IMG/VR virus record: IMGVR_UViG_3300030102_007788 | Span: 106,407-170,406 of that record | DNA from: a virus | Direction: 5' to 3' (one strand) | Length of the DNA stretch: 64,000 nucleotides | The notes under the pieces: generated by a model | The model's database searches: none | The model's input: only the letters and a program-made list of their open reading frames with translations | What the model was told of the DNA's origin: nothing | Program-made: the position numbers and the translations under genes | Shown: piece by piece, positions 1 through 64,000 of the stretch | Layout of the letters: each line of letters opens with the position of its first letter | How positions within the stretch are numbered: the stretch's first letter is position 1

Positions 1-29
1 AATAATTCTGCAACACTTGCCACCGCATA

Positions 30-107
30 ATGGAAAGTCTTTGGGTCGTGGCCGGTTTGGTTATAGGTTTTATACTATGGATTAACTCACAACAACCAAG
101 AGAATGA
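30..107 (+). CDS. Small membrane peptide (25 aa, MESLWVVAGLVIGFILWINSQQPRE)
   Basis: Read by hand, not in ORF track; TAATG overlap upstream, ATGA overlap with the 104 ORF, one hydrophobic helix. Confidence 0.5.
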   Translation: MESLWVVAGLVIGFILWINSQQPRE

Positions 108-535
108 AAAACAAAATCGAGTATGTAATGCAACAAGAGGGAGAGAAAAACGTGATTCTCGGAATCCGTGGTAACGATAGGGATTTAATCATTCGACATT
201 ACTGGGATTTTTGGAATCACGAAGCGACATCTTCAGAGGACATAATCTGGGCGAATGATGTAGTGAAACCCTATTTGGGATATTTTTGGACTACTAAAAC
301 AAAACTAAAAAACGCTTTGGTTAATATGACTTTTAGCTCTCTACTAAATTGTGAGAATTTAAGTCAGTTCAAGGGGTTGAAGGGTGGCGCGATGCCTTTC
401 GCTAGGGACTACGCCAAATTGAGATATGACGACATTAAACCCGTCAGATTTCTTATGACAAAAAACAAATATGATTTTTACAGCTTGGGAAAGATAACAG
501 CAGAAAATTTAACTGATTACGATGCAGCAAAATAA
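104..535 (+). CDS. Hypothetical protein
   Basis: 143-aa ORF coupled to the upstream small ORF. Confidence 0.7.
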   Translation: MKNKIEYVMQQEGEKNVILGIRGNDRDLIIRHYWDFWNHEATSSEDIIWANDVVKPYLGYFWTTKTKLKNALVNMTFSSLLNCENLSQFKGLKGGAMPFARDYAKLRYDDIKPVRFLMTKNKYDFYSLGKITAENLTDYDAAK

Positions 536-743
536 TAATACTGACACACACCAAACGGAGGAGGCTTTCGGAGTTCCTCAGGATCAATTAAGAGGATTAA
601 TATCTTCAGTAAATCAGGGATATAAAACTTTTTGTAAAAAGAAAAAAAACGCCTTGGGTAAAAAATGTGACCGAAGGCACATGATGCCAAATAGTGAGCG
701 TTTATATAATCAGAATTTTGCCAACCCAAATAAAACTGATTAA
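522..743 (+). CDS. Hypothetical protein
   Basis: 73-aa ORF overlapping the previous stop, fills the gap to the tRNA. Confidence 0.5.
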   Translation: MQQNNNTDTHQTEEAFGVPQDQLRGLISSVNQGYKTFCKKKKNALGKKCDRRHMMPNSERLYNQNFANPNKTD

Positions 744-764
744 ATAATTATTAAATAATAACGG

Positions 765-838
765 CGCGGGGTAGCCAAGTGGTAAGGCAGGTCTCTGCAA
801 AAGACCCATCGTCGGTTCGATCCCGATCCTCGCGTCCA
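765..838 (+). tRNA. tRNA-Cys (GCA)
   Basis: Acceptor CGCGGGG/CCTCGCG, D-arm with TGG, anticodon arm GGTCT-CTGCAAA-AGACC (GCA 797-799), T-arm GTCGG-TTCGATC-CCGAT, U73, encoded CCA. Confidence 0.93.
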
Positions 839-853
839 TCTTCAAAACATACG

Positions 854-931
854 TAAGTCATTGACTATCAACGACTTAGGCGCGCAGCGCCCCCCCTCCG
901 CCGGCGTAACCCATTGATAATCAGTCACTTA
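854..931 (-). repeat. 78-bp bipartite palindrome element, copy 1 (inverted relative to the others)
   Basis: TAAGTCATTGACTATCAACGACTTA + 28-nt spacer with C7 tract + TAACCCATTGATAATCAGTCACTTA. Confidence 0.95.
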
Positions 932-961
932 GGGCCTTTTTTCTGTCAAGCTTTTTTAATC

Positions 962-994
962 AAAAAAAATCCCCCTCCCTTGCGGGAGGGGGTT
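962..994 (-). terminator. Intrinsic terminator of the DUF932 gene
   Basis: Minus strand CCCCCTCCC-GCAA-GGGAGGGGG followed by a T run. Confidence 0.85.
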
Positions 995-1007
995 GATGGT
1001 GTTCCCC

Positions 1008-1943
1008 TTAGTTCGCGGCCAGATCGACCACGGTGGCAGTCTTCTGCTTTTCAGGAACCTTGGAGGTCAGCTTCTTAAAGAAGGCTGGCTCGCGGGTTGC
1101 CTTATGCAGATTGCCAAGCACGTTCCGGTTAGAGCGTGATGACAGCTCAAACCGATGTTCCTGAACCTCGTGGGTGAGGTGTTGCGTGACCGCGTTGTAC
1201 AGGTTGTACATATTGCGATCATGTGCCACGGCGTCATGGCCCGACTCGATCCGAAAAGACTTGTTAGTCCAGATCGGCGCGATGGAATCCTTGAGGGACT
1301 CAGACAGAACTTTTTTAATGACAAGATTGTCAAGAATCAGTTCGCCTTGCTCTTTGGACAGTTCAAACTCCCTCATTTTTTTGAAGACGTTCACCGACTC
1401 GCGGTATTTGTCCATGCACTCATTCAGCGAATCCGTGATTGAGTCGAAACTCAAACGGGTGCTGTGACGTTGGCTCAGGCTGGTATCGTTAACCATTGTG
1501 ACCATGCCATTGCTGCAGATCTTCCGAAGAAGACCAAGACTCCAACTCAAACCACAACTCCGGTCAAAAGAGTTGTTGAGGGTCAGGCGCATCGAAACGA
1601 TGTCACCGACGGCTACCTCCTCCTGCTGGCCGGGGAAGTCGTAAACCCCATAAAACCGCGCCCCATCACGGGTAGCTAGTTTTTTGGATTTGAATTCACC
1701 GAGGTTGCTACCACGAAGGGCTTCCTCGACCTTTTCAACAACGACTCCGTTGTTGACGATTTCGTACTGCTTAGTGCTAGTACCCAGACAGACTCCATTG
1801 TCTGTGCGAAAGTTCCCGAAGATGGGGGACTTTCCGACCACTACCGGTCTCTGCTTGTGATCATACAAGGGGCGTTGTTCCACCTCGTAATCATACTCGC
1901 GAGAGTGTAGCGTCTCTTTTGGTATGGATTGTTTTCTGCTCAT
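1008..1943 (-). CDS. DUF932 family phage/plasmid protein
   Basis: LG..S..Y.IV.N, GARF, GDIV..RL.L.NSFD, GLLRKICSNGM and LYNAVT.H motifs. Confidence 0.8.
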   Translation of the reverse strand: MSRKQSIPKETLHSREYDYEVEQRPLYDHKQRPVVVGKSPIFGNFRTDNGVCLGTSTKQYEIVNNGVVVEKVEEALRGSNLGEFKSKKLATRDGARFYGVYDFPGQQEEVAVGDIVSMRLTLNNSFDRSCGLSWSLGLLRKICSNGMVTMVNDTSLSQRHSTRLSFDSITDSLNECMDKYRESVNVFKKMREFELSKEQGELILDNLVIKKVLSESLKDSIAPIWTNKSFRIESGHDAVAHDRNMYNLYNAVTQHLTHEVQEHRFELSSRSNRNVLGNLHKATREPAFFKKLTSKVPEKQKTATVVDLAAN

Positions 1944-2075
1944 AACATTTTTAGTGCTTCCTCAGCACGCATTTATATTCTCATAATCTGGCCACCGGGT
2001 CAACCCTTTTTTTGTAATTATTTTTCTTTTTTTTATGCTTGACTTTTCTGAACGAAACTCCGACAAGGTCCATCC

Positions 2076-2153
2076 TAAGTCATTGGTAATCAAGGACTTA
2101 GGGCCGCGGCGGGGGGGCGCCGCCGGCGTAACCCACTGACTATCAATAACTTA
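2076..2153 (+). repeat. 78-bp bipartite palindrome element, copy 2
   Basis: TAAGTCATTGGTAATCAAGGACTTA + 28 nt with CGGCGGGGGGGCGCC + TAACCCACTGACTATCAATAACTTA. Confidence 0.95.
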
Positions 2154-2157
2154 CGAC

Positions 2158-2187
2158 AAAAAAAACCCACGGCGTTGGCCGTGGGTT
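2158..2187 (-). terminator. Intrinsic terminator
   Basis: AACCCACGG/CCGTGGGTT stem followed by a T tract on the minus strand. Confidence 0.8.
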
Positions 2188-2326
2188 AGTGTTATGAAGA
2201 GACGTATAGATGTCTCAGGAGAGTGAAGCCCTCGCCTTGGTAAAACCCGCTAGGGTAGAAAGTATAAAACCCCTAACGGTAAAACCCAAGGCAAGGGCGA
2301 CTTGAAGGAAAGGAGGAACCTTCAAG
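2188..2326 (-). ncRNA. Structured 3' UTR / candidate sRNA
   Basis: Three consecutive hairpins (2301-2326, 2228-2298, 2199-2216); two mismatches become G-U pairs on the minus strand. Confidence 0.45.
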
Positions 2327-2564
2327 CACCTTTAGGAAGTAACCAGCTCCCTAAAATTCTCAGAAAATTTGGCTTTGTGAGATAGCGGTCAACTTCTTTT
2401 TGAGTAGCCAACCGAAGGTGTTCGGCGGGAATCGCTTTCTGATTCTTTCCGTGTCTTTCGGTGACAACTCTTGATTTGCTGAAGTTGTTTGAGATTACGC
2501 GCTCAACTTTTTTTGTCTTTGTATTGTAGTACAACGAACCGTTTCTTATCTTGGTAAGTTTCAT
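2322..2564 (-). CDS. Hypothetical protein (80 aa, start MKLTK)
   Basis: Start reassigned to GTT-ATG 10 nt after TTGACA-17-CATACT. Confidence 0.75.
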   Translation of the reverse strand: MKLTKIRNGSLYYNTKTKKVERVISNNFSKSRVVTERHGKNQKAIPAEHLRLATQKEVDRYLTKPNFLRILGSWLLPKGA

Positions 2565-2666
2565 AACTGAGAAAAGTATGCCCCACACAGGGAGCATTGT
2601 CAACATGAAAAAAAACAAAAAAAGGGGTTGACCATTCACAAAAAGTATGATTAAATTATCTCCGTT
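2565..2666. promoter_or_regulatory. Divergent sigma70-type promoter pair
   Basis: Minus: TTGACA-17-CATACT-10-ATG; plus: TTGACC-17-TTAAAT-10-ATG. Confidence 0.75.
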
Positions 2667-3086
2667 ATGAGGAAGTACATTCCATGGGAAAAGGCAGAGA
2701 GCTTCGCTCCGGATCGCGTCAAGGTGTATCGCAACCTCACTTACAAGTGTTGGACTATATGCGATGCGAAGGATGGCAAGCTATATTGTCATGCGGATAG
2801 TGTTGACTTGCGTGATTGCAAGTTTCGGGTGCAGCCAGCAGGCCGCGCAAGAGTCTTGAAGGAGCGGCAGAAGAACGTCCACGCTTACGTGGTCGGAAAG
2901 TTCCACGATGTGAACTTCGAGCAGGCGCACTATATGCCTCGCGGCTACAAATTCGCGCAGGCTTTCTACAATCCTTATAGGGTTGAAACGTTTGTGAATT
3001 ATCACAATGGCACGCCGCTATATGAAGCGGCACGGGTTGTCTGCAAAAAGGCAGCAGACGGGGCAATGAACATTTATTACGCTTGA
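2667..3086 (+). CDS. Conserved phage hypothetical protein
   Basis: VYRNL...GRARVL.E.QKNVHAYV.G pattern, which I recognise as recurrent in phage proteins. Confidence 0.8.
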   Translation: MRKYIPWEKAESFAPDRVKVYRNLTYKCWTICDAKDGKLYCHADSVDLRDCKFRVQPAGRARVLKERQKNVHAYVVGKFHDVNFEQAHYMPRGYKFAQAFYNPYRVETFVNYHNGTPLYEAARVVCKKAADGAMNIYYA

Positions 3087-3133
3087 CAGCGTACCCTGTC
3101 TAATATATAGTTATCAGCAGTTAAGGGAACAAC

Positions 3134-3385
3134 ATGAATCAGAATCAAATGGATGATCATTGGCTGAGGCCGCGAACAAAAGCGGGAACTGAAGAGATGC
3201 GGAAAAGACTCAAAGCTATGAGGTTTATGCTGGAAGAAGCAGCGGCTCAAAGCCTAGAGGGCCGGATAGCTTCTAAGGTATTCAATGAATACTTTTCTTT
3301 CGAGTGGGAGGATGTACCATCCCTAGAAGAAAAAAAAGTAGATTTAACGAAAAAGGTGGTTGACACCGCTGCCAGTGTGCAGTAA
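3134..3385 (+). CDS. Hypothetical protein
   Basis: 83-aa ORF after TTGACA-17-TATAGT promoter and AAGGGA. Confidence 0.65.
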   Translation: MNQNQMDDHWLRPRTKAGTEEMRKRLKAMRFMLEEAAAQSLEGRIASKVFNEYFSFEWEDVPSLEEKKVDLTKKVVDTAASVQ

Positions 3386-3388
3386 GAT
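3360..3388 (+). promoter_or_regulatory. sigma70-type promoter for the non-coding region
   Basis: TTGACA-17-TAAGAT. Confidence 0.75.
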
Positions 3389-3394
3389 GAGTTT

Positions 3395-3843
3395 TCCCTT
3401 CGGGGACTTGTTAATATAACTTGTATATCTGTCTCCCTGTTAGTGGAGGTTAACTAACAAAGGTTATAGTAGTCGCACCTTCAATTGTATTATTGTTGTG
3501 TTTCATAGTAAAGGGAGTCAGACTGGGCTGACTTAAAACAACCCAGACGCTTTTTGAAAATTTGAGTTGACGGAGTTAAATACCCCTGCGAGTTTCCGTA
3601 CATTTACTCGTGCCCGTTTTACTGCTGGTGGTGCGGCAGCAACTCATTAATTTCCCTTCTCGACGGAGAAGGGCGGTGTGACGGAATTAATCTCTCCCAA
3701 GGAGATAACGTAGCACCTGCGGAAGTACCAACGGCTAAGTGGTTGAGGGAAAACGTGGGTGAGTCCGAAGTAGGTTGATAAGAAACTTTGTTTCTCGGGA
3801 ACCGAAAAGGTGTTGGTAAACAAATAATCCAACCACCATTTTT
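3395..3843 (+). ncRNA. Candidate large structured ncRNA (~450 nt)
   Basis: No credible ORF; own promoter; UUCG hairpin, H-type pseudoknot, multibranch domain, terminal hairpin and T run. Confidence 0.6.
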
Positions 3844-3854
3844 AATTTATAACA

Positions 3855-4070
3855 ATGAAAACTAAACACGCCCAAAGAAAGGCAGAGAAAAGAAAGGCAA
3901 CCCGCAGCCTTAAACTTGATGCGGTCAAGACTCGCGACATAATTGTCCGTGGCTTGAAGCAAGAAGTTAAAAGAGACTTTCGTCGCTGGAAAAAGAATCA
4001 TGCTGGCAAGGTTGAGATAATTTCTCATATTAAAAAATTGGAATCGCAGGTTAATCAAATATTCTCATAA
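3855..4070 (+). CDS. Small basic hypothetical protein
   Basis: 71-aa Lys/Arg-rich ORF. Confidence 0.6.
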   Translation: MKTKHAQRKAEKRKATRSLKLDAVKTRDIIVRGLKQEVKRDFRRWKKNHAGKVEIISHIKKLESQVNQIFS

Positions 4071-4249
4071 TGATTTGCTATGAGTGTGGCATCAAAGCCC
4101 AACGCAAAGAAACAAGATCAGCCAAGAAAGAAAGCCGCGATCCTCAAATAACTATTAGATGCGGCACATGGCGTAAAGGTTCATGCGATAAGTGTAAGAA
4201 AAAAAGAATTCATGTAACAGAAATTTCTGATTTTATTCTGATTAAATAA
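4070..4249 (+). CDS. Small Zn-finger protein (59 aa, MICYECGIK...CDKCKK)
   Basis: Read by hand; TAATG coupling to the previous gene; two CxxC pairs. Confidence 0.6.
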   Translation: MICYECGIKAQRKETRSAKKESRDPQITIRCGTWRKGSCDKCKKKRIHVTEISDFILIK

Positions 4250-4346
4250 GAAGTAAATAAGGATTAAATAAATAACAAATATTGTTAAATTCTTTTAATT
4301 TCTGAGAAAAAAATTATTTTTTTGAAAAAAATTCTTAAAAAGCACC

Positions 4347-4424
4347 TAAGTCACTGGTAATCAGTCACTTACGACTCCGGAGGGGGGGCGCCGCAGCCGT
4401 AAGTCATTGGTATTCAACGACTTA
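4347..4424 (+). repeat. 78-bp bipartite palindrome element, copy 3
   Basis: TAAGTCACTGGTAATCAGTCACTTA + 28 nt + TAAGTCATTGGTATTCAACGACTTA. Confidence 0.95.
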
Positions 4425-4448
4425 AGGTGTTTTTTTTGTCAAGGTTTT

Positions 4449-4673
4449 TTAGCCTTGATAGCGGTAGGCTCCGAGCAGGTCGCCGCCCCAACCGTGGGCA
4501 ACGGTGCAGCCGTCCTCTTCCAGAATCCAAGGCCACATATTGTCATCAGCCTGCTGGGCCAACTCCAAAGCCTTGTCCATTGCCGAATGGTCAACACCGG
4601 CTTCATTGGTGAATTCCTTGCTGCTCACCCTGTTGGTGTCCTCGTTCTTCCAGTACAATGTATATGTCCTCAT
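4449..4673 (-). CDS. Small acidic hypothetical protein
   Basis: 74 aa; own promoter TTGACT-16-TAAGAT-9-ATG. Confidence 0.75.
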   Translation of the reverse strand: MRTYTLYWKNEDTNRVSSKEFTNEAGVDHSAMDKALELAQQADDNMWPWILEEDGCTVAHGWGGDLLGAYRYQG

Positions 4674-4732
4674 AACGGAATTATCTTATCACAAGTTCAG
4701 AAAAAGTCAACAGGTTTTTTTAATTTTTTGAC

Positions 4733-4759
4733 AAAAAAAAGCCGCCCCGAAGGGCGGCC
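4733..4759 (-). terminator. Intrinsic terminator
   Basis: Minus strand GCCGCCC-TTCGG-GGGCGGC-type stem followed by T8. Confidence 0.8.
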
Positions 4760-4771
4760 TAGGTAACCCCG

Positions 4772-5254
4772 TTAGGAAAGTTCCTTGATTTGGGCCTTGA
4801 CGGCGATGAGTCGCGCCGTTTGTTTCGCGATCTCGTCGCGGGTCACGGAGCGGCGTTTGTCGTAATCCTGAAGCTCTTCGAGCTTCGCGGTGATGTCGCG
4901 CAGATCACTCTGCAACTCGTCGAGCTTTTGCTGCTTGACGTTGTCCACCGGCTTGGCCTTTTCGGCTTTGGCTTTCGCCTTTTCGGCTTTGGCTTTCGCC
5001 TTGGCCTCAAGCTCATGGGTTGGAAGCTCTCTGGCGATCCTCGCGAAGTACGGATTGGTTTTCGCGCTGGATTTGCCGTTGAGCTTGGCCTCGGTTTGGT
5101 GTCCGCGTTGTTGAGCGCACTTCACCGCAAAGCCCTTGATGGCGAGGTTAATCGCGTCAAGGTTAGTTGCTTTGCCCGACAGTAGGTCGCTGATTACGTT
5201 GCTCAGCATGATTGAGTCGTCAGCCCTGTTCATTCCGTTATTGGATTTTTTCAT
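4772..5254 (-). CDS. Coiled-coil protein with AKAKAEK repeat
   Basis: 160 aa, GAAAGGA SD-like site, GC-rich codons. Confidence 0.8.
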   Translation of the reverse strand: MKKSNNGMNRADDSIMLSNVISDLLSGKATNLDAINLAIKGFAVKCAQQRGHQTEAKLNGKSSAKTNPYFARIARELPTHELEAKAKAKAEKAKAKAEKAKPVDNVKQQKLDELQSDLRDITAKLEELQDYDKRRSVTRDEIAKQTARLIAVKAQIKELS

Positions 5255-5298
5255 TTAGTTTTGTCCTTTCGTTTTGTGTTAGCGTTACGCTAACGGGG

Positions 5299-6327
5299 TT
5301 AATGCCACCACCTACTATTCGCAGTCGAGCTATAACTCAAACTCTGCATGCTGCATCCGGTGGCTTTTATGTACGCTCTCTTGAGTTTAAGAAGATTTCT
5401 GTGATCTTCTATCATCTCTTGAGAAATTTCTTTACTACTTACTGAAAAACCTTCTTGTAAAAACTGGGCTTGTATTACAGATTTTACATAGGAGTCTTCA
5501 AGATTATCTCTGCATTTTTGACCTGCTGCTATACTCTGGTCTCGATACTTATTTTTTTGTTCTTTTGTTATCAACTCCTCCCGATAATGTTTATCAAAGC
5601 ATGATTCCTTGCAATATGCGCGGGCTTGACCGCCGGGAATTATAGGTTTCCCTTCCGCATCCCACCAACTGATAAAACTAAAATCTTTTTTGCAGCCAAT
5701 ACAGTTATGAGTAAACTCTCTTTTTGTTATATCTTTTGGAATGTATGGCCAGTTCTTAATTGAGCCATATTTTTTATTCCAAACACCTTGGAACAGTCTC
5801 CAGCCGTGTTGACATTTAGCGTTTTTGCATACTTTTTGCCTGTTGCCATACCTTCGTTCAAAGGTTCCTTGGCAGTATGGGCAAGTGGCCGTGGGGTAGT
5901 TTCCGTTTTTGTCGTGAGTCAATCTTGGATTACCGTTGATGTCCAGCTTTGGTTTTTGCTGTTTAGCAACTTGATTCCGTCTTGCCGCTTCTTTTCTGCT
6001 GCATTTTACAGAGCAAAATTTGAATCGGCTCTTTTCGCTTGGCTTTGATAATTTACCCCTAGTTGTCCACTTTTTCCTTGTTATCTGGTATGTTTTTTCG
6101 CAACCTTCAGCCTCGCATACGAATGTATTAGTGACAGTCTCTTTATATTTGTCGGACTTCAGAAAATTCTGGATTTTTTCGCGTGATTTTGCACCAATTC
6201 TTTCGGCGGCGATTCTTCGCGCCATTCCCCCATTATTGTCAAAGCAAGTTTTGTTTTCATCTTCTCTGCAATACTTCGCTCCTAGTTTTGGATTTATTTT
6301 TGAGCCGCAGGCTTTGCACTTCCTCAT
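5299..6327 (-). CDS. Multi Zn-finger (Cys-rich) basic protein
   Basis: Repeated CxxC...[KF/Y]CxxxC units; promoter TTGACT-17-TAGGAT-10-ATG. Confidence 0.8.
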   Translation of the reverse strand: MRKCKACGSKINPKLGAKYCREDENKTCFDNNGGMARRIAAERIGAKSREKIQNFLKSDKYKETVTNTFVCEAEGCEKTYQITRKKWTTRGKLSKPSEKSRFKFCSVKCSRKEAARRNQVAKQQKPKLDINGNPRLTHDKNGNYPTATCPYCQGTFERRYGNRQKVCKNAKCQHGWRLFQGVWNKKYGSIKNWPYIPKDITKREFTHNCIGCKKDFSFISWWDAEGKPIIPGGQARAYCKESCFDKHYREELITKEQKNKYRDQSIAAGQKCRDNLEDSYVKSVIQAQFLQEGFSVSSKEISQEMIEDHRNLLKLKRAYIKATGCSMQSLSYSSTANSRWWH

Positions 6328-6375
6328 AACAGAGATAATCCTAATTTATTCTGGCTGGAGAGTCAACAATTTATT

Positions 6376-7044
6376 TTAATTATTTTTAATTAAAGACCGA
6401 TACATTTTTTCACAATTAACGAATGCCATCATCAACATTTTACTTTGGGGCGAGGTTGCGTAAGGATGCGACCAAATGCACAACCAATCTTTTTCTGAAA
6501 ATTTTCTTTCAACATATGGCTCCAAATTGTGTGCATAGTTGCCGCCACCGTCTCGAATTTCCCAGTCCAAATCATGTGAGCCGCGTCCACTTGTTCTGAG
6601 GAAAGTCACGACAACAATTGAACCCTTTGCGCATTGTTCTGTTGATTCTGCCATGCGCGTTCTCGTTGCCGCTCCGCAGTAATCGCGCCAGATAAACATT
6701 GGATTATTATAATAATTAAAATCAACCACACCGTTTCGGGGCATTTCAATATTCTGATAAGTTAAAATGTCATCATTCTGGTCAATCATCCTGCTTACTT
6801 TTGGTGAGTCGAGATTACGCCAAAATATGTCTTCCTCTTTCTCATAACAAAACAGTTTTGTATTTTCTTGCCTTGCTGTTTTCAATATTTCTTTTTCTTG
6901 AGCCCAGACAACATATGGTAACGTAGCAATGGCTTTTGCTTTTTTAGAGTGATACCTTTCAAAGTTTACCCGCAACCCATCAACTAAGTGACGAGCCTTT
7001 ACCTTTTCATTCTTCTCACTTATCTCTGCCTTGTAGTTTGTCAT
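6376..7044 (-). CDS. Hypothetical protein, possible SAM-methyltransferase-like fold
   Basis: LFCYEKE and FIWRDYCG resemble motifs of phage MTase-like proteins; weak evidence. Confidence 0.5.
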   Translation of the reverse strand: MTNYKAEISEKNEKVKARHLVDGLRVNFERYHSKKAKAIATLPYVVWAQEKEILKTARQENTKLFCYEKEEDIFWRNLDSPKVSRMIDQNDDILTYQNIEMPRNGVVDFNYYNNPMFIWRDYCGAATRTRMAESTEQCAKGSIVVVTFLRTSGRGSHDLDWEIRDGGGNYAHNLEPYVERKFSEKDWLCIWSHPYATSPQSKMLMMAFVNCEKMYRSLIKNN

Positions 7045-7211
7045 TTTTGATTGGTTTTAAGCCGAGGGTGGTTAGTCCCCCGGCACAGGAATATATTGGC
7101 ATAAAAAAACTTTTAAGACAAGGGAAAAAAGTATTTTTTTTGCAATAAAATTATTTTTTTAAATGGGGAAGATGGCACAGAACCTGCACCGGAGAAGGGG
7201 TCAAAAAAACG

Positions 7212-7289
7212 TAAGTCATTGATTACCAGTGGTTTACGCCTGCGGCGGGGGGGCGCCGAGGCCGTAAGTCATTGATACTCAGTCACTTA
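7212..7289 (+). repeat. 78-bp bipartite palindrome element, copy 4
   Basis: TAAGTCATTGATTACCAGTGGTTTA + 28 nt + TAAGTCATTGATACTCAGTCACTTA. Confidence 0.95.
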
Positions 7290-7324
7290 CGACTTTTTTT
7301 ATTATTTTAATTTTTTTACTTGAC

Positions 7325-7362
7325 AAAAATGCCCCGCCGAGCTCATGAGGACTCGACGGGGC
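7325..7362 (-). terminator. Intrinsic terminator
   Basis: GCCCCGTCGAG...CTCGGCGGGGC stem followed by ATTTTT on the minus strand. Confidence 0.75.
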
Positions 7363-7450
7363 TGCGTTATGAGATTGGGGTCTTATTAAGTGCGACAGCT
7401 TCCCCCGTTGCCGTTGTCTAGGTCACTATCATGCCTCCGCACTTAAATTA

Positions 7451-7933
7451 TTATAATTTATAAAACACGTGTTGGCCGATTGTCTTGACGGGCTTTTGAC
7501 CTTTTGCCCAGTAAGGTAATTTTTTCATCCATGTGGCATGGTAGTGATTAGCGAAGCCAACATATTCGCGGCTTAAAGTTTTGACATTCTTTGCAACGGT
7601 GATGGCGTATTTTGCCTGTGGCACTTTCAACAAATGCTCAAGGTCTTTTAGCTTTTTTCCATTCCAACAACTAAATTGCCATTTTTTAAGGCATACCTCC
7701 GTGGGAGTTTGTTTTCTTTCAAATGCTCGTTGAGCAATGACAGCACCCACCGCGTACATTCCTTTTTCCCCTTCCCCTCTGGCTTCCGCCAATATAGTAA
7801 TTGCGACGACTTTTTCCTCACGGGTGAGGCTTTGGTTGCTGTGTGTGTGGGCGTAAGCATAAACAGAGTTAACAATTAAAAACAATTGAAAAACAACAGG
7901 TAATAAACAAACTGATATAATTAATTTTCTCAT
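7451..7933 (-). CDS. SleB-like cell wall hydrolase (Hydrolase_2) with N-terminal signal/anchor
   Basis: TILAEARGEG..GM.AV..VI..R, QFSCWN, ANHYHA, PYWA, IGQHVFYK; start reassigned to MRKLII. Confidence 0.88.
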   Translation of the reverse strand: MRKLIISVCLLPVVFQLFLIVNSVYAYAHTHSNQSLTREEKVVAITILAEARGEGEKGMYAVGAVIAQRAFERKQTPTEVCLKKWQFSCWNGKKLKDLEHLLKVPQAKYAITVAKNVKTLSREYVGFANHYHATWMKKLPYWAKGQKPVKTIGQHVFYKL

Positions 7934-7937
7934 TTTT

Positions 7938-8156
7938 TTATTCTCCATCCATTGAGGTTGGTTCACCGTGCAGGGCGTTAGTGATTTTGGCCCGTGATTG
8001 GGCTAGGTCGTCGGCAAGCCGTTTGCAAGTCTCGCGCATTTCCTCAACTGTTAAGTATGTGGATTTTGCGAGGTGTTCTAGGACTCCTTCAGTCTCGGCG
8101 ATTGTCACTTGGGCCGTGCTGATTTTTCTTTCGTTTGCGTAGTCAATCATTCTCAT
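7938..8156 (-). CDS. Small hypothetical protein
   Basis: Own promoter TTGACC-17-TATACT-10-ATG. Confidence 0.75.
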   Translation of the reverse strand: MRMIDYANERKISTAQVTIAETEGVLEHLAKSTYLTVEEMRETCKRLADDLAQSRAKITNALHGEPTSMDGE

Positions 8157-8245
8157 AACAGAAAAAAGTATAGTTTAGTTTTCGGGTAAGGTCAACAGTA
8201 AAATTGCATTTAATAGCAAAAAAATTATTGTGCAGGTTAGGACGG

Positions 8246-8512
8246 TCATTTGCTGAAATGGCCGTGATCTTCAAAACATTTGACGATCTCAACGACACGG
8301 TGAATGTCACCAGTCAACACCTTGTTTCCGTCAAGGTCTTTCTCTAGCACCACGCTGTTGTGGTATTGGTCAATCATCTCCTGCTCAGTTGTGCCAAGCG
8401 GGAAAGTGCAGCCTCCTACATTGTTAACACGGGCCATAAAGTGGTTGCCGGTGTAGGTTGGGTTCTTCTCCACTTTGAAGGTAACATTTAAGAATGGTTT
8501 CTTATCTCTCAT
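8246..8512 (-). CDS. Small hypothetical protein (88 aa, MRDKK)
   Basis: Start reassigned; promoter TTGACT-16-TATACT-10-ATG. Confidence 0.75.
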   Translation of the reverse strand: MRDKKPFLNVTFKVEKNPTYTGNHFMARVNNVGGCTFPLGTTEQEMIDQYHNSVVLEKDLDGNKVLTGDIHRVVEIVKCFEDHGHFSK

Positions 8513-8570
8513 AACGGGAATTAGTATATCAGAATTTTTTAAAAAGTCAACAACTATTTTCAACTTTTTT

Positions 8571-8768
8571 TCAACCGCCGATGGCGATCTCGGCGATTGC
8601 CTCACGCCATGCGTCACAAGCCGCATCTACGTCGAGCTTGTTCTCGTAGGCCCAGCGAATGACTTCGCCCTCGTAGTCCTTGTCGATGCCACCGAAGCCC
8701 AGCTCCCAGTAGTTGCAATGTTTCGTGACCTCGTTGAAGTAGTCTTTGTAATTGTTCATATCTCTCAT
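8571..8768 (-). CDS. Small acidic hypothetical protein
   Basis: Promoter TTGCAA-16-TATACT-10-ATG. Confidence 0.75.
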   Translation of the reverse strand: MRDMNNYKDYFNEVTKHCNYWELGFGGIDKDYEGEVIRWAYENKLDVDAACDAWREAIAEIAIGG

Positions 8769-8908
8769 AACGGAAAACAGTATATCACAGCCTCAGAAAA
8801 TTGCAAGCTTTTTTTCTCATATTTTTTTATTTTTATTAAAAAAACTTTTTTTAATAATTCGCACAGGTTGGCACGGAAACCCATCGGCAAAACACGCCTT
8901 AGAATACG

Positions 8909-8986
8909 TAAGTCACTGATAGTCAACGACTTACGCCGCCGGCGGGGGGGCGCCGCGCTCCTAAGTGACTGATACTCAAGGACTTA
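8909..8986 (+). repeat. 78-bp bipartite palindrome element, copy 5
   Basis: TAAGTCACTGATAGTCAACGACTTA + 28 nt + TAAGTGACTGATACTCAAGGACTTA. Confidence 0.95.
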
Positions 8987-9017
8987 CGACTTCAAACAGA
9001 GTTTTTTATTTAATCAC

Positions 9018-9041
9018 AAAAAAACCCCGCCTTGGCGGGGT
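9018..9041 (-). terminator. Intrinsic terminator
   Basis: ACCCCGCC-AA-GGCGGGGT followed by a T tract. Confidence 0.75.
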
Positions 9042-9060
9042 GACTTGGCACGGTTCCTGA

Positions 9061-9255
9061 TTAACCGGCGGCGATCAGCAGGTCAAGGGCAGCGTCCTCG
9101 GCGAGCTGCGCGTCAGACTGGCGGCCCATCTCATCCGCGACCATGTCCGCGTCCTGCGCGGCGATGTCCGCCTCGCGACGCTCATCACACCACGCGTTCA
9201 ACTCAAACTCCTCCTCGCAGGAGAGTTCCATGAATAACGATTTCATCATTCCCAT
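9061..9255 (-). CDS. Small, very acidic protein (64 aa)
   Basis: Start reassigned; promoter TTGACT-16-TACTCT-10-ATG. Confidence 0.72.
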   Translation of the reverse strand: MGMMKSLFMELSCEEEFELNAWCDERREADIAAQDADMVADEMGRQSDAQLAEDAALDLLIAAG

Positions 9256-9302
9256 AACAGAAAAAAGAGTAACAGAATCAGAAAAAAAGTCAACGAAAAA
9301 AA

Positions 9303-9518
9303 TCAGTTTTTTTCGGGATCCTCCCACACGATTTCCCAATCGTATGGGGAGTTGGACAAGTCACACGGAGCGACCTTGCACTTGACAGCGGACTTGGCCT
9401 CACGGGCACAAGTGATAGCAGCCTCAAGACCCTCATGGCTCGGAGCGAACCAGCGAACAAACTCAAGCCGACCAGTGGCGGACTTGACCTCAACGAAGTA
9501 TTTAGCATGAAACCTCAT
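9303..9518 (-). CDS. Small hypothetical protein
   Basis: Promoter TTGACT-16-TATTCT-10-ATG. Confidence 0.75.
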   Translation of the reverse strand: MRFHAKYFVEVKSATGRLEFVRWFAPSHEGLEAAITCAREAKSAVKCKVAPCDLSNSPYDWEIVWEDPEKN

Positions 9519-9565
9519 AACAGAAAAAAGAATATCAGAATCTCAGGAAAAGTCAACAATAAATC

Positions 9566-9700
9566 TCACTTTTTTTTTCTTTTTAATCCGCGCTTAAACT
9601 GCTCCCATGTGGGGCGTTCAGCTTCGGGGATTGCCTTCCATTCTTTCATCTGCGCTTGACGTAGCAGCGCACCACCAAAAGATTTAATATTATCACTCAT
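9566..9700 (-). CDS. Small protein (44 aa, MSDNIKSFGG...PTWEQFKRGLKRKKK)
   Basis: Read by hand; promoter TTGCAA-16-TAAAAT-10-ATG. Confidence 0.7.
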   Translation of the reverse strand: MSDNIKSFGGALLRQAQMKEWKAIPEAERPTWEQFKRGLKRKKK

Positions 9701-9749
9701 AACGAAAAAAATTTTATCAGAATTTCAGGAGATTGCAACCTTTTTTTAA

Positions 9750-9911
9750 TTATTTTCCCATGTTCAGCCAAGTGCTGAATGAACGTTGCATGCGGTTGCG
9801 TCGAGCTTGGCGATTGAGCTTGCGGTATCGTGCATTCCATTTGTCGGCTGTGCTGTCCAAAACTTTTTTGATTGTTTCTTCGCTGATGTTTAATCCTTTG
9901 TTATCTTTCAT
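9750..9911 (-). CDS. Small basic protein (53 aa, MKDNKGLN...)
   Basis: Read by hand; degenerate TTGCAA...GATACT promoter with ACT-ATG start. Confidence 0.6.
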   Translation of the reverse strand: MKDNKGLNISEETIKKVLDSTADKWNARYRKLNRQARRNRMQRSFSTWLNMGK

Positions 9912-9990
9912 AGTATTAAAGTATCATAATTTTTTTAGGTTTGCAAGAAAAACTTTTAATTATTTTTGGCATGGTTCCTGCCTAGGTGCG

Positions 9991-10068
9991 TAAGTCACTG
10001 ATAGTCAATGGGTTATGGGCGCGGGAGGGGGGCGCCGCCGGCGTAAGTCCTTGGTAGTCAACGACTTA
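9991..10068 (+). repeat. 78-bp bipartite palindrome element, copy 6
   Basis: TAAGTCACTGATAGTCAATGGGTTA + 28 nt + TAAGTCCTTGGTAGTCAACGACTTA. Confidence 0.95.
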
Positions 10069-10091
10069 CGTACTGGCGTTGGCGTTGGGGG

Positions 10092-10253
10092 TTACCCCCC
10101 GAAACAAGAGGGGCACGACTCAAAAAATTTGCACCAGCACCGGTCATCAGCCTCGGTCTCGGCCTCGTCGAAGCCGTTGGCGACTGTGACGTTGGCGACC
10201 CAAGCGTCAGACTGCATTTCGAAAACCTCTTCGCATGTAATGTTATCTCTCAT
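10092..10253 (-). CDS. Small acidic Cys-containing protein (53 aa, MRDNIT)
   Basis: Start reassigned; promoter TTGCAC-16-TATACT-10-ATG. Confidence 0.7.
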   Translation of the reverse strand: MRDNITCEEVFEMQSDAWVANVTVANGFDEAETEADDRCWCKFFESCPSCFGG

Positions 10254-10383
10254 AACGGGGATCAGTATACCACAACCGCAGAAAAGTGCAAGCATTATTT
10301 TCATTTTTTTGAAAAAAGTTTTTCTTATTTTTTTTGATTTAGGGCTTGCATTATTCGGCGATTCATGCGACACTATTTCTGTT

Positions 10384-10611
10384 ATGAGGAACTTCCTTAT
10401 TGAATACAGACCAGCCGTCCACGAGGGACGGGAGAACCTAAAGGGCTTGGTGTTCAACTACACCGTAGAAGTCGAGGAACAGTTTGCCAACCGGCAAAAC
10501 CCATCCTGCAAAGCCGACACCGTATGCGCTGGCATTACTGCCCGATGCACCGAGACCGGCGAGTGGAAGCGATTCCGCTGGGATTGCATCCTGAGCATGG
10601 TGGCCAAGTAG
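10384..10611 (+). CDS. Small protein, possible WYL-like SH3 fold (75 aa, MRNFLI)
   Basis: C-terminal GEWKRFRWDCI resembles the WYL RxFRxDRI motif; promoter TTGCAT-17-GACACT-9-ATG. Confidence 0.65.
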   Translation: MRNFLIEYRPAVHEGRENLKGLVFNYTVEVEEQFANRQNPSCKADTVCAGITARCTETGEWKRFRWDCILSMVAK

Positions 10612-10625
10612 GCCACCTTTTTTTT
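10599..10625 (+). terminator. Intrinsic terminator
   Basis: GGTGGCC-AAGTA-GGCCACC followed by T8. Confidence 0.75.
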
Positions 10626-10674
10626 ATCTTTTTACTTGCATTCAACAAAAACTTTTGATATTATTTTTCCAGTT

Positions 10675-10884
10675 ATGAGAGCTACAACAAGACAGCACCT
10701 GTGCGATGAGATTGCCGAGCTTGCCGGTGTGCGCGGCGGCCTTCAGTCATTAACCGCCACGACGTGGCAGGACGCCGATTACCTTCGGAACAAAATTAAC
10801 GAAGCGAATGAGCGTTTGACCGAAATCCAAAACAAGCTGCATGAGGCGACATGGAGCGAAGAAACCGAATGGCTAGACGAATGA
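10675..10884 (+). CDS. Small coiled-coil protein (MRATT)
   Basis: Start reassigned; promoter TTGCAT-17-TATTAT-10-ATG. Confidence 0.72.
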   Translation: MRATTRQHLCDEIAELAGVRGGLQSLTATTWQDADYLRNKINEANERLTEIQNKLHEATWSEETEWLDE

Positions 10885-11171
10885 GATTTCACGCCCTAAC
10901 TGATAATACAAACAATTATTTGCCAATGCATGCGGCGAATAATTTTCCCTATGGTGCGCCACCTGTATTAGAAAACAACGTCATGGAATATAACGAACCG
11001 ACTTGGGACGATGTCCCTGACAAGTTCACCAATTACGATGATGACGCGGCCAAGTGTTTTAGCTGCCGTGGATGGTTCCCGATAGAAGACTGCGTTATTA
11101 ATCATGACGAGGAACATAAAGCTGTGCCTGTCTGTGCCACCTGTGCGGATGGGCGTATAGTATGTATATAA
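10881..11171 (+). CDS. Small Zn-finger protein
   Basis: ATGA coupling; CFSC...CATC. Confidence 0.55.
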   Translation: MRFHALTDNTNNYLPMHAANNFPYGAPPVLENNVMEYNEPTWDDVPDKFTNYDDDAAKCFSCRGWFPIEDCVINHDEEHKAVPVCATCADGRIVCI

Positions 11172-11327
11172 ATTATATAACCACCCCCCCTTTTCTAAAA
11201 GGAGATATCTCAGATTTACGCGAGGGCGGCGGGGGGTGGGCAATTTCATTCTCCCCGATCCTTTTTATCTGACTTTTTCAAAAATACGCGAGACAGCGTA
11301 AGAATAGTTTTTTCAAAAATACTCAAC

Positions 11328-11738
11328 CTAAGTCTTCTTTTTAGTTCTCTTCTTTCGCTTAGGCTTTGGCCGCTTGATAGCTTTATCTTTTTTTGCTTTA
11401 GCTGTTAGGTACTTTTGCGGAATTAGAGCTTTTATAGCATCTTTGGAAGCTTTTTCGAAGTTATAACCGGGCCGCTTACTATAGAATTTATTTTTGTATT
11501 GATCTATTAAGGCATGTACGAGCATATGATGGTATTCGCACAGGGGTATAAGGTCTTCCATTGATTCCTTCCCGGGGCCTTTTCTATTTAAGTTGAGATA
11601 GGAGATGTGATGTATATGAATTTTGTCCTTGGCCCCGCAAGCGGCACATTCGCGGCCATGGTGAGCAAGAGCTTGAAGTCTCTTTCTTTGCCAAGCTTTG
11701 GATTTTAGATACTTTCTATGTTCTTCGGCTCTTCCCAT
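11328..11738 (-). CDS. HNH endonuclease
   Basis: CAACG..IHIHHISY...EDLIPLCEYHH. Confidence 0.85.
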   Translation of the reverse strand: MGRAEEHRKYLKSKAWQRKRLQALAHHGRECAACGAKDKIHIHHISYLNLNRKGPGKESMEDLIPLCEYHHMLVHALIDQYKNKFYSKRPGYNFEKASKDAIKALIPQKYLTAKAKKDKAIKRPKPKRKKRTKKKT

Positions 11739-12385
11739 TTATTGCTTTTACTACAATTATCTGTTGCCCATAGAGGCCTTAAGTTTAAATAGTTAAAACA
11801 CTCCCTCTGAACCTCTTCTTTTGTGAAGTCTTTATTCTTTATGAACCAATCTATAGGTTTATGATGATCTATATGCCATTCGCCATGGTTATCCCAAGAC
11901 ATACCTTCTGAGAAATAGGATTCGATGTGATACTGTACTTGTTCCCAGCTTTGGGCGCCTAACAGGTTAAGTGTCTTTATACTTTTAATAGCGTTAAACC
12001 CGTATTTTTTTGCCGCTCCAAAGGCTTTTGAGGTTCTATTTCTTAGTGTTGTAGCTATTTTATATGGAGGGTTTTCCATTCTTTTTTTATGCGACGCCTT
12101 TGCTTTTTCTTTACCCTTTTCACTTCTTAAATACTTGTACTGAGCATCCCGCCAAGCCTCTGGATTTTCTTTTGCCCATTCGTGGGCTTTATATTTTTTC
12201 CAACAGGACTTACATTCTCTTCTCCTTATATGGGGCTCCTTATTGCTTTTAGGGTAAAAGTCTTTAATATCTAATATTTCGTGACATGTTTTGCACTCCC
12301 TGCTAATTTCTCTACCATTGAGATAAATTGATTTGCCAAAACGCGATTGAACCACTTCTTTAACAGGGATGCCTACCGTAAGCAT
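11705..12385 (-). CDS. HNH-type homing endonuclease with N-terminal Zn ribbon
   Basis: GMSWDNHGEWHIDHHKP...NYLNLRPLWATDNCSK. Confidence 0.85.
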   Translation of the reverse strand: MLTVGIPVKEVVQSRFGKSIYLNGREISRECKTCHEILDIKDFYPKSNKEPHIRRRECKSCWKKYKAHEWAKENPEAWRDAQYKYLRSEKGKEKAKASHKKRMENPPYKIATTLRNRTSKAFGAAKKYGFNAIKSIKTLNLLGAQSWEQVQYHIESYFSEGMSWDNHGEWHIDHHKPIDWFIKNKDFTKEEVQRECFNYLNLRPLWATDNCSKSNKWEEPKNIESI

Positions 12386-12461
12386 AAAGTCATATTACAA
12401 CGGCCAAAATATTTTTTCTAAAATCTTTTGAATTCACAGCGGCCAAAGTTATAATACGTTT

Positions 12462-12731
12462 ATGTTGAAAGTATGTACAAAATGCAAAGAGGCTCTCCCT
12501 TTATCCGACTTTAGGAAGCAGAGTAGTACGAAGGATGGCTTGAAGTATTATTGTAAACAATGCGATAACGAACTCGCGAAAAGCTACTATAAAAAGAATA
12601 AAGAGAAGATTGTCAGTAAAGTTAAGGAATGGCAGGAAAAAAATCCTGAAAAGGTTAAGGGATATAAAAAATCGTACTATGGCAAAAATAGAACTGTACA
12701 ACCACCAACCATTTCCGAAGACAATACATAG
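12462..12731 (+). CDS. Zn-ribbon protein resembling an HNH/endonuclease VII N-terminal domain, leaderless
   Basis: KVCTKC...DF.K...KDGL.YYCKQC; TTGAAT-16-TATAAT-6-ATG. Confidence 0.7.
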   Translation: MLKVCTKCKEALPLSDFRKQSSTKDGLKYYCKQCDNELAKSYYKKNKEKIVSKVKEWQEKNPEKVKGYKKSYYGKNRTVQPPTISEDNT

Positions 12732-13644
12732 GTGGGGTTGGAACGGGGTTACCCGACTAATTGCCAAACATTTTCATGATCATAGCGCAGAGGTAATGCT
12801 TGACGCTATGATCGAGCATACTTTTCACGTAGGGAGAGGTAAAAAAATGGATTTTACTTGTTTTCCCCACATGAAGAAGAAATGGATTAATATGTTCCAT
12901 AATCCTTGTACTTCGTTAGGGTCTACAGAAACAAGATGGGAGCAAAATATATTTTCTCTTTATGGCAACAAGCACTATAGAGCTTTTATGGAGAATTGTA
13001 TTGGATTTATTACATTTAGCAAAAGCGCCGCTTTAAAAACTAGAAAATCTCTACATCATTTAGATATTAATTTACCAGTAGGTTTTGTCCATCACCCATC
13101 CGAAGAATCTAATATAAAATTCAATTTAGAACATTTTGAGCGCCAAGTAATTCATGTCGGCTGGTGGCTTAGGAATTTTGATTCATTTTTTAGGCTTAAG
13201 ACTAAATATAAGAAAATTGTATTACAAGGCCCCGGAGAATACGGAATGGATAGCTATTACAACAGTAAGGCTAAATTAAAAACACGACACGAGCAGAATT
13301 GCACGCATTTAACCAACGGTTATCTTTCTAACGAGCAATACGATGAAATTATGTCAAAGTCAGTTGTCTTTTTGGATTTGTATGACTCTATTGCAAATAA
13401 CGCTATCCTTGAATGTATATCTCGCCAAACACCCATCTTAGTTAACCCTCTAGACTCAGTTGTCGAGTACCTAGGCAAAGATTACCCGTTTTATTACTAC
13501 TCGCTAGATGAAGCGGCGGAAAAGTTAGAGGATGATGATTTACTACAAGAAACCTCTGAATATTTACAAAGCCGCCAAAGCTTGGTAGCTAAAGACAAGT
13601 TTGTGAAAGATTTAGACCATGTCTTGGAAACATTTTTAAAATAA
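12679..13644 (+). CDS. Glycosyltransferase-like protein (GT-B)
   Basis: LSNEQYDEIM..SVVFLDLYDS.ANNAILEC...TPILVN...VVEYLG.DYP; start reassigned to MAKIE. Confidence 0.7.
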   Translation: MAKIELYNHQPFPKTIHRWGWNGVTRLIAKHFHDHSAEVMLDAMIEHTFHVGRGKKMDFTCFPHMKKKWINMFHNPCTSLGSTETRWEQNIFSLYGNKHYRAFMENCIGFITFSKSAALKTRKSLHHLDINLPVGFVHHPSEESNIKFNLEHFERQVIHVGWWLRNFDSFFRLKTKYKKIVLQGPGEYGMDSYYNSKAKLKTRHEQNCTHLTNGYLSNEQYDEIMSKSVVFLDLYDSIANNAILECISRQTPILVNPLDSVVEYLGKDYPFYYYSLDEAAEKLEDDDLLQETSEYLQSRQSLVAKDKFVKDLDHVLETFLK

Positions 13645-13677
13645 GATTTTAAAAAAAATGGATTTTATGTTTTTTCT

Positions 13678-13687
13678 GTGTAATATC
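13678..13687 (+). promoter_or_regulatory. GTGTAATA motif, representative probable late promoter
   Basis: The same motif precedes about 15 starts in zones 2-3 (see findings). Confidence 0.65.
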
Positions 13688-13694
13688 ATTTAAC

Positions 13695-14123
13695 ATGGGA
13701 CTTAATTTAAATTATACCAAGGAAGACGGTCAACAGGCTTTTTACTGGAAGGTTAGCCGAGTTGAGAATTGGTTCCAAGGCACTACTGGTCCGGATTACG
13801 GCTCCAATATCAACACCTTGGGATTCACGAATGAAACCTATCGAAACCAAGGAGCTCCCTCTGTAGCTGATAATATGTTCAACTGCCCATACTCTGGCGC
13901 AGTAGATTATTACGATTACGCAGACCTTACAGGAGTTTCTGGTGAGGTAACTGGAACTAAACGTTTAGGTCCGCCTCTCCCCTCTGATTGGGATTGGGCA
14001 GAAAATGGAGTATCCGGTTGGATGCAGCGGAGTGACGATATCAGGAGCGGAGCGTATGTTTGGTTAAAGAACTGCGTACCTTTCTTCTCAGGAGCAACAG
14101 ACGCATTAACAGAAGGAGAATAA
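13695..14123 (+). CDS. Hypothetical protein, paralog A
   Basis: Shares DLTGVSGEVTGTKRLGP.LPSDW.W with the next gene. Confidence 0.8.
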   Translation: MGLNLNYTKEDGQQAFYWKVSRVENWFQGTTGPDYGSNINTLGFTNETYRNQGAPSVADNMFNCPYSGAVDYYDYADLTGVSGEVTGTKRLGPPLPSDWDWAENGVSGWMQRSDDIRSGAYVWLKNCVPFFSGATDALTEGE

Positions 14124-14127
14124 TACA

Positions 14128-14562
14128 ATGGGACTTTATAAATCAATTACAACAGACGCTGGCTCAACACTTAATTACTGGGATTTCGGTATCGTTGAGG
14201 TTAATACTGCTGCATCAAAAAAAGAAGATCAAAACGCCGTTGTTAACATTTGGGGTTATCATGACGTAGATTATTATAACGCTGGCAAGCCACCTATCGA
14301 AAGATGGAACCAATATACTTGTAATATGGTTAGTGGCACCGATCATTATTCTTACATGGATTTGACGGGTGTTAGCGGTGAAGTAACAGGTACAAAAAGA
14401 CTTGGACCTGCTCTTCCATCTGACTGGAGCTGGACAGCTAATAGTGTTTCTGGTTGGATGGCTAATAGCTCCGATATTCGTAACGGAGCTCAAGCATGGG
14501 CTCTTAACTGTGTTCCTGCTTTTTCAGGAGCTGTTGTGACCGGTCAGGTATATCCAGATTAA
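14128..14562 (+). CDS. Hypothetical protein, paralog B
   Basis: Tandem paralog of the previous gene. Confidence 0.8.
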   Translation: MGLYKSITTDAGSTLNYWDFGIVEVNTAASKKEDQNAVVNIWGYHDVDYYNAGKPPIERWNQYTCNMVSGTDHYSYMDLTGVSGEVTGTKRLGPALPSDWSWTANSVSGWMANSSDIRNGAQAWALNCVPAFSGAVVTGQVYPD

Positions 14563-14586
14563 TTCCCAAAAGAAAGTATATAAATT

Positions 14587-14856
14587 ATGAGCAATACAGA
14601 AAAAACAGGCGGTAGAGACGTTAATTATTGGAGACGCCGTATGGGTCTCCCCGTAGAAGAAGGAAACGTAGGTGCTGGCACCGACGGAAATGTTGGTGCT
14701 GGTAGTTCAGCCCCGGCTCCCGAGCCAGCGCCAGAACCGGCGCCAGAGCCAGCGCCAGAGCCCGTTGAAGACGGTAATGTGGGCGTCGGCACTAGCGAAG
14801 GCAATGTCGGCGCAGGTGACGACGATGGTAATGTAGGTGTCGGTACGACTTCCTAA
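14587..14856 (+). CDS. Low-complexity protein with GNVG[AV]G and PEPA repeats
   Basis: Five GNVGxG motifs around a PAPE linker; terminator follows. Confidence 0.7.
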   Translation: MSNTEKTGGRDVNYWRRRMGLPVEEGNVGAGTDGNVGAGSSAPAPEPAPEPAPEPAPEPVEDGNVGVGTSEGNVGAGDDDGNVGVGTTS

Positions 14857-14881
14857 TACGTTAATTAAATTAGTTCCTCAG

Positions 14882-14913
14882 TCGCAGCCCCCCAGCGGGG
14901 CTGCGATTTTTTT
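14882..14913 (+). terminator. Intrinsic terminator
   Basis: TCGCAGCCCC/GGGGCTGCGA followed by a T tract. Confidence 0.8.
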
Positions 14914-14950
14914 TACTCTTATCTTTTTAGAGATCGTCGTCAATGAGGTA

Positions 14951-15331
14951 CTAGTCGTTGACAAACATTTCCTCATCTTCAAGCAATCCGTATTCTCCTC
15001 CCTTCCACATAGATTCGATTGCCGCCGCTCCCCCCGCATAGGCATTAAAGCAAGTAAGCAGAACATTAGCTTCCCCAGCGATGTTGTTCCTTGCTGCTTC
15101 ATACCCCGGAATAATCACTAAACTTTTGCCGTCTTCTGCGACTCCTGTCCACGGGCCGCTACAATTAGTAAGCGCCCATTTTTTAATTACAATATCTTCT
15201 CCCTCATTGTTTTTACCTTTGATTTCATTTTGCTGATATGTTGCTATAGCCATCCAACTCCAGTCTTCACTAACCCATTGTGCAGTGATACCGTGATCGT
15301 GTTTTAATAATACGTGTTGATTGAATTTCAT
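14951..15331 (-). CDS. Hypothetical protein (MKFNQH)
   Basis: Start reassigned after AGGAAA, which removes the overlap with the HMA gene. Confidence 0.65.
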   Translation of the reverse strand: MKFNQHVLLKHDHGITAQWVSEDWSWMAIATYQQNEIKGKNNEGEDIVIKKWALTNCSGPWTGVAEDGKSLVIIPGYEAARNNIAGEANVLLTCFNAYAGGAAAIESMWKGGEYGLLEDEEMFVND

Positions 15332-15395
15332 AATTTTCCTTTTCTTGAAGTGCCATCCTTCCCCTAATGGCTTTGTGGACTCCCCACCGGAAAAT

Positions 15396-15704
15396 TTATG
15401 GTTGATTGTACCTATTAGGCTTTTTATTCCAAAGCCTTTTAATACTGGTGACTTCATAACCAGCATCTTTTATAATTTTTATAATTTTAGTATTCTTGAT
15501 CCAATATACTCTCCCTGAATCACTTTCGGCCAAATCAATTAAAGCTACCTGTTTTTTTGTATCAAATTTTATATTTAATACATTAATCTCTTTTTTGAAA
15601 CCGCGTTTAATCCCTATACCACACGAAGAACAAACTAACCCATTGATCTTTATCTCCAAGTCAGGTTGGAAGGATAAAGCGGCAACTAGCATCAAAGAAG
15701 TCAT
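15396..15704 (-). CDS. Heavy-metal-associated (HMA) domain protein
   Basis: IKINGLVCSSCG metal-binding loop and terminal I.DAGYEV. Confidence 0.78.
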   Translation of the reverse strand: MTSLMLVAALSFQPDLEIKINGLVCSSCGIGIKRGFKKEINVLNIKFDTKKQVALIDLAESDSGRVYWIKNTKIIKIIKDAGYEVTSIKRLWNKKPNRYNQP

Positions 15705-15982
15705 TGATTTTTCTGATGTTTAGCTAACTCAATTTCTATTTCCCTCAGCCTATTATTCAAACTATTTATAGCTGCGGTATTATTTGAAGTGTCTTTTTGT
15801 AGAATAGTGATTTCAGTTATCTTTTTGTCCATTTGAATTAAATGGTCCTCCAATTTCTCAAACTCCACTTTACTAGGAAATAAAGTTTGAAGATATGCCA
15901 ATATCCCAATCCCTATAATAGGAGCAAACTTAAGGAACCCATCTAAATCCGTAAAAGATATTTTTTTATTTTCACTTGGCAT
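15701..15982 (-). CDS. Membrane-anchored coiled-coil protein
   Basis: One TM segment then heptads; GTGTAATA motif 17 nt upstream. Confidence 0.65.
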   Translation of the reverse strand: MPSENKKISFTDLDGFLKFAPIIGIGILAYLQTLFPSKVEFEKLEDHLIQMDKKITEITILQKDTSNNTAAINSLNNRLREIEIELAKHQKNQ

Positions 15983-16033
15983 TTCCAATAATATTACACA
16001 GAAATTTATATTTTTCTAAATGTAATACATAAT

Positions 16034-16759
16034 ATGGCACAATTAAATGCAAATACCCCCTACATACAATGTTTCATTCGTAACCGGTATATACTGGGTC
16101 CAGAAGATAACGGATTGACCGAAGGTTATATATTCGGTGTAAAATCTATGATAAATCGTCCCATGCACTTTCATTTTCAATCGTGCTTCGGGGCGATTTT
16201 TTGGCAGATGCCAATTTCGGCGTTTTGTCATAAAGAGGACTATGAAGTATTATCTGAGGAAGAAGAAAAACGACTATCCTTATTGCAAACATGGGATTGT
16301 CAGGATAATGATATCGCAGTTACTACATTCGGCTTTTTGCAAAACCGCAGAGTTGACGTATTTTGCCGGGACCAAGTATGGCGTTCTGGTAAGTATGTTT
16401 TTACTATTGACGACTACGAGGGAGACCTTAACGAGCTCAATATTGGATACGCTAACGATCAAGATTCAAAATGTTACCACTTTTTGGAATTGGATGATGG
16501 GAACTATGCCATACCCCCTAATAATCTTTTACGCTGGCATAATCCTGATTTTATTGTACCGTATCCTAAGGATAAACCCCCTAAAATAAAAATATTCAAT
16601 AACCCTCTCAGCTCTGAAGATATAGACAGATCCTATGGAAATAGCCCTTACTACTTCTATAATCATTACCCGGAAGAGGAAAAAAAAGAAATAGAACCTA
16701 CCCCGTTAAGATCAAAATCTGCTTATAGAGAAGATTTACCAGAATATCCCTCAGCTTAG
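16034..16759 (+). CDS. Conserved phage hypothetical protein
   Basis: LNANTP, GA.FW..PISAF, QTWDC, GKY.FTID, LDDGNYA..PNN pattern. Confidence 0.8.
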   Translation: MAQLNANTPYIQCFIRNRYILGPEDNGLTEGYIFGVKSMINRPMHFHFQSCFGAIFWQMPISAFCHKEDYEVLSEEEEKRLSLLQTWDCQDNDIAVTTFGFLQNRRVDVFCRDQVWRSGKYVFTIDDYEGDLNELNIGYANDQDSKCYHFLELDDGNYAIPPNNLLRWHNPDFIVPYPKDKPPKIKIFNNPLSSEDIDRSYGNSPYYFYNHYPEEEKKEIEPTPLRSKSAYREDLPEYPSA

Positions 16760-16795
16760 TATTTGTAGCATAGATGTTTCTGTGTAATATTTTTT

Positions 16796-18388
16796 ATGGG
16801 GGAACTGCATACCATAGCAAGCAATGGTAATTTAAATGTTATAAAAAAAGCGCTTTCGAAAAATAAAGACGCATTTCTTGTCGTAGATGAAGAGTTAGGA
16901 TGGTCTCCTTTACATTACGCCGCTAGCAAAAGCAAAACTAAAATTGTAGAAGCTATTTTAGAGGCTGGCGTTGACCCTAATATTCCAAGTGTTCCTCGCA
17001 CTAAATATAAACAAAATGCTTGGAACTTAGCTATGGAGGAAGACAAAGAGAATGTTGACCCAATCGTTTTCCCACTGGATGTTGCAGATGGCCCTTCTCG
17101 CACAACAGTATTCAAAACGATTTTAATGTACGGTGGAATTTTTTATGGAGATGAATTAACTCTTCATCAAGCTGTACAGTTAGACGATATGGAAGAAGTC
17201 GAGGGATTACTACAAGACGAAACTCTTAAAATTAATGCTAGAGATAATAGAGGATGGATGGCGATTCATTACGCTGTAGATCTTGCTAATATGGAAATGT
17301 TAAAAATATTAATTGCAAATAAAGCTGCTATAAACGGTTCCACTTATGCAAAAGATGCTATAATTCATTTTAATCCTTGGGAAATTGCTAACATTAAAAA
17401 TGATGAAGTAATGCTTAAATTTTTAGAATCTAAAGGCGCTAAACGTCACCCGGGTATACTGCATGATCAAAGGGCAACGTTAAAAAATAAAACTAAATTA
17501 TACGACAGGTCAAAATCTGACTTAACTATGTCAGCAGTTAGAGAAAAATTAAAAGAAAAAGAAGCCTCGTTTAAAAAAGTTCCTAAAGCTCCTGAAGGAT
17601 TTTTGGGCAAGCTATTTGAAAATAAACACGATAAAGAAAAAAGATTAGCTTTAGAAGCCGCTGCCGAAAAAGAGCGGGAAAAAGAAGAAGAAGCCAAAAG
17701 AATAAAGCAACAAGAGCAAGAAGAAGAAAGAAGAAAACAGCAAGTTATAAAATGGTCTGGAGGCGTAGATCCTTTTAAATTAAAGGGTGAGTCATTAACT
17801 TATGACGAACAGTGTGAGGCTCATATTTATTTTATGGATATCGTAGGGTATTCGCAGAAAAGCACAAGTGAACAAAAACAAGTTTCAGATGAGTTGGTTT
17901 CAATTGTAAAAAGCACCGAGAGCTTTCAGAAGGCAGATAAAAAAGGTAAGTTAGTTATTCTGCCTACAGGTGACGGTATGGCTTTAGTTTTCTTCGATTC
18001 CGTTCATACAGCTTTTAAATGCGCTATAGATGTCGGCATCAGGACATTTAAGCATCCTCAAATAGGATTACGTCACGGTGTTTATACCGGACCCGTAGTT
18101 CCTGTTAAAGACATAAATGATAACCCTAACGTTTCTGGTACAGGTATAAATATGGCTCAACGCTGCATGGATGCTGGAGACAGTGATCATATCTTGATCT
18201 CAGATCATGTGTATCAATACGTTAGAGAATCTATACCTGCATTAAAATTTGAAGATTGGGGACCTGTAGTCGTCAAACACGGAGCTACAGTACATATGTG
18301 GACAGCTTTTGGCGTTAATTGTGGGAGACAAGAATTTCCTCATTGGAGAGGGATTAAGAGATTAGAGTATAAGGAAGATGAAGAATAA
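16796..18388 (+). CDS. Ankyrin-repeat plus class III nucleotidyl cyclase
   Basis: GWSPLHYAA and GWMAIHYAV repeats; FMDIVGYS, PTGDGMALVF, LRHGVYTGPV, GINMAQRCMD, HILIS. Confidence 0.88.
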   Translation: MGELHTIASNGNLNVIKKALSKNKDAFLVVDEELGWSPLHYAASKSKTKIVEAILEAGVDPNIPSVPRTKYKQNAWNLAMEEDKENVDPIVFPLDVADGPSRTTVFKTILMYGGIFYGDELTLHQAVQLDDMEEVEGLLQDETLKINARDNRGWMAIHYAVDLANMEMLKILIANKAAINGSTYAKDAIIHFNPWEIANIKNDEVMLKFLESKGAKRHPGILHDQRATLKNKTKLYDRSKSDLTMSAVREKLKEKEASFKKVPKAPEGFLGKLFENKHDKEKRLALEAAAEKEREKEEEAKRIKQQEQEEERRKQQVIKWSGGVDPFKLKGESLTYDEQCEAHIYFMDIVGYSQKSTSEQKQVSDELVSIVKSTESFQKADKKGKLVILPTGDGMALVFFDSVHTAFKCAIDVGIRTFKHPQIGLRHGVYTGPVVPVKDINDNPNVSGTGINMAQRCMDAGDSDHILISDHVYQYVRESIPALKFEDWGPVVVKHGATVHMWTAFGVNCGRQEFPHWRGIKRLEYKEDEE

Positions 18389-18575
18389 AATATTAAACTG
18401 CGAAGAAGAAGATTGCCCTTCGTATTTTGAAGATCTAGCTAGCTGCGGGGAAACCCATTTAGCCACTTGTATGAGCTGTTTTAAAAGAGTTCAGTTGGTG
18501 AGTACTAAAGATATGTACGAATCAATGAATGAGCAAAATATGAAAGTCGCAATGGAGGAATGCATCAATGGCTGA
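18378..18575 (+). CDS. Small Cys-rich protein
   Basis: Overlap-coupled; C..CP...CMSC. Confidence 0.55.
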   Translation: MKNKILNCEEEDCPSYFEDLASCGETHLATCMSCFKRVQLVSTKDMYESMNEQNMKVAMEECING

Positions 18576-18798
18576 TTTACAAAATAAATATTCCGATAAC
18601 ATAGAAGGTCGTTATTTCGTCGATGAACAATGCATTGATTGTGACCTTTGTAGAGAGGTTGCCCCTGAATCTTTTGGTAGGAACAATGAAGAAGGTTACT
18701 CTTACGTTTTTAAACAGCCAGAAAACAGTGAGGAAGAAGAGCTTTGTAAAGAAGCCATGGACGGTTGCCCAGTAGAAGCTATTGGAGATTTTGGATAA
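18568..18798 (+). CDS. Ferredoxin (single Fe-S cluster type)
   Basis: VDEQCIDCDLCREVAP...CPVEAI. Confidence 0.92.
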   Translation: MADLQNKYSDNIEGRYFVDEQCIDCDLCREVAPESFGRNNEEGYSYVFKQPENSEEEELCKEAMDGCPVEAIGDFG

Positions 18799-19128
18799 AT
18801 GATAAACAAAGACGTTAAAATAAAAAGAGACTTTTTTGGCAGGATTGATTTTCAGGGAGCTTTGTTATTTTTAATATATATCTTAAGCTGCATTTACTAT
18901 GGATTTTTATACGTCTTAAAATGGAGTAGGAATAAATTAAAAATAGGAGCAACAATTTTATGTTTTTTGACTATGGGATGTACTGGCAAGTGGGTTTGGC
19001 AAGAAGACTACCCTAAACATAAAACGATGTCATTTAAATGCCCAAGGTGGAATTATAATGAAGCTTACGATGAACTGCACCACATTTATACCACTAAGCA
19101 ATATAAACCTATAAAAATAAAGAATTAA
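18799..19128 (+). CDS. Hypothetical membrane/lipoprotein
   Basis: Hydrophobic segments, LTMGC. Confidence 0.55.
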   Translation: MINKDVKIKRDFFGRIDFQGALLFLIYILSCIYYGFLYVLKWSRNKLKIGATILCFLTMGCTGKWVWQEDYPKHKTMSFKCPRWNYNEAYDELHHIYTTKQYKPIKIKN

Positions 19129-19469
19129 GATTTCCAGTATTTGTGAGGATAGTCTGGAGTGTTTTCTTTTATAACAGCCTGAACCCAGCTCACGTCTAAA
19201 CCTTCGTGATACAAATTGTGGTTAGTAGTGTGCGTATTCGGGTGAGGTTCCCACCTTCTAGCTAAAGCATACAGTTGATTCTGTTCGTACTGACGAACTG
19301 CTGCCAATATGCAAAAGCACCTAAGTAAAGATTTTTTTGGAGGGGGATTTATACCTCTTTCTATTTTGCGCCACATTTGATAATCTACTTTAAGAAGTCT
19401 AGATAATTTTGTAATATTATCAAACTTCCTCATTCTTAATTCTTTGAGGTATGTGTGAAACTGGTTCAC
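19125..19469 (-). CDS. XRE-type helix-turn-helix protein
   Basis: YLKELR...LSRLL.V....WRKIERG.NPPP. Confidence 0.65.
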   Translation of the reverse strand: MNQFHTYLKELRMRKFDNITKLSRLLKVDYQMWRKIERGINPPPKKSLLRCFCILAAVRQYEQNQLYALARRWEPHPNTHTTNHNLYHEGLDVSWVQAVIKENTPDYPHKYWKS

Positions 19470-19678
19470 GGAAGTAGCTTATCTAAAACTTCTTCTTTTA
19501 GCTTTTCTTTAGCTTTGTCAGCGGCTTTGTCTACTACTTTCTCTACAATAGCCTCTTTTGCCGCCTCCTTTGCGTTCTCAGCGACTTTTTCCTTAATTTC
19601 CTCTCCCTGTAGCATCCATATAACAAAAACCAACAGAGCGACTCCTAGGGCGACTATTAGGATATCCTTTTTCTTCAT
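19466..19678 (-). CDS. Small membrane-anchored protein
   Basis: N-terminal TM segment, charged helix. Confidence 0.65.
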   Translation of the reverse strand: MKKKDILIVALGVALLVFVIWMLQGEEIKEKVAENAKEAAKEAIVEKVVDKAADKAKEKLKEEVLDKLLP

Positions 19679-19720
19679 AAAAAAATATTACACGCAAAAA
19701 GTGTATAGTAAATTAGTACC

Positions 19721-20107
19721 ATGTTGGTAAAAAATATTTTCAAGTATGGACTGATGGCAATTATTGCGTCAGTGTTAACAACCGCCGAAGCCAAACCTAG
19801 TAAAGGTAAGGGAAAACCTCGTCCAGAAAAGGTAGATAAAGAAAAACTTAAAGAAAGATTTAAGGCCGCGGCAGAAAAAAGAAAAAAGCATATCGAAAGT
19901 AAAAAACGCCGACATCATTGGAAGGGGAAGAAAATAGACAATGAAGAGCTAAATGAGCTTCGGGAAAAAATGAAAGAGCTCCATAAAGAGATGCATGAGC
20001 TAAGAAAAAAGCATCGCGAGGAGATGAAGAAAAGAATGGAGCAGATAAAAAAAGAATTCGCTAATAAGCGCGATAAAGTTATCGACGAGAATAAACCGGG
20101 AGAATAA
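19721..20107 (+). CDS. Secreted highly charged coiled-coil protein
   Basis: Signal peptide ending AEA, K/E-rich body. Confidence 0.7.
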   Translation: MLVKNIFKYGLMAIIASVLTTAEAKPSKGKGKPRPEKVDKEKLKERFKAAAEKRKKHIESKKRRHHWKGKKIDNEELNELREKMKELHKEMHELRKKHREEMKKRMEQIKKEFANKRDKVIDENKPGE

Positions 20108-20121
20108 AAATACACATACAT

Positions 20122-20160
20122 AAAAAGAAACCCCCGCATTGCGCGGGGGTTTTTATTTTT
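20122..20160. terminator. Bidirectional terminator
   Basis: AAACCCCCGC/GCGGGGGTTT flanked by A and T tracts between convergent genes. Confidence 0.8.
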
Positions 20161-20173
20161 CATTGAGTTAGAG

Positions 20174-20737
20174 TTAGTATAGCTCTGAATAATCAAGCGA
20201 TGCATCTGCTTCGCTTACCTTAACTCCGAATTTTTTAGCTGCGGCTTTAATTTTTTTCAAGGCCGATTTTTTAGCTTCCTCACTAATTTTTGTTTGGTTT
20301 AGTCTGGCCAATGCGTTGCGTACATGAGCCGCATCATTTATAGGAAGGTGTCTTAATGATCGAGGGACAGTCTTACCCTCGTCGTCTTTTTTTCCACCGG
20401 GTTCAATGTATGCAAATTCTGAATCAGGGAGATCGTTTTTGTTTTTAGTTGACAAAACTGCGCTCTCCATTTCTTTTAGATTTTTCTTATCGTATTTCTC
20501 GTCTTTTTTAATATCATGGATTTCGACACTCTTTTTTTCTGAGGGCTTGCCCTTTTTAAGCTTTTTGATTTTACTGTCATCATCTTTTAAGGCATCTTTT
20601 TCGTGCTCTTTTTTTTCTTTCTTATCGTCACGTTTAAGCTCTTTAGTATCGATTTTTTCGTACTGTTTCTTAGTCATGGCAGCTTCTTGTTCTTCGCGCC
20701 ATTTAACAATCTGTTCTGAGAAATCAATTTCTTTCAT
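20174..20737 (-). CDS. Protein with DUF6582-like C-terminal domain
   Basis: DLPDSEFAY...LPINDAAHVRNALARLNQ...KIKAAAKKFGV. Confidence 0.7.
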   Translation of the reverse strand: MKEIDFSEQIVKWREEQEAAMTKKQYEKIDTKELKRDDKKEKKEHEKDALKDDDSKIKKLKKGKPSEKKSVEIHDIKKDEKYDKKNLKEMESAVLSTKNKNDLPDSEFAYIEPGGKKDDEGKTVPRSLRHLPINDAAHVRNALARLNQTKISEEAKKSALKKIKAAAKKFGVKVSEADASLDYSELY

Positions 20738-20747
20738 GTTTCTAAAT

Positions 20748-21047
20748 TTATTTTACACTTTTTTTAGGGGTCATTTCCATTAATTTTCCAGCTGGTTCCC
20801 ATAAACTTACGGGAGCGTTAGTTCTGACAGATAAATTTTCAGGCTTTAACAACACTGCTCCCGGGGCATTAGTTTTAATTATTGGTTTACCCATATTTTC
20901 TTTATCTTTGTAATAATCCATTTCCACTTGAAAAAAGGCGGGGACAGAAAATCTAACTTTTTCCAACCTACCTTTTTTGTCAACTGACATGCAGCCTTTT
21001 GCGCCTAAGCTTATAAATATTATACATAAAAATAGTGTTTTTTTCAT
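20748..21047 (-). CDS. Putative lipoprotein
   Basis: Signal peptide ending in GC. Confidence 0.6.
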   Translation of the reverse strand: MKKTLFLCIIFISLGAKGCMSVDKKGRLEKVRFSVPAFFQVEMDYYKDKENMGKPIIKTNAPGAVLLKPENLSVRTNAPVSLWEPAGKLMEMTPKKSVK

Positions 21048-21556
21048 TTTTTACTTCTTGTTCTTCTGGTAGGTTTTTCTACCACTTCAACCTGCATAGG
21101 CGGAGGATTTACGGGAACTTCTTCCCAGCCAACAAAACTGGGATCACTAGCTTTTGGTAAATAAGCATCTCCGCCATTTTTAGGTAAAGTCTTTTCAATA
21201 GTAAGCTGTTTTAACTGCTCATTTGGCACCAACATCTTAGTTTTGCGGTCTGTCATGTAGAAAACCGTATTACGAATTCCGACCCGAACTATACGGGCTT
21301 GACGACCAGAAATATAAATGATATCGTCATTGTTAAAATTATTTCCCATAAATACAAGTATACCTTGAGCAAAATTCATTATCATGTCTTTTGCCATTAT
21401 GGTTATAATAGCTATCATCAATAGCCATCCATATTCCCCAATAAGGCTTTCCAAAAAGCCTTCCACATTTTCTTTATTCATCCCTCCGTCAGACAATTGA
21501 TTCAAATTTGTGCCTAAGTTGACTAACTGCGGGATTGCGTTTGTAATCTCTTCCAT
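21044..21556 (-). CDS. MscS-like small membrane protein
   Basis: KD.I.NF..GI, F..DD.I.I.G....IVRVGIR.T, MLVPN. Confidence 0.65.
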   Translation of the reverse strand: MEEITNAIPQLVNLGTNLNQLSDGGMNKENVEGFLESLIGEYGWLLMIAIITIMAKDMIMNFAQGILVFMGNNFNNDDIIYISGRQARIVRVGIRNTVFYMTDRKTKMLVPNEQLKQLTIEKTLPKNGGDAYLPKASDPSFVGWEEVPVNPPPMQVEVVEKPTRRTRSKK

Positions 21557-21601
21557 GACTTTTCCTTTAACATTACACTAAAACCGTGTATTATATTACT
21601 G

Positions 21602-22363
21602 ATGTCAAAAGTAAAACGTGCAGGAGACTTTGAGTCTCTTGAAGTTAGCGACGGGAGAGTCAAGATCCATCAGAGGGATCCAATTAAACCAAAAGACAAT
21701 TTTTATATAGAAGAATTGCCTTGGACAGAAAAACAAAAACGATTTATAGACTTATCTTTAGACAAAAATACTAGGTTGATATTATGTAAAGGTCCAGCGG
21801 GTAGCTCTAAAACACTTTCTGCTGTATATTCAGCACTGCACCTTTTGAACAACTCAAAAGTTTCTGATGTTATCTACATGCGCTCAGCGGTAGAAAGTTC
21901 CGACTCTCGATTAGGTTTCCTCCCCGGAGACGCAGATGAGAAACTTCATTATTATAATTTACCTTTTATGGATAAATTAGACGAGCTCTTGAGTGAAGAG
22001 ACTGTAAAAAAACTACAAAAAGAAAAAAGGGTTTCAATACACCCTGTCAACTTTGCGAGAGGTATGAGCTGGAACGGAAAAGCTATTCTTTTAGATGAAG
22101 CTCAAAATAGTTCTTTTCGTGAAATTGTTACAGTTTTAACAAGAATAGGTAAGTATTCCAGATGCTTTATTATGGCTGACCCTATGCAAACAGACTTAAA
22201 AAATGGAAACAGAGGAGGCTTTGAAAAATTATTCGCGGCTTTTAATGATGACGAAAGTAAGAGTATGGGAATTCATACTTTTGAATTCAATGCTGATGAT
22301 ATTGTTAGATCAGAGCTAACTAAGTTTATTGTGGAAAAAGTGAATACTATTGAGACTCATTAA
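21602..22363 (+). CDS. phoH: PhoH family ATPase
   Basis: GPAGSSKT, LGFLPGD, ARGMSW, LLDEAQN, LTRIG, DPMQTDL, DIVRS. Confidence 0.93.
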   Translation: MSKVKRAGDFESLEVSDGRVKIHQRDPIKPKDNFYIEELPWTEKQKRFIDLSLDKNTRLILCKGPAGSSKTLSAVYSALHLLNNSKVSDVIYMRSAVESSDSRLGFLPGDADEKLHYYNLPFMDKLDELLSEETVKKLQKEKRVSIHPVNFARGMSWNGKAILLDEAQNSSFREIVTVLTRIGKYSRCFIMADPMQTDLKNGNRGGFEKLFAAFNDDESKSMGIHTFEFNADDIVRSELTKFIVEKVNTIETH

Positions 22364-22625
22364 CATTTTCTTCAATCAATTTAGCAGCTAAAGCTGAAAA
22401 TTTTCTGACTTTATACTCGGGAATATCCCAGAAGAAAGCGTGAGTTAATTCTTCTATAAGAACGCTCATTTTCCTTCTGTCTTTTAACTTTGGGTCAATA
22501 AGGATTGTGGGGCTATCTAATTCTGGATTGCCGCACAAACCGTCAGCGTTGTATTTATAATGAGGTTTTCTCCATATTAGCTTATACTCTATACCGTCTG
22601 AATTGGTGAATTTCGAGCTTCGCAT
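22347..22625 (-). CDS. Small zincin-like protein
   Basis: DGLC..P...I.IDP.L...VLIEELTHA (HExxH variant); start from GTGTA motif spacing. Confidence 0.55.
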   Translation of the reverse strand: MRSSKFTNSDGIEYKLIWRKPHYKYNADGLCGNPELDSPTILIDPKLKDRRKMSVLIEELTHAFFWDIPEYKVRKFSALAAKLIEENVNESQ

Positions 22626-22696
22626 ACCTAAAAGGTAATACACTTTTTTTGAAAAAGGTTTAATTTTCATTAGTATATATAGTGTAATATTTTTTT

Positions 22697-23098
22697 ATGA
22701 AAGCGTATTGTCCAGACTGTGGCTCAGCCACAGAGTACTCGTTACAGAAGCCTAAATTTTGTGCTTCTTGCGGTAGCTCTTTTTCTATTGCGTCTTCCGC
22801 GCCAAGTAAAAAGATTTTTAAAACTGCCGCTAAAGTTGTTAAATCAAAACCTAAAGTGGAGTTTATGGAAGAGGAAGAGGAGTCTTTTAACATTCCTCAG
22901 ATAGATAAGCTGGATGTAAGCTTTACATCGTCTTCATTTGCTAAATCAAATAAGCTGGGTGACATTGTAGGGTCTAACGTCGATGGTGATCGAGAAGAGT
23001 TTACTAGGGAAAAAGATACTTCTTATTCTCTGGAAAGCTTCGAGCAGGACTTCATGAGGGATGCAGGGAGTTCACGTAGACCGGATGCCGAAAGCTAA
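22697..23098 (+). CDS. Zinc-ribbon protein
   Basis: YCPDCG...KPKFCASCG. Confidence 0.75.
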   Translation: MKAYCPDCGSATEYSLQKPKFCASCGSSFSIASSAPSKKIFKTAAKVVKSKPKVEFMEEEEESFNIPQIDKLDVSFTSSSFAKSNKLGDIVGSNVDGDREEFTREKDTSYSLESFEQDFMRDAGSSRRPDAES

Positions 23099-23768
23099 AA
23101 TAAAATTTGAAGATTATATTGAACAGATAGATGCAGAGATAAAAAAAAGAAGATCCAAGTGGAATTTGACAGCGCTTTCTTGGATGGACTTTGATGACGT
23201 ATCTCAAATCCTGAGGATTCATATATTTAAAAAGTGGCATTTGTATGATACAAAAAAGCCCCTCAATCCTTGGATCAATAGGATTATATCTAATCAGATA
23301 AAAAATCTTATACGTAACAATTACGGTAACTATTGTCGACCTTGCTTAAAATGTGCGGCAGCAGAGGCGGGGGACTTATGTTACATATACGGTAAACAAA
23401 GTGAGGCGTGCCCTTTGTTTGCAAATTGGTCTAGAACTAAAAAACAAGCTTACAACGCTAAACTTCCTGTATCAATAAACGATCACACTTACGAAATAAA
23501 TTCTACAGAGTATAGCGATATAGACATCTTAGGCGTTATGGATAGAATTAGCGCCAAGATGAAAGAAGTTTTAAAACCCGCCGAATGGAAAATTTACCAA
23601 GCTCTCTACATAGAGCATATGTCAGAGGAAGACGCTGCTACCTTGATGGGGTACAAGACTAATGAGAAAAATAGAGTTCCCGGGTATAAGCAAATCAAGA
23701 ACGTAAAAAAAGCTATAATTAAAAAAGTAAAACGGATGCTGGAAGATGGAGAGATAGAAATCTTATGA
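23085..23768 (+). CDS. Phage sigma-factor-like protein
   Basis: Region 2-like DFDDVSQILRIHIFKKWHLYD..KPL.PWINRII.NQIKN; region 4-like L...EWKIY...YIE.MSEEDAA..MG. Confidence 0.7.
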   Translation: MPKAKIKFEDYIEQIDAEIKKRRSKWNLTALSWMDFDDVSQILRIHIFKKWHLYDTKKPLNPWINRIISNQIKNLIRNNYGNYCRPCLKCAAAEAGDLCYIYGKQSEACPLFANWSRTKKQAYNAKLPVSINDHTYEINSTEYSDIDILGVMDRISAKMKEVLKPAEWKIYQALYIEHMSEEDAATLMGYKTNEKNRVPGYKQIKNVKKAIIKKVKRMLEDGEIEIL

Positions 23769-24874
23769 GCTCTAAAAATGTAAAACTTACTGAAGATCAA
23801 GAACTTGCGATCCTTGAAGAATGGAACAAAAGAAATGAACCACCATACATCTCCGAATTAATTGAGTTAGCGTTCCCTGATATTCCTGACGAGAGAAAAA
23901 ATGGAAGGTCAAAAGAGGGGAGAGCAGTAAAAGAGTTTTTAGCAAGAAAAAGCTTAGAGGCGCGGGTTACTAGTAAGCATTATCCAAAAGAGAGAACAGA
24001 GCTAACAGAAGATCAAAAAGAATTTATCTACAATAACTGCGGGGCCATGAGGCCTATGGAACTCGCTAAAGTAGTTTTTGATGATCCAAAAATTTCCTCT
24101 TTAGACCTAAGGTATAAAGTACTTATAGAATACTATAACACAATCGATAACAAGGTCAAGTACTCAGATATAACAAATGAAGATGCCTCTGTGGAAGGTG
24201 GGTATGCCCCACCAAAATCTGAAAGTAGAGCTTTGGTTAGAGTTAACAAATATGTTCACAACGGAATCAACAAAGACAAATTAACTTCTAAGGATAAGAA
24301 AAATTTGGCGACCTTAATCGGTTATATGCACACCTACAGATTCCTTCATCAAATAGGCACCTATGGTATAGAAACAGATAGAGAGTTATTTGAGAGTAGT
24401 TTTGTTAGGTATACTTGGGACAAAGATGATTTAACCCAAGAAGAAGTAGACCAGTATATCGTACTTTCAGCCGAGGTGGTAATTGCTTCTAACATTCAAC
24501 GTCGAGTAGAAAGGCTCCAAACCCTGCTGGATCAAAACGCAGAAGATACAGAAGGACGTAAGATGGCTATGAGTTTGGTCGAAGCTATTAACACTGCGCA
24601 AACTGAATACAACCAATGCGTTAACAGACAGACTAAACTCCTCAACGAACTGAAAGAAAAAAGAAGCCAGAGAATGAGTAAGATGATGCAAGACTCTGCT
24701 TCGATTTTAAATCTAGTGGAACTTTGGAAAGATGAAGAGTCTAGAAATAAAATGATTAAACTTGCCGATTTAAGGCGGCAAAATGTTTCTTCTGAGATTG
24801 AAAGGTTAAGCAGTATGGAGGAAATCAAATCTAGAATTTTAGGGATAAGTGAAGAAGAAGTTTTAAATGGCTAG
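23765..24874 (+). CDS. Hypothetical helical protein, possible terminase small subunit
   Basis: HTH-like N-terminus, coiled coil, two genes upstream of TerL. Confidence 0.55.
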   Translation: MSSKNVKLTEDQELAILEEWNKRNEPPYISELIELAFPDIPDERKNGRSKEGRAVKEFLARKSLEARVTSKHYPKERTELTEDQKEFIYNNCGAMRPMELAKVVFDDPKISSLDLRYKVLIEYYNTIDNKVKYSDITNEDASVEGGYAPPKSESRALVRVNKYVHNGINKDKLTSKDKKNLATLIGYMHTYRFLHQIGTYGIETDRELFESSFVRYTWDKDDLTQEEVDQYIVLSAEVVIASNIQRRVERLQTLLDQNAEDTEGRKMAMSLVEAINTAQTEYNQCVNRQTKLLNELKEKRSQRMSKMMQDSASILNLVELWKDEESRNKMIKLADLRRQNVSSEIERLSSMEEIKSRILGISEEEVLNG

Positions 24875-25805
24875 CTGTAAAATATGTGGAAAAGAGTTTG
24901 AGAAAGATAAAGGCCTTCACTTGCATCTGAAGGCTCATAAAATTTCTGTTAAAGACTATTATCAAAAGCATTATCCTCGATACGATTTACATACAAAAGA
25001 TTTAATAAAATTTAAAAACAAAGAACAGTATTTCTCGGCTGACTTCAACAATAAATCCAATTTAAAATACTGGCTTAAAAAAGCTCCAATAAAAAAAGCG
25101 CAAGAATATTGCCGAAACCTTTTGGAAAAAAGGCGTAAAGAAAAAAATATTGAGTACGCTCCCACTGAGGTTGAGTTAAGAACATTACCTTTCCCTCCCA
25201 TTCCATATTATGAAGTTATATTTGGAGATTACTATAAATTGTGTGAAGATATAGGTTTAAAAAATAAATTGTCTCCATTGCCTAAGAACATGCAGTTTGA
25301 AGAGAATTATACAAAAGATCATTTAATCTATATAGACTCTCGAGAGCAGAAACCTCTAAATATCTCGGATTTTCCAACAGAAGTTAAAGGGCTAAAGTTT
25401 GGAGATTATTGCCTAAACGATAAAAGTAAAACTCATAATACTTATATAGAAAGAAAGTCTGTTCCCGATTTAATTGGTACTCTAAGCTCAGGGCTAGAAA
25501 GGTTTAAGAATGAAATAAACAGAGCAGCCGAAGAGGAGGCCTATATGGTTATCTTGGTAGAAAGGAAGCTTGAAGAATGCTTAGCTTTTAACAGATTAGC
25601 TCACGTCTATAAAAAAAATACAAGAGTAACCCCAGACTTTATTTTTCATAATGTTCGAGACCTTATACAGGAATTTCCCCACATTCAGTTTCTATTTGCT
25701 AATGGTAGAAAAGAGTGCGTAAGGATAGTAAAAAAACTTTTATTGTCTGATGTTTTAAAAGATAAATTTGATTTACAGTTAGCTTATGATTTAGAATTAT
25801 TATAA
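24867..25805 (+). CDS. C2H2 Zn-finger plus ERCC4-type nuclease
   Basis: CKICGK...LHLKAH; IDSREQ, GDY, IERKS..DL. Confidence 0.8.
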   Translation: MASCKICGKEFEKDKGLHLHLKAHKISVKDYYQKHYPRYDLHTKDLIKFKNKEQYFSADFNNKSNLKYWLKKAPIKKAQEYCRNLLEKRRKEKNIEYAPTEVELRTLPFPPIPYYEVIFGDYYKLCEDIGLKNKLSPLPKNMQFEENYTKDHLIYIDSREQKPLNISDFPTEVKGLKFGDYCLNDKSKTHNTYIERKSVPDLIGTLSSGLERFKNEINRAAEEEAYMVILVERKLEECLAFNRLAHVYKKNTRVTPDFIFHNVRDLIQEFPHIQFLFANGRKECVRIVKKLLLSDVLKDKFDLQLAYDLELL

Positions 25806-27637
25806 TGTGGTTTTGTCCAGAAAAATATAATACAACTCTACCAAATTTAAATGAAGAGTTTTCAAAACTTGAAGGAGAGTTGGGAAATAGGCAAGCTAAA
25901 ATCAGTTTGGCTAAATTTTTGCGTCAGAACTTGGGGTTTACAACAGAGCTATTATCTGGGATTAAGCTGGCCCCTTTTCAGGAAATAACTCTCAAAGCAT
26001 TTTTTAATAGAAACTTTAATATGTGCGTGTGGGGTCGTGGCTGTGGTAAAAGTTTCATAGCTGCTGTTTATTGCTTCCTTCAATGTATATTTGAACCACG
26101 TACTAAAATTTTGATTGCTGGCCCTACCTTTCGTACCGCAAGATTTATCTTCAATAATATAGAAAAGATTGTAGAGACTAAAGAGGCGACGATGCTTGCT
26201 CAAGCTTTCGGCGCTAAATCTAAACGCAACGATCAGTTTGAATGGAAGATAAACGAAGGCACAATTACAGCCATCCCCCTTAGCGGAGAAAAGATTCGTG
26301 GTTTCCGTGCTAACATTCTAGTTCTTGATGAGTTTTTGCTACTTCCAGAAGAGACTATTAAAACTGTGCTGATGCCATTCTTGGTTGCTCCACAGGATAT
26401 GGCGGAAAGAATTAAGATCAGGGAAATGGAGGATGAGTTAATATCTAAAGGTAAGATGGAGGAAAAAGATAGAATGGTTTTCCAGAATAACTCTAAGATG
26501 ATTGCTCTGTCTTCAGCTAGTTTTAGCTTTGAAAACTTGTACAAAACTTACAAGGACTGGATGAACAATATCTATTCTGACGACATTCTTCAATCGAACT
26601 ATTTTATATCTCAAATGTCTTTTGATTCTATCCCTCCAGACATGATAGATAGTACTGTAATTGAAGAAGCTCAATCTGGAGGATCCTCTAATTCATCTTT
26701 TCTGCGGGAATATTGCGCTCAGTTTACAGATGGAAGCGATAGTTACTTTAGCGCAAAGAAGATGCATGACTGCACAATTCCTGACGGTGAAAAGCCCAAC
26801 ACCTTGTTGAAAGGTGATAAAGACAAACAATACATTTTAGCAATTGACCCTAGTTTTAGTAACAGTCCAAGCTCTGATTATTTTGCAATGTCTATTCTGG
26901 AGTTAGATGAAGAGTCGATGAATCATTCTACCTTGGTGCATTCTTACGCTGTTGCGGGTGGAGATTTAAAAGATCATATAAAATATTTATATTATGTTGT
27001 TACGCATTTTAACCTAGCGCTAATTATTATTGATAACGCGGGGTATCAGTTCATAGACAGCGCTAATGAATCAGAGCTTTTTACGAGTGCTCGTATAAAC
27101 ATAAAGTTTTTTGACTACAATAGTGATAAATCTGGATTGGATTACGAAAACATGTTGCTAAAAGCCAAGCAGCAATACAACAAGAAAGAAGGGGTTATTT
27201 GTTTTAAGCAGTTGTTTTCTACAACCTTTTTGCGAGAAGCTAACGAATACCTTCAGGCTTCTATCGACCATAAGAGAATTTGGTTTGGCTCAAGAACCGC
27301 CGCTTGCGGTAGCTATTTTGATAAATCGTCTGCTCAAGCGATACCTTTAAAATTTGTTCCACATGAAACAAAAGGTGATTTTATTGAGTTCCAAGACGAC
27401 ATGATTCACCAGACTAAAAAGCAATGCGCTTTGGTTGAGGTGAAAACAACAGCTAAAGGTACTCAGACCTTCGATTTGCCACAGCATTTACGTCGAAGCA
27501 CTTCTGTAAATAGAGCCAGAAAAGATAACTATACCACACTAATGTTGGGTAACTGGGCAGTTAAGGCCTATAATGACATTAAAAATACCAAGCAAGCGGA
27601 AATTAACTATACGTTTACTCCCAAAATGTTCGGTTAA
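25805..27637 (+). CDS. terL: Terminase large subunit
   Basis: Walker A GRGCGKS, Walker B LVLDE, nuclease LAIDPS, RKDNY. Confidence 0.92.
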   Translation: MWFCPEKYNTTLPNLNEEFSKLEGELGNRQAKISLAKFLRQNLGFTTELLSGIKLAPFQEITLKAFFNRNFNMCVWGRGCGKSFIAAVYCFLQCIFEPRTKILIAGPTFRTARFIFNNIEKIVETKEATMLAQAFGAKSKRNDQFEWKINEGTITAIPLSGEKIRGFRANILVLDEFLLLPEETIKTVLMPFLVAPQDMAERIKIREMEDELISKGKMEEKDRMVFQNNSKMIALSSASFSFENLYKTYKDWMNNIYSDDILQSNYFISQMSFDSIPPDMIDSTVIEEAQSGGSSNSSFLREYCAQFTDGSDSYFSAKKMHDCTIPDGEKPNTLLKGDKDKQYILAIDPSFSNSPSSDYFAMSILELDEESMNHSTLVHSYAVAGGDLKDHIKYLYYVVTHFNLALIIIDNAGYQFIDSANESELFTSARINIKFFDYNSDKSGLDYENMLLKAKQQYNKKEGVICFKQLFSTTFLREANEYLQASIDHKRIWFGSRTAACGSYFDKSSAQAIPLKFVPHETKGDFIEFQDDMIHQTKKQCALVEVKTTAKGTQTFDLPQHLRRSTSVNRARKDNYTTLMLGNWAVKAYNDIKNTKQAEINYTFTPKMFG

Positions 27638-27657
27638 GTGTAAAATTAAAGTAAATT

Positions 27658-29535
27658 ATGGCAGTAAGGAAGAAAACGGAACAAGGCGCGGAACCCTTGA
27701 TGGCTATGCATCAATCTAAAGCTAGTCAGACAAGGACTCGTAGAAACGCGGCGGCTGATATTCCGCGTACTGACAGGTTCAGGAACATTGAGAATGGGAT
27801 GATACCATTCAAGTATTCTCATGGTGTCAAAAATAACTCTAATATTGACGTAAGGGATACAATTATCCTATGTCAGAAAGCTTACTACAATTTTTCTGTT
27901 TTTAGAAATACGATAGATCTAATGACGGAGTTCTCAATTAGTGACCTTTACTATACTGGAGGTAGTCGAAAGTCTCGAGAGTTCTTTGACACTCTGTTTA
28001 GAAAGATCAATATCGATGACTTGCAGAGCCGCTTCTTTAGGGAATACTACAGGTCGGGAAATGTTTTTATTCACAGGTTCAATGCAAAAATGGACCGTTC
28101 TGACGCTATCAAAATTAATCAAACTTTTGGATTGGCTGAAGCTTCAGAAGAATTGGAAATACCTTCTAAGTATATCATTTTAAATCCCTCAGACATACAA
28201 CTTCAGGGAAGCATCACATTTAGTACTGGTATCTATTACAAGGTTGTGACTGATTACGAACTACAGAGACTTAGATACCCCCAAACAGAAGAGGACAAAG
28301 AAGTCTATGACAGTCTTCCTGAGGAGACTAAAAAACTTATTCAACAGTCTAAAAATGTAGGGGCAGCGGCAATTACAATTCCCTTAGATGTAGAGAAGCT
28401 GACAGCAATCTTTTACAAGAAGCAAGATTACGAACCGTTTGCAGTTCCTATGGGTTATCCAGTGTTGGAAGATATCAACTGGAAGCAGGAAATGAAGCAG
28501 ATGGACATGGCTGTAGCTAGAACTACTAATCAAGCCATTCTCTTGATCACCATGGGCGCTAAACCCGCGGATGGTGGTGTCAACCAACAGAACTTGATGG
28601 CAATGCAGAAGTTATTTGAAAACGAATCTGTAGGCCGCGTTTTGATTTCGGATTATACAACTGATGCTAAGTTTATTATTCCAGACATAGGGAATATCCT
28701 AGACCCAAGAAAGTACGATGTCGTAAATCAAGACATTCAAATGGGGCTAAATAACATTTTGCTTAGCGATGAAAAATTTGCAAATAGTAGCATAAAAGTT
28801 CAGGTCTTTATGGAAAGACTTAAACAGGGTAGGAGAGTTTTCCTTGAGAATTTCTTAATGCCTGAAATTCGCCGTATTTCAAAAGAGATGGGTTTTAAGA
28901 ACTATCCCAGAGCTCATTTTGAGGACGTAGACCTAAGAGACACTTCAGTTTACTCTAGAATTTATAGCCGGTTAATTGAGCTTGGAGTTCTTACTCCAGA
29001 GGAAGGTATTCAGGCTATTGAGTCTGGCCGCTTCCCGACGGAAGAAGAGTCCTTGGAGTCTCAGTATAAGTTTAAGGAGTTGAGGAATGAAGGTTTATAC
29101 GAACCGATTATTGGCGGCGCTAAGGGTGCTCAAATGAACGGTAGGCCTGCGGCCAGTAACAAACCCAAGGAAACGGATACTAAAACTCCAATCGGAACTA
29201 AAGCCGCGAAGACTCATTTTAGTTTATCTAGAATTCAAGAGAACTTAAGTCTATCTGATAAGCTCAACCTAGAGGTCGAATCGTCATTGAGGCAATTACA
29301 TAATCGGAAAAGGTTAAGTAAACAGCAAAAGGAAATTGCAAAAGAGATTACTAACATTGTGATCGCTAACGAAGATCCTGAAAACTGGTTAGCAAAAGCT
29401 GGCAGGTATGCCGCTGAACCCACCGACAGAAACCATGAAAGGGTTAATAAAGTTCAAGGTGTTGCTCTAGAGCATCAAGTTGATGACTTTTTAGCCGGAA
29501 TACTGTATGCAAGCGTTTATGAAGGAGATAAGTAA
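27658..29535 (+). CDS. Portal protein
   Basis: Follows TerL; RNTIDLM.EF, FREYYRSGNVF, GRP C-terminal tail. Confidence 0.8.
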   Translation: MAVRKKTEQGAEPLMAMHQSKASQTRTRRNAAADIPRTDRFRNIENGMIPFKYSHGVKNNSNIDVRDTIILCQKAYYNFSVFRNTIDLMTEFSISDLYYTGGSRKSREFFDTLFRKINIDDLQSRFFREYYRSGNVFIHRFNAKMDRSDAIKINQTFGLAEASEELEIPSKYIILNPSDIQLQGSITFSTGIYYKVVTDYELQRLRYPQTEEDKEVYDSLPEETKKLIQQSKNVGAAAITIPLDVEKLTAIFYKKQDYEPFAVPMGYPVLEDINWKQEMKQMDMAVARTTNQAILLITMGAKPADGGVNQQNLMAMQKLFENESVGRVLISDYTTDAKFIIPDIGNILDPRKYDVVNQDIQMGLNNILLSDEKFANSSIKVQVFMERLKQGRRVFLENFLMPEIRRISKEMGFKNYPRAHFEDVDLRDTSVYSRIYSRLIELGVLTPEEGIQAIESGRFPTEEESLESQYKFKELRNEGLYEPIIGGAKGAQMNGRPAASNKPKETDTKTPIGTKAAKTHFSLSRIQENLSLSDKLNLEVESSLRQLHNRKRLSKQQKEIAKEITNIVIANEDPENWLAKAGRYAAEPTDRNHERVNKVQGVALEHQVDDFLAGILYASVYEGDK

Positions 29536-30971
29536 TGGCAAGGCCAACTGTAATTTACAACTGTCAGGCCTTATTTGTAGGACCTGCGCCTGAAAGCGAT
29601 TATAATTTTTTTGATTATAATGGTGGCCCAGCCACTAATGACCATACCCCGCTTGTTCAAAAAATAAATAGGCTAGCGCCGATAGACAGGGTGCAATCTG
29701 TTAGCTATCAGATAAATGTACCCCATACAGATATATTACAATTAAACCAAAGAGGTATTGTAGATCGCCCAATCATTAATCACCCTACTGTAGATTTGTC
29801 TTTTGATTATTTATTGTGCGGAACGAAAAACGAAGCTAGGCTTGGGTTTAATGTAAACTATCCTTTGTATCATTTTCCCTACTCCGGTCAATCGTACTAT
29901 ACATCTAATAATGATGTATCTTTATTGAGTGGATTTTTTGAAGAAAGCAAACAGAAAACCAGTCAAAGAATTTGGGAAAAATTTCCTGTAAATCAATATC
30001 GGGATTGTAAAAATATATATCTTGTAGTCAATCAGGACGGTAATGATATAAATAAATTTTATCAAAAAGAAGATTTTTTATCCCCCGACCTTTACCAATC
30101 AATTGACCCCAACGCTCCAAATTATCATGTGATATCTTTTGGAAATTGTTATATAAATAGCTATTCCACAGATGGTTCAGTGGGGCAGATTCCAAAAGCC
30201 TCCGCATCATTTTCTGCTTACAATGTTAATTTTGACATGAATGGAAGCGGTTTTCAAGCGCCGGGAATAGAGACTAAAAGCGGAACTATATCACCTGAAA
30301 AAGATGTAGTTATACCCAGAGTTTTAGCAGATGAGGGATACGCGGCTTTAAAACCCGGAGACATAACTTTAACGACAGATTCTTTTTCGGGGCTTGGAGT
30401 TGATTTTAATAAACTTCATATACAGGGATATGACATCTCCTTAGATTTTAATAGAGAGCCATTAAATAGCTTAGGGTACAAATTTCCATTAGATAATAAA
30501 GCTACTAGTCCGATTATGGTTAATCTCTCTATAGATGGAATAGTAGAATCAGGAAATAGTGGATCTTTAGTGGATTTGATATCCATAAACAGTGGATACG
30601 ATTTTACAATTAAAGTAGATCCAGATGGGTGTCCCAAAAGAACTACAGCGCCTATTAACGCAGGAACTATACCAATTAATACTGAAGTGGAAAGTTTAAG
30701 ATACACGTTTCTAGGAGCAAAACTTAATGACTTTAGTTATAATACAAACATTGGGGATAATAAAACCTTTAATGCTTCTTTTTCAGTAGAGGCTAACCCC
30801 AACCCTAATTACTTAAACAGCGGGTTCTTTATGAGTGGGGTTTTAGGGATGGAGAAAGTGGAGGATTTCATATTGTTAGAAGGTACTGCCAATGGTACAG
30901 ATCAAGACGGCTATTACCTACAGCAAGAAACAAACGATTTATTAGTAACAAACCTAATTCCACCGTATTAA
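29535..30971 (+). CDS. Putative tail tube/structural protein
   Basis: Beta-rich, RVQSVSY, REPL..LG pattern, position in the module. Confidence 0.55.
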   Translation: MARPTVIYNCQALFVGPAPESDYNFFDYNGGPATNDHTPLVQKINRLAPIDRVQSVSYQINVPHTDILQLNQRGIVDRPIINHPTVDLSFDYLLCGTKNEARLGFNVNYPLYHFPYSGQSYYTSNNDVSLLSGFFEESKQKTSQRIWEKFPVNQYRDCKNIYLVVNQDGNDINKFYQKEDFLSPDLYQSIDPNAPNYHVISFGNCYINSYSTDGSVGQIPKASASFSAYNVNFDMNGSGFQAPGIETKSGTISPEKDVVIPRVLADEGYAALKPGDITLTTDSFSGLGVDFNKLHIQGYDISLDFNREPLNSLGYKFPLDNKATSPIMVNLSIDGIVESGNSGSLVDLISINSGYDFTIKVDPDGCPKRTTAPINAGTIPINTEVESLRYTFLGAKLNDFSYNTNIGDNKTFNASFSVEANPNPNYLNSGFFMSGVLGMEKVEDFILLEGTANGTDQDGYYLQQETNDLLVTNLIPPY

Positions 30972-31002
30972 ACAGTGTATAATAAAGGTAAGGTAAAAGG
31001 AT

Positions 31003-31962
31003 ATGGCAAATAAAAAAATATCTCAGTTAGTAGGAATAGGAACGAGTTCAACAGTTAGTGGCACGTTCCTTTTACCTGTTGGGGCAGGCTCCTCTTCAGG
31101 GCCGTACACAACCAACAAAATAACGACTTCAGAATTAGCTTCTTATATATTTACAGGAGACAGCGGTGGGGGAGGTTTTCCCGCAACAGCTTTATCCGGA
31201 CAGAAGGATGTATATTTCAATAACCCAAACTATCAAAATACTACCGCTGCCGCTGACGGGGTAGATTATGCATACTTAATGTTGAAAACTTCTAATGGGC
31301 TACTTACCACAGGAAGTGGTATAGCCCGCCCAGTGGGAGGTGACAATCTAGGAAATCATACTGCAACCACAACGTTAAACATGCAGGATAATATAATTAA
31401 TAACGTTGGGCAGTCAATTAATTTTCAAGACGGCGGAAATGTAGGGAGTACTGCATCTGAAATTTCTATAGCACATGGGACAAAGATAAGATTGGATGCT
31501 CCAACCGTACAGTTAGGAGACGCAGATAACGTAACGGTTAATGGGTCGTTTAGCGCAAGGTCTGCTGATTTTGCTGGCGCAATTACAGGAGATTCCCTAG
31601 AGGTTCAAGGGGCTTCTTATCATAACGTAACTGCTCTAAGCAGTAACACTATAGATTGGAGAGATGGAAATATACAGCATAGAACTATTAATCAAAATAC
31701 TTCAATGACTTTTCAGGCGAATACTCTCAAAGAGGGCCAAACGCTTACTCTATATGTAGAAAATAGTGACACGGACCCTCACACAATTTATTTTAGATCC
31801 GGAGCAAATACTGGGAACGTTTTGTTTCCACCCATGCCCGAAAGTGTCAAACATGTAGTAAATTCTACGCCGGGTATTTCCGGAAGAAAAACTAACGTTT
31901 ATACTTTTGTTAATATTCATACAGGCATATTTGCTTCATCGGTAACAGGATACGTATACTAA
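31003..31962 (+). CDS. Virion structural protein
   Basis: MANKKISQL start, GDNLGNH motif, beta-rich C-terminal domain. Confidence 0.65.
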   Translation: MANKKISQLVGIGTSSTVSGTFLLPVGAGSSSGPYTTNKITTSELASYIFTGDSGGGGFPATALSGQKDVYFNNPNYQNTTAAADGVDYAYLMLKTSNGLLTTGSGIARPVGGDNLGNHTATTTLNMQDNIINNVGQSINFQDGGNVGSTASEISIAHGTKIRLDAPTVQLGDADNVTVNGSFSARSADFAGAITGDSLEVQGASYHNVTALSSNTIDWRDGNIQHRTINQNTSMTFQANTLKEGQTLTLYVENSDTDPHTIYFRSGANTGNVLFPPMPESVKHVVNSTPGISGRKTNVYTFVNIHTGIFASSVTGYVY

Positions 31963-32945
31963 TGAGTGTTAATTTCCCAACGGCATTTTGGAAAAATCAA
32001 CCTGCAGAGTCAGAAACTTCTAACCCTGTAGAAAATACTATTATTACTTGGGATAAAAAACTTTATTATGGATCTAGCTATGGAACACCTGAGGATTTAA
32101 ATTCTGTAGATTTTGCTGATGCTGGATTACAAACCACGACAACCTTTCCTTTTAATGACTATAGTGTTGATGGGGAAAACAACCCAAATGGAACGAATTT
32201 TTATCCTGAGTATATTGTTGATGTAATTCCTAGTGAGAGTAATGCAAATGATGTTTACTTTGGTTGGTATTTAAACGAAACTGCCAACAATGTTGGTTAT
32301 AACCCTGCTAATATATTAAGCAGATACCATAGAGCGGACCCTTTTATAGTGTCCGCAGATACTCAAGAAATAAATTTATTTTTTGAAACTGATTACGATA
32401 CTGCTTACGAATTATATTGGGTGCAGTATGAGAACAATTATCCCAATGAAGAAGGTAAGGGTTATTTTAACCGTTTTGTACAAAGTGGTTATGCTGAAGG
32501 AACTTTTTCTTTACAGTCTAACGCTACTCTTGAAATTAAAGCATCGGGGTTAGGGGAAGTGGACCCATCGAGTGATGACTTTGATCAATTGCAACTTTAC
32601 TTAAATAATAATTTAATTTGTAAAGGTAAAGCTCCGCAAAACAATTACAATAACAGGCAGTGGGATATGGATCATTCGAAATTTACAAATAGTGCTGGGA
32701 ATCCGGACCCTTCAAGCCCCGGCAACAGGTTTGATCGCTCAACTAATATCAATGGTGGTAATGGTGAAGAAATAGATAATGTGGTTAACCAATACGAAAG
32801 AACACTGTATGTGAAAAGTAGCGCGCAATTTTCTACTAGTGTTAACTTAACAGCGGGAAATCACACTATAAAAATATATTACAACACAAATGATGGATTG
32901 TGGAATAGTGGGGCTTTTTACGGAACTAAATTTACCTTTTCATAA
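31962..32945 (+). CDS. Putative structural protein
   Basis: Coupled to neighbours; N/Y/D-rich beta-sandwich-like sequence. Confidence 0.6.
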   Translation: MSVNFPTAFWKNQPAESETSNPVENTIITWDKKLYYGSSYGTPEDLNSVDFADAGLQTTTTFPFNDYSVDGENNPNGTNFYPEYIVDVIPSESNANDVYFGWYLNETANNVGYNPANILSRYHRADPFIVSADTQEINLFFETDYDTAYELYWVQYENNYPNEEGKGYFNRFVQSGYAEGTFSLQSNATLEIKASGLGEVDPSSDDFDQLQLYLNNNLICKGKAPQNNYNNRQWDMDHSKFTNSAGNPDPSSPGNRFDRSTNINGGNGEEIDNVVNQYERTLYVKSSAQFSTSVNLTAGNHTIKIYYNTNDGLWNSGAFYGTKFTFS

Positions 32946-32947
32946 TT

Positions 32948-35900
32948 ATGGCAATTACGAGATACGCAGGAGATAGATTTACGACAAACAGCTCGGATAC
33001 AAAACCGACAGGTGTTCTCGATGGGGCGTATCTTATTGATACTGGGAACTTGACCCAGTGGGTGAGGAGAACGGTAGGTGGCAGCTCCCAATGGAATCAA
33101 TTAGCTGGCGGCGGAGGTGGAGGAGGCACTCCCGGCGGCGCGAATACTCAGGTTCAGTTTAATAACGCAGGGGCTTTCGGCGGGAATGCCAATTTAACTT
33201 TTGACGGCAGTAAGCTTGCCGTAAACGATCTTGCTTTAAGTGGAATAATTTATGATTCCAACAACTCTATTGGTAATGGGGGTATGGTTCTTACTAACGA
33301 GGGAACAACCGGCGTTAATTGGAAAAGTATTGAATCTGTTTTATCCGGCGTTGGAGGTTCCGGCGTTGCTAATTATGTAGCTCGTTGGTCTGATGAGGAT
33401 ACTATAACAACTGGAGTTTTAGTTGATGATGCGACGAATGTTGGTATAGGTACAGCTAGTCCACAACGGTTACTTGCTATAAAAGGGGACTCTAAACATT
33501 TTGGAGCTTACGCTACTGACGATAGTCTTTCTGCTTTATTAGGAACCGATGCTAATGGAGATGGTCAGCTATTGTTAGCAGACCTTAATGGAACCACAAA
33601 AATTCTTCTTGAAGCTGAGGCTGACGCTAACAGCTACATAAATAATGGCGGTAATTTTGGTTTAGGCACAGCTGCTCCTGCTGCCCCGCTAGACGTCCAA
33701 TCTGCCAATGGGTCTAGCGTTGGCATCAGGGTGACTGATGGCCATAAAATGCAGTTTTTAAATAGCTCTAATAACACTAACTCAAATATATATAATAATG
33801 GAGCGTCAGGATTAGCTCAATTAGCTTTTCAAATTGCGGGAGCGACTAAAGTAACTATAATCAATGACGGAAATGTTGGCATAGGAACTACTGCTCCTAC
33901 TGGTTTATTATCTTTAGCCAAAGGAACTCGCACACTAGATTTCAAATTGGAAACTAGTCCAGCAACCGGGGACATGGGCGTGCAGATTAGAGCGGGTAGC
34001 GGAGACTATATAGGCTTGGCTGGTGGAGGTGGAACGGGAGTAGGCTTAGTTGTAGACTCAGCTAATCAAGCTGGTTTTGGTACAGGTACTTTTGGTTCTA
34101 ATAATGTCCTAACAATTACAAACGTAGGTAATAATGCATCCTATTCTGCTATCGCTCTTGGTACAGCTACAACGGGTCACGGTAATAGTGAGGGATATTG
34201 GATAGGGATGCTAGAGAATGGTCAAGCTTACCTTTGGAATTACGAGAATCGGCATATCTTATTTGGCGCAAATAATGCCGAGAGAATGCGTATTACCTCT
34301 GTAGGTAATCTTGGCATAGGCCTAACTGTTCCCCTTAATAGACTTCAGGTTATGCCTTCTACTTCTGGGGGGAACGCTTCTAACGCATCAGAAGATGCTG
34401 CATATTTTGGAGGAAATGAGCTTGGAGGTATAGGTGGTTATACAGGAATACGTTTAGGAGGTTTTGGTGCAAGTGGCTACGGAACTTATATACGTTCAGT
34501 TAAAACCTCTGCTTACGGAGGTTACTGGAATGAGGCGATAACTTTTAGTGTTACCCGAACCGGCACTTCAAGCACGGTAGATGAGGCGATGCGTATTACA
34601 GCTGACAGTAATGTTGGCATAGGAACAACTGCTCCAGCTACAAAATTTCATGTAGAAGACTCAACCGCGAATACTACTGCCACTAAAATAACAGTTCAAG
34701 GCGGAAGTCGAGGATTTACTTTAGGAAAAGCTCACACTGCTGATAATTATCAACACTTAAAACCTATAACTGATACTGCTATGGCATTGAGGGTCATGCC
34801 AAATGGCACTACAGCTAGGGAGGCGTATGTTGAAGTCTGGAACAAGGATTTTGAAAACGGCGCTAACTCTACCTCTTGGCATAGAGGAATGTTCTATATT
34901 GATGCGTCCAATGATGTCTATCTTCGCGCAGATGGGCTTGGAACAGCTGGAAGAGTTTATATAGGCACAGAGAATAATACTCAAACCCTTACTGTTAAAG
35001 ATGACGGTAATGTTGGTATAGGTACAACAGGTCCTGATTCGAAGTTAGAAATCTCAGGTGGAAGCTACAATTCATCACTTAAAATAAAAGGCTCGGGTGC
35101 TGAGACAGGAATACAGTTTGAAGATAGCGCGGGTAATACAGATGGTTATATATATGCAAACGGTGGCATGGTAGGGTTTTTAGACGCAGGTACCCATTGG
35201 ACAATTCAATGTAAGGATGATGATTATATCAAATTTCTCACAAATAACGGTACTGAGCATATGCGTATTACCTCTGTTGGTAATGTTGGCATAGGCACAG
35301 ATAACCCCACTGGTAAATTACAAATAGGCGCTAATTATACAATACCGGGAACTGCATATGGCGGTAATGATATTTATATCGCCAACACAGGTAGCCACAG
35401 CGACTACGATCCTTATGTTACTAATACTGATGATTTCAGAGCATTAATTACTATTTCAGATGCAACTACGGAAGGCCCAACAAAACCCGGTTTAATATTA
35501 TACAATGACTCTACTACCGCAGGCGGGTTCTCCCCGATGCTTCTTTTCGCAAAAAGGGAAACTGGATCTAGTCCTTATAAGGCGGCGACGGCAGCTATTT
35601 ATGCTAGATCACCATTAGGTACGGGGAATGGCGATGGTTGGATTGATGGTGAATTAATTTTTGCAACGGCTGGTGCTGCGACGCAAGGCATCCGGCAAAG
35701 AATGGTTATTAATAAAGAGGGCCTTGTAGGTATAGGTACAAATAATCCGGGTCAAAATTTACAAATTCATCAGGCCGACAGTGACGTTAACTATCTTGAA
35801 TTTACCAACACTACTGCAACTACAGGGACTCTTGTGGGTTTAAACGCAGCCGAGGAATTTATACTTTGGCATAGGCACGATTCGGATATGGTTTTCGCTA

Positions 35901-38900
35901 CCAATGCTGTAGAGAAAATGCGTATCGAGAACGGTGGAGACGTTGGTATAGGTACAGCTTCCGCAGTGAGCCTACTTCACATTTACTCATCTGCTCCTGA
36001 GTTTACAATTCAAGACGGAGGATCATGGGGTACTAACGCAACTGGGTACATAAGCCTAAAAGATAATTCGTCTAGCATGGCTCAAATTGGCGTTACTGGT
36101 ACAGCTGGTCACTTAGATATAAAACAATTAAAAGCAGGAAGCCTCCGCTTATATACAAATAACTTAGAAAGATTTACAATTTTGTCAAGCGGCAGTGTTG
36201 GTATAGGTACAACAAGTCCTAGCGTAAAACTTCATGTGGTAGGTAGTGGAACCGACGATGGCATTAAGGTGCATTCGGGAACCAATGTTTATCTAGAACT
36301 GGACTCAACGGATTCATCTACAACGAGAGAAGTTGCAGCAAAATACAAGAACTACAGCACGGGGACTAATTTCTGGTGGACAGGTTTAAATCAGGCATCG
36401 CGTTATGATTTTGCGTATGGAACTACTTTTATAAATGCCAATATAAAGTTAAGCATTCTAACTGACGGTAATGTTGGCATAGGAACAGTAACTCCCAACT
36501 TTGCTGCTGCGGCTGGAAATACTGTTAAAGGATTAAACATACAAAATGTTGGGCAAGATACCCAAGCGAGTCTTCGCTTAACGGGACATAATGCAACTGG
36601 AAATCCGGGAGTAGCAACTTATACAGAATTACTTCATGCTGGAGCTAACCTAAGATTTGATATAAATCATAATGGAACAGTTCGGTTTTCTATTGGTTCT
36701 GGCGGAGCTATTACATTCAACAGCGCATTTACCTTTCCAACTGCAATAGGAAGTGCAGGACAAGTCCTTAAAGTTCCTAGTAGCGGAACTGTTTTGGAGT
36801 GGAGCACGGAGACAGGCCCCGTATCGGGAACCGGAACTACTAACACTATACCGAGGTGGACGGGTACTGCTTCTCTTGGTGATTCAATTATCACAGTTCC
36901 AAGTAATACTTCAGTTCAAATGGCGGGGGAATTAACGCTAAACTATACCTCCCCTATTTTAAATATTGGGAAATTAAATACCTCAACAGGAAACGCTAAA
37001 CTTCGATTTAATAGCAAGAACGGAACGGCATCAAACGCCTTCGATATACAGTTTGTAAAAAGTGCCACTGAAGACAGGTTGGACTTTTTAGCCGGTGGCG
37101 CTACGGCAACAGTTAGTTTCCTAAACAGCGGTCAAGTTGGTATAGGAACAACTGCTCCGGATTATCTTCTTCATGTTCAAGGTGCTGGCCCTGATCTTCT
37201 CAAACTTAAGAGTACAACCTCTGGTAGTGGCGGTGCACCCAAGATTCATTTTGAACATTCCAGCGGCGGAACCCAAACGGCTGATATAGTATTTGATCAG
37301 TCGGGGCAAAACAAGTTGAAGTTTACTACTTATTACCAGTCAGCCACAGATGGAAATTTAATACAATTTGCCCCAGCAGACACTGTAGCCATGACAATTC
37401 GTGGTGGAACAGGCTCGTCTGATGGTTTTGTTGGCATAGGAACGGATGCGCCAGTACAGCAACTCCATGTCCTTGGAGATGCGATGAGATTTGAGCGAGC
37501 CAATAATGCAGTAGCTTTACAACTATATAATAATAACGCTTCTCCCGCTGATGATGCACCATTGGGATACCTCCAGTTCATGGGGAAAGACAACGATGGT
37601 ACAGCTAGTATAGTTCACGCTGAAGTGCGAGGGGGAGTTCAGTCTAATACCAATAGTGCGGTTAGTGGGTACTTATCGTTTTTAACAACCAATAACGGAA
37701 CGGCTGTTACTGAAGCGATGCGTATAAAAGCTGACGGCAGTGTTGGAATAGCAACAACCAATCCGGCAGCTAAATTAGATGTTCGCGGGAATATTTTAAG
37801 AAGTGGATTAACCTATAGTAGTTGGACAAGTAGGAGTATTAACACTTTAACTCAAGCTAGCGCTACAATTAACTATATACTTATAGCACCAAAAACTACT
37901 ATCAACGTAAGATTGAGCGGAAGATTTAAATGCGCTAGGAGTAATGGTGTTTCTGCCGTTTCAATCGCTCATGCAGATGTAGTTTTTTGTACTGATAACG
38001 ATGCTAACCCTCAATCTGGAGGAATACATTCTGCTTCTAGTGATATACCAAGTTATGGACATGCTAACTTTGAAATAGTAGAGTTAGAATACAGCTCAAC
38101 AGAATACTACGCTTTAAAGATAAGTCCAAGCGCGTCTTGGACAGCGTCTTTCGGGCAAATTGAATTTGAAGGTATTTCTAATAATGTTACTTGGACAAAT
38201 ATTGATTCTGGTAACGTTAGTAATGTTGGAGCTTTCGTCGGCGGCCAAGCAGTATTCACTTACAACCATGCAAATGTCGGTATAGGAACAAATTCCCCTA
38301 ATGCAAAATTAGACGTTAGAGGGTCACAAGGCTATTTAAAGTTTGATACTAGTGGCTCAGATGGCACAATTAAATCAGATTATAATTTAAAACTATATGC
38401 GGATGATACCGGAAATAACAGTAGTGGTTATCAAAACATTCAGTTTTATACTGATGGAGCTAATGAGCGGATGCGAATTGCTCATGATGGCAACATTGGA
38501 ATAGGAACAACTGATCCTTCTGAAAAGCTTGATGTAGAGGGCTCTTTAGTTGTAAACGTGGCAAATAGTGGCCTTGGCGAGGAAGGTATATTCTTTAGAA
38601 GGGGCTTTAGTGATTCTAATAAATATAATATTTCAATATTGGCCTATGCTCACGATGGTGCTGGAAATTTTTCTGATGGCATTTCTATAAATGGATATGA
38701 TGGCGTGTCGTTCTGTACTGGTGCAAGCACTAGACAAGAAAGAATGCGTATTGTCGGAGGAACGGGTGCAACTAGTGGTTTTGTTGGTATAGGAACAGCT
38801 GGCCCCAGCGCACTTTTACATATAAGAAAAATAGATTTAGTAGATGATTCAAGGAACGCTTTATTACTGCTAGATGGAAAATTTGCTGCGGCTGGCGTTA

Positions 38901-41900
38901 ACTCAGGGGATGAGGTTGGAATTGCATTTAGGGTTGAAAATTCTGGGGGCGGCGCACAGCAAACAACTTGTATAACATCGTCTTATCAACCTAACCGCAA
39001 CAGTTTAAATTTACAACCAAACGGAGGAAATGTTGGAATAGGAACAAATAACGCTGTTTATAATGTTCACGCGCAGACGACTTCAGCCTCTTTCACTCAT
39101 AACATAAAATTAAACAAATCCTCAAATGGCGGGGATTATGCTGAAATTGCATTTCAGTTATGGAGCGGAGCGGGGACTGGCACTAATACATTTGGTGGCT
39201 CAGGGACCTCTAGGCCTAGCGTTGTCTTAAGGGCGCTCAATGAGTCAACAAGCTCAGCTGCAGGAGCGTTAGTTGTAGGAACGTTTACTGGTGGAGCAAC
39301 CAACTCAACTTTAACAGAAAAATTCAGAATAGCATCTGATGGTAATGTTGGTATAGGTACAAATGCTCCAGATTCTTTATTGATGGTTTATAAATCTGGG
39401 GCAGATTCAATAATTCACGTAAGGGGAGCGTCCAATGGCGGAGATGCCAGAGTCAGGATTAATGGATATAATAGTTCAGAACTTTATCTTGACAGGAATG
39501 GACTAGGCCGATTCGCTTTTAGACGAACAACAGGAACGGATGATCTTTCACTTCTTAAATTAAACGATAATTATACAGATAATTCCACAATTATGTTTTG
39601 GGATTATAGCAGCGGCAATGTCGGTATAGGGACAAATAATCCGGGTGCCAGACTGCATGTCCATCTTACTGGTAGCGCGGGAAGTTTTTCTAATATAGGT
39701 TTATTTAGGGCTGGCCCAGACTCTAATTACTCAGGAGCTGAAATTTTTGTAGGTCAACAGGGGAATAGTCGCGGCTTAGTAATTCGTGGAGGTAGAGGTA
39801 CAGGTGATCAAGCTTTAGCACATTTTTATCTTAACCAGTCTGGAGGAACGATCCCTAGCACAACTCAAGATCATGTAATGACGTTCCTCCAAGGGGGAAA
39901 AGTTGGCATAGGGACAACGCAACCCGGAGTAGACTTAGATGTAAACGGTAAATTATCTATTGGATCTACAAATGCCAGCTTTGATTTATATAACAACGGA
40001 ACTACATATTTAAATGGGAACGTAACAGTAGATGCAACTTTGAGCGTAACCGGGGGAGTTGCTGGAGTTAGCGTGATTAATTCCAGCACTACTGATTCTG
40101 CTGCCGCTGACTCTTATTTAAATATTTTCAAAACCGCTGGTTCCGGTGGGGGATCAAGAGCAACCTTAAGAGTTGGTTATGATGCTGCTAGTTGTTTTCA
40201 AGTTTCACGAATAAGAAACAACGCAAACATTTATATAAACTCGCGACAGAGTGGAAGCGAGATGGTCTTTCAGATTGCCGACAATGAACAAATGGCATTA
40301 AGCTCAGGTCAATTAAAGTTCCCAGACAACAAAAAAATTATAATGGGAGCTAGTAATGACCTGCAAATTTATCATGATGGTAATAATTGGATTGATGCGA
40401 ATGGTGCAGGGGATCTATATTTAAGAAATTTAAATTCAAGTGGTGATGTTATTGTACAAGCAGGTGCAAGTGGTGATGTATATATTAAAGTTCATTCTGG
40501 AGAAACTGCTCTTAAAGCTACTAATAATGGCGCAGTAGAACTTTACTATAACAACACCAAGACGTTTCAGACTACAGCTAGCGGGGTAAAATTAACACAA
40601 TCTACTAGTTATTTATTCGGCGGGGATAGTGAAATATTAGCAGGGCAGGATTCTGGTGGTTATTATTTTGCCACCGGTAATGGTCAAAATGTAAACAAGC
40701 CAATTTTCATTGGGGATAATGCTTCTTATATAAAATTCAAGACTTCAGATTCGGAGGTAGTAAGAATAGATGCTAGTGGTAATGTTGGTATAGGCACAAC
40801 AAATCCGGGATCGTACAAACTATTAGTAAGCGGGAATAGTTATCTTGACGGCACTGCTTACGTTGACGATGCATTAACTGTTGACGGTTATATCAATTTT
40901 GAATCAGTAGGTGATTATCTCACGTTTTATGGTAACTCTAATGCCCACCATTCTATTTCCTCTCGTAATTCTTCGGGTAATCCAGATGACGATATAAGAA
41001 TTAACACATACGGGGGGCTTTTCATAAATCTAGATAGTAATGGTAATGACAGTTCAGAATCACATTCAAGTTTCCAAATAGGTAGGCACGCGGGTACGGG
41101 GGCAGTCTCAGCTAGTGACTTATTTTTAAATTTATCAGGTGAAACAGGAAAGTTAAGATTATATAAATACGGCTCAGGAACTCATACAGGAACTGCTGCT
41201 TATAAATTATCTGTAGATTCATCCGGGAATGTTATAGAGACCGCAATCGGGGCCGGAGCAGTAGATGGTTCAGGTACGGCCAATAAGGTGACTAAGTGGA
41301 CCGATGCTGATACCATCGGCAATTCTCAGATAACTGACAACGGAACGTCAGTAGGAATTAATGTCTCTCCAAATACCGCTAATAAGCTGGAAGTAAATGG
41401 CCAACTTAGAGCTACGACTGGAATGTTTGGTAATTCGTCATTGGGTAATACCGCCGTTAAACCAATTCACATTAAGTACGGAGGAACTGCAGAACTTCGG
41501 CTTGAAGATTCTACAAGTTCAAACTATGTCTATGACATTAGTTGTGACTTTACAAATGGATTTAGAATAACAGATGTTACTAGCAGTTTAGTTCCTTTTG
41601 CGATTGAGAAAGCTACCGGTTCTGTTGGTATAGGAACTACAAGTCCAGACTATAAGTTACATGTTGCAGCAAATGGAGGTTCTACTAATGGTATAAAAGT
41701 AATCAATAACAGCGCCAGCACATCCGCTAGAGCAGTAGTTAGTTTGTTCAACAATTCGGGTTCTGCGTCTGGCCTTATTTTGTCTGGCAGCAATTACACA
41801 GGAGTTAGTGGTTGGGCTAATCGGCTTGTGATAAACACTGATTCAGGTATTTCAAATGGAATAATGGTTCGTCCTTCAACAGGAGGATTCAAAGTGTCAG

Positions 41901-42580
41901 CCAGTGGAGTCAATAATAATGATTTATTTGTATCCTCCAACGGTAATGTTGGAATAGGCACCGCAACACCCAGAACTAACCTTCACGTTTACGGCACGGG
42001 GGTAGATAATGGACTAGCTAAGGTTAGAATCGGCGGTAACACCAATAATACAGCTATGCTAGAGTTAGCAGAAACTGAAAACAATTCAGGAGTCATGACT
42101 TATGGATTCTCCATAAGAGCTGATGGTGGAAGCGGTGGAGGTTCTACTAATGATTTTCAAATAAGATACCATGACAATAGTACTTCTGGCGTGACCGGTT
42201 TCCACATGGAGAGGAGTGATGGAAACATTGGTATAGGAACCATTAGTACTGGGTATAAGTTAAGTGTTGGGGGTAACGTTTACATTTCGGGAACTTTAAC
42301 TGAAGCTTCGAGTTTAGCTATAAAAGAAAACGTCGAAACATTTGAGCCGAGTTTAGATATAATAAACAAAATACGTCCAGTAAAATATGATAAGAAAACA
42401 ACCGGTAAAAAAGAAATCGGTTTAATCGCGGAAGAACTCGCAGAACTCTTCCCAGAATTAGTTGAAAAGGATAAAAACGGTAACCCTTCGGGTGTAAATT
42501 ACAGTCGAGCAGTAACCGTGCTGTTGGGAGGATTTAAAGAACTCTATAAAGAAGTTCAAGAATTGAAAAAAAGGATTTAA
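32948..42580 (+). CDS. Giant tail fibre (3210 aa) with C-terminal S74-type intramolecular chaperone
   Basis: More than 20 GNVGIGT-type modules; SS.AIKENV...GLIAEE...PELV...VNYS. Confidence 0.85.
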   Translation: MAITRYAGDRFTTNSSDTKPTGVLDGAYLIDTGNLTQWVRRTVGGSSQWNQLAGGGGGGGTPGGANTQVQFNNAGAFGGNANLTFDGSKLAVNDLALSGIIYDSNNSIGNGGMVLTNEGTTGVNWKSIESVLSGVGGSGVANYVARWSDEDTITTGVLVDDATNVGIGTASPQRLLAIKGDSKHFGAYATDDSLSALLGTDANGDGQLLLADLNGTTKILLEAEADANSYINNGGNFGLGTAAPAAPLDVQSANGSSVGIRVTDGHKMQFLNSSNNTNSNIYNNGASGLAQLAFQIAGATKVTIINDGNVGIGTTAPTGLLSLAKGTRTLDFKLETSPATGDMGVQIRAGSGDYIGLAGGGGTGVGLVVDSANQAGFGTGTFGSNNVLTITNVGNNASYSAIALGTATTGHGNSEGYWIGMLENGQAYLWNYENRHILFGANNAERMRITSVGNLGIGLTVPLNRLQVMPSTSGGNASNASEDAAYFGGNELGGIGGYTGIRLGGFGASGYGTYIRSVKTSAYGGYWNEAITFSVTRTGTSSTVDEAMRITADSNVGIGTTAPATKFHVEDSTANTTATKITVQGGSRGFTLGKAHTADNYQHLKPITDTAMALRVMPNGTTAREAYVEVWNKDFENGANSTSWHRGMFYIDASNDVYLRADGLGTAGRVYIGTENNTQTLTVKDDGNVGIGTTGPDSKLEISGGSYNSSLKIKGSGAETGIQFEDSAGNTDGYIYANGGMVGFLDAGTHWTIQCKDDDYIKFLTNNGTEHMRITSVGNVGIGTDNPTGKLQIGANYTIPGTAYGGNDIYIANTGSHSDYDPYVTNTDDFRALITISDATTEGPTKPGLILYNDSTTAGGFSPMLLFAKRETGSSPYKAATAAIYARSPLGTGNGDGWIDGELIFATAGAATQGIRQRMVINKEGLVGIGTNNPGQNLQIHQADSDVNYLEFTNTTATTGTLVGLNAAEEFILWHRHDSDMVFATNAVEKMRIENGGDVGIGTASAVSLLHIYSSAPEFTIQDGGSWGTNATGYISLKDNSSSMAQIGVTGTAGHLDIKQLKAGSLRLYTNNLERFTILSSGSVGIGTTSPSVKLHVVGSGTDDGIKVHSGTNVYLELDSTDSSTTREVAAKYKNYSTGTNFWWTGLNQASRYDFAYGTTFINANIKLSILTDGNVGIGTVTPNFAAAAGNTVKGLNIQNVGQDTQASLRLTGHNATGNPGVATYTELLHAGANLRFDINHNGTVRFSIGSGGAITFNSAFTFPTAIGSAGQVLKVPSSGTVLEWSTETGPVSGTGTTNTIPRWTGTASLGDSIITVPSNTSVQMAGELTLNYTSPILNIGKLNTSTGNAKLRFNSKNGTASNAFDIQFVKSATEDRLDFLAGGATATVSFLNSGQVGIGTTAPDYLLHVQGAGPDLLKLKSTTSGSGGAPKIHFEHSSGGTQTADIVFDQSGQNKLKFTTYYQSATDGNLIQFAPADTVAMTIRGGTGSSDGFVGIGTDAPVQQLHVLGDAMRFERANNAVALQLYNNNASPADDAPLGYLQFMGKDNDGTASIVHAEVRGGVQSNTNSAVSGYLSFLTTNNGTAVTEAMRIKADGSVGIATTNPAAKLDVRGNILRSGLTYSSWTSRSINTLTQASATINYILIAPKTTINVRLSGRFKCARSNGVSAVSIAHADVVFCTDNDANPQSGGIHSASSDIPSYGHANFEIVELEYSSTEYYALKISPSASWTASFGQIEFEGISNNVTWTNIDSGNVSNVGAFVGGQAVFTYNHANVGIGTNSPNAKLDVRGSQGYLKFDTSGSDGTIKSDYNLKLYADDTGNNSSGYQNIQFYTDGANERMRIAHDGNIGIGTTDPSEKLDVEGSLVVNVANSGLGEEGIFFRRGFSDSNKYNISILAYAHDGAGNFSDGISINGYDGVSFCTGASTRQERMRIVGGTGATSGFVGIGTAGPSALLHIRKIDLVDDSRNALLLLDGKFAAAGVNSGDEVGIAFRVENSGGGAQQTTCITSSYQPNRNSLNLQPNGGNVGIGTNNAVYNVHAQTTSASFTHNIKLNKSSNGGDYAEIAFQLWSGAGTGTNTFGGSGTSRPSVVLRALNESTSSAAGALVVGTFTGGATNSTLTEKFRIASDGNVGIGTNAPDSLLMVYKSGADSIIHVRGASNGGDARVRINGYNSSELYLDRNGLGRFAFRRTTGTDDLSLLKLNDNYTDNSTIMFWDYSSGNVGIGTNNPGARLHVHLTGSAGSFSNIGLFRAGPDSNYSGAEIFVGQQGNSRGLVIRGGRGTGDQALAHFYLNQSGGTIPSTTQDHVMTFLQGGKVGIGTTQPGVDLDVNGKLSIGSTNASFDLYNNGTTYLNGNVTVDATLSVTGGVAGVSVINSSTTDSAAADSYLNIFKTAGSGGGSRATLRVGYDAASCFQVSRIRNNANIYINSRQSGSEMVFQIADNEQMALSSGQLKFPDNKKIIMGASNDLQIYHDGNNWIDANGAGDLYLRNLNSSGDVIVQAGASGDVYIKVHSGETALKATNNGAVELYYNNTKTFQTTASGVKLTQSTSYLFGGDSEILAGQDSGGYYFATGNGQNVNKPIFIGDNASYIKFKTSDSEVVRIDASGNVGIGTTNPGSYKLLVSGNSYLDGTAYVDDALTVDGYINFESVGDYLTFYGNSNAHHSISSRNSSGNPDDDIRINTYGGLFINLDSNGNDSSESHSSFQIGRHAGTGAVSASDLFLNLSGETGKLRLYKYGSGTHTGTAAYKLSVDSSGNVIETAIGAGAVDGSGTANKVTKWTDADTIGNSQITDNGTSVGINVSPNTANKLEVNGQLRATTGMFGNSSLGNTAVKPIHIKYGGTAELRLEDSTSSNYVYDISCDFTNGFRITDVTSSLVPFAIEKATGSVGIGTTSPDYKLHVAANGGSTNGIKVINNSASTSARAVVSLFNNSGSASGLILSGSNYTGVSGWANRLVINTDSGISNGIMVRPSTGGFKVSASGVNNNDLFVSSNGNVGIGTATPRTNLHVYGTGVDNGLAKVRIGGNTNNTAMLELAETENNSGVMTYGFSIRADGGSGGGSTNDFQIRYHDNSTSGVTGFHMERSDGNIGIGTISTGYKLSVGGNVYISGTLTEASSLAIKENVETFEPSLDIINKIRPVKYDKKTTGKKEIGLIAEELAELFPELVEKDKNGNPSGVNYSRAVTVLLGGFKELYKEVQELKKRI

Positions 42581-45500
42581 ATGGCATCATTAGTAAGTAC
42601 AACTGTAAATGGAGATTTAAAAGTAACAGGAAGCAGCAACCTTTTCTTTGAGGGTTCTGCTAGTTCAAACACTTTTGAGCCGGGGACTAGAATCTATGGC
42701 GCGGGGATAACTCTTACTGGCGGCGCTTATACTTCTGTTTTTGAGTATACCGTTCCCGGCGGGTTAGCTGGAAATTTCAGATTTTTTGTTAAAGGAACGA
42801 CTGGTAACGTTGTTGTGCCTACCCAAGTAGATGTTGTATTAAACCATTCTAAGGATATCACTATAAAGTCTCAGACTGGAAACTATACTCCGCTTCATGT
42901 TAAAGTGCTTACAAACAACAATGAGGACTGCTTAGTTCAATTAAAAGCTGATACTTCTGGTAATGCAAACGTTACTGTATACATTGACGTTATAGCTTTC
43001 GGCGATGGGTCTGTTAGTTTTAGCAGCTTCGGAAGCTATACAGGAACTTCCCTAGAACATAAATGTAATTTTGGTTTCTCTTTCAGTACAATTGACAATA
43101 CCAATGCATCTAAATTCGTAATGGATGGCGGAAATGCTGACGGCGGCAGATTAGGTATAGGAACAAATAGCCCCGCTCAACCATTGGATGTTTTGGGTAA
43201 AGTTTCAATTAATTCTGATGGGACATTGAATTGGGGAGCGGCCCGAGACTATGGCAGATTAACTTGGGATACAACTAACTCAAGAGCTATTGTTAGAGGA
43301 GAATCTGGCAAAAATTTATCTTTAGGAGCTAACGGTACGCAAGACTACGTATTTATTAAAACTGACGGTAACGTTGGCATAGGCACCACTGGCCCCGAAG
43401 CACGACTTGATCTTCACGCTGGAAACATGCTAATAGGTGATTCATATTTAGATCATCATAGCAGTAATGATAACTATGGATTACAAATTAAATCTACAGA
43501 TGCTACTCAGGTTGGGTTAGAGTTAAGGTCTAACGGCGGAAGTAACGCTGCTGGAACATGGCACGCGACACTGTATGGAGCGGGCAGTTATTATGGCTTT
43601 CTTGATGCCCCGTGGGGCGCCTGGGATGTCAGAAAAACTGTTAACGGTGCATTGCAGATAGACCAAGGTAGCGGGCTAGAGACTGTATTGACAACTGCTA
43701 CGACTCCTACATGGGCAAATCTGGGGGCAGGCTATCGGACTAATTATACTTTAGGATTTCGAGCTCCATCAAGTGCTTATGCTGGACTTTATTTTGAGGG
43801 GACGAATGGGGGTAGCGCTGGATACTTTTTAATTAGAGGTACAAGTGATACTGGTGTTTATACAGCAGAAGGTATAACTCTAGTTGCTGATCAAGGCTGG
43901 CTGACTTTAGCGCAACGAACTACAAGCTCAAAAGGTGTCCGTATAATGACTGGAAGCAGCACTTCTCGAGATAGGATAACTGTTTCAACTGATGGCGATA
44001 TTGTGTTGGGCGTCCCGACAAATAGTTTAGCCCCAGCAACAACCACAACACTTAAAGGATATTCTGTTCAATATGATTCAGGAGGCGCGGGAGAGCGACT
44101 AAGTAATACCGGATTTTTAACTTGGCACACCGGAGGGAGTTGGACGGGTAACGAAAGAATGTGGGCGCTTACTAACGCTAGCAATATGGCTGGGGGAGGA
44201 GGTCCAAGATTCACGCTTTTAAGAGGAACCGCTAACAACGTTGTCCCGACGCTTGGTAATAATGGAACTCTTGGAACTAATACTGTGATAACATGTTTTT
44301 GGACAAATAATGGAGATTTTCATAACGCCGGCCCTGTTAGTATAGTAACTCAAACACTGCCAAGCTCTAACAAATTTCACGTTTCATCTAACCAAGCGGG
44401 AAGCGCAAGCAAGTCCAGTATTGCAGTAGTGTCTGTAGCTGACAATTCTACGTTTAATAATGGTACTGCCGCACTTCACGTTATCAACAGTGGAAATAGA
44501 GGAACAGCGGGTAATTCAATTGGTTCAGATTTATTACGGCTGGAATTCAGTAATGGCATCCATACTATTTTTAATAAAGACGGGTCAGTTGGTATAGGAA
44601 CAACAAATCCGGGACAAAAACTTGATGTCGTCGGAGCCGGGAACTTTACTGGCAACCTGTACCTTGCTGGAAATAGTGCAAGTCGATTTTATTTTGGGTC
44701 AAAACGTGCATTGGAGGGACAAATTATCAATAACTTTCTGGACGTAGGTGAGGATTTTGGTAGCACTAGAATGAGATCCTCAACGTCTGTCTACCCCACT
44801 AACAGCATAACGCTAGGCACATCGTCAAGCCGATGGTCTACCATCTATGGTGCGGCTGGAAATTTTAGCGGGACAGTTACAGCAACTACATTCTCCGGAA
44901 CTCTTTCTGGTACTGCCGACAAATCAAACATGGTTACTGGTAGCGCATTTGCGACAACAGGATCACCCAGTAGCGTTTTAGAATATCAACAAGCCGCCAG
45001 CATAACTGATACAAAATTAGCTCCTACTTCAGACTGGTATAATACTATCAGAATGGGACATGGCAATCCATATAGTTATTATAGTAATACTATTGCAATG
45101 CAGATGACTGGTACTGGTGCTGGTCAAATTAAAACACAGCGAATTGCTAACAATGTCGCGCAAGGTTGGAGAACAGTTTGGGACTCAGGTAACGATGGTT
45201 CTGGGTCGGGTCTGGACGCAGATAAATTAGATGGTTTAGAATATAATCATTTCGCTTATAGGGCTTCAGGCGGTACTGGATATTATATAGTAAGTAGCTG
45301 GTTGCAGTTTAGTGGAACTTACGGACCTTATTGGAACGCGGGTGTAGGAGCAGGCTGGCACATATATCCTGCGAGCACTGATTCGATGAGATGGCGTGCA
45401 AGTAGCAGTGCCGTTAGGTCAAACTTACGCTTGGATGTAGGCTCTAGTAACTATGGTAACTTATGCGCTTCAACGACCATGGGGTATGGTTTGAGAAAAG

Positions 45501-47161
45501 CGAATGTCAATCTATCAACCGACAGCGACTGGGATTTATTAATAAACACTGATGGTAACGTTGGTATAGGAACAACGAACCCGAGCCAAAAACTTGACGT
45601 TAATGGAAACACGGAACTTAACGGAGCGGTGAATATAGTTGGTGGCGGATGGCTTTCTTTTGACGGAGAGCAGGGGCTCAGAAAATCTGGTAGCTGGCTT
45701 TATTTAGCTGACGGGGGATTCACAAGTGGATTGTATACTCGTATAAAAATAAGGGTAGACGGATATGATGTTTCTCCATATCAAGATACCGCAAGTGTCA
45801 CGTCAGCCACAACGCTAGGTATATCTACTAAACGATGGTATAATGTCTACTCTCAAGCTGGGAACTTTAGTGGCACCGTGACAGCCGGTGGAATAGCCTT
45901 GGGAGCCGGTAATCTAACAACTACTGGCAACATAAGCGGAAATGGATCAGGCTTGACCGCTTTAAATGCTTCAAACATTGGCTCAGGCACAATTAACGTC
46001 GCTAGATTAGGTAGCGGCGCAACAAGTAGTAAATTCTTAAGGGGAGATAATACTTGGCAAACTATTAGCAGTGGATCAAGCCCAAATAACTCTACCATTA
46101 CTATAAGCACAGGAACTGGTATTACTGGGTCTACTAGTTTTACCCTTAATCAAGCATCCAATCAAACTATTAGTTTGGCATGTGATTTGGGTGAGTTGCC
46201 TGATATGACTCAAAGTTGGTCTAGTAATGATGAGTTTATTGTTTTGGATAGTGGATCGCAAAAAAGAAAGCGGTCTGCAGAGATTTTTGGTTCCAACGCT
46301 TTTAATAGTACTACTATACCAACAAATAATAATCAGCTAACTAATGGCGCGGGCTACACAACGAATACAGGTACAATGTCTAGCTGGAATTGGGGTATAA
46401 ACTCTGAATCCACGGGAGCTAACATAGGCAATGGAGAGTTAGTTAGAATAATAGCGGGAACAAATGTAACAGTTAGTAGAAGTGGAAATGATGTTACTGT
46501 CAGTGCTAGCGGCGGCGGGTCAACTCCAAATAACAAAACCATAACACTGTCAGCAGGAAATGGTTTAAGTAATGGTGGTGCTTTTACTACTAACCAAAGT
46601 TTTAACGAAACGATTACTTTTAACATTACTGGTCTTAATTCAAGCGGTAACGGCTCGACGGTAATGAAGCATATATCTGTAGGCGCTGGCACCGCACAGA
46701 CTTCATCTAATGGTATCAGCTTTAGTCAAAGCGGAGGCATTAGCATATCGGCAAGTGGAAGCACGGTTTCATTTAGTTCGTCTTCAGCTTCTGATTACAG
46801 GCTAAAGAAAAACGTAACCGACTTTAACTCAGAGTCTTGGACAAAAGTTAAAAGCGTTAGCTGTCGCAAATTTGATTTCGATGCTGAAAAATTTGCTCAA
46901 GCCATGCAGGACGATTATACTATTCCTCGTCCTGCATCTTACGGAGGAAGAATAGGATTTATTGCTCACGAGCTTGAAGCTTTAGGTATTGATGGAGCGG
47001 TAGAGGGCGAAAAAGATGGCGTAGATGAAAACGGAATACCTATATACCAAAAGGTAAGTTATACGACTCTTGTGCCTGTTTTATGGGGTGCTCTAAACGA
47101 AGCGATAAGAAAAATAGAAATATTGGAAAGTAAAGTCCAAGCCCTTGAAGATAGTAGTTAG
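42581..47161 (+). CDS. Tail fibre (1526 aa) with S74 chaperone
   Basis: GNVGIGT modules, GSGSGLDADKLDG, SDYRLKKNV...GFIAHE. Confidence 0.85.
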   Translation: MASLVSTTVNGDLKVTGSSNLFFEGSASSNTFEPGTRIYGAGITLTGGAYTSVFEYTVPGGLAGNFRFFVKGTTGNVVVPTQVDVVLNHSKDITIKSQTGNYTPLHVKVLTNNNEDCLVQLKADTSGNANVTVYIDVIAFGDGSVSFSSFGSYTGTSLEHKCNFGFSFSTIDNTNASKFVMDGGNADGGRLGIGTNSPAQPLDVLGKVSINSDGTLNWGAARDYGRLTWDTTNSRAIVRGESGKNLSLGANGTQDYVFIKTDGNVGIGTTGPEARLDLHAGNMLIGDSYLDHHSSNDNYGLQIKSTDATQVGLELRSNGGSNAAGTWHATLYGAGSYYGFLDAPWGAWDVRKTVNGALQIDQGSGLETVLTTATTPTWANLGAGYRTNYTLGFRAPSSAYAGLYFEGTNGGSAGYFLIRGTSDTGVYTAEGITLVADQGWLTLAQRTTSSKGVRIMTGSSTSRDRITVSTDGDIVLGVPTNSLAPATTTTLKGYSVQYDSGGAGERLSNTGFLTWHTGGSWTGNERMWALTNASNMAGGGGPRFTLLRGTANNVVPTLGNNGTLGTNTVITCFWTNNGDFHNAGPVSIVTQTLPSSNKFHVSSNQAGSASKSSIAVVSVADNSTFNNGTAALHVINSGNRGTAGNSIGSDLLRLEFSNGIHTIFNKDGSVGIGTTNPGQKLDVVGAGNFTGNLYLAGNSASRFYFGSKRALEGQIINNFLDVGEDFGSTRMRSSTSVYPTNSITLGTSSSRWSTIYGAAGNFSGTVTATTFSGTLSGTADKSNMVTGSAFATTGSPSSVLEYQQAASITDTKLAPTSDWYNTIRMGHGNPYSYYSNTIAMQMTGTGAGQIKTQRIANNVAQGWRTVWDSGNDGSGSGLDADKLDGLEYNHFAYRASGGTGYYIVSSWLQFSGTYGPYWNAGVGAGWHIYPASTDSMRWRASSSAVRSNLRLDVGSSNYGNLCASTTMGYGLRKANVNLSTDSDWDLLINTDGNVGIGTTNPSQKLDVNGNTELNGAVNIVGGGWLSFDGEQGLRKSGSWLYLADGGFTSGLYTRIKIRVDGYDVSPYQDTASVTSATTLGISTKRWYNVYSQAGNFSGTVTAGGIALGAGNLTTTGNISGNGSGLTALNASNIGSGTINVARLGSGATSSKFLRGDNTWQTISSGSSPNNSTITISTGTGITGSTSFTLNQASNQTISLACDLGELPDMTQSWSSNDEFIVLDSGSQKRKRSAEIFGSNAFNSTTIPTNNNQLTNGAGYTTNTGTMSSWNWGINSESTGANIGNGELVRIIAGTNVTVSRSGNDVTVSASGGGSTPNNKTITLSAGNGLSNGGAFTTNQSFNETITFNITGLNSSGNGSTVMKHISVGAGTAQTSSNGISFSQSGGISISASGSTVSFSSSSASDYRLKKNVTDFNSESWTKVKSVSCRKFDFDAEKFAQAMQDDYTIPRPASYGGRIGFIAHELEALGIDGAVEGEKDGVDENGIPIYQKVSYTTLVPVLWGALNEAIRKIEILESKVQALEDSS

Positions 47162-48312
47162 TGGCATCCATTGAATTAAATTTAATAGATTACCCAAAGG
47201 TAAAAGTTGATTCTGAAAAGGAGCTGCTTGTAAAAATCCGCGAAGAATCTGGCGAATATTACATAGAACAAAAAATAAAAAAAGGCACTGTCAGCCTTAA
47301 GATGCCTATTGTTAGAGAATGGATCATCGAAGCTTTCAACGGCGATAAAAAAGTTTTTAATTACCAATACAAATTAGAAGGGCAAATAGTATTCATTAGA
47401 TTTGTTAATACTGCTCTAGGTGATGCTATTGTATGGCCAGAGTACATTGAAAAATTTAGAAAGAAATATAAATGCAAAGTCTATGTAAAGGTAAGATACC
47501 CGGAGCTATTTGAAAAAAGTTATCCTAATATTACTTTTCTTAAAAAAGGTCAGAACTTAGAGAAGATTGACGTACAGGTAAACGCAAGTGTTATATTCGG
47601 CGGAGTGCCGATGCTTCAATGGCCCACTACAATACTTAATTTAAAAAAAGAAGAATTACGCCCAAAGATAGACAAGCCAAAATTTAAAAGAAATATTGAA
47701 AAGAAATATGTTTGTATTGCTACTCACGCCAGTTCATATCATAAATACTGGCTGCGAAAGAACGGATGGAACGATGTAATAAAATATCTTAAAGATTTAG
47801 GTTATGAAGTTCTTTGTATAGATGGTGATGACGTAGCTGATTATGGGTTAGTAAAAATGCACGTACCTGACGGTTGTATAAAAAGAACAGGAAAAAGACC
47901 TCTATCTGAAAGAATTAACGACTTACATTTCTGCGACTTTTTCATAGGTCTTGGTTCGGGTTTATCTTGGTTAGCTTGGGCTGTTGGTAAACCTGTTGTT
48001 ATGATAGCGGGGTTTAGCGATGAAGAATGTGAATTTGAAAATCCGTACAGAGTTATAAACAAAGATGTTTGTCATGGTTGCTGGGGGAAGCATGAACATG
48101 AAGAAGTAATAGATAGGTTTATAAAAAACTCAGAAGGAGTTGTTTGTAGATTTAAAAGCGGTATAGCAGATCCTTTCTATTGCCCAAAACATTACGGCAC
48201 ATCAAGACAGCACGAATGTTCCCGCGAGATAACTTTCGAAATGGTTAAAGAAAAGATTACTAAGTTAGTATCCTCATTTTCTCATGGCCAACAACAACCT
48301 GTGGGTCAATAA
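47161..48312 (+). CDS. TibC/AAH-like (autotransporter heptosyltransferase family) glycosyltransferase
   Basis: ALGDAIVW, FFIGLGSGLSWLAWAVGKPVVMIAGFS, CHGCW...CPKH...HECSREIT. Confidence 0.82.
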   Translation: MASIELNLIDYPKVKVDSEKELLVKIREESGEYYIEQKIKKGTVSLKMPIVREWIIEAFNGDKKVFNYQYKLEGQIVFIRFVNTALGDAIVWPEYIEKFRKKYKCKVYVKVRYPELFEKSYPNITFLKKGQNLEKIDVQVNASVIFGGVPMLQWPTTILNLKKEELRPKIDKPKFKRNIEKKYVCIATHASSYHKYWLRKNGWNDVIKYLKDLGYEVLCIDGDDVADYGLVKMHVPDGCIKRTGKRPLSERINDLHFCDFFIGLGSGLSWLAWAVGKPVVMIAGFSDEECEFENPYRVINKDVCHGCWGKHEHEEVIDRFIKNSEGVVCRFKSGIADPFYCPKHYGTSRQHECSREITFEMVKEKITKLVSSFSHGQQQPVGQ

Positions 48313-48913
48313 AGATTTTAAATCCTGCTTTTTTTGCAAGGTGGCAGAATGCAACATCTTCAGAACAGTAATCTTCTAAATCGCCGATTTGTTTTTTAAG
48401 CTGACAGAACCAAGGGTATTCAACTTTTTCAAATACTCCCTTTTTAATTAACATGAAACCCATGCCGTTGTAATCAACTTCCATCAAACCTTTATGGTTA
48501 GCAACGTCTTGTTGTTGCAAGAAATAAAATGAGCCGTTCTTTTTATAATACTTTTGATCCCAGTCCTTAACGCAGGCGAAGTTCTGCCCGTTCTCAGTTT
48601 TATAAATTCCAGAAACAATATCTTGATCGTAAGACATTAGCTTTTGTATTTGTTCAAAGCCAAAAACAATATCTGAATCGATCCACATTATATATTCGTA
48701 ATCGATTTTACCATCAAAGGGGGCTTGGTGGATGCCTCGTCGTACATCGGCGCCAAGGCACAGGCATCTTGCGTAACTTACCATCGAAGAATACTTGTTG
48801 GAAAGCAATGGGTTGATTCCATTCTTGATACACTTAAGTAAAGTGTCTGTCCAACAATTTAAAAAGTTTCCTGAGAACTCCCTACCGGGAATTGCAAAAA
48901 TGATATTCTTCAT
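48260..48913 (-). CDS. GT-A fold glycosyltransferase
   Basis: MWIDSDIVF, GMGFMLIK, SEDVAFC, VGHEK; promoter TTGACT-17-TAGAAT supports the 48913 start. Confidence 0.82.
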   Translation of the reverse strand: MKNIIFAIPGREFSGNFLNCWTDTLLKCIKNGINPLLSNKYSSMVSYARCLCLGADVRRGIHQAPFDGKIDYEYIMWIDSDIVFGFEQIQKLMSYDQDIVSGIYKTENGQNFACVKDWDQKYYKKNGSFYFLQQQDVANHKGLMEVDYNGMGFMLIKKGVFEKVEYPWFCQLKKQIGDLEDYCSEDVAFCHLAKKAGFKIFIDPQVVVGHEKMRILT

Positions 48914-49114
48914 ATGCAGGAAATATTCTACCGATATTTTAGACATAAGTCAAACAATAGTGTATTTTATATTAGTAGCTGCAGCTTGAGTTGTTTTAAT
49001 ACAAAGTCGGCGCTACCATATAAATACTTGGCTCATTGCGAGAAAGTATCTTCTCACCCAGCCGACGGCGGTAAACAACAAAAAAAACGCTAGGGTGAGA
49101 TATATACTAATGAC

Positions 49115-49621
49115 ATGCTAACAAAAGAAGATATCAAGTTTCTCGCGAGGAAGACAAAGTTACCCGCCGAAAAAGCTCAATCTTTATTTGAAGAAAAAAC
49201 CGACTCTGACTTGGTCCTTGAGCAGATCAGCAATAAAAGACTTACAAAAAAAGAGCTGCTAGAATTATCCTTCCCAATTTTCATCAAAATACTTATCAAC
49301 AGAGAGATGAAAGACATAGATCAAAAATATAAAAATTATGTTTCTGATTTTGTGGGTGTTTTTTATCCTCAGATAATGCTAGCTAATAGAATCAAAACTA
49401 AGGTTCCAAGAAAGCCTTCTGAAGAAAATGCTCAATACTTTTTTACTTTAGCTAGTTTTTTTGAAGAGGACATGGTGGCTCAAATGAATGTCCAGCAGGT
49501 TCATAAAATTTTAAAATACACAATGGATACATTTGCAGAAAAGAAGGGAAAAGACTATGTGGAGGCTATGTCTGTAGGTTATGAGTATTTTGGTAAGATA
49601 AGAAAAAAGTGGATGTCATAG
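49115..49621 (+). CDS. Hypothetical protein
   Basis: 168-aa ORF. Confidence 0.7.
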   Translation: MLTKEDIKFLARKTKLPAEKAQSLFEEKTDSDLVLEQISNKRLTKKELLELSFPIFIKILINREMKDIDQKYKNYVSDFVGVFYPQIMLANRIKTKVPRKPSEENAQYFFTLASFFEEDMVAQMNVQQVHKILKYTMDTFAEKKGKDYVEAMSVGYEYFGKIRKKWMS

Positions 49622-49647
49622 ACTATATTGTGTAATATTAATTTGAT

Positions 49648-49842
49648 ATGAAAGCACTTTCAGGTAAAAAAACCTACTTCACCGCTGGTGCAGCGGTACT
49701 GACGGCTCTCGGCGCTTATTTCGCTGGAGAGGTAGATCTCACGGTAACTATTCAAAGCTGTTTTGCAGCTCTTATGGTAGTTTTTCTCAGAAAAGGAGTT
49801 ACTTCCGAAGCTGCGAAAACTACTGAAAAGCCTAGCGAGTGA
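49648..49842 (+). CDS. Putative holin
   Basis: GKKTY start motif, two TM segments, basic tail. Confidence 0.65.
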   Translation: MKALSGKKTYFTAGAAVLTALGAYFAGEVDLTVTIQSCFAALMVVFLRKGVTSEAAKTTEKPSE

Positions 49843-50051
49843 TGAGTTGGATCTCTTCTATCCTTGAAATTCTAAAGTCTTTGTTTGGATATTTAAATAA
49901 AAAAACATTGACAGAAGAGGAAAAAATTGCAAGAATAAAAAGAGAAGAGAAACAGCAAGTAAAGAATGACTGGAAAAGTACTCAGGATGAAATTGATCGT
50001 GCTTTTAAGTTTGCTAAGTCTCGCCAACGGGTGCAGGACGACAAAAACTGA
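49839..50051 (+). CDS. Putative i-spanin-like protein
   Basis: N-terminal anchor plus coiled coil, overlaps the lipoprotein gene. Confidence 0.5.
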   Translation: MMSWISSILEILKSLFGYLNKKTLTEEEKIARIKREEKQQVKNDWKSTQDEIDRAFKFAKSRQRVQDDKN

Positions 50052-50217
50052 AGCTATATCAATCCCTGAAGTTCCCCAAAACATTGTTCAGAGAATGATG
50101 ACCCATCCTCAAATTGACCAAGCTTGGGAACATGCTCCAGAATTCACGCGAGATGTTTTAAAAACAATTTCAGATCAAGCTGCGCAGCTTGAGTTGAAAA
50201 ACATAAATAACAACTAA
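49987..50217 (+). CDS. Putative o-spanin-like lipoprotein
   Basis: MKLIVLLSLLSLANGC lipobox, overlapping frame. Confidence 0.55.
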   Translation: MKLIVLLSLLSLANGCRTTKTEAISIPEVPQNIVQRMMTHPQIDQAWEHAPEFTRDVLKTISDQAAQLELKNINNN

Positions 50218-50219
50218 TT

Positions 50220-50522
50220 ATGAAGAATATTATTCTAATGATTGTACTGCTTGGGCTGACTACCAGCGTCAACGCAGGAGAGAAGAAGGAAAAGTGGTTT
50301 GGTGTTGGTGTTAAGCCTGACCCAAACATCACTGTTCCATTCCTTGGAGTCAAAGCTCCACTGCCCACTGTTTGTGCTGGTAAAGATGTTTCGGCATCTT
50401 TTGACCTCAAATGCAACAAGCAAGGCGTAACCTTTAAACTACCTTATTTTAAGTTTGATTGGGAATTTCCCGGTGTCTCTGTAGGTAGGGGGGAGAAGAA
50501 GGTTACTATCGGTAAGAAGTAA
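50220..50522 (+). CDS. Secreted hypothetical protein
   Basis: Signal peptide ending VNA. Confidence 0.65.
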   Translation: MKNIILMIVLLGLTTSVNAGEKKEKWFGVGVKPDPNITVPFLGVKAPLPTVCAGKDVSASFDLKCNKQGVTFKLPYFKFDWEFPGVSVGRGEKKVTIGKK

Positions 50523-50545
50523 TCTTATATAAATTACTTATGAGG

Positions 50546-50582
50546 AAGCTCTGGGCCTTACGGGTCTAGAGCTTTCTTTTTT
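50546..50582 (+). terminator. Intrinsic terminator
   Basis: AAGCTCTGGGCC/GGTCTAGAGCTT stem followed by Ts. Confidence 0.7.
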
Positions 50583-50620
50583 CCATTTTTGGAAAAAATC
50601 GTGTAGAATATATAGTAACA

Positions 50621-51103
50621 ATGAGCAAAATAGACAAACTAGATTTTGACGTTAGCTTAAACGCTTCGTTTAATAAAACCGAGTCTAGAGTTGTCGACTT
50701 TTACGAGAAAAAAGATACTGACGAAAATCGCGACAAAGAAGATGATTTAGTTTCTTTTTCTTCTATTTTAGTAGGGTGTTTTAAAAACAAAATTAAAGCA
50801 AGCGAAAAAAGAGTTCGTGTCGATTCCGTTATCGATGTTTATAAAAACGCTGAAGACACTTATAACCTAAAACAAAACATAACTCTTTCTGAGTGGTGCA
50901 TGGCATGCGTAAATAATTACTTAAGCATATCTCAAGGAACAAGCTTCAATTTAATTCCTACCGAAGCTCATATCGAGCAAGCTAAAGAAGACTTAAAAGA
51001 ATACAAGCTAGAAGAAAATTTTGCAAGTGTTGATGAATTATACTTGGAAACTCGTAAAGAGTCGATTCAACACGCAGTAAGCGCTCATTGTAGATACTTT
51101 TAA
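50621..51103 (+). CDS. Hypothetical protein
   Basis: 160 aa, GTGTA motif upstream. Confidence 0.7.
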   Translation: MSKIDKLDFDVSLNASFNKTESRVVDFYEKKDTDENRDKEDDLVSFSSILVGCFKNKIKASEKRVRVDSVIDVYKNAEDTYNLKQNITLSEWCMACVNNYLSISQGTSFNLIPTEAHIEQAKEDLKEYKLEENFASVDELYLETRKESIQHAVSAHCRYF

Positions 51104-51104
51104 A

Positions 51105-52595
51105 ATGAAAAAGCCCAAATATACAACCACATTTAGCTCGGTAATCAAACCAGTTGTATCTGAGGAAAAAGACAAATATCTAGCTTTGGCTTCTATGGTC
51201 GAGTTGGAAAAGTTTTTACCACAAGTAGATGTAGAAAAAAACGTTGATTTGTTACCCGTAGCTTTTAACGCATTCGTCGCCAACAGAGTAAATAAGAATG
51301 GTGATGTAGTTGATACCGATACGGCCATCGCTATGCATGACAACTTTGTTAATAAACCAATTAACATTGAGCACAACAGAAAATCAGTAGTTGGAACTAT
51401 TCTAACCGCTGGCTTTTCGCGTTTTGGTAGCGACGAGCCAGTAACTAAAGAAGAGCTTAAAGATACTAAAGAGCCATTCAATGTCACTTTAGGTGGCGTA
51501 GTTTGGAAAATAGTAGATCAAAATCTAGCTGATAAAATTGAAAGCTCAAGCGATCCTACCAGTAATGAATACATGGGTATTAGCGCAAGCTGGGAGTTAG
51601 GATTTAGTGATTATAATTTAGTCGTTCTTGAAGGTGAAGAGAAAAATATAGAAAACGGTTTGGAAATCTCTGATCCAGCAGAAGTTGAAAAATACGCTGA
51701 AAAACTAAAAGGTTTTGGCGGCCAAGGTAAGTTTGACGAAAACTCAAGCATTTACCGAAAAGTAATCAACGAAGTAGTTCCGTTAGGTATCGGTTTAACT
51801 GAAAACCCTGCTGCCGATGTGCAAGGGGTATTAACTGAAAAAGGAACTGAAGAACATAAAGCTTTGGCGAAGGAGTCTCTTGAAGAAGAAACAATTTCCC
51901 AAAATCCAAACAATACTGTAAAAACAAAGAAAGTAGAAGCTATGAAAATAGAAAATCTAAAAGACATATCGGATGAGTCTCTACAGACTCTGACTGCTTC
52001 TGCTATTCATGAGTTTATTCAGGAAAGCCTTAAGAAAGCGTCTGAAGAGTTTAGTGCTCAGAATGCTGAAAAAGAGGAATCCTTGAAAGATGCTCGTGAA
52101 CAGCACGAGACGCTCTCCAAGGAACATGATTCCTTGAAGACGCAGTTAGAAGACATAAAGGCTCAGTTGGAAAAGCTTGAGGCCGAAAAGGCTGAAGCTG
52201 AAAAGTTGGAAATGTTTAATCAAAGAATGGCCTCTTTTGATGAGAGATATGCTTTGAATGACGAAGACCGTAAGGTTATCGCCTCTCAAATCAAAGATCT
52301 CGATGAAGAATCCTTCGCAGAATTTGATAAAACTATTTCTGTACTTCTTTCTACCAAAACTCATTCAGCTGTTGAAGCCTCTCAGGCCGATCCAGAAGAA
52401 GAGGAAGAGACTCAGGAAGAAGAGCAGGCTGAAGAAGCATCCGCTTCTGCAGTGTCGGAGGTTGTTGAGCAAGCAGTAGATAATGCAAAGAGTGAGACAG
52501 TTAACATTCCTGCATCTGCTCCCGCTGAAGAGCCTACAATCTTTGAGAAATATGGCAAAGCTTTTGCCATGGATCAATTTGATTTTAAACCTTAA
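51105..52595 (+). CDS. Prohead protease with scaffold-like C-terminus
   Basis: NKNGD, KPINIEH, SASWE, GIGLTENPAA; acidic coiled coil; upstream of capsid genes. Confidence 0.8.
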   Translation: MKKPKYTTTFSSVIKPVVSEEKDKYLALASMVELEKFLPQVDVEKNVDLLPVAFNAFVANRVNKNGDVVDTDTAIAMHDNFVNKPINIEHNRKSVVGTILTAGFSRFGSDEPVTKEELKDTKEPFNVTLGGVVWKIVDQNLADKIESSSDPTSNEYMGISASWELGFSDYNLVVLEGEEKNIENGLEISDPAEVEKYAEKLKGFGGQGKFDENSSIYRKVINEVVPLGIGLTENPAADVQGVLTEKGTEEHKALAKESLEEETISQNPNNTVKTKKVEAMKIENLKDISDESLQTLTASAIHEFIQESLKKASEEFSAQNAEKEESLKDAREQHETLSKEHDSLKTQLEDIKAQLEKLEAEKAEAEKLEMFNQRMASFDERYALNDEDRKVIASQIKDLDEESFAEFDKTISVLLSTKTHSAVEASQADPEEEEETQEEEQAEEASASAVSEVVEQAVDNAKSETVNIPASAPAEEPTIFEKYGKAFAMDQFDFKP

Positions 52596-52624
52596 CCCAA
52601 ATATAATTAGAAAGCTAAAACATT

Positions 52625-53212
52625 ATGGCAAACGAAAGATTAAAGCCCTTTAGGGATTATAGTGAGCACGATGTTATCAATCTATTTGCTTTTGGTGATC
52701 ATGCTGTCACATTGGGCACAACTGACGTAGTTTACGCTGGATCAGTTGTTAAAGTCCGTACTGGCTGGCAGAACACTGACGAGCTGTCATTTATTGGTAA
52801 TGTCGGAGCTGGATACAACAATACCGTTTCTCAACGGTATGGAGTGAGCGCGGAAGTTGAGTATACTGATGGTGGAGCTGATGAAGCTGCTCTTGGTATT
52901 ACTCTCTACGACGTGAGAGAATTCGACGAAAACGGTGAGAAGCTTGCCTTCAATCCACGCAAACAGGCTGAACTTCAGGCTAGCTTGACTGGTCAAGCAG
53001 TTCCGATTGCTACACGAGGACTATTCCTCATGGCTACCGGAGCATGGGCTAGTTCTCCGGGTGTTGTGTTCAACCAAGACGTTTTCGCTACTGGCGATGG
53101 TAAAATTACTACCCTCGGTAATAAAGCAGATAATAATCGAATTGGTAGAACGTTGGGTAACCCTGACGCAGATGGTTCTGTGTTGGTTAAGTTCGACTTC
53201 ACACAAGGTTAA
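52625..53212 (+). CDS. Capsid decoration/cement protein
   Basis: Between protease and MCP; LGITL, GQAVPIATRG. Confidence 0.65.
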   Translation: MANERLKPFRDYSEHDVINLFAFGDHAVTLGTTDVVYAGSVVKVRTGWQNTDELSFIGNVGAGYNNTVSQRYGVSAEVEYTDGGADEAALGITLYDVREFDENGEKLAFNPRKQAELQASLTGQAVPIATRGLFLMATGAWASSPGVVFNQDVFATGDGKITTLGNKADNNRIGRTLGNPDADGSVLVKFDFTQG

Positions 53213-53233
53213 TAAGAAAGGAGATTATATAAA

Positions 53234-54316
53234 ATGAAATTAAAACTTAAAAATACTCCAGAGCAAGTTGAACTGATTAAGGCTATGGGTTCTAAGAATC
53301 CTGAAGTCTCTCGCCCCGCAACTGAAGCTTTTGCAGCTTTTATCGGGCCGGTTGTTCAACAGGTTTTGCAGCAGGCTAATACCGCTGCATATCTTTATAC
53401 TGACGTAGAATACGACGAAGATGATAACCCAAGTTATCCTCTTGATTTGTTTTACGAGCAGAACGGTAAGGATAACTATATCACCATTTACTCTCAGCAA
53501 ATGGCTGGTGGTCTTCCTTCTTCGCAAATTGCTGGCAATGCAGAGCTTAAGGTCTCAACCTACAAGCTGGACAGCGCAGTTAGCTTCCTCAAAAAGTATG
53601 CTCGTAAGAGCCGCTTGGACGTGGTAAGCAAAGCTATTGAGCGTATGTCTAACGAGATTGTTGTAAAACAGGATCGTAACGCTTGGGCTGTTGCTCTTAA
53701 GGGTCTTGCAGAAGGTAAGGGTAAGTTTGGTACTGGTAGTGCTGGTGACAACGTTATCAATGCTAGTGCTGGTGCTTTTGGTCTTGCTGACATCAACTCA
53801 ATGATGACCAAGATGAAGAGAATTAATGCTTCTTACGCTGACGGTACTCCTACCGCTGCTTATTCTAAGGGTCTGACTGATATCTTCACTTCTGCTGAAG
53901 TTGTTGAAGACATTAGAGCAATCGCTTACAACCCATTCAGCAACAGTGCTGAGCAGGTTGGAGATATTGTAAAAGACGAAATGTATAAGGCGGCTGGTGC
54001 AAACTCCATCTTTGGTATTAACATCGTTGATCTCTATGAGCTCGGTAACGGTCAAAAATATAACACATTGTATACTGCAATGGGTGGTACTTTGACTGGT
54101 GTTCAGGAAATCATTGTTGGTGTTGATAGATCAGCTGAAGCTTTTGTTCGCCCTGTTGCTCGCAACTCTGAAACTGGAAGCACATTTACTGCTCTTCCAG
54201 ATGATCAGTTCGTTCAACGTCAGGACAAAACTGGCTTCTATGGCGGCTTGGAAGAGGGACGTGTCCTTCTTGATGCTCGCGCCATCGTTGGTCTTCGCAA
54301 AGACGTAACTAGCTAA
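53234..54316 (+). CDS. Major capsid protein
   Basis: 360 aa, position in module, strongly biased codons, strong terminator follows. Confidence 0.8.
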   Translation: MKLKLKNTPEQVELIKAMGSKNPEVSRPATEAFAAFIGPVVQQVLQQANTAAYLYTDVEYDEDDNPSYPLDLFYEQNGKDNYITIYSQQMAGGLPSSQIAGNAELKVSTYKLDSAVSFLKKYARKSRLDVVSKAIERMSNEIVVKQDRNAWAVALKGLAEGKGKFGTGSAGDNVINASAGAFGLADINSMMTKMKRINASYADGTPTAAYSKGLTDIFTSAEVVEDIRAIAYNPFSNSAEQVGDIVKDEMYKAAGANSIFGINIVDLYELGNGQKYNTLYTAMGGTLTGVQEIIVGVDRSAEAFVRPVARNSETGSTFTALPDDQFVQRQDKTGFYGGLEEGRVLLDARAIVGLRKDVTS

Positions 54317-54342
54317 TAGAAAATATTAGATTATAAAATATC

Positions 54343-54372
54343 AACCCCGGTCCCGCAAGGGCCGGGGTTTTC
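54343..54372 (+). terminator. Intrinsic terminator after MCP
   Basis: AACCCCGGTCCC-GCAA-GGGCCGGGGTT followed by TTCT. Confidence 0.85.
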
Positions 54373-54421
54373 TATTTTTTAGAAAAAAAGTGTACTTTTT
54401 AGTACTATAAGGAATAAGATT

Positions 54422-54781
54422 ATGGCAGCAAAAAAAATCAGAGCGAAGAAAAGCGTGAAAAATATGTCACAAACTCACGCTAAACAGGAGTTCCAACCTA
54501 CGACTTTAGACCAAATTTGGGGCGATACGGGCAGTTCTGCTTATGGGACTATGGACGAAGAGGTTTATGCCAAAAGAGTTGATGATATGAACTTATCTGA
54601 CCTGCAAGCCCATGCATCCACAGTTGGAATTATCCCAATTGACAATAGGACAATGCTGCGAGACAGGCTCTTAAGAGAATTTAGAAAACACGTAGCCGCT
54701 TACCAGAAGCCAATTCAAGAAGTTGATGGTCCGAAGACATTAAGTGCCCAAGCTATGAAAATTCTTTCAGAAGGAAGATAA
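54422..54781 (+). CDS. Hypothetical protein
   Basis: 119-aa ORF. Confidence 0.7.
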   Translation: MAAKKIRAKKSVKNMSQTHAKQEFQPTTLDQIWGDTGSSAYGTMDEEVYAKRVDDMNLSDLQAHASTVGIIPIDNRTMLRDRLLREFRKHVAAYQKPIQEVDGPKTLSAQAMKILSEGR

Positions 54782-54820
54782 TATTTCAGAAAAAACTGCC
54801 ATATAGTGTAATAGAATTAT

Positions 54821-55189
54821 ATGGCAACGGTTTACAATTTTAGCGCGACACAAGGATCTCAGTTAAGTGTCCGTTTAAATGTTAAGGATGCAAGTGGTGA
54901 TCCCATAAATTTAAGCGGTTATGCTGTAAGAGGTGTCGTTAAATATAGATACTCTAGCACTTCTTCTTTAGTAGATTTAGACCCCACTATAGTTTCTGGA
55001 ACTACAGGATCTCTGTACGCGAGTGGATATGTAGACGTTTATCTAAGCGGGTCTCAAACTGCAGCTTTACCAATTGGAGAGTTTGTTTATGATATAGAAA
55101 AATATCCAAACGGAGCTTCAAATTCAGAAGGAGCTGTAGATAAAATATTAGCTGGAGATTTCTTAGTATACCCTCAAGTAACTACCTAA
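54821..55189 (+). CDS. Virion structural protein (BppU N-terminal-like)
   Basis: QGS...L.VKD..G.PINLSGY...T.AL..G..VYDIE. Confidence 0.65.
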   Translation: MATVYNFSATQGSQLSVRLNVKDASGDPINLSGYAVRGVVKYRYSSTSSLVDLDPTIVSGTTGSLYASGYVDVYLSGSQTAALPIGEFVYDIEKYPNGASNSEGAVDKILAGDFLVYPQVTT

Positions 55190-55190
55190 G

Positions 55191-58100
55191 ATGAGCTCCC
55201 AAACTGTAGTAGATGTTATAGTGAGTGGATCCACTGCTACGGTAGTGGATAAACGCGTCGATGGCGTTACTACAGTTGCTGGCGCTGCACCTGTGACAAA
55301 TGTTAGCGGGCAAGTACCTGACCTTGGTGTTAATACTGACATTCTAGCGACACAAGGAGATATACTTTCCCTAACTAATGACGTTGCCAGCTTAAGAGCT
55401 AACCTAATTATCACAGGAACCAATCTAACTGATGAGATTGGACTTTTAAGCGGAACTTTAATTTCCACTGGTAATCAATTAAACTTTACGATTAATACTT
55501 TAAGTGGGGAATTAATTGCTACGGGTAATTCTCTAGATTCGTTTCGTAATGTCTTAAGTGGTAATTTAATCTCTACAGGGATAAGACTTCAGGATCAGCT
55601 TAACGTTAACACAGACTTAATCGCCGATTTAAGACAGGCTACTGGAGATTTAAATCGAGATAAGCTTGATAAAGCGGGGGGAACCATATCGGGAAATATT
55701 CTTCCTTCTACAAGTGGAACTATAAACTTCGGATCTGTCGAACTTCCTTTTTTAAGTGGCCATTTTAAAGACTTAATAGTCTCTAACAATACTTTATTTA
55801 TTGGTGACGTCCCTATCCATTCTGCTAACGGAGGTATAGATTTCCTTTCGGCCACTGGGGAAACTTTTTTTAAGGACGTAACAATAAGAAATTTAACTGT
55901 TACTGGCACTGAAACAATCATTGATGTTGATCATTTAGCTGTTAAAGATAATACGATAACTCTTAACAGTGGAGAAGACGGAGCGGGAATATCGTTAATA
56001 ACGGGTGGTATAATCATAGATCGGGGAAGTTTACCAGATGCAGACATTTTATTCAACGAGGAAAATGATAGGTTTGAATTTAATTTCCCTGTAGCTATTC
56101 AGGGAAGTCCTGTTATTACTAAAGGGGTTACAGGTTCATTTGTAACCCAAGGGCAGTTAGACGCTACTGGAATAAATTTACAAAATCAAATTATTTCAAA
56201 CGATACCGATATATCAAATACAGTATCTAATTTATCAACTACAGGAAACACTCTTTCCAATAAAATATCAACTTTTTCAGGCCAAGTAGACCTAGACTTT
56301 TTAGCTACAGGAAGTTCAATTGATTCTCTTAGCGGCAACCTTATTGCTACTGGTAATACTTTAGAATCGAGTATTAACTCCATAACGTCTAACGTAAATA
56401 CTACAGGTCAAACACTACAGACGCAGATAACTACAAACGCTGGCAGTATAACTTCATTAGATTCGGCTGTTAAAGCCACTGGGGTATTATTGCAAAATCA
56501 AATCACAGATAATGATTCTGAGATTAACACTCTGACTTCAAACCTTTCCTCAACAGGTCAGACTTTACAGGTTCAAATTATTGAAAATGATAATGATCTA
56601 AGCGATATATCTGGAAAGTTAGGTGAGACGGGATTATTTTTAAGTAATGAAATAGCTATTGTTTCAGGTGTGGCGGGGGGAGACAGATTTAACCAACTAA
56701 GCGGCAATTTAATAACCACGGGTCAATATTTAACAAGTGAGATTGCGATAGTTTCTGGAATGACCACTGGCGGGGCTGCGGTAGACGTATTAAGTGGACA
56801 TTTAGTATCTACTGGTCAGTATTTAACTTCTGAAGTATCTACTGTTTCTGGGTTAATAACAAATAACGACAATGAAATTTCTGCTTTACTAGCAGCTACA
56901 GGTGAATTAAAAACTGATATAGCTGGAAACGCTACCAACATGGGGGCCACTGGTCAGTTTTTACAGAACCAAATAAATGGTAATGACAATGACATAGCAA
57001 ACCTTAATACTAGGCTGATATCTACAGGAAACCATTTAGTAGATGTTACTAATCTTAATACTTCTGATATCAGGGTTGTCTCTGGGCTAGTGGTAAGCAA
57101 TGACGGAGATATATCGAACTTACAGTCAGCAACAGGAGAATTAAAAAGTTTATCAGATTCTAATTCCGTAAATTTAATTTCTACTGGAGGCTTTTTAACA
57201 TCACAAATAAGTATAGTATCAGGTATCGCTGGAGGGCAGGATTTAACTGCTTTAAGCGGTAATGTTATCGTAACTGGTCAAACTTTACAGACTCAAATAC
57301 TTTCAAATGATTCTGAGATTTCGTCTATTACTTCAAATTTAATAACTACAGGCCAGTACCTAACAGAAGAGATAGCCATTGTCTCCGGGTTAACTACAGG
57401 TTCGAGTTCTGACCCCGCTTTGAGCGGCAAAGTTAATACGTTAAGTGGTAATCTTATAACTACAGGTCAGACGCTCACCACAAATATAAATACAGTTAGC
57501 TCGAACCTAATAGCAACAGGAAAAACTTTAACAGACAACGTCAACACCGTTTCTTCTAACCTTGTTTCTACTGGGTCTAGAATTGATGATATTAGCGGAA
57601 ACTTAATTACTACAGGTCAAACTTTACAAACACAAATAACATCAAATGATTCTGATATATCTACTCTCACGAGTAATTTGGGCGTTACGGGACAAACTCT
57701 GCAGACTCAAATCACGAGTAATGATTCCGACATATCTACCCTTACTTCAAATTTAGTAACTACAGGTCAAACTTTAACCTCTGAAATAGCTATTGTTTCT
57801 GGAATAGCTGAAAATGCTAGTGACGAAGCTTTAAGCGGTAAAGTAAACACGTTAAGCGGAAACTTAATTACTACCGGTCAGACACTACAAACTCAGATAA
57901 CGTCAAACGATTCTGACATTACCAGTCTTACTTCTAATTTAGTAACCACTGGGCAAACCTTAACTACAGATATAACTACAGTTTCTGGGTTAATAGTTGA
58001 CAACGACGGAGATATAACGGCTTTAAAAACTGCGACAGGAGTCCTTAAAACAAGCACGGATAGTAATGCGGCTAATTTAATTACCACAGGTCAAACCTTA

Positions 58101-61100
58101 CAGACGCAAATCACGTCTAATGACGGAGATATTTCTACCCTAACTACTAATTTGGGGACCACGGGCCAGACACTCCAGACTCAAATTACAAGTAATGATT
58201 CTGATATTAGCACTTTAACGTCTAACCTGATTACTACGGGTCAGACATTGACGACTGATATTAGTACGGTGTCAGGTTTAATCACGGACAATGACGCTGA
58301 CATAACAGCTTTGAAAAGCGCTACCGGCGTTTTAAAAACTAGCACCGATGCAAATACTGCTAATCTGATTACAACGGGGCAAACGCTTCAAACTCAGATA
58401 ACATCTAACGATGGAGATATTACTACTCTTACGAGTAATTTAGTAACGACTGGACAGACACTGCAGACACAAATCACTTCTAACGACAGTGATATATCTA
58501 CGCTTACAACAAATGTCGGCACGACAGGTCAGACCTTGCAAACGCAGATTACCAGCAATGATTCTGATATTTCAACTTTAACATCCAACTTGGTCACGAC
58601 AGGTCAAACATTAACAACCAATATAAATACGGTTGCGACTAACTTGGGGACCAGCGGCCAAACTTTACAGACACAAATCACCAGTAATGATTCAGATATT
58701 TCGACGCTTACAAGTAATCTGGGAACTACGGGTCAGACTTTACAAACGCAGATCACTAGCAACGACTCTGACATCAGTACATTAGATTCTACAACAGTTA
58801 AGCTGACAACTAACCAGAGTATAGCCGGGAATAAAATCTTTACCAACGACGTTACGATAAACAATTTAACAGTTACGGGAACTGAAGTTGTTGTTGACGT
58901 AGAGAATCTCGCAGTTAAAGATAATATAATTGAAATTAATAGCGGCGAAAGCGGCGCAGGAATTAGTAGGATTTCTGGTGGTATTGTAATTGACCGCGGA
59001 ACTGCAACTAATGCGAATATTTTATATAATGACGCTAATGATAGATTTGAGTTAAACTTTCCCCTCGCTGTAGAGGGCGAAGTAGTAGCAAGCGCATCTA
59101 ACTTAATTACAACAGGGCAAACTCTTACTACTAATATCAATACAGTTTCTACAAACTTAGGAACTTCAGGACAAACCCTACAAACCCAGATTACTAGTAA
59201 TGATAGTGACATATCAACTCTGACTACTAACCTTGGTACTACGGGGCAAACTCTACAGACGCAAATCACCTCGAATGATTCTGACATCAGTACGCTTACT
59301 GCTAATTTAGGTACTACCGGTCAAACACTGCAGACTCAGATTACAAGTAACGATAGCGATATTTCTACGTTAACTACTAACCTAGGAACTACTGGACAGA
59401 CTTTACAAACTCAGATTACGAGCAATGACTCCGACATATCTACGTTAACAAGTAATCTAGTTACAACAGGTCAAACCTTGACCACTAACATAAATACCGT
59501 TTCAACCAATTTGGGAACATCAGGACAGACTCTGCAAACCCAGATTACGTCCAACGATACGGACATTACAAATTTAAGTAGTAATTTAGTTACTACTGGC
59601 CAGACGCTCACTACAAATATTAATACTGTTGCCACTAATCTGGTGACGACTGGTCAAACTTTAACTTCAGAAATAGCTACTGTTTCCGGATTGATTAATG
59701 CAGGCGCTATTGATGGGACGGGGGTTAGTGGTTATACCGCAAGATGGTCCGATAGTAATACATTAACAACCGGCGCTTTATACGATAACGGGACTAAGGT
59801 TGGTATTGGAACAAATTCTCCAGTTGCATATCTTACAGTGTCAGGTAATATTAGCGCAAGTGGTGAATTTTCTGGTTACGCAGGCGAAATAATTAATACT
59901 GCTGCAGGAGGAGGTGTAGGCCCGGGAGACGCAAATTATTCTTCCGTAGCTTTACTGTTGCATCTGAATGGATCCAACGGCTCTACAACGATTACCGACA
60001 GCGGTCCTGACAGTCTTGCAGTTACAGCTAATGGTAATGCAGCTATAACTACGAGCCAATCTAAATTTGGCGGCGCCAGTGCTGAATTTGATGGTAATGG
60101 CGATTATTTGCAAGTAGCAGCAAGCTCTGATTTTGATTTTGGAACAGGCGATTTTACTATAGAAGCTTGGGTTAATCCTAGTAGCACGTCGGAAGAAGAT
60201 GTAGTTAATCAATGGCATAGTGTTGCCAGTGCATTCTCGGGAATGTGGCAGATTGCAATAGTAAGTGGTAAAGCAAGATTTAATTGGTATGACGGTAGTT
60301 CTAATACAATCACTGGTACAACGACTCTCTCTACTGGAACTTGGTATAATTTAGCCGTAACTAGAAGTAGCGGTACATTAAGATTATTTGTAAACGGTAC
60401 ACAAGAAGCAGCAGGGACAGAAAATGGCAGCTTAGGTAGTAGTTCGCAAAATGTAAGAGTAGGAGCTCAACTTAACGGAAGCGCGCCTTTAAATGGTTAT
60501 GTCGATGAATTAAGAATTACAAAAGGAGTTGCTAGATACGGCGTTAATACATCACCAACTGTTACAACCGATTTAGAATATAATTATAACTTAAACAATG
60601 GTAGTTATTCTGGGTCTGGAAGTACATTAGCTGATCTAACGGCTAATGGGTATAACTCTACAATAAACGGAGCTACATATTCTACAGGTGATCGGAGTGA
60701 ATTATCATTTGATGGTACTAACGATAATATAACGACGGGTAGAAGTTTTAATCTTAATAGTAATAAAGAATATACATTAGAATTTTGGGTTAAAATAGAC
60801 GTAAGTCAAAGTTCGTTTAATTTTACAAAACCTCTTGCTACTGACTATAACGGCGGCAACCCATACTTTATGGTTGGCATGAGAGGCCTAGGAGATGGGA
60901 CTAACGGTGGTAAGTTGGATTTCTGGGAAAGAAATTCTTCAGGTACGGAAATATTAGCTAGAACATCCAGCACATATAATGATGGTAATTGGCATCATGT
61001 AGTATACGTTGCAGATTCAAGTAAACTTAGGATTTACGTTGACGGAGCATCACAAGCTGTATCATCCAGCAATCGCCCCGGCGGAACGATAACATCCGGT

Positions 61101-64000
61101 TCAAATTGGACTATTATGTCAGGTAATAGTTCATTTTTTAATGGTGATATATCTATACATAGATTTTGGTACGATAAAGCATTATCCGCATCAGAAGTAC
61201 TTGCAGAATATAATAATACAAAAAGTATATTTACAGGGGGTAGTCTTAACTTCACAACCCAAACTAGTGAATTTCCGAATCATGGAGGCGCTGGTTCAGT
61301 CTCTGGCTCCGGCTTGTATATAAAAGGTGGATCAAATAGTAGTGATGAGTATATTCTGCGAGCATTGTCGCAAAACGGAACAGACCGTTTTACTGTAAAA
61401 GGAGACGGTAATGTCGGCATAGGCACAACTGCTCCTGACTATACACTTGACGTAGCTGGCGACATTGGCGTAAACCAAAAAATCTACCATAACGGAGATC
61501 CTAACACTTACCTTAACTTTTTAGATGATAGATTCAAAATTAACGTCGGTGGCATAGTATATATAGATTGCGACGATTCTACGTCTGCTCCACACAACCT
61601 CACAATAAATGATGGTAGTAATAATGTAGATTTCATTATTAAGGGAACTAATAACAATCAAGGTAACCCGTTATTCAAGACTGATGCAAATACAAATAGA
61701 GTGGGGATCAACGGCGTAGGCTCTCCCGAAGCCGAATTGGAAGTTGATGGTACGATTCTAGCTACTGGCCCCGACCCCAAAATTGGTATAGGAACGATTA
61801 CTCCGGCTACATCTCTTCATATAGCAGCTCAAGCCCCTCGTATAAGACTGGAAGATACTTTAGATACTAGTAATTATTCCATGATTTATGCGGATAACGG
61901 TCAAGTTACTATATCCGCTGATGAAGGCAGCGCTCAAGCAGGGAGCGCCTTAATACTTAAAGTTGATAATAACGAAGTAATGCGGATGAATGGAGCTAAC
62001 GTTGGCATAGGAACTAATTCGCCAGCAAGAAAGCTACATGTTAGTGGGGGAAGTGGGAGCAGGTCAGATGTTCAGGTTACTTATGACGCCCTTGGGACAT
62101 CTGCAAATGATGGCGCACAGTTTGGCATCCAGAGTGGTGGGGCTTATATATGGAACTATGAAAACTCATCCATATATTTTGGCACCAACAATGGAGAGCG
62201 GATGCGGATAATGACTGACGGTAAAGTTGGCATAGGGACAAATAGTCCTGTTGCAAGACTTCATGTTCATGAAACCACCGCGGGGAGAATTCAGCTTACG
62301 AATGGCACTTCTAACGCTACTGCATCTGATGGCCTAGCAATCGCTGCAGAGCTTTCAACAAGAGCTTATTTTTGGTTGTATGAAAATGCGTACATGCAGT
62401 TTGCTACAAATAACGCAGAGAGAATGCGTATTACGGCTGACGGTAATCTTGGCATAGGAACAAATGCTCCAAGCAGGAAGTTCATGATTTTCGGCGGAAG
62501 CGCCAGAATGGGGATAAAAAACAGCACAGAAGGTGTTGTTCTTGGTTTACTTAGTGATGATGCAGGCTATCTTCATTTAAATAATGGGAGCGGTACTAAT
62601 ACAATACAGCTGCGAGGAGATACTGTTTCTTATTTTAACGCTGGTAGCGTTGGGATAGGAACAAATGCCCCCGACACAAAACTCCATATAGAAGGCACTA
62701 CTAAAACTTCCGCCACAATAGAGTCTACTGGCAATCATGCTGAACTAATAATAAAATCAGAAAATAATACCTACAGTCCCTATGTAGTGTTCAAGGACGC
62801 AGGCGCCGATAGGTATTTTATACAGGCTAACCCAAGTGACAGTTTATTATTTAGACCCCAAGGCACAGGTACGACTAGCAACTGGATAGTATTTAGTAGC
62901 AGTGGTTCTTTAGGTATAGGAACACAGACTCCGGGTTACAAGTTGGATGTCAACGGGACAGCTCATATTGCAACCGCTCAAGATTCTGTTGCGCCGTTAA
63001 CGCTTAAATCTACTTACAATGGTAGCACTGCTGGCCCGCTGTTGGACCTGTATAGAAAGAGCGGCACCCCCGCTGACGGAGATAATTTAGGGACTATAAC
63101 ATTTACGGCTGACACAAATGTTGGCTCTATAAATGAGTTCGCGAGAATAGAATCCACGGCCCTTGACGTAACAGATACAACGGAAGATGGCGCTTTAAAA
63201 CTTGCCGTAGTAACCGCGGGAACATTGCGTAGCAGAGTATATATGGACTCTACCGAGACTGTATTCAATGATGCAAGCCAAGATTTTGATTTCCGTGTTG
63301 AGTCTGACAACAGCGCTCACGCTTTGTTTGTTCAAGGGTCAAGCGGCAATGTCGGCATAGGCACAAATTCGCCAGCTCATAAGTTGGAAGTCTACGGAGG
63401 AGGCGGGGGAACTTTTGGCGCTATAACCAACCGCCAATCAGCTAACGCTAGCACAGATGGAATAGCGACTGTCAGCTATGACAGTGGAAATCAATCTTTA
63501 AGATTATGGGTAGACGCTAACGGCCACAGATATCTTAACGCTGGCACTACAGCGGTTATTTCCTTTACTACCACTGCTGTTAATATAAGGAAAGCTACAA
63601 CATTTAGCAGCGGCAGAGCTACATTTAGCGGCACGGCTGGTGCAGATGGAGTTGTTCTTGCGGGTGGTGAAGATAATAATCACTCAAGTAGACTATTTTT
63701 TGACAATGGCACGGCGGGAGAAGCAGTAACTATACTAAACGTTAGCGCTGGCATGCAGTTCAGGACACTCGGTACACCGGGTTCTAGTAGCGGAACCACA
63801 AGGATGTATTTAAATTCTGCGGGCAATCTTGGTATAGGAACAGGTAACCCTCCTCATAAATTATCTATTTACGGTACTGGAGCCGGGAAGGCTACTGTTC
63901 AAATTGAAGGAGAAGGTGGAGCTGATCCATGTATAAATTTCCTTGTCAACAACACAACTCACTGGGCCGTGGGAGCTGATGATTCAGCTAGTGATTCTTT
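55191..64000 (+). CDS. Giant tail fibre/adhesin, more than 2900 aa, truncated by the window end
   Basis: ATG at 55191 (MSSQTVVDV); frame spot-checked at the start, repeats and window end; absent from the track, consistent with no stop; coiled-coil repeats, two LamG-like domains, GNVGIGT modules. Confidence 0.85.
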   Translation, partial: MSSQTVVDVIVSGSTATVVDKRVDGVTTVAGAAPVTNVSGQVPDLGVNTDILATQGDILSLTNDVASLRANLIITGTNLTDEIGLLSGTLISTGNQLNFTINTLSGELIATGNSLDSFRNVLSGNLISTGIRLQDQLNVNTDLIADLRQATGDLNRDKLDKAGGTISGNILPSTSGTINFGSVELPFLSGHFKDLIVSNNTLFIGDVPIHSANGGIDFLSATGETFFKDVTIRNLTVTGTETIIDVDHLAVKDNTITLNSGEDGAGISLITGGIIIDRGSLPDADILFNEENDRFEFNFPVAIQGSPVITKGVTGSFVTQGQLDATGINLQNQIISNDTDISNTVSNLSTTGNTLSNKISTFSGQVDLDFLATGSSIDSLSGNLIATGNTLESSINSITSNVNTTGQTLQTQITTNAGSITSLDSAVKATGVLLQNQITDNDSEINTLTSNLSSTGQTLQVQIIENDNDLSDISGKLGETGLFLSNEIAIVSGVAGGDRFNQLSGNLITTGQYLTSEIAIVSGMTTGGAAVDVLSGHLVSTGQYLTSEVSTVSGLITNNDNEISALLAATGELKTDIAGNATNMGATGQFLQNQINGNDNDIANLNTRLISTGNHLVDVTNLNTSDIRVVSGLVVSNDGDISNLQSATGELKSLSDSNSVNLISTGGFLTSQISIVSGIAGGQDLTALSGNVIVTGQTLQTQILSNDSEISSITSNLITTGQYLTEEIAIVSGLTTGSSSDPALSGKVNTLSGNLITTGQTLTTNINTVSSNLIATGKTLTDNVNTVSSNLVSTGSRIDDISGNLITTGQTLQTQITSNDSDISTLTSNLGVTGQTLQTQITSNDSDISTLTSNLVTTGQTLTSEIAIVSGIAENASDEALSGKVNTLSGNLITTGQTLQTQITSNDSDITSLTSNLVTTGQTLTTDITTVSGLIVDNDGDITALKTATGVLKTSTDSNAANLITTGQTLQTQITSNDGDISTLTTNLGTTGQTLQTQITSNDSDISTLTSNLITTGQTLTTDISTVSGLITDNDADITALKSATGVLKTSTDANTANLITTGQTLQTQITSNDGDITTLTSNLVTTGQTLQTQITSNDSDISTLTTNVGTTGQTLQTQITSNDSDISTLTSNLVTTGQTLTTNINTVATNLGTSGQTLQTQITSNDSDISTLTSNLGTTGQTLQTQITSNDSDISTLDSTTVKLTTNQSIAGNKIFTNDVTINNLTVTGTEVVVDVENLAVKDNIIEINSGESGAGISRISGGIVIDRGTATNANILYNDANDRFELNFPLAVEGEVVASASNLITTGQTLTTNINTVSTNLGTSGQTLQTQITSNDSDISTLTTNLGTTGQTLQTQITSNDSDISTLTANLGTTGQTLQTQITSNDSDISTLTTNLGTTGQTLQTQITSNDSDISTLTSNLVTTGQTLTTNINTVSTNLGTSGQTLQTQITSNDTDITNLSSNLVTTGQTLTTNINTVATNLVTTGQTLTSEIATVSGLINAGAIDGTGVSGYTARWSDSNTLTTGALYDNGTKVGIGTNSPVAYLTVSGNISASGEFSGYAGEIINTAAGGGVGPGDANYSSVALLLHLNGSNGSTTITDSGPDSLAVTANGNAAITTSQSKFGGASAEFDGNGDYLQVAASSDFDFGTGDFTIEAWVNPSSTSEEDVVNQWHSVASAFSGMWQIAIVSGKARFNWYDGSSNTITGTTTLSTGTWYNLAVTRSSGTLRLFVNGTQEAAGTENGSLGSSSQNVRVGAQLNGSAPLNGYVDELRITKGVARYGVNTSPTVTTDLEYNYNLNNGSYSGSGSTLADLTANGYNSTINGATYSTGDRSELSFDGTNDNITTGRSFNLNSNKEYTLEFWVKIDVSQSSFNFTKPLATDYNGGNPYFMVGMRGLGDGTNGGKLDFWERNSSGTEILARTSSTYNDGNWHHVVYVADSSKLRIYVDGASQAVSSSNRPGGTITSGSNWTIMSGNSSFFNGDISIHRFWYDKALSASEVLAEYNNTKSIFTGGSLNFTTQTSEFPNHGGAGSVSGSGLYIKGGSNSSDEYILRALSQNGTDRFTVKGDGNVGIGTTAPDYTLDVAGDIGVNQKIYHNGDPNTYLNFLDDRFKINVGGIVYIDCDDSTSAPHNLTINDGSNNVDFIIKGTNNNQGNPLFKTDANTNRVGINGVGSPEAELEVDGTILATGPDPKIGIGTITPATSLHIAAQAPRIRLEDTLDTSNYSMIYADNGQVTISADEGSAQAGSALILKVDNNEVMRMNGANVGIGTNSPARKLHVSGGSGSRSDVQVTYDALGTSANDGAQFGIQSGGAYIWNYENSSIYFGTNNGERMRIMTDGKVGIGTNSPVARLHVHETTAGRIQLTNGTSNATASDGLAIAAELSTRAYFWLYENAYMQFATNNAERMRITADGNLGIGTNAPSRKFMIFGGSARMGIKNSTEGVVLGLLSDDAGYLHLNNGSGTNTIQLRGDTVSYFNAGSVGIGTNAPDTKLHIEGTTKTSATIESTGNHAELIIKSENNTYSPYVVFKDAGADRYFIQANPSDSLLFRPQGTGTTSNWIVFSSSGSLGIGTQTPGYKLDVNGTAHIATAQDSVAPLTLKSTYNGSTAGPLLDLYRKSGTPADGDNLGTITFTADTNVGSINEFARIESTALDVTDTTEDGALKLAVVTAGTLRSRVYMDSTETVFNDASQDFDFRVESDNSAHALFVQGSSGNVGIGTNSPAHKLEVYGGGGGTFGAITNRQSANASTDGIATVSYDSGNQSLRLWVDANGHRYLNAGTTAVISFTTTAVNIRKATTFSSGRATFSGTAGADGVVLAGGEDNNHSSRLFFDNGTAGEAVTILNVSAGMQFRTLGTPGSSSGTTRMYLNSAGNLGIGTGNPPHKLSIYGTGAGKATVQIEGEGGADPCINFLVNNTTHWAVGADDSASDS
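56150..59690 (+). repeat. Coding tandem repeats, 25-aa TGQTLQTQITSNDSDISTLTSNLxT and 18-aa TGQTLTTNINTVxxNLxT units
   Basis: Direct translation; boundaries approximate. Confidence 0.85.

Follow-up and report, generated by a model that had tools for sequence, protein, structure and literature searches.

Paired palindromes as boundary modules between early-gene cassettes of an uncultivated phage: candidate sites for an IHF-like host protein

The locus raises the question of what a 78-bp element, made of two 25-bp palindromes around a 28-nt spacer, does in a phage genome in which it recurs with fixed dimensions. The window analysed here is the whole stretch of 64,000 nucleotides that corresponds to positions 106407-170406 of a 170,406-bp viral record. 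A sequence-only reading had described six copies of 25+28+25 bp, and all of them were recovered: a pattern search of the window returned 12 exact matches to TAA-N5-TG-N5-CA-N5-TTA (Table 1), when 0.17 are expected by chance and shuffled sequences gave at most 2. A repeat search of the window regained the six copies as one family, in which copy 1 pairs in inverted orientation with each of the other five, and the remaining layout was also as described, the spacer consisting of 6 nt, CGG[C/A]GGGGGGGCGC[C/T] and 7 nt, with the core reverse-complemented in copy 1 and its A shifted by one in copy 6. The count of six, correct for the window, falls short for the genome, where a seventh copy (copy 0) lies at 105194-105271, 1.2 kb upstream of the window. 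In a whole-genome scan the mismatches to the consensus were distributed bimodally, 14 palindromes having four or fewer and everything else six or more, and therefore the genome holds exactly seven elements; all of them fall inside 11.3 kb.

Table 1. Coordinates of the elements and neighbouring features in the window
Feature	Position	Strand	Remarks
tRNA-Cys	765..838	+	3' end 16 nt ahead of copy 1
Element copy 1	854..931	-	palindromes 854-878 and 907-931; C-run core on + strand
Intrinsic terminator of DUF932 gene	971..992	-	transcription reaches it before copy 1
Element copy 2	2076..2153	+	palindromes 2076-2100 and 2129-2153; G-run core on + strand
Intrinsic terminator	2164..2187	-	directly precedes copy 2; ends 11 nt from it
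Element copy 3	4347..4424	+	between convergent genes; A-run and T-run on its sides
Element copy 4	7212..7289	+	
Intrinsic terminator of Hydrolase_2 gene	7331..7362	-	42 nt before copy 4
Sigma70-type promoter, TTGCAA-16-TATACT with TG	8779..8806	-	of the cassette downstream of copy 5; ~100 nt past it
Element copy 5	8909..8986	+	
Intrinsic terminator	9024..9041	-	38 nt before copy 5
Element copy 6	9991..10068	+	core A shifted by one
Palindrome starts	854, 907, 2076, 2129, 4347, 4400, 7212, 7265, 8909, 8962, 9991, 10044		

With respect to their surroundings, the 78-bp repeats are boundary modules between small early-gene cassettes. The elements sit after an intrinsic terminator and before the AT-rich region upstream of the next sigma70-type early promoter, and the local genes around the seven copies are small and mostly without family matches. 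Four of the five best minus-strand terminators have an element 11-42 nt beyond them. Among 181 non-redundant paired elements from relatives, an outward sigma70-like promoter is found within 160 nt of 62% of elements against 23% of control positions, a T-run occurs on the incoming strand within 45 nt of 64% against 27% of controls, and the median distance from paired element to -35 is 33 nt. The promoter downstream of copy 5 is one of a family whose members are each followed by a conserved GTTATGAG start. The distance between element and promoter ranges from 15 to about 110 nt, a variability that does not suit a fixed-geometry activator, and some early promoters have no element. Copy 1 has the plus-strand tRNA-Cys gene on one side and, 40 nt away on the other, the terminator of the DUF932 gene of the minus strand.

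Several features would suit an element that works as folded nucleic acid, be it a terminator or RNase processing signal in the RNA or a cruciform extruded from the DNA. Predicted folds allow a stem of 11 bp in each palindrome and a GC stem of 5 bp in the spacer, A-runs and T-runs lie beside several copies, copy 1 was scored terminator-like in a terminator scan, and some relatives have a spacer that forms a clean hairpin capped by a UUCG-type loop. However, across 158 non-redundant paired elements no base-pair covariation was found at the variable palindrome positions, complementarity being at chance level (0.364 observed against 0.371 in shuffled data at position 7, which is paired in only 36% of palindromes, and 0.26 against 0.34 at position 12), nor was there any compensatory change within palindromes or between left and right ones. 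The half-sites vary independently, as had been claimed, and the palindromes are therefore read as double-stranded half-sites and not as hairpins. Moreover, the predicted single-strand folds differ among copies with z-scores of only -0.9 to -3.3, and the corresponding half-sites of Stenotrophomonas phage DLP6, being direct repeats, are unable to pair. A folded nucleic acid is thus largely refuted as far as the palindromes are concerned, and very improbable as an account of the element. Membership among structured RNAs or intrinsic terminators was likewise rejected, with pairing at chance, inconsistent folds and no Rfam match for the element.

The geometry of the pair was compared with that in related uncultivated phages, where more than 180 paired elements were found. 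The sequence-only reading had placed a pair of dimers on the same face of the helix, flanking a directional G-tract, as a possible signal for replication, priming, DNA entry or site-specific recombination. Within this phage the arrangement is indeed regular, the palindromes being spaced by exactly 53 bp in 7/7 copies and six of the seven cores sharing one genome direction, which follows the genome strand and not transcription (copy 0 lies in a plus-strand unit, copies 2-6 in minus-strand units). Conservation of spacing and core polarity among relatives had been chosen beforehand as the check on this proposal, and neither is kept: start-to-start spacings there are 41-42, 46-50, 52-53 and 58 bp, equivalent to 4.0 to 5.5 helical turns, and the spacers, varied and GC-rich, are in many cases symmetric GC hairpins that lack a G-run, close relatives included. 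A scatter of seven sites across 11 kb, placed between promoters and terminators, is also unlike an origin, and the replication-origin and DNA-entry roles gained no support. The absence of a recombinase, noticed earlier for the window, extends to the whole genome (CheckV 100% complete), which lacks Phage_integrase and Resolvase. Helix-phased dimers around a G-tract are hence a most improbable explanation. A site for a tyrosine or serine recombinase, integron attC among them, was discarded as a candidate since PF00589 and PF00239 are absent from the genome.

A comparison by blastn with the relative L170 (~80% nucleotide identity), the one pair analysed in detail, revealed exchanged segments beside elements E2 and E4, with 2.5 kb replaced and the synteny breakpoints located inside or at the elements. 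Judged from these alignments, cassettes appear to be swapped between related phages at the elements; of the recombination role envisaged earlier, only homologous exchange at repeated modules finds support. In five close relatives the same place is occupied by another inverted repeat, composed of TTGACRTCTAACG, a GC core and CGTTAGAWGTCAA, which does not fit the IHF consensus. The elements could accordingly be regarded as chiefly recombination or mobility modules, PeSL-like or MITE-like, kept alike by exchange and lacking a dedicated binder. The breakpoints, the inverted copy, a spacing and spacer that are uniform inside one phage and different between phages, a replaceable module type and the precedent of the PeSLs (PMC4122927) all speak for this, but drift and gene conversion do not predict that an identical pattern of fixed and free positions should recur in distant phages (TerL ~40% identical), in DLP6 and in bacteria. 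In addition, the copies of this phage are only 62-76% identical, neither transposase nor recombinase is encoded, and no target-site duplication is evident in the flanks. Membership among MITE/REP-type mobile repeats, for which many dispersed near-identical copies with terminal repeats and target duplication would be expected, was rejected, the seven copies being clustered and dissimilar to this degree. Modules maintained by exchange without a binder are thus distinctly improbable.

The PeSLs are promoter-early stem-loop regulatory cassettes of T4-type phages (Arbiol et al. 2010, PMC2839356; Comeau et al. 2014, PMC4122927). They share with the modules described here the composite of terminator, AT-rich region and sigma70-like promoter, the repetition between small non-essential or ORFan genes of a hyperplastic early region, and the breaking of indels or replacements between close relatives at the modules, observed here in the L170 pair. 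They differ in that this phage is without T4 core genes, that an extra and strongly conserved 78-bp part (two 25-bp palindromes plus GC spacer) stands between terminator and promoter, and that the messages here are almost leaderless (GTTATGAG), whereas those of PeSLs carry a Shine-Dalgarno site.

The motif is also present in bacteria. In an intergenic region shared by five species of Fibrobacter, the palindrome stands out as an invariant island from flanks of 60% identity and varies solely at positions 7, 12-14 and 19, the degenerate positions being the same in these orthologous sites as in the phage. This coincidence, together with the lack of covariation, supports the earlier proposal that the palindromes are sites of a dimeric protein that binds double-stranded DNA. 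Sites with three or fewer mismatches number 21 in one Akkermansia genome and 10 in a Verrucomicrobiales MAG, the reversed-pattern control giving 0; those of Akkermansia precede argS and dnaA and adjoin the inverted repeats of inverton-like switches, and both the Akkermansia and the Fibrobacter sites are chromosomal, not prophage. The abundance in Akkermansia is compatible with the PVC host considered earlier, and no proof of it. A site with two or fewer mismatches was found in 0/30 other Akkermansiaceae and 5/40 other Verrucomicrobiota, a patchy distribution of the extended palindrome that is not the one predicted for a universal nucleoid protein.

DLP6 carries 26 half-sites TCAA[C/G]GACTTA, each with an A-tract ahead of it and most of them just upstream of early promoters; the sites were published as 'Phage promoters in groups of two' (PMC5349666). 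A separate sigma70-type promoter (CTTTACTT-N17-TATAAT) follows downstream of the half-sites, which are thus not promoters in their own right. Both phages have the identical 11-nt half-site TCAACGACTTA, and in both the sites are intergenic, paired, adjoining a GC hairpin and at the head of early gene clusters; in DLP6, however, the half-sites are mostly direct repeats 25 bp apart, with the A-tract replacing the second half. DLP6 belongs to the T4-like phages and is unrelated to the present phage, and the genes common to both are only PhoH, RNR, SleB and similar. That an 11-bp half-site recurs in three settings, its fixed and free positions following a single pattern, implies a single DNA-binding specificity, and the occurrence of the motif in bacteria and in the unrelated DLP6 points to a host protein as the most likely binder.

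Which host protein this might be is suggested by the palindrome, which reads YAA-N4-TTGAT-W-ATCAA-N4-TTR, that is, two back-to-back halves of the IHF consensus, with a central composition of T 0.49, W 0.87 and A 0.49. Both halves fit the IHF consensus WATCAANNNNTTR: at least one half of every palindrome scores 12/13 or better and eight halves score 13/13, and of the 24 exact matches in the 170-kb genome 8 fall inside the 546 bp of the elements. IHF kinks DNA at an AA step located 6 bp from TTR, the two kinks being ~9 bp apart (PMC5829579); by sequence geometry, the AA steps of the palindrome, the predicted kink steps, are at 8/9 and 17/18, 9 bp apart. No PF00216 protein is encoded by this phage, DLP6 or four related contigs, and each of the candidate host genomes searched has two or more DNABII genes. 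One DNABII protein is best classified as HU and one as IHF in the genomes of Fibrobacter, the Verrucomicrobiales MAG and Aureliella; among the five paralogues of Akkermansia the top-scoring one, the sole one classified, is best as HU. The most likely binder would be an IHF-like protein of the DNABII family that forms a homodimer, this form being predicted because the site is fully symmetric, in contrast with E. coli IHF, a heterodimer on an asymmetric site. The sites described here differ further in being paired around a GC spacer and in the GTC/GAC block conserved inside N4 of the consensus, which E. coli IHF does not require. The contexts are alike: E. coli IHF is found upstream of phage early promoters, at oriC and at the fimS invertible element, and the palindromes are placed upstream of promoters, upstream of dnaA and beside inverton-like inverted repeats.

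The palindromes could instead be operators for a sequence-specific dimeric regulator from outside the DNABII family, the likeness to IHF being then a coincidence; the conserved GTC/GAC block, which lies outside the IHF consensus, speaks for this. Such a regulator would be a patchy host transcription factor or a small phage protein, for example one for early-promoter shut-off. It would account for the patchiness of the extended motif among Verrucomicrobia and for the switch of repeat type in close relatives, as operator/regulator pairs would show, and the DUF932 gene, a 94-aa ORF and a 251-aa ORF occur in relatives with the TAAGTC-type array and are mostly absent where the other repeat is found. 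On the other hand, the early ORFs yielded no DNA-binding domain, the bacterial genomes that carry the sites lack DUF932, this phage and DLP6 have no candidate regulator in common at E<1e-4, the bacterial sites are chromosomal and not those of prophages, and a match to the consensus together with the 9-bp kink geometry would be unlikely to arise by chance. Operators of this kind are consequently a somewhat unlikely explanation. Quite unlikely is also that the palindrome is the site of an uncharacterised, widely but patchily spread non-IHF binding or recombination-accessory protein for short-range DNA exchange, which would assist inverton inversion in Akkermansia, the paired sites around a GC core then serving integron-like capture, inversion and swapping of early-gene cassettes in a large clade of uncultivated phages with genomes of 140-170 kb.

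The reading of the elements as early-cassette boundary modules with sites for an IHF-like host protein, which also act as exchange points, has in our judgement about an even chance of being right as a whole. The highly variable early region would be transcribed by the host RNA polymerase, and each 25-bp palindrome would be bound, as double-stranded DNA, by a dimeric host protein. Two sharp bends around a stiff, hairpin-prone GC-rich spacer would produce a compact nucleoprotein knot upstream of the promoter. Whether as an upstream bend, as a roadblock or as a topological barrier separating strongly transcribed units, this knot would either stimulate early transcription or insulate it. As a repeated module, the element would moreover be the place at which homologous recombination swaps, deletes and inverts cassettes among related phages, in the manner of the PeSLs of the T4 type. 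If this is true, the cassette boundaries would explain the shuffling of anti-host early genes between phages outside the T4 group. Three observations earlier made separately are joined: the repeated "promoters" of DLP6, the cassette boundaries of a large clade of uncultivated phages and a conserved cis-element of Akkermansia and Fibrobacter that is found also in the phase-variation switches of Akkermansia, with an implied DNA-binding specificity not described before. Were the binder an IHF-like homodimer, this would be the first defined high-affinity site for such proteins outside Proteobacteria and would show phages recruiting a host architectural protein to early promoters, a prediction open to test in the cultivable A. 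muciniphila and F. succinogenes, and in S. maltophilia with DLP6.

Small intergenic repeats carrying an IHF site are known in the Correia elements of Neisseria and in BIME-1/RIP of E. coli, which combine palindromes with an IHF-type site near terminators or promoters and are involved in rearrangements. Those repeats are chromosomal and dispersed in hundreds of copies, the Correia elements having terminal inverted repeats and target duplications, whereas here there are seven clustered phage copies, with no evident duplications, in which the palindromes themselves are IHF-like.

The pattern TAA-N5-TG-N5-CA-N5-TTA has 12 exact matches in the window, at the coordinates claimed for it by a sequence-only reading, where shuffled sequences would be expected to give 0.17. 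As that reading had proposed, the six 78-bp copies constitute a single repeat family in which copy 1 runs opposite to the other five, and in all of them a 28-nt spacer with the core CGG[C/A]GGGGGGGCGC[C/T] separates two palindromes. The viral record, 170,406 bp long and rated 100% complete, ends with the 64 kb of the window, and a seventh copy (copy 0) lies at genome positions 105194-105271, 1.2 kb upstream of the window. A scan of the whole genome allowing mismatches found 14 true palindromes with four mismatches or fewer, all other sequence having at least six. Therefore, the phage carries exactly seven elements, all inside 11.3 kb. The G-run is on the plus strand in six of the seven copies; hence, the polarity of the core tracks the genome strand and not the direction of transcription.

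The elements are embedded in a series of small genes, most of which lack family matches. Every gene of the array region has its own sigma70-type promoter, composed of TTGAC or TTGCA, 16-17 nt and TG-n-TATACT. Some 7 nt past the promoter is a conserved start, GTTATGAG(A/G), so that the messages are nearly leaderless; the family was recovered as repeats D18 and D20 (locations in the table). Read along the minus strand, a gene is followed by a GC hairpin with a T-run, the element, AT-rich DNA, a promoter and the next gene, the element being located 11-42 nt after four of the five best-scoring terminators of that strand. Copy 0 has the equivalent layout on the plus strand. Just upstream of it (L169:12890-13075, genome ~104.9-105.1 kb) there is a promoter-like TTGCGA-N17-TATAAC with a strong T-run hairpin ~130 nt past it and no ORF between, which may be a small RNA unit. 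Copy 1 (window 854) follows a tRNA-Cys gene, a placement similar to that of palindromes directly after the 3' end of tRNA genes in several bacterial genomes (L134:1115, L153:91, L158:1171, L127:1333 and L131:1033).

Locations of promoter and repeat features in the phage, its relatives and Akkermansia
Feature	Location	Strand	Description
Sigma70-type promoter family	window 4677-4734, 8503-8559, 8759-8815, 9509-9565, 9691-9747, 10244-10300	minus	
Sigma70-type promoter family	window 2640-2694, 10647-10684	plus	
Alternative module of close relatives	L173:7922-16390, L172, L171, L178, L180		TTGAC(R)TCTAACG - ~20 nt GC-rich core including GGCGGG - CGTTAGA(W)GTCAA
GCATT-NNN-AATGC pairs, Akkermansia genome G005	L220, L222, L225, L226, L228, L229, L232, L235, L236; ~1390-1640 of each locus		~145-157 bp apart

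The palindromes could act as folded single strands or as sites on the duplex. In 158 non-redundant paired elements the complementarity of the variable positions, within a palindrome or between the left and right ones, was no higher than in shuffled controls, with the sole exception of a small excess at position 4. The predicted single-strand folds varied from copy to copy (z-scores -0.9 to -3.3), and an Rfam search returned tRNA only. Given the covariation test and the inconsistent folds, a hairpin, cruciform or RNA reading of the palindromes was rejected; therefore, the half-sites are read independently on double-stranded DNA, and the earlier interpretation of their independent variation was borne out. 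Other assignments were discarded as well. The TTGAC in the arms is not a -35 decoy, there being no -10 element at a suitable distance, and FNR/CRP and Fur boxes, CIRCE, matS, parS, dif and hix/gix sites, the MotA box, and T7-type, N4 hairpin and ECF sigma promoters did not fit in spacing or sequence.

The core motif TTA-N6-CGGNGGGGGGGCGCNG-N6-TAA had no match among the IMG/VR viral contigs, which indicates a G7 core confined to this phage and those most closely related to it. Searched for by itself, the palindrome matched over 118 viral contig stretches; a contig generally contains several, most of them in pairs. These contigs belong to relatives, pieces of ~140-170 kb genomes that have PhoH, a sigma-like protein, an ERCC4 nuclease, TerL and portal in common with the phage at 35-45% identity. 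No cultured relative was found in GenBank, where the best TerL matches are ~25% identical, and blastn of one element against GenBank phages gave no match, the motif being too short for BLAST. In the relatives, the start-to-start spacing of the palindromes clusters at 41-42, 46-50, 52-53 and 58 bp, constant within a phage and variable even between close relatives; the spacer is GC-rich in every case, frequently a symmetric hairpin, and contains a G-run or C-run only sometimes. Hence, the proposal of two dimers phased on the helix around a polar core fails the test set with it, since spacing and core polarity both vary among relatives. The layout is maintained: terminator, element, A-rich stretch, CTTGACT-N17-TAnnnT and ATG. 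Outward promoters and incoming T-runs were ~2.5-fold commoner around the 181 non-redundant elements than around random positions, and the median distance from the element to the -35 was 33 nt. In five close relatives the equivalent position, bounded as in the phage by a terminator and AT-rich promoter DNA, is occupied by a different inverted repeat, TTGACRTCTAACG - GC core - CGTTAGAWGTCAA.

The closest relative with sequence for comparison (L170, ~80% nucleotide identity) keeps the gene order of the phage outside the array. Within it, the segment preceding the second element (E2) in the phage precedes the fourth (E4) in L170 and vice versa, the 2.5 kb between the third element (E3) and E4 have no counterpart in L170, and the alignments change partner within elements or at their edges. 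This exchange, taken with the one inverted copy and a spacing uniform within a phage, agrees with the description of the promoter-early stem-loop cassettes (PeSLs) of T4-type phages (PMC4122927). The absence of a recombinase, noted before for the window, extends to the 170-kb record, in which neither a tyrosine nor a serine recombinase was found; consequently, the exchange would be most simply explained by homologous recombination between the repeated elements. The elements are cassette boundary modules like PeSLs, carried by a phage unlike T4 and extended by two palindromic sites, probably for a host protein of the architectural type. The predicted paired bends around a GC spacer may stimulate the promoters or block read-through; they may also act as a topological barrier, or simply let the module work in either orientation.

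The palindrome was also present in 41 stretches of bacterial genomes. Many single matches were perfect hairpins flanked by A-runs and T-runs and thus may be chance terminators, so single matches were left out of the evidence for a host binder. Five Fibrobacter species have the palindrome in an orthologous intergenic region, where it forms an invariant island between flanks of only 60% identity and varies only at positions 7, 12-14 and 19, the positions that are free in phages. One Akkermansia genome contains 21 sites with up to three mismatches and a Verrucomicrobiales MAG contains 10, against a chance expectation of ~0.1 per genome and none in any genome with the reversed pattern. The Akkermansia sites precede the argS promoter (by ~90 bp), dnaA, and surface-polysaccharide and PEP-CTERM genes. 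Eleven loci have a pair of GCATT-NNN-AATGC inverted repeats ~150 bp apart, with the site 5-20 bp inward of one of them; the centre triplets of the pair are mutual reverse complements, and a promoter is at the repeat opposite the palindrome. In G005, where these units precede glycosyltransferase, acyltransferase and PEP-CTERM genes, the TAAGTC palindrome stands beside one repeat, the other being overlapped by a TTGAC...TATACT promoter. Such units look like invertible promoters, in which the genus is rich (PMC13343947). The loci upstream of argS in two Akkermansia species (L148:3067 and L151:7538) share 98% identity, but the middle triplet of the palindrome is TAC in one and its reverse complement, GTA, in the other, resembling a flip of the centre. 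In a Burkholderiales MAG (L163:1180-1204) and a Limnohabitans MAG (L156:6037-6061) a single palindrome lies directly against a DnaA-box sequence (TGTGGATAA) between genes, in AT-rich DNA that in the former is upstream of priA and not dnaA; these regions may be replication origins.

A literature string search, the only route by which it was reached, led to the unrelated, T4-like Stenotrophomonas phage DLP6, in which the half-site recurs. Its genome has 26 copies of TCAA[C/G]GACTTA (23 on the coding strand), mostly as direct repeats 25 bp apart with an A-tract before each. A GC hairpin follows, the T-run of which overlaps the -35 of a CTTTACTT-N17-TATAAT promoter. The sites were listed by the DLP6 authors as phage promoters occurring in groups of two (PMC5349666). 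Only PhoH, RNR, SleB, a deaminase and a glycosylase are common to both phages, and the one candidate for a shared DNA-binding protein, phrog_624, was rejected as a pyrimidine-dimer glycosylase (Pyr_excise), for which no solved relative was found.

The population matrix of the palindrome comprises TAA, four partly free positions, TTGA, a T/W/A centre and the mirror image. It reads YAA-N4-TTGAT-W-ATCAA-N4-TTR, that is, two IHF consensus sequences (WATCAANNNNTTR) back to back, and the 170-kb genome has 24 exact matches to this consensus, 8 of them inside the elements, which total 546 bp. Bound IHF kinks DNA at an AA step, 6 bp from the TTR element, with the two kinks ~9 bp apart (PMC5829579); the AA/TT steps of the palindrome are exactly 9 bp apart. 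The DLP6 version corresponds to one IHF consensus half plus an A-tract, the form that would be expected for a heterodimeric gammaproteobacterial IHF, and the full palindrome would be the preferred target of a homodimer. The contexts agree too, since E. coli IHF classically acts upstream of promoters, near dnaA and beside inversion repeats, as found here for elements and palindromes. Fibrobacter, the Verrucomicrobiales MAG and a planctomycete each have one gene of the DNABII (HU/IHF) family scoring best as HU and one scoring best as IHF, all under the curated cut-offs; Akkermansia has five, of which the top-scoring one, the sole paralogue classified, scores best as HU. Against an IHF-like binder count the conserved GTC/GAC block of the palindrome, outside the E. 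coli IHF consensus, the alternative repeat of the close relatives, which does not fit IHF, and the patchy bacterial distribution of the extended motif (none of 30 other Akkermansiaceae and 5 of 40 other Verrucomicrobiota).

The protein does not seem to come from the phages. No DNABII protein was found to be encoded by the phage, DLP6 or the four relatives searched, the lone match in the phage (13.7 bits) being a 64-aa membrane ORF, aligned at its N-terminal helix, that is not HU, and no DNA-binding domain was found in the small early ORFs. DUF932 was rejected as binder because it is missing from the bacterial genomes bearing sites. The motif comparisons thus point, quite probably, to a host dimeric protein that binds double-stranded DNA; the narrower identification as an IHF-like protein is weaker, and its chances appear about even. 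The binder would be identifiable by simple biochemistry in cultivable organisms.

Other genes of the phage deserve mention. Near the array (L169:687-3155, genome 92.7-95.2 kb), an 822-aa ORF whose sole match is a faint one to GHKL ATPases (HATPase_c) might encode a diverged topoisomerase-like or MutL-like protein. A 530-aa protein (window 16796-18388) combines N-terminal ankyrin repeats with a weak match, just under cut-off, to an adenylate/guanylate cyclase domain. Two giant ORFs (window 32948-47161, 3210 plus 1526 aa, and 55191-64000, at least 2936 aa) are made up of dozens of degenerate repeats, and have a GNVGIGT-like motif and 75-nt periodic units (families D1-D12).

Follow-up and report, generated by a model that had tools for sequence, protein, structure and literature searches.

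Probable self-contained promoter and start-codon heads before the small early-type genes of an uncultured marine phage

How does a phage express its small early genes when nearly every one of them has its own copy of a promoter ending in GTT-ATG-AGR? We examined this in the last 64 kb (the window) of a 170-kb marine virus record, whose source is an abundant, uncultured marine phage. Its terminase is at most 25% identical to that of any cultured phage, the best matches being Bacillus and Clostridioides phages, and no DNA match was found in the phage collection. We refer to the repeated unit as a head. The reading that we consider probable is that the heads are self-contained: transcription would start at the G of GTT, and the resulting 3-nt leader would be read independently of a Shine-Dalgarno sequence. 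Related phages and codon statistics show that each head, together with its gene, evolves as a cassette and donates the start codon.

Architecture and extent of the heads

The heads of the window are listed by coordinates and strand.

2556..2603, minus: head of gene 2322-2564 (80 aa); TTGACA-17-CATACT-10-ATG, GTT before ATG; fold z -2.7
2628..2675, plus: head of gene 2667-3086 (139 aa, Phage_L5_gp82 family); oriented divergently to the head of 2564
4665..4710, minus: head of gene 4449-4673 (74 aa); TTGACT-16-TGa-TAAGAT-9-ATG; terminator 4739-4760 directly upstream
6319..6366, minus: head of gene 5299-6327 (342 aa); followed by a Shine-Dalgarno-led gene, 4772-5254, and terminator 4739-4760
8148..8195, minus: head of gene 7938-8156 (72 aa); followed by a Shine-Dalgarno-led (GGAG) cell-wall hydrolase gene, 7451-7933, and terminator 7331-7362
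8504..8550, minus: head of gene 8246-8512 (88 aa, starts MRD); 12-member protein cluster
8760..8806, minus: head of gene 8571-8768 (65 aa, starts MRDM)
9247..9293, minus: head of gene 9061-9255 (64 aa, GC 0.61); terminator 9024-9041 after the gene
9510..9556, minus: head of gene 9303-9518 (71 aa); best matrix score
9692..9738, minus: head of gene 9566-9700 (44 aa, starts MSD); cassette absent in a relative (joint 9539->9740)
9903..9946, minus: variant head of gene 9750-9911 (53 aa); TTGCAA-17-TACTTT-6-ATG; ACT, not GTT, before ATG
10245..10291, minus: head of gene 10092-10253 (53 aa, starts MRD)
10346..10392, plus: head of gene 10384-10611 (75 aa); TTGCAT-17-TGc-GACACT-9-ATG
10636..10683, plus: head of gene 10675-10884 (69 aa); terminator 10599-10617 directly upstream

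The original prediction had assigned one layout to 13 starts, and all 13 have it: TTGACN or TTGCAN, a spacer of 16-17 nt (18 nt at 2667 in one alternative reading), a -10 hexamer, 10 nt (9 at 4673 and 10384) and ATG. As predicted, GTT directly precedes each of the 13 ATGs, and the T-rich 10 nt contain no Shine-Dalgarno word. Start 9911, which had been set apart as a variant, indeed has a truly leaderless geometry. From its upstream end, a head consists of an A/T-rich tract, the -35 box (TTGACW/TTGCAN), 16-17 nt, the -10 box (consensus TATACT, often TGn-extended), a pyrimidine-rich discriminator of 7 nt, G-T-T, ATG and the codons AGR and GAW. The upstream 20 nt have an A/T content of 0.75-0.95 across the 13 heads. 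An extended -10 (TG one base before the hexamer) was recognized by reading in about 8 of the 13 and flagged by a scan in 5 of the 10 heads listed; it is frequent in the heads of the whole family, with the consensus cTGtGaTATACT. The view of a standardised expression cassette, that is, one unit of fixed geometry without a Shine-Dalgarno sequence, was thus borne out.

Most proteins had been expected to begin with MR or MS; ten begin with MR and one each with MK, MG and MS, codon 2 being AGG (5), AGA (5), AAA, GGA or AGT (1 each). Homologues beginning with MRD at the head ATG also back the six proposed corrections of annotated starts, in which the longest open reading frames 2322-2639, 8246-8626, 9061-9339, 10092-10457, 10015-10611 and 10636-10884 give way to starts at 2564, 8512, 9255, 10253, 10384 and 10675, respectively.

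The 64-kb window contains 10 copies of the pattern TANNNT-N7-GTTATG, with 9 of the 10 among the listed starts; in dinucleotide-shuffled sequences the mean was 0.92, and no shuffle had more than 3. A position matrix was built from the 13 listed sites and scored on all ATGs of the 170-kb genome. These sites made up the 12 best matches plus rank 15, and the next-best matches revealed further heads at genome positions 92725, 99644, 103634 and 105681. The genome carries about 21 heads, 20 of which lie between 82.5 and 117.1 kb, and at least 44 IMG/VR stretches contain the same head. Across the genome, other triplets occasionally take the place of GTT, namely CTT (twice) and GAT and GAC (once each). 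A generic start context of the host, against which the original prediction had wanted GTTATG checked, does not account for it: GTTATG was present at 2 of 117 phage genes elsewhere and, outside one inserted element, was found 0 times in 150 genomes of the one candidate host order. The median length of the head-gene products is 80 aa, and most of them belong to no Pfam family. The data support a variable, early-type region to which the heads are confined.

Promoter recognition and transcription start

The heads most likely represent an early class that would be read by a sigma70-type holoenzyme of the host, and a separate GTGTAATAT box precedes the structural and late genes. Alternatively, the heads might be middle-gene promoters read by a sigma-like protein of the phage, the promoters of its host (e.g., a flavobacterium) being different. 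We consider this possible but unlikely. The phage does encode two sigma-like proteins (Sigma70_r2), and two relatives of its terminase are labelled Zunongwangia profunda and Flavobacteriales MAG in NCBI. Of the other phage genes, only about 28% show a Shine-Dalgarno-like word and many start in an A-rich context, a combination that resembles Bacteroidota. The main sigma factor of Bacteroidota would not be expected to read TTGACA/TATAAT promoters. However, the boxes agree with the classical consensus (-35, 17 nt, TGn, -10) and are preceded by A/T-rich tracts. Of the two sigma genes, one is located downstream of a promoter of the TTGACT type and the other behind a GTGTAATAT box. No convincing intergenic TTTG/TAnnTTTG promoters were found, and one element that bears a head is physically linked to DNA of Verrucomicrobiota. 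A phage sigma factor would, moreover, alter only the reader of the promoter and leave the near-leaderless layout unchanged.

In the family loci, promoters were defined blind to the downstream sequence. Once the sites that fit the search pattern had been taken out, the distance from the -10 box to the first ATG peaked at 9-10 nt (67 of 234 sites). GTT was present in 53 of the 73 family sites with an ATG 9-11 nt downstream of the -10, and the most conserved base was the G at position 8 (39 of 41 sites outside the search pattern). At this same eighth base, the conserved leader of a second promoter class, GTGAGTGAGAGAA, starts in 16 of 17 cases. In E. coli assays, the start site fell, in 79% of cases, on a Y-R-Y 'start' element whose centre lies 8 bp downstream of the -10 (PMC12641261); Y-G-T occupies this position in 11 of the 13 heads. 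From the geometry, the Y-G-T element and the second leader class, we infer that a sigma70-type holoenzyme, most likely that of the host, would start transcription at the G, the eighth base after the -10, and that the mRNA would begin with 5'-GUUAUGAGR. As its 3-nt leader is too short to hold a Shine-Dalgarno sequence, a leaderless-type reading would be needed, in which the ribosome and the initiator tRNA engage the AUG at the extreme 5' end. AUGs at or near a 5' end are bound by 70S ribosomes (PMC9031893), and Deinococcus deserti efficiently translates mRNAs whose 5' UTR is shorter than 6 nt, even one of 1-3 nt, as N-terminal peptides confirm (PMC4007540). Like strictly leaderless genes, the heads have no Shine-Dalgarno sequence or other 5' UTR signal; their spacing is 10 nt (9 at two sites), and only 9911 has the strict 6 nt. 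Predicted structure at the 5' ends was no lower than in controls. In E. coli, Krishnan et al. (2010) reportedly found that bases added before a 5'-terminal AUG lower leaderless translation, so that a fixed 3-nt leader is not obviously optimal. Judging from gene 1943, which has GTTATGAG behind a 28-nt leader, the GTT-ATG context may act away from a 5' end too.

A truly leaderless mRNA, whose first base would be the A of ATG, 11 bases from the -10, with GTT as only the end of a long discriminator, appears improbable to us. T-A-T around this A is also a Y-R-Y start element, and an ATG 6 nt after the -10 was found at 21 sites in the family and this genome, among them 9911, from which it follows that the host probably accepts 5'-AUG messages. 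However, start sites 11 nt after the -10 fall outside the usual 6-10 nt (PMC12641261), the most conserved base is the G at which the leadered GTGAGTGAGAGAA class begins exactly, and a start at the A would predict a 6-nt spacing, yet the 10-nt spacing dominates five to one.

First codons, cassettes and nested transcripts

Arginine at codon 2 is encoded by AGR in 105 of 105 cases in the family heads and in 22 of 22 sites outside the search pattern, compared to 34% AGR in the same gene bodies. At codon 3, GAT outnumbers GAC by 53 to 7 and GAA outnumbers GAG by 26 to 2, whereas the gene bodies are near 50:50. These counts showed that the conserved unit reaches codons 2-3; because it does, the head donates the start codon together with the first residues (MRD/MRE). 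Methionine follows MRD/MRE in 17 of 72 cases (gene-body frequency 2%), tandem in-frame heads occur (MRERVMRD), and the conserved core of a protein family lies at varying distances from the MRD start. A captured gene sometimes keeps its own ATG as residue 4.

The original prediction had also suggested that the heads were copied. Words are indeed shared, since CTGA occurs in six spacers of the window, the mean pairwise spacer identity is 0.42 (0.275 after shuffling), rising to 0.82 and 0.76 in the best pairs. Recent copying is not what the family reflects, however: its heads mostly diverge alongside their genes, and the constancy of GTT-ATG-AGR thus points to selection, not to copying alone. Likewise, the spacers of non-homologous heads in the family are near random (identity 0.30 versus 0.26 shuffled), which argues that the constant bases are selected and not merely copied.

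Such conservation, which in codons 2-3 exceeds the needs of promoter and AUG, would also be expected if GUUAUGAGAGAU were kept mainly as the target of a phage regulator that shuts off the early messages together, similar to T4 RegA/RegB. Candidate regulators of this kind are an RNA-binding repressor, a nuclease or an antisense RNA. UGAGAGA is present in the leadered class too, and the SELEX consensus of T4 RegA reportedly contains GUUAUG. A manA-like RNA (3656-3843) has the motif-complementary words AUCUCUC...AUAAC, but these are split by 8 nt, lie inside a predicted hairpin and were spotted after the fact. As the phage encodes no member of the RegA family (PF01818) and the start element alone accounts for the initial G-T, we regard a regulator target as quite improbable.

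The comparison of related phages showed that head and open reading frame together form an evolutionary cassette that is permuted, inverted, gained and lost. In a relative whose terminase is 85% identical, the cassettes are permuted, one is inverted and two are absent; one block of homology corresponds to 4445-4710 of the window. Metagenome contigs break at the heads, with joints 4680->9560, 4680->8753, 9539->9740 and 9556->10113.

Intrinsic terminators close the arrays:

9024..9041, minus: closes the nested units from 10253, 9911, 9700, 9518 and 9255
7331..7362, minus: closes the units from 8768, 8512 and 8156
4739..4760, minus: closes the unit from 6327; separated by 29 nt from the downstream -35 of the 4673 head, with which it forms a PeSL-like pair of terminator and promoter

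The arrangement of these elements showed that most array cassettes have no terminator between neighbours, and the units are thus, by sequence, nested transcripts ending together at one shared terminator. An internal AUG in such an array would be without an initiation signal unless it had its own 5' end, hence a private promoter for each small gene. The promoter-less array genes (7933, 5254) carry GGAG or AAGGA. RNA-library data consisted of assembled contigs only; some of these cross heads, which is compatible with read-through transcripts or DNA carry-over. Although such contigs, the scarcity of intervening terminators and the 28-nt leader of gene 1943 would fit long polycistronic RNAs with promoter look-alikes that are not individually used, a Kozak-like GTT and internal AUGs found without a Shine-Dalgarno sequence, this is highly improbable, because about 21 sites and dozens of related contigs keep a fixed -35/-10/ATG register despite near-random spacers, as would hardly be expected of unused boxes, internal and late genes lack GTT, and the promoter-less genes of the same arrays use GGAG or AAGGA instead. 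In polycistronic RNAs, AUG recognition could proceed, for example, via S1 and an A/U-rich context.

Comparison with known systems

The heads are a PeSL-like cassette system without Shine-Dalgarno sequences and mostly without stem-loops. PeSL cassettes are known from T4-type phages (Arbiol et al., 2010, PMC2839356; Comeau et al., 2014, PMC4122927). Both elements are repeated strong sigma70-like promoters (-35, 17 nt, -10) with an A/T-rich tract upstream, stand directly before small ORFans in a variable (hyperplastic) region, end at the start codon of the downstream gene and go along with gene insertion, deletion, replacement and reordering between close relatives. The PeSL has a Shine-Dalgarno sequence and a start codon at its 3' end, whereas the head has the start codon only, 9-10 T-rich nt after the -10; unlike that of the PeSL, its conserved unit takes in the start codon and two further codons. 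The likeness to PeSL cassettes that had been proposed therefore holds for the behaviour (permuted cassettes, contig joints at heads) but not for the stem-loop, which in the PeSL lies in or beside the promoter (often polyG...polyC, a terminator/attenuator) and is matched by only about 3 of 21 heads. Folding was clearly better than in shuffles at genome positions 55504 and 103634 and at window position 2564 (z -3.0, -5.1 and -2.7, respectively), and not clearly better in the other 18 heads. Separate terminators lie just upstream of heads 4673 and 10675. The PeSL carrier is a T4-type myovirus, whereas this phage is not T4-type.

Transcribed from PRM, lambda cI is a leaderless phage message with a 5'-terminal AUG and no ribosome-binding site. 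Leaderless phage messages have been reviewed (PMC9031893); cases of the cI type are single regulatory genes, whereas the heads are a standardised repeat at about 21 genes per genome and hundreds across the family. The repeats of halovirus HF2 are likewise intergenic, carry promoters and keep their sequence and position throughout a virus genus, but their promoters are of the archaeal type, and no start-codon donation or gene shuffling was reported for them (PMC8707807). In the leaderless genes of Deinococcus-Thermus and Actinobacteria, the promoter also abuts the start codon without a Shine-Dalgarno sequence, and 5' UTRs of 0-5 nt are translated efficiently (PMC12340547, PMC4007540, PMC3160421). 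In those genes, the first base of the transcript is usually also that of the start codon, at about 6-7 nt from the -10, and the -35 is often weak; the heads differ by a predicted, dominant GUU leader of constant 3 nt, a full -35 and an extended -10. A promoter that abuts the start codon is a feature of the host genome in those bacteria and of a phage gene class here.

Layout and occurrence of the promoter heads

The original prediction had assigned a private promoter and a GTT-ATG start to each of 13 genes. Direct reading of the upstream sequences revealed this layout at all 13: a −35 box of the form TTGACN or TTGCAN, a spacer of 16–17 nt, and a −10 box (consensus TATACT; about eight of the 13 carry TG one base upstream of it), separated from the ATG by a T/C-rich tract that ends in GTT and measures 10 nt, or 9 nt at 4673 and 10384. 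In 10 of these 13 heads, AGA or AGG (AGR) directly follows the ATG. Site 9911 has another geometry, with the ATG 6 nt past the −10 box. The pattern TANNNT-N7-GTTATG occurs 10 times in the window, compared with 0.92 expected occurrences. The six start corrections proposed for the ORF track agree with the ORF coordinates, and homologues begin at the head ATG. Regular-expression and matrix scans of the whole genome uncovered more heads, nearly all of them between 82.5 and 117 kb.

Further heads detected by regular-expression and matrix scans (genome positions)
92725, plus strand: head upstream of the window
99644, plus strand: head upstream of the window
103634, plus strand: head upstream of the window
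105382, plus strand: head upstream of the window
105681, plus strand: head upstream of the window
82526, plus strand: head with CTT before the ATG
103304, plus strand: head with GAT before the ATG
55504: outlying head with CTT before the ATG

Among 31 promoter-like sites of the genome, defined without regard to the downstream sequence, 20 have their first ATG 9–11 nt past the −10 box. On crude gene calls, 11 of 56 genes at 82–117.5 kb have GTT before their first ATG, versus only 2 of 117 genes elsewhere, indicating that GTT-ATG is a trait of this promoter class and not of starts generally. Head-less genes in the same arrays carry GGAG (7933) or AAGGA (5254), and gene 3134 combines a promoter of its own with a 22-nt leader and AAGGGA. 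The DUF932 gene at 1008–1943 (site at window 1941–1985, minus strand) starts with GTTATGAGC; its promoter, TTGACC-17-GAATAT, sits another 28 nt upstream, and a hairpin lies in the leader. The head context may have been retained here away from a 5′ end.

The same layout recurs across a large phage family. Scanning IMG/VR with the pattern TTGAC-N18-TANNNT-N7-GTTATGAG yielded 94 matching stretches, with at least two heads in 44 and at least three in 29. One of them (L067), from a 144-kb contig whose terminase is 85% identical to that of this phage, holds 13 heads within 15 kb. The family consensus reads TTGACtttt...cTGtGaTATACTgttttctGTTATGAGAGAT.

Contribution of the head to the gene behind it

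The heads precede 211 distinct products (median length 80 aa), which fall into about 30 homology clusters. MR opens 107 of these products, MRD 54, and MRE 20. Arginine at codon 2 is encoded by AGA or AGG in 105 of 105 cases and, at sites that do not match the search pattern, in 22 of 22, compared with an AGR share of only 34% for arginine within the bodies of these genes. Codon 3 is similarly biased (GAT 53 versus GAC 7; GAA 26 versus GAG 2), with gene bodies near 50:50. The GC content of the heads is 0.33, and that of the gene bodies has a median of 0.47, reaching 0.61 in the window. Where MRD or MRE opens the product, the fourth residue is Met in 17 of 72 cases, versus a Met frequency of 2%, and within protein families the conserved core starts at a variable distance from MRD. 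At two loci, a second in-frame GTTATGAG lies downstream of the head (MRERVMRD in the stretch L040). Codon bias, GC contrast, residue-4 Met, variable core distance, and in-frame tandem starts together show that ATG-AGR-GAW (GAW, GAT or GAA) belongs to the head and not to the captured gene. The proposed expression cassette is supported and made more precise, in that the start codon comes from the head.

Shared spacer words had been taken to suggest copying. The words TTTT-CTGA...TCTGA are real for the subgroup 4673, 8512, 8768, 9255, 9518, 9700, and 10253, and mean spacer identity in the 13 window heads is 0.42, versus 0.275 after shuffling. Spacers track genes, with identities of 0.40, 0.51, and 0.74 at protein identities of 30–60%, 60–80%, and >80%, respectively. 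Those of non-homologous genes are near random (0.30 versus 0.26 shuffled), apart from a slight surplus of shared heads, at least 70% identity being reached in 19 of 4,933 such pairs, about 15 times the shuffled rate. Because spacers track genes and are near random between non-homologous ones, the invariant head bases must be maintained by selection; recent copying accounts only for local subgroups such as the CTGA set of the window.

Transcription start, translation, and further promoter classes

Transcription probably starts at the G of GTT, as three indirect arguments suggest. This G is the eighth base past the −10 box, inside the normal distance of 7–8 nt, and is embedded in Y-G-T in 11 of the 13 heads; a Y-R-Y "start" element centred 8 bp past the −10 box fell on the start site 79% of the time in E. 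coli assays (PMC12641261). In related contigs, with promoters called blind to what lies downstream and with sites matching the search pattern removed, the first ATG peaks at 9–10 nt past the −10 box (67 of 234 sites), and the G is present in 39 of the 41 sites with 10-nt spacing. The same phages have a second, leadered promoter class, whose conserved leader GTGAGTGAGAGAA starts at the eighth base in 16 of 17 cases. In this class the ATG follows 1–10 nt after the conserved transcript start, and UGAGAGA is common to it and the near-leaderless heads. Assembled contigs from the RNA-library runs X20 and X19, which carry no information on 5′ ends, strand, or level, are 90–99% identical to the window, cover parts of the head region, and cross some heads.

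Leadered promoters with GTGAGTGAGAGAA
L047 (family locus), 2417
L047, 3561
L047, 5043
L183 (Verrucomicrobiota MAG contig), about 1470, minus strand
L183, about 650, minus strand

A smaller class is truly leaderless, with the ATG 6 nt past the −10 box (21 sites); the host therefore evidently tolerates 5′-terminal AUGs. Messages with 5′ UTRs of 1–3 nt are efficiently translated in Deinococcus deserti (PMC4007540), and in descriptions of leaderless initiation, 70S ribosomes bind an AUG that is 5′-terminal or nearly so (PMC9031893). Selection for an unstructured 5′ end found no support, the unpaired probability of the first 15 nt being 0.535, versus 0.525 in controls (p 0.89). Strong terminators are few.

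Strong terminators (window positions; all that were found)
9024–9041, minus strand
7331–7362, minus strand
4739–4760, minus strand
2164–2187, minus strand
10599–10617, plus strand

Given this scarcity, heads 10253, 9911, 9700, 9518, and 9255 form a nested set with one terminator, and heads 8768, 8512, and 8156 likewise share a common one. An internal GUUAUG on read-through RNA has no Shine-Dalgarno sequence. If initiation depended on a 5′ end, every ORF would require its own start site, which would explain both the one promoter per gene and the Shine-Dalgarno sequences on the few promoter-less genes. We infer start site and translation mode alike, and consider both well motivated.

A bolder proposal, which we consider rather improbable, is that the head is a portable, largely host-independent module, its one-codon GUU leader and the purine-rich AGR-GAW constituting a distinct early-message initiation signal. 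Being exactly one codon long, the leader would occupy the E site of the ribosome; stacking or pairing of U-1 and U-2 with A37 and A38 of the initiator tRNA would be possible, and the obligatory AGA at codon 2 would be decoded by the phage tRNA-Arg(UCU). Any captured ORF would then be expressible through in-frame fusion, which may favour phage messages during takeover of host translation. The gene for this tRNA, whose codon AGA is the one most often found second in head-fronted genes, lies in the early region at genome 86162–86237 (10162–10237 of the stretch L005); another tRNA gene, for tRNA-Cys, is located at window 765–838.

At least 17 structural or late-region genes carry a GTGTAATAT box 5–20 nt before the ATG, often with little or no leader left. 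The box is probably a second promoter class that lacks a −35 element, perhaps read by a phage sigma factor.

Late-type boxes and sigma-factor-like genes
Window 12360–12385, minus strand: GTGTAATAT box
Window 13680–13694, plus strand: GTGTAATAT box
Window 16780–16795, plus strand: GTGTAATAT box
Window 22670–22696, both strands: GTGTAATAT boxes
Window 23061–23768, plus strand: divergent sigma-factor-like protein, weak match to Sigma70_r2 only (26 bits)
Genome 54857–55456, plus strand: divergent sigma-factor-like protein, weak match to Sigma70_r2 only (22 bits)

A GTGTAATAT box precedes the operon of one sigma-like gene, and a TTGACT-type promoter and a structured RNA lie upstream of the other. 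At genome 53495–53800 (plus strand), a TTGACT promoter whose spacer contains CCTG leads into some 290 nt of GC-rich non-coding sequence that appears to be structured and that precedes an operon with one sigma-like gene. In the simplest temporal model, host RNA polymerase would read the TTGACW heads early and phage sigma factors the later class.

A full-length match to the manA RNA motif (RF01745) at window 3656–3843 (plus strand) scores 45.5 bits (E 3e-9), short of the gathering score of 55.2. The match falls within a roughly 450-nt non-coding stretch, with a promoter at 3360–3388 and ORFs 3855–4070 and 4070–4249 downstream. This RNA contains AUCUCUC...AUAAC, which is complementary to the head GUUAUGAGAGAU but split by 8 nt.

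Phage group, host, and cassette turnover

The 170,406-bp record, of which the window forms the final 64 kb, is a single IMG/VR entry from marine metagenomes with 39% GC. It is complete according to CheckV and showed no end repeats. Marine metagenome runs of several studies give its best DNA matches; no DNA match turned up among 50,697 cultured phage records, and the large terminase is at most 25% identical to that of any phage among them. Terminase relatives are encoded on 159 IMG/VR contigs (the 80 listed are all at least 81% identical), and a large protein collection holds more than 1,700 related proteins. The phage is a member of an abundant uncultured group. It encodes neither a RegA family member nor a tyrosine integrase, and its 342-aa protein (5299–6327) has no relatives in IMG/VR. 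Weak ApoLp-III and ncS025 matches were set aside as chance.

BLAST of window 1–12000 against the 144-kb relative G152 showed that the flanks 95–4236 and 10881–11323 are conserved in the same order, but the cassettes between them are arranged differently. In G152 the order is 10253-gene; 9255-gene with terminator and a 78-bp element; hydrolase gene; 4673-gene; 10384-gene; and 8512-gene (inverted), and genes 5299–7044 are absent. Homology blocks extend from just upstream of the −35 box to the stop codon, e.g., 4445–4710. Contigs of other marine runs show the joints 4680→9560, 4680→8753, 9539→9740, and 9556→10113. The cassette arrays are separated by 78-bp elements, parts of which resemble outward-facing terminators.

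78-bp elements (palindrome, G-C core, palindrome) in the window
854–931
4340–4430
7205–7300
8908–8995
9988–10075

A sigma54-like TGGCATGGTTCCTGC adjoins one element at about 9972–9986 (plus strand). Contigs of relatives join the elements together (4373→7255, 8936→10035). In L183, half of a 78-bp-type element directly follows a tRNA gene, and with it come two GTTATGAGAG heads as well as two GTGAGTGAGAGAA promoters. Because copies are joined in relatives and this half-copy abuts a tRNA gene, the element may be a recombination or attachment site.

L183 (GC 0.60) also bears on the host. Its glcD-like gene is 82–92% identical to proteins named Verrucomicrobiota or Verrucomicrobiales, and its head and promoter ORFs are 72–81% identical to ORFs of family contigs. 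Together with the heads beside the tRNA gene and the classification of G152 as a provirus by IMG/VR, this points to a possible Verrucomicrobiota host; the phage tRNA-Arg(UCU) and the GC-rich cassettes would suit a GC-rich one. Pointing away from it are the NCBI labels of two terminase relatives (Zunongwangia profunda and a Flavobacteriales MAG) and the manA-like RNA, otherwise known from cyanophages and marine metagenomes (PMC2864571). Bacteroidota-type promoters were not convincingly present in the phage, and a pattern search of genome_contigs found no terminase relative.

An alternative was that GTTATG is just the generic start context of the host. In the one candidate lineage examined, the MAG has no further heads and no terminase relative, and the motif is absent from 150 genomes of its order. 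Being confined to one element, GTT-ATG is not the generic context of that lineage. Scanning bacterial genomes for the pattern yielded 36 stretches, 34 with a single match and mostly from Clostridia; L183 excepted, these are unrelated to the head family.

Phage variable regions are sites of host-takeover and anti-defence gene turnover. To our knowledge, the expression of new genes in them is poorly understood. In this phage family, one compact unit appears to supply promoter, start site, start codon, and first residues, so that an ORF captured behind a head requires just an in-frame junction. Hundreds of heads with near-random spacers constitute a natural, replicated test set for the translatability of 3-nt leaders. 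The head rule is useful for annotation, with six starts corrected in the window alone, and could inform the design of compact expression units.

The heads had been likened to the PeSL (promoter-early stem-loop) cassettes of T4-type phages, defined by a strong sigma70-like early promoter, an A/T-rich tract, a stem-loop terminator or attenuator, and a 3′ Shine-Dalgarno sequence with start codon (PMC2839356, PMC4122927). The likeness is one of function: promoter, location, and gene shuffling agree, and the head works like a PeSL, but it is not a member of that family. Unlike PeSLs, the heads have no Shine-Dalgarno sequence, a stem-loop belongs to only about 3 of 21 heads (its G/C arms embrace the −35 box or sit between the boxes), and this phage is not T4-type. 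On the translation side, their nearest counterparts are leaderless genes in Deinococcus-Thermus and Actinobacteria (PMC12340547, PMC4007540, PMC3160421), from which the heads would differ by a fixed 3-nt leader.

Follow-up and report, generated by a model that had tools for sequence, protein, structure and literature searches.

The manA RNA class (RF01745) was first proposed as a riboswitch candidate in 5′ UTRs (Weinberg et al. 2010, PMC2864571). In vitro, manA RNAs have been described to form RNA-only decamers and 60-mers, as pentamer-based closed oligomers (preprint 10.64898/2026.07.01.735769), and RNAs of the GOLLD/ROOL class, like manA, oligomerise in vitro (PMC12286853). Another cyanophage riboswitch candidate, the wcaG RNA (RF01761), is located upstream of manA in cyanophage S-CREM1 (PMC9964418). 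A further point of comparison is the boxA element, whose gamma-proteobacterial consensus is GYTCTTTAANA and whose double mutation C4T/T6C abolishes Nus recruitment in E. coli (PMC5725501).

The stretch of DNA analysed here (the window, 64,000 nt) corresponds to bases 106407-170406 of an IMG/VR virus record of 170,406 bp, which is rated complete by CheckV. Among the large proteins of this phage, PHROGs recognised the large terminase and named almost none of the rest. A blastn search of the phage-record collection returned no nucleotide match; the relatives used in the comparisons below derive from marine metagenomes throughout, including TARA and many JGI ocean samples.

The initial annotation had described positions 3395-3843 as a structured non-coding RNA endowed with its own promoter, and the sequence elements that it listed are all found in place. 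On the evidence of its relatives, the region 3389-3848 is a real non-coding chain of folded RNA modules, each conserved separately, and the chain runs from two predicted 5′ hairpins through an H-type pseudoknot and its boxA-like tract to modules C and D. This region probably represents the non-coding 5′ part of a single transcription unit, lying behind the promoter-like sequence at 3360-3388. The locus is a multi-domain variant of the known manA class in which two modules are uncatalogued, and the association of a manA-type RNA with the gene of a 71-aa protein is so far unreported. Taking the data together, we favour, with some reserve, the reading of a modular manA-type RNA that is co-transcribed with a 71-aa basic protein and probably coupled to it functionally. 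The features of the locus are the following:

3360-3388, + strand: predicted sigma-70-type promoter, TTGACA-17-TAAGAT, matching 10 of 12 consensus positions.
3395-3406, + strand: predicted 5′-terminal hairpin UCCC-UUCG-GGGA; sequence present, conserved in a subset of relatives.
3438-3459, + strand: predicted hairpin UGUUAGU/ACUAACA with an SD-like GGAGGU in the loop; conserved in a subset of relatives.
3516-3546, + strand: H-type pseudoknot (module B); S1 3516-3521/3528-3533, S2 3523-3527/3542-3546.
3549-3560, + strand: boxA-like tract GCUUUUUGAAAA; a G[CU]U[CU]UUU[GA]A tract conserved 3′ of the pseudoknot.
3563-3646, + strand: module C, three-way-junction domain, supported by covariance model R1 and compensatory pairs; P1 3563-3569/3640-3646, P1b 3570-3573/3614-3617, P2 3588-3592/3607-3611, P3 3622-3627/3634-3639.
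3654-3843, + strand: module D, divergent manA-class RNA, supported by an RF01745 match and covariation; P1 3654-3661/3666-3673, closing stem 3675-3678/3834-3837, P2a 3681-3683/3709-3711, P2 3693-3697/3701-3705, P4 3773-3776/3800-3803, P5 3812-3816/3829-3833, U run 3839-3843.
3855-4070, + strand: gene of the 71-aa basic protein (starting MKTKHAQRKAEKRK), 11 nt 3′ of the U run and with no SD sequence.

When folded as a single sequence, the region performed weakly better than its shuffled versions (plus strand, z = -1.7; minus strand, z = -2.4); therefore, the case for structure rests on the relatives. The first distant ones were obtained with the loose pattern TGACGGAGTTAAANNCC, which matched at least 119 stretches, mostly by apparent chance. 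A scan of genome contigs gave 13 matches, close to the estimated chance number, of which only one was confirmed by the model; this copy (L343) belongs to an Enterobacterales MAG, where it lies on a contig of 15.8 kb, and it implies no bacterial host. Within the phage genome each module is present in a single copy. Covariation among homologs proved decisive for four elements, namely the pseudoknot, the multibranch domain closed by 3563/3640, the GACG hairpin and the terminal GTTGG/CCAAC hairpin. In addition, the stem substitutions seen between relatives are compensatory, a pattern that speaks against a coding sequence. In line with the earlier view that no credible ORF is present, the minus-strand ORFs inside the region are short, with 37 and 61 aa, while a minus-strand frame of 107 aa (3735-4058) overlaps the 3′ end of the region and runs antisense to the gene of the 71-aa protein (KTKH).

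Module D and the manA class

At gathering thresholds, the Rfam scan of the window returned a tRNA-Cys as its sole match. In the permissive scan, positions 3656-3843 aligned with the whole 192-position RF01745 model with 45.5 bits and E = 2e-10, a score below the gathering value of 55.2; the same scan gave a chance-level match to wcaG and none to GOLLD or ROOL. The RF01745 scores of the relatives range between 43 and 52 bits, with 58.4 bits for one of them (L125, about 78% identical to the window over 3542-3693). For comparison, a canonical cyanophage manA reaches 100.6 bits (PMC9964418).

Covariation in module D was assessed on 50 distinct sequences, aligned with MAFFT, over seven helices (P1, the closing stem, P2a, P2, P4, the P4 inner hairpin and P5). 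Overall, 95.3% of the cells were paired and 18 of 34 pairs were compensatory, a result that none of 500 shuffles equalled. Specifically, P1, which corresponds to the previously noticed hairpin CCCTTCTC-GACG-GAGAAGGG at 3654-3673, is 98.5% paired, with compensatory changes in five of its eight pairs. The closing stem, formed by GGUG 3675-3678 and CACC 3834-3837, is 100% paired and exchanges U-A for C-G in 10 of the 50 sequences. In P2a an A-U pair is replaced by G-C in 12 of 50, and P2 is present and followed by UAACGU, where the manA consensus is UAAgGu. P5 is 100% paired, with four of five pairs compensatory, its loop and the CACC strand being conserved.

The central part of the module behaves differently. 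In the cmscan alignment its posterior probability is low, five of the P4 pairs are non-canonical and 33 nt are inserted, and the low RF01745 score of module D is due to this poor fit to the manA model. The subfamily has a P4 of its own at 3773-3776/3800-3803, in which all four pairs are compensatory, and an alternative CGUAG/CUGCG hairpin is also present.

By comparing module D with RF01745, it appears that the two share an alignment over the full model, a P1 with a GACG loop, a closing stem of four pairs around a multibranch and the P2 arm with its UAACGU. The GUGACNGAAUNAA junction is common as well, since the sequence GUGACGGAAUUAA at 3676-3688 agrees with the conserved GUGaCUGAAUAA of manA. 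Likewise, the terminal-hairpin loop that in manA reads GGUAu..AguAAUCC, directly before the 3′ closing strand, is found in module D as GGUAA..AAUAAUCC abutting that strand. Both are marine-phage RNAs that lie directly 5′ of a gene. They differ, however, in the central P3/P4, which is rebuilt in module D with the 33-nt insert and aligned with low confidence, and in the presence of modules B and C ahead of module D, C being absent from 51 loci carrying the canonical manA pattern. Moreover, the downstream gene encodes here a 71-aa basic protein, and falls neither into the classes listed in 2010 nor with the gp32-like gene of cyanophages. In conclusion, alignment and covariation together lead us to file module D as a divergent manA branch, and as a non-member by Rfam's own threshold.

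The 51 canonical-pattern contigs are mostly viral contigs from marine metagenomes, apparently fragments of T4-like cyanophages. On at least 36 of these 51, a gene for a gp32-like ssDNA-binding protein lies just downstream of manA.

Module C and the 5′ part of the chain

The multibranch domain that the initial annotation had placed between TGAGTTG 3563 and CAACTCA 3640 closes a three-way junction, here called module C. A covariance model of it (R1) was built from nine copies and searched in contigs fetched by a loose pattern, giving 74 + 33 matches with scores of 42-109 bits, and at least 105 copies of module C in marine contigs. In the alignment of these copies 98.9% of the cells are paired and 9 of 18 pairs are compensatory, with 0 of 500 shuffles reaching the score. 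As a control, the same pairing scheme was slid along the alignment, and pairing was 25-54%. Helix P1b (ACGG/CCGU) retains the path of its change, from A-U through G-U to G-C, and the L207 type carries another complementary pair at this position. A further pairing proposed within the module, ACGGA/UCCGU, was discarded, as it is lost in two relatives (L003 and L004).

No Rfam family was found for module C, the sole match being wcaG at chance level (E = 1.2). The two RNAs have some traits in common: the weak match covers the 3′ half of C together with P1 of D, both contain GUGGUGCGG and a unit made of a hairpin followed by GUGGCG..UGAA, and the wcaG element lies upstream of manA, as C does here. 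However, the common 9-mer sits in the P3 loop of C and between hairpins in wcaG. With 17.6 bits against a gathering value of 42, and with several non-canonical pairs, membership of C in RF01761 was rejected. A closer likeness in design is found inside the locus. C and D have in common a closing stem, an ACG(G) helix, an RRUUAA internal loop and a hairpin, and the 13-mer UGACGGAGUUAAA of C differs from UGACGGAAUUAAU of D at one position. From these correspondences, module C may be a reduced manA-like core. Searched with model R1, the canonical-pattern manA loci (L011-L061) gave 0 matches out of 51.

Upstream of C, the pseudoknot already suspected in the initial annotation is real, as demonstrated by covariation in 58 distinct copies. 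These were gathered from the DNA upstream of C or D by a sequence-only profile, in which pairing was not demanded. All 58 copies have a fully paired S2, and in 54 of them S1 forms six of six pairs. The S2 variants comprise CUGGG/CCCAG, CGGGG/CCCCG, CAGGG/CCCUG, CGAGG/CCUCG and UAGGG/CCCUA; S1 occurs as GUCAG, GCCAG, GUCGG, CAUCUG or CAUCGG, with the partner strand matching each. Loop 1 is of 1 nt and loop 3 reads UAAAACAA; in about 20 of 53 aligned copies, loop 3 accommodates an inserted, covarying hairpin capped by a GNRA loop. The pseudoknot matches no Rfam family.

Downstream of the pseudoknot, the tract G[CU]U[CU]UUU[GA]A was found in 47 of 65 distinct relatives, spelled GUUCUUUGA in 33 of them, GCUCUUUGA in 4, GCUUUUUGA in 8 (the form of the window) and GCUUUUUAA in 2. 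In the relatives, the versions GTTCTTTGAAA or GCTCTTTGAAT agree with about 10 of the 11 positions of the boxA consensus, while the window tract GCTTTTTGAAA, in which position 4 is U, agrees with 9 of 11; the consensus used for this count is gamma-proteobacterial and may not be that of the host. Since position 4 is among those altered in the C4T/T6C double mutant, we refer to the window tract as boxA-like only. The arrangement recalls the boxA of rrn leaders and of lambda nut, in that GYUCUUUGA follows the pseudoknot within about 3-16 nt and heads what is predicted to be a long structured non-coding transcript. It differs in having a pseudoknot rather than a boxB hairpin, G rather than A at position 8, and, in the window, U at position 4.

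At its 5′ end the chain is preceded by the TTGACA-17-TAAGAT element, which had been taken as a promoter. It recurs in relatives, and promoter-like is the term we retain for it. The -10 hexamer contains the stop codon of an upstream 83-aa ORF, and the predicted transcript starts near 3395. One relative (L002) keeps the site as TTGACG-17-TAAGAT, and equivalent promoters precede the RNA in three others (L220, L236 and L244) and lie directly before module D in L005-L010. The UCCC-UUCG-GGGA hairpin is identical in five relatives (L002, L233, L276, L288 and L274) and absent from two (L004 and L244), with no covariation. The UGUUAGU/ACUAACA hairpin is kept in eight (L002, L004, L233, L235, L276, L288, L274 and L244), a U-A to U-G change being the sole difference. 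Both hairpins are invariant, and they are listed as predicted. The TATAACT/GGTTATA stem proposed to enclose the second hairpin was dropped, because its 3′ arm is deleted or replaced in relatives, among them L002 and L233.

Module order, the 3′ end and the 71-aa protein gene

The modules do not always travel together. In about 85 loci C is located 3-6 nt upstream of D, and the distance from the pseudoknot to C varies from 5 to 356 nt. In most metagenome relatives an extra domain of about 170 nt, closed by GCUYUUGAG/CUCAAGAGC, is inserted between the boxA-like tract and C; in L004, B is followed by a 290-nt insert and then by C-D. In L005-L010 module D stands alone, directly behind TTGACA-17-TAATAT. 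The order is B-D-C in L207, where a terminator-like hairpin follows, and B-boxA-C-D in L125, where a strong GC hairpin with a T run lies 50 nt further on and the protein gene is absent.

This plasticity bears on the proposal that the whole region is a single integrated ornate RNA of about 450 nt, whether GOLLD/ROOL-like or a novel counterpart of these RNAs. Such an RNA would fit a phage-borne, helix-dense locus with its own promoter-like site and a tRNA gene 2.5 kb away, and the likeness to GOLLD and ROOL extends to their being non-coding phage RNAs with many helices. However, Rfam gave no match to GOLLD, ROOL or other large RNAs even at E <= 10; the region is shorter than those RNAs, and its modules are independent, strung together instead of being integrated into one fold; in relatives they are separated, reordered or spaced by inserts. 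In addition, the long-range crossed pairings on which such a fold would rely (TACCAAC 3726/GTTGGTA 3812 and GTGGTTG 3739/CAACCAC 3830) fail the covariation test, being 75.7% paired, with 434 of 500 shuffles as high. We therefore regard a single ornate RNA as highly improbable. What stands of the original idea is that part of the locus is new to the RNA catalogue; its 3′ 190 nt belong to the manA class, which had been described.

A second proposal was that two RNAs are present, namely a small RNA from 3395 to 3556 ending at the T run near 3551, and a separate transcript comprising C, D and the gene. A module boundary does exist at this point, as the inserts of 170-290 nt carried by relatives fall at 3551-3562 and the pseudoknot lies at such variable distances from C. 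On the other hand, no terminator-like site was called at the boundary and no promoter-like site was found between 3551 and 3563. The T run lies 4 nt beyond the last pair, and as a T run it is not conserved: in most relatives it is interrupted (UUUAUAAG) and forms part of the conserved GYUCUUUGA tract. Since the T run belongs to a conserved boxA-like tract and is not a terminator, two separate transcripts are a very unlikely arrangement, and we keep to a single chain.

Similar considerations apply to the 3′ end, where a terminal hairpin with a T run had been proposed. The GTTGG/CCAAC hairpin of 3812-3843 covaries and corresponds to P5. Its extended form, GGTGTTGG/CCAACCACC, was instead rejected as a terminator: CACC 3834-3837 covaries with the distant GGTG 3675-3678, and the local hairpin, with a 5+3 bp stem, a 12-nt loop and -9.8 kcal/mol, is weak. 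In the consensus scan neither 3551 nor 3843 was called as a terminator. The assignment of CACC to the long-range closing stem is based on the U-A to C-G exchange seen in 10 sequences. The terminal hairpin and T run form the conserved 3′ terminus of the manA fold.

Of 67 distinct contexts, about 57 encode a homolog of the 71-aa protein within 4-12 nt of the U run of module D, and in five contexts a 155-nt insert separates the two. The link was retained down to 37% protein identity, the RNA keeping about 75-90% identity at protein identities of only 37-65%. When loci were instead fetched through the 71-aa protein, module D was found in all those with upstream DNA present, and viral contigs scanned once more with the protein yielded the same 8 loci. 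The interval between D and the AUG contains no strong terminator, promoter or SD sequence. As it leaves no room for a promoter, the gene is probably read from the transcript of the RNA.

For the protein itself, Pfam gave no significant family, PHROGs weak matches only, the PDB no sequence relative and Foldseek no fold match, and its homologs are unnamed proteins of marine metagenomes. AlphaFold2 models it as a two-helix hairpin (pLDDT 89, helices 4-48 and 53-70). Conservation is highest in the N-terminal Lys/Arg tract KTKHxxxKAEKxK and in the C-terminal helix. A recognisable RNA-binding fold was not found with Pfam, the PDB or Foldseek.

The position of the RNA immediately before a start codon is compatible with the hypothesis of a metabolite riboswitch, in which D, perhaps with C, would be the aptamer and the ligand would favour the GGUG 3675-3678/CACC 3834-3837 pairing over GGU 3809-3811/ACC 3835-3837, a switch that would control the 71-aa gene at the level of termination or translation. 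The manA class was proposed in these very terms, as a 5′ UTR candidate (PMC2864571); the two CACC pairings are mutually exclusive, the U run and start codon are directly adjacent, and the link between RNA and gene is strict. Nevertheless, no ligand is known from the 15 years since that proposal. The alternative hairpin is the weak, uncalled one described above, and the U-A to C-G exchange is explained by the long-range stem, whereas the local pairing tolerates it as a wobble. Moreover, the same modules stand alone with a terminator and no downstream ORF, and a small basic protein is untypical of the metabolic genes that riboswitches control. We consider a metabolite riboswitch improbable, and less likely than an RNA that is a product in itself or coupled to the protein.

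A different use of the same gene link would be a purely cis-acting autogenous operator, in which the 71-aa protein binds module D or the pseudoknot and represses its own translation, the RNA having no function of its own. The RNA is linked to the protein gene in both directions of sampling, and the conserved Lys/Arg-rich N-terminus would be reminiscent of arginine-rich RNA-binding peptides. The gp32 protein of phage T4 represses its own translation via a 5′ leader nucleated by a pseudoknot, and canonical manA RNAs mostly precede gp32-like genes. Here too, as also in ribosomal-protein leaders, a structured leader with an H-type pseudoknot at its 5′ side precedes the gene of a small, basic, putative nucleic-acid-binding protein. 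However, there is no sequence relation to the gene 32 operator, B-C-D and B-D-C sets occur without the protein gene, and about 450 nt in four modules would hardly be needed for this task. The protein matches no known fold and its binding is putative. An operator with no further role for the RNA is thus, in our judgement, rather unlikely.

Proposed role of the RNA and its putative protein partner

The data are better accommodated by a modular manA-type RNA in which the folded RNA would itself be the functional product. We infer this from the existence of stand-alone, terminator-bounded B-C-D sets and from the ability of manA RNAs to self-assemble in vitro. What weighs against this reading is the sub-threshold score of module D with its ill-fitting centre, the U at position 4 of the window tract and the fact that no recognisable RNA-binding fold was found in the protein; moreover, cage formation has been described only in vitro, in a preprint, and only for other manA sequences. 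The head formed by the pseudoknot and the boxA-like tract would probably serve to protect the 5′ end, to sustain processive transcription through the structured region, or both. In this clade the RNA would be coupled to the small basic protein: it may be the translational operator of that protein or its binding partner, or the two may simply be co-expressed.

A more specific version of this reading can be put forward as a tentative and, at present, doubtful proposal. According to it, the 71-aa protein would form a specific pair with the manA-type RNA and the C domain attached to it, either an autogenous operator or a ribonucleoprotein or cage, while the pseudoknot/boxA head would be a new signal for complete synthesis of the RNA. 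If such a pair were true, the orphan manA class would gain a protein partner.

In conclusion, the riboswitch candidate manA, an orphan from 2010 onwards, has a large branch in marine phages that escapes the Rfam threshold. This branch carries two covarying domains that are in no catalogue, module C with at least 105 copies and the pseudoknot with 58 distinct copies, and seed alignments for these two new RNA families are provided. In addition, the links of manA to the 71-aa and gp32-like genes offer a testable handle on the role of these RNAs in vivo.

Additional RNA domains and a further insert in the relatives

In most relatives, a further conserved domain of approximately 170–200 nt lies between the pseudoknot (module B) and the three-way junction (module C), while the window is devoid of it. 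Specifically, this domain starts at its 5′ side with UUGAGUUUUGCGGUC, similar to the beginning of module C. Its closing stem has 9 bp, GCUYUUGAG/CUCAAGAGC, and is also found in a covarying form, GUUCUUGAG/CUCAAGAAC. The pseudoknot itself occurs in a long form at about 20 loci in addition to L125, with a conserved hairpin (GAUUAG-G-GUA-GGAA-UAC-AAUG-CUAAUC) inserted in loop 3 and showing covariation in both stems, e.g. GUA/UAC to GCG/CGC. Moreover, in five contexts the manA-type module D and the 71-aa gene are separated by a conserved insert approximately 155 nt long, which may be another RNA module or a promoter.

Additional domains and insert (L numbers are loci or contigs fetched as relatives)
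L004:2150-2435, example of the domain between pseudoknot and module C, also in L272, L098, L240, L241 and many others
L125:1499-1572, minus strand, long-form pseudoknot
L253, L272, L249, L229 and L285, insert of about 155 nt downstream of module D, starting UUUUGCCGGUGCUGGUAUGG

Genes and terminators next to the modules

In the branches nearest canonical manA, the 71-aa gene is absent and a strong intrinsic terminator closes the set of modules, arranged as B-C-D or B-D-C. These terminator-ended sets are stand-alone RNA genes. On the marine contig L358 (129 kb), a RecA-like gene and a gene for a DnaB-like helicase flank the RNA together with a 71-aa-type gene (115-3267), which is a replication/recombination neighbourhood.

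The contigs picked by the manA sequence pattern GTGACNGAATNAA..TAATCCNNCC (loci in the L011-L062 range) are mostly marine viral and apparently represent fragments of T4-like cyanophages. At least 36 of the 51 loci carry, 45–95 nt downstream of the pattern, a gene for a gp32-like ssDNA-binding protein (Pfam PF08804, E = 1.6e-23), a gene class apparently missing from the 2010 description of manA (PMC2864571).

Terminator-ended sets and gp32-like gene
L125:1120-1240, minus strand, terminator-ended module set
L207:3968-4020, terminator-ended module set
L012:433-1091, example of manA pattern with gp32-like gene

Upstream region and 5′ hairpin in the window

A second promoter-like site, TTGACA-17-TATAGT (3083-3111), stronger than the RNA's own promoter, precedes the following ORF.

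3134-3385, 83-aa ORF, 3′ of the promoter-like site

This ORF matches no family, and its stop codon falls within the -10 hexamer of the RNA promoter. Between the relative L002 and the window, the ORF region cannot be aligned, whereas the flanks on both sides can. In the conserved 5′ hairpin, a Shine-Dalgarno-like GGAGGU is exposed in the loop (3445-3452). Shine-Dalgarno sequences seem to be absent from the phage's own nearby genes.

Elsewhere in the window lies a 530-aa ORF (16796-18388), whose N-terminal third matches Wolbachia phage WO ankyrin-repeat proteins (28% identity, E = 8e-6).

Likeness of wcaG and manA

Region 3599-3687 of the window was set against the Rfam consensus sequences of wcaG and manA. 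These two have in common a unit in which GUGG(C/U)G...CUGAA comes after a hairpin. Both are cyanophage motifs and may be related to each other.
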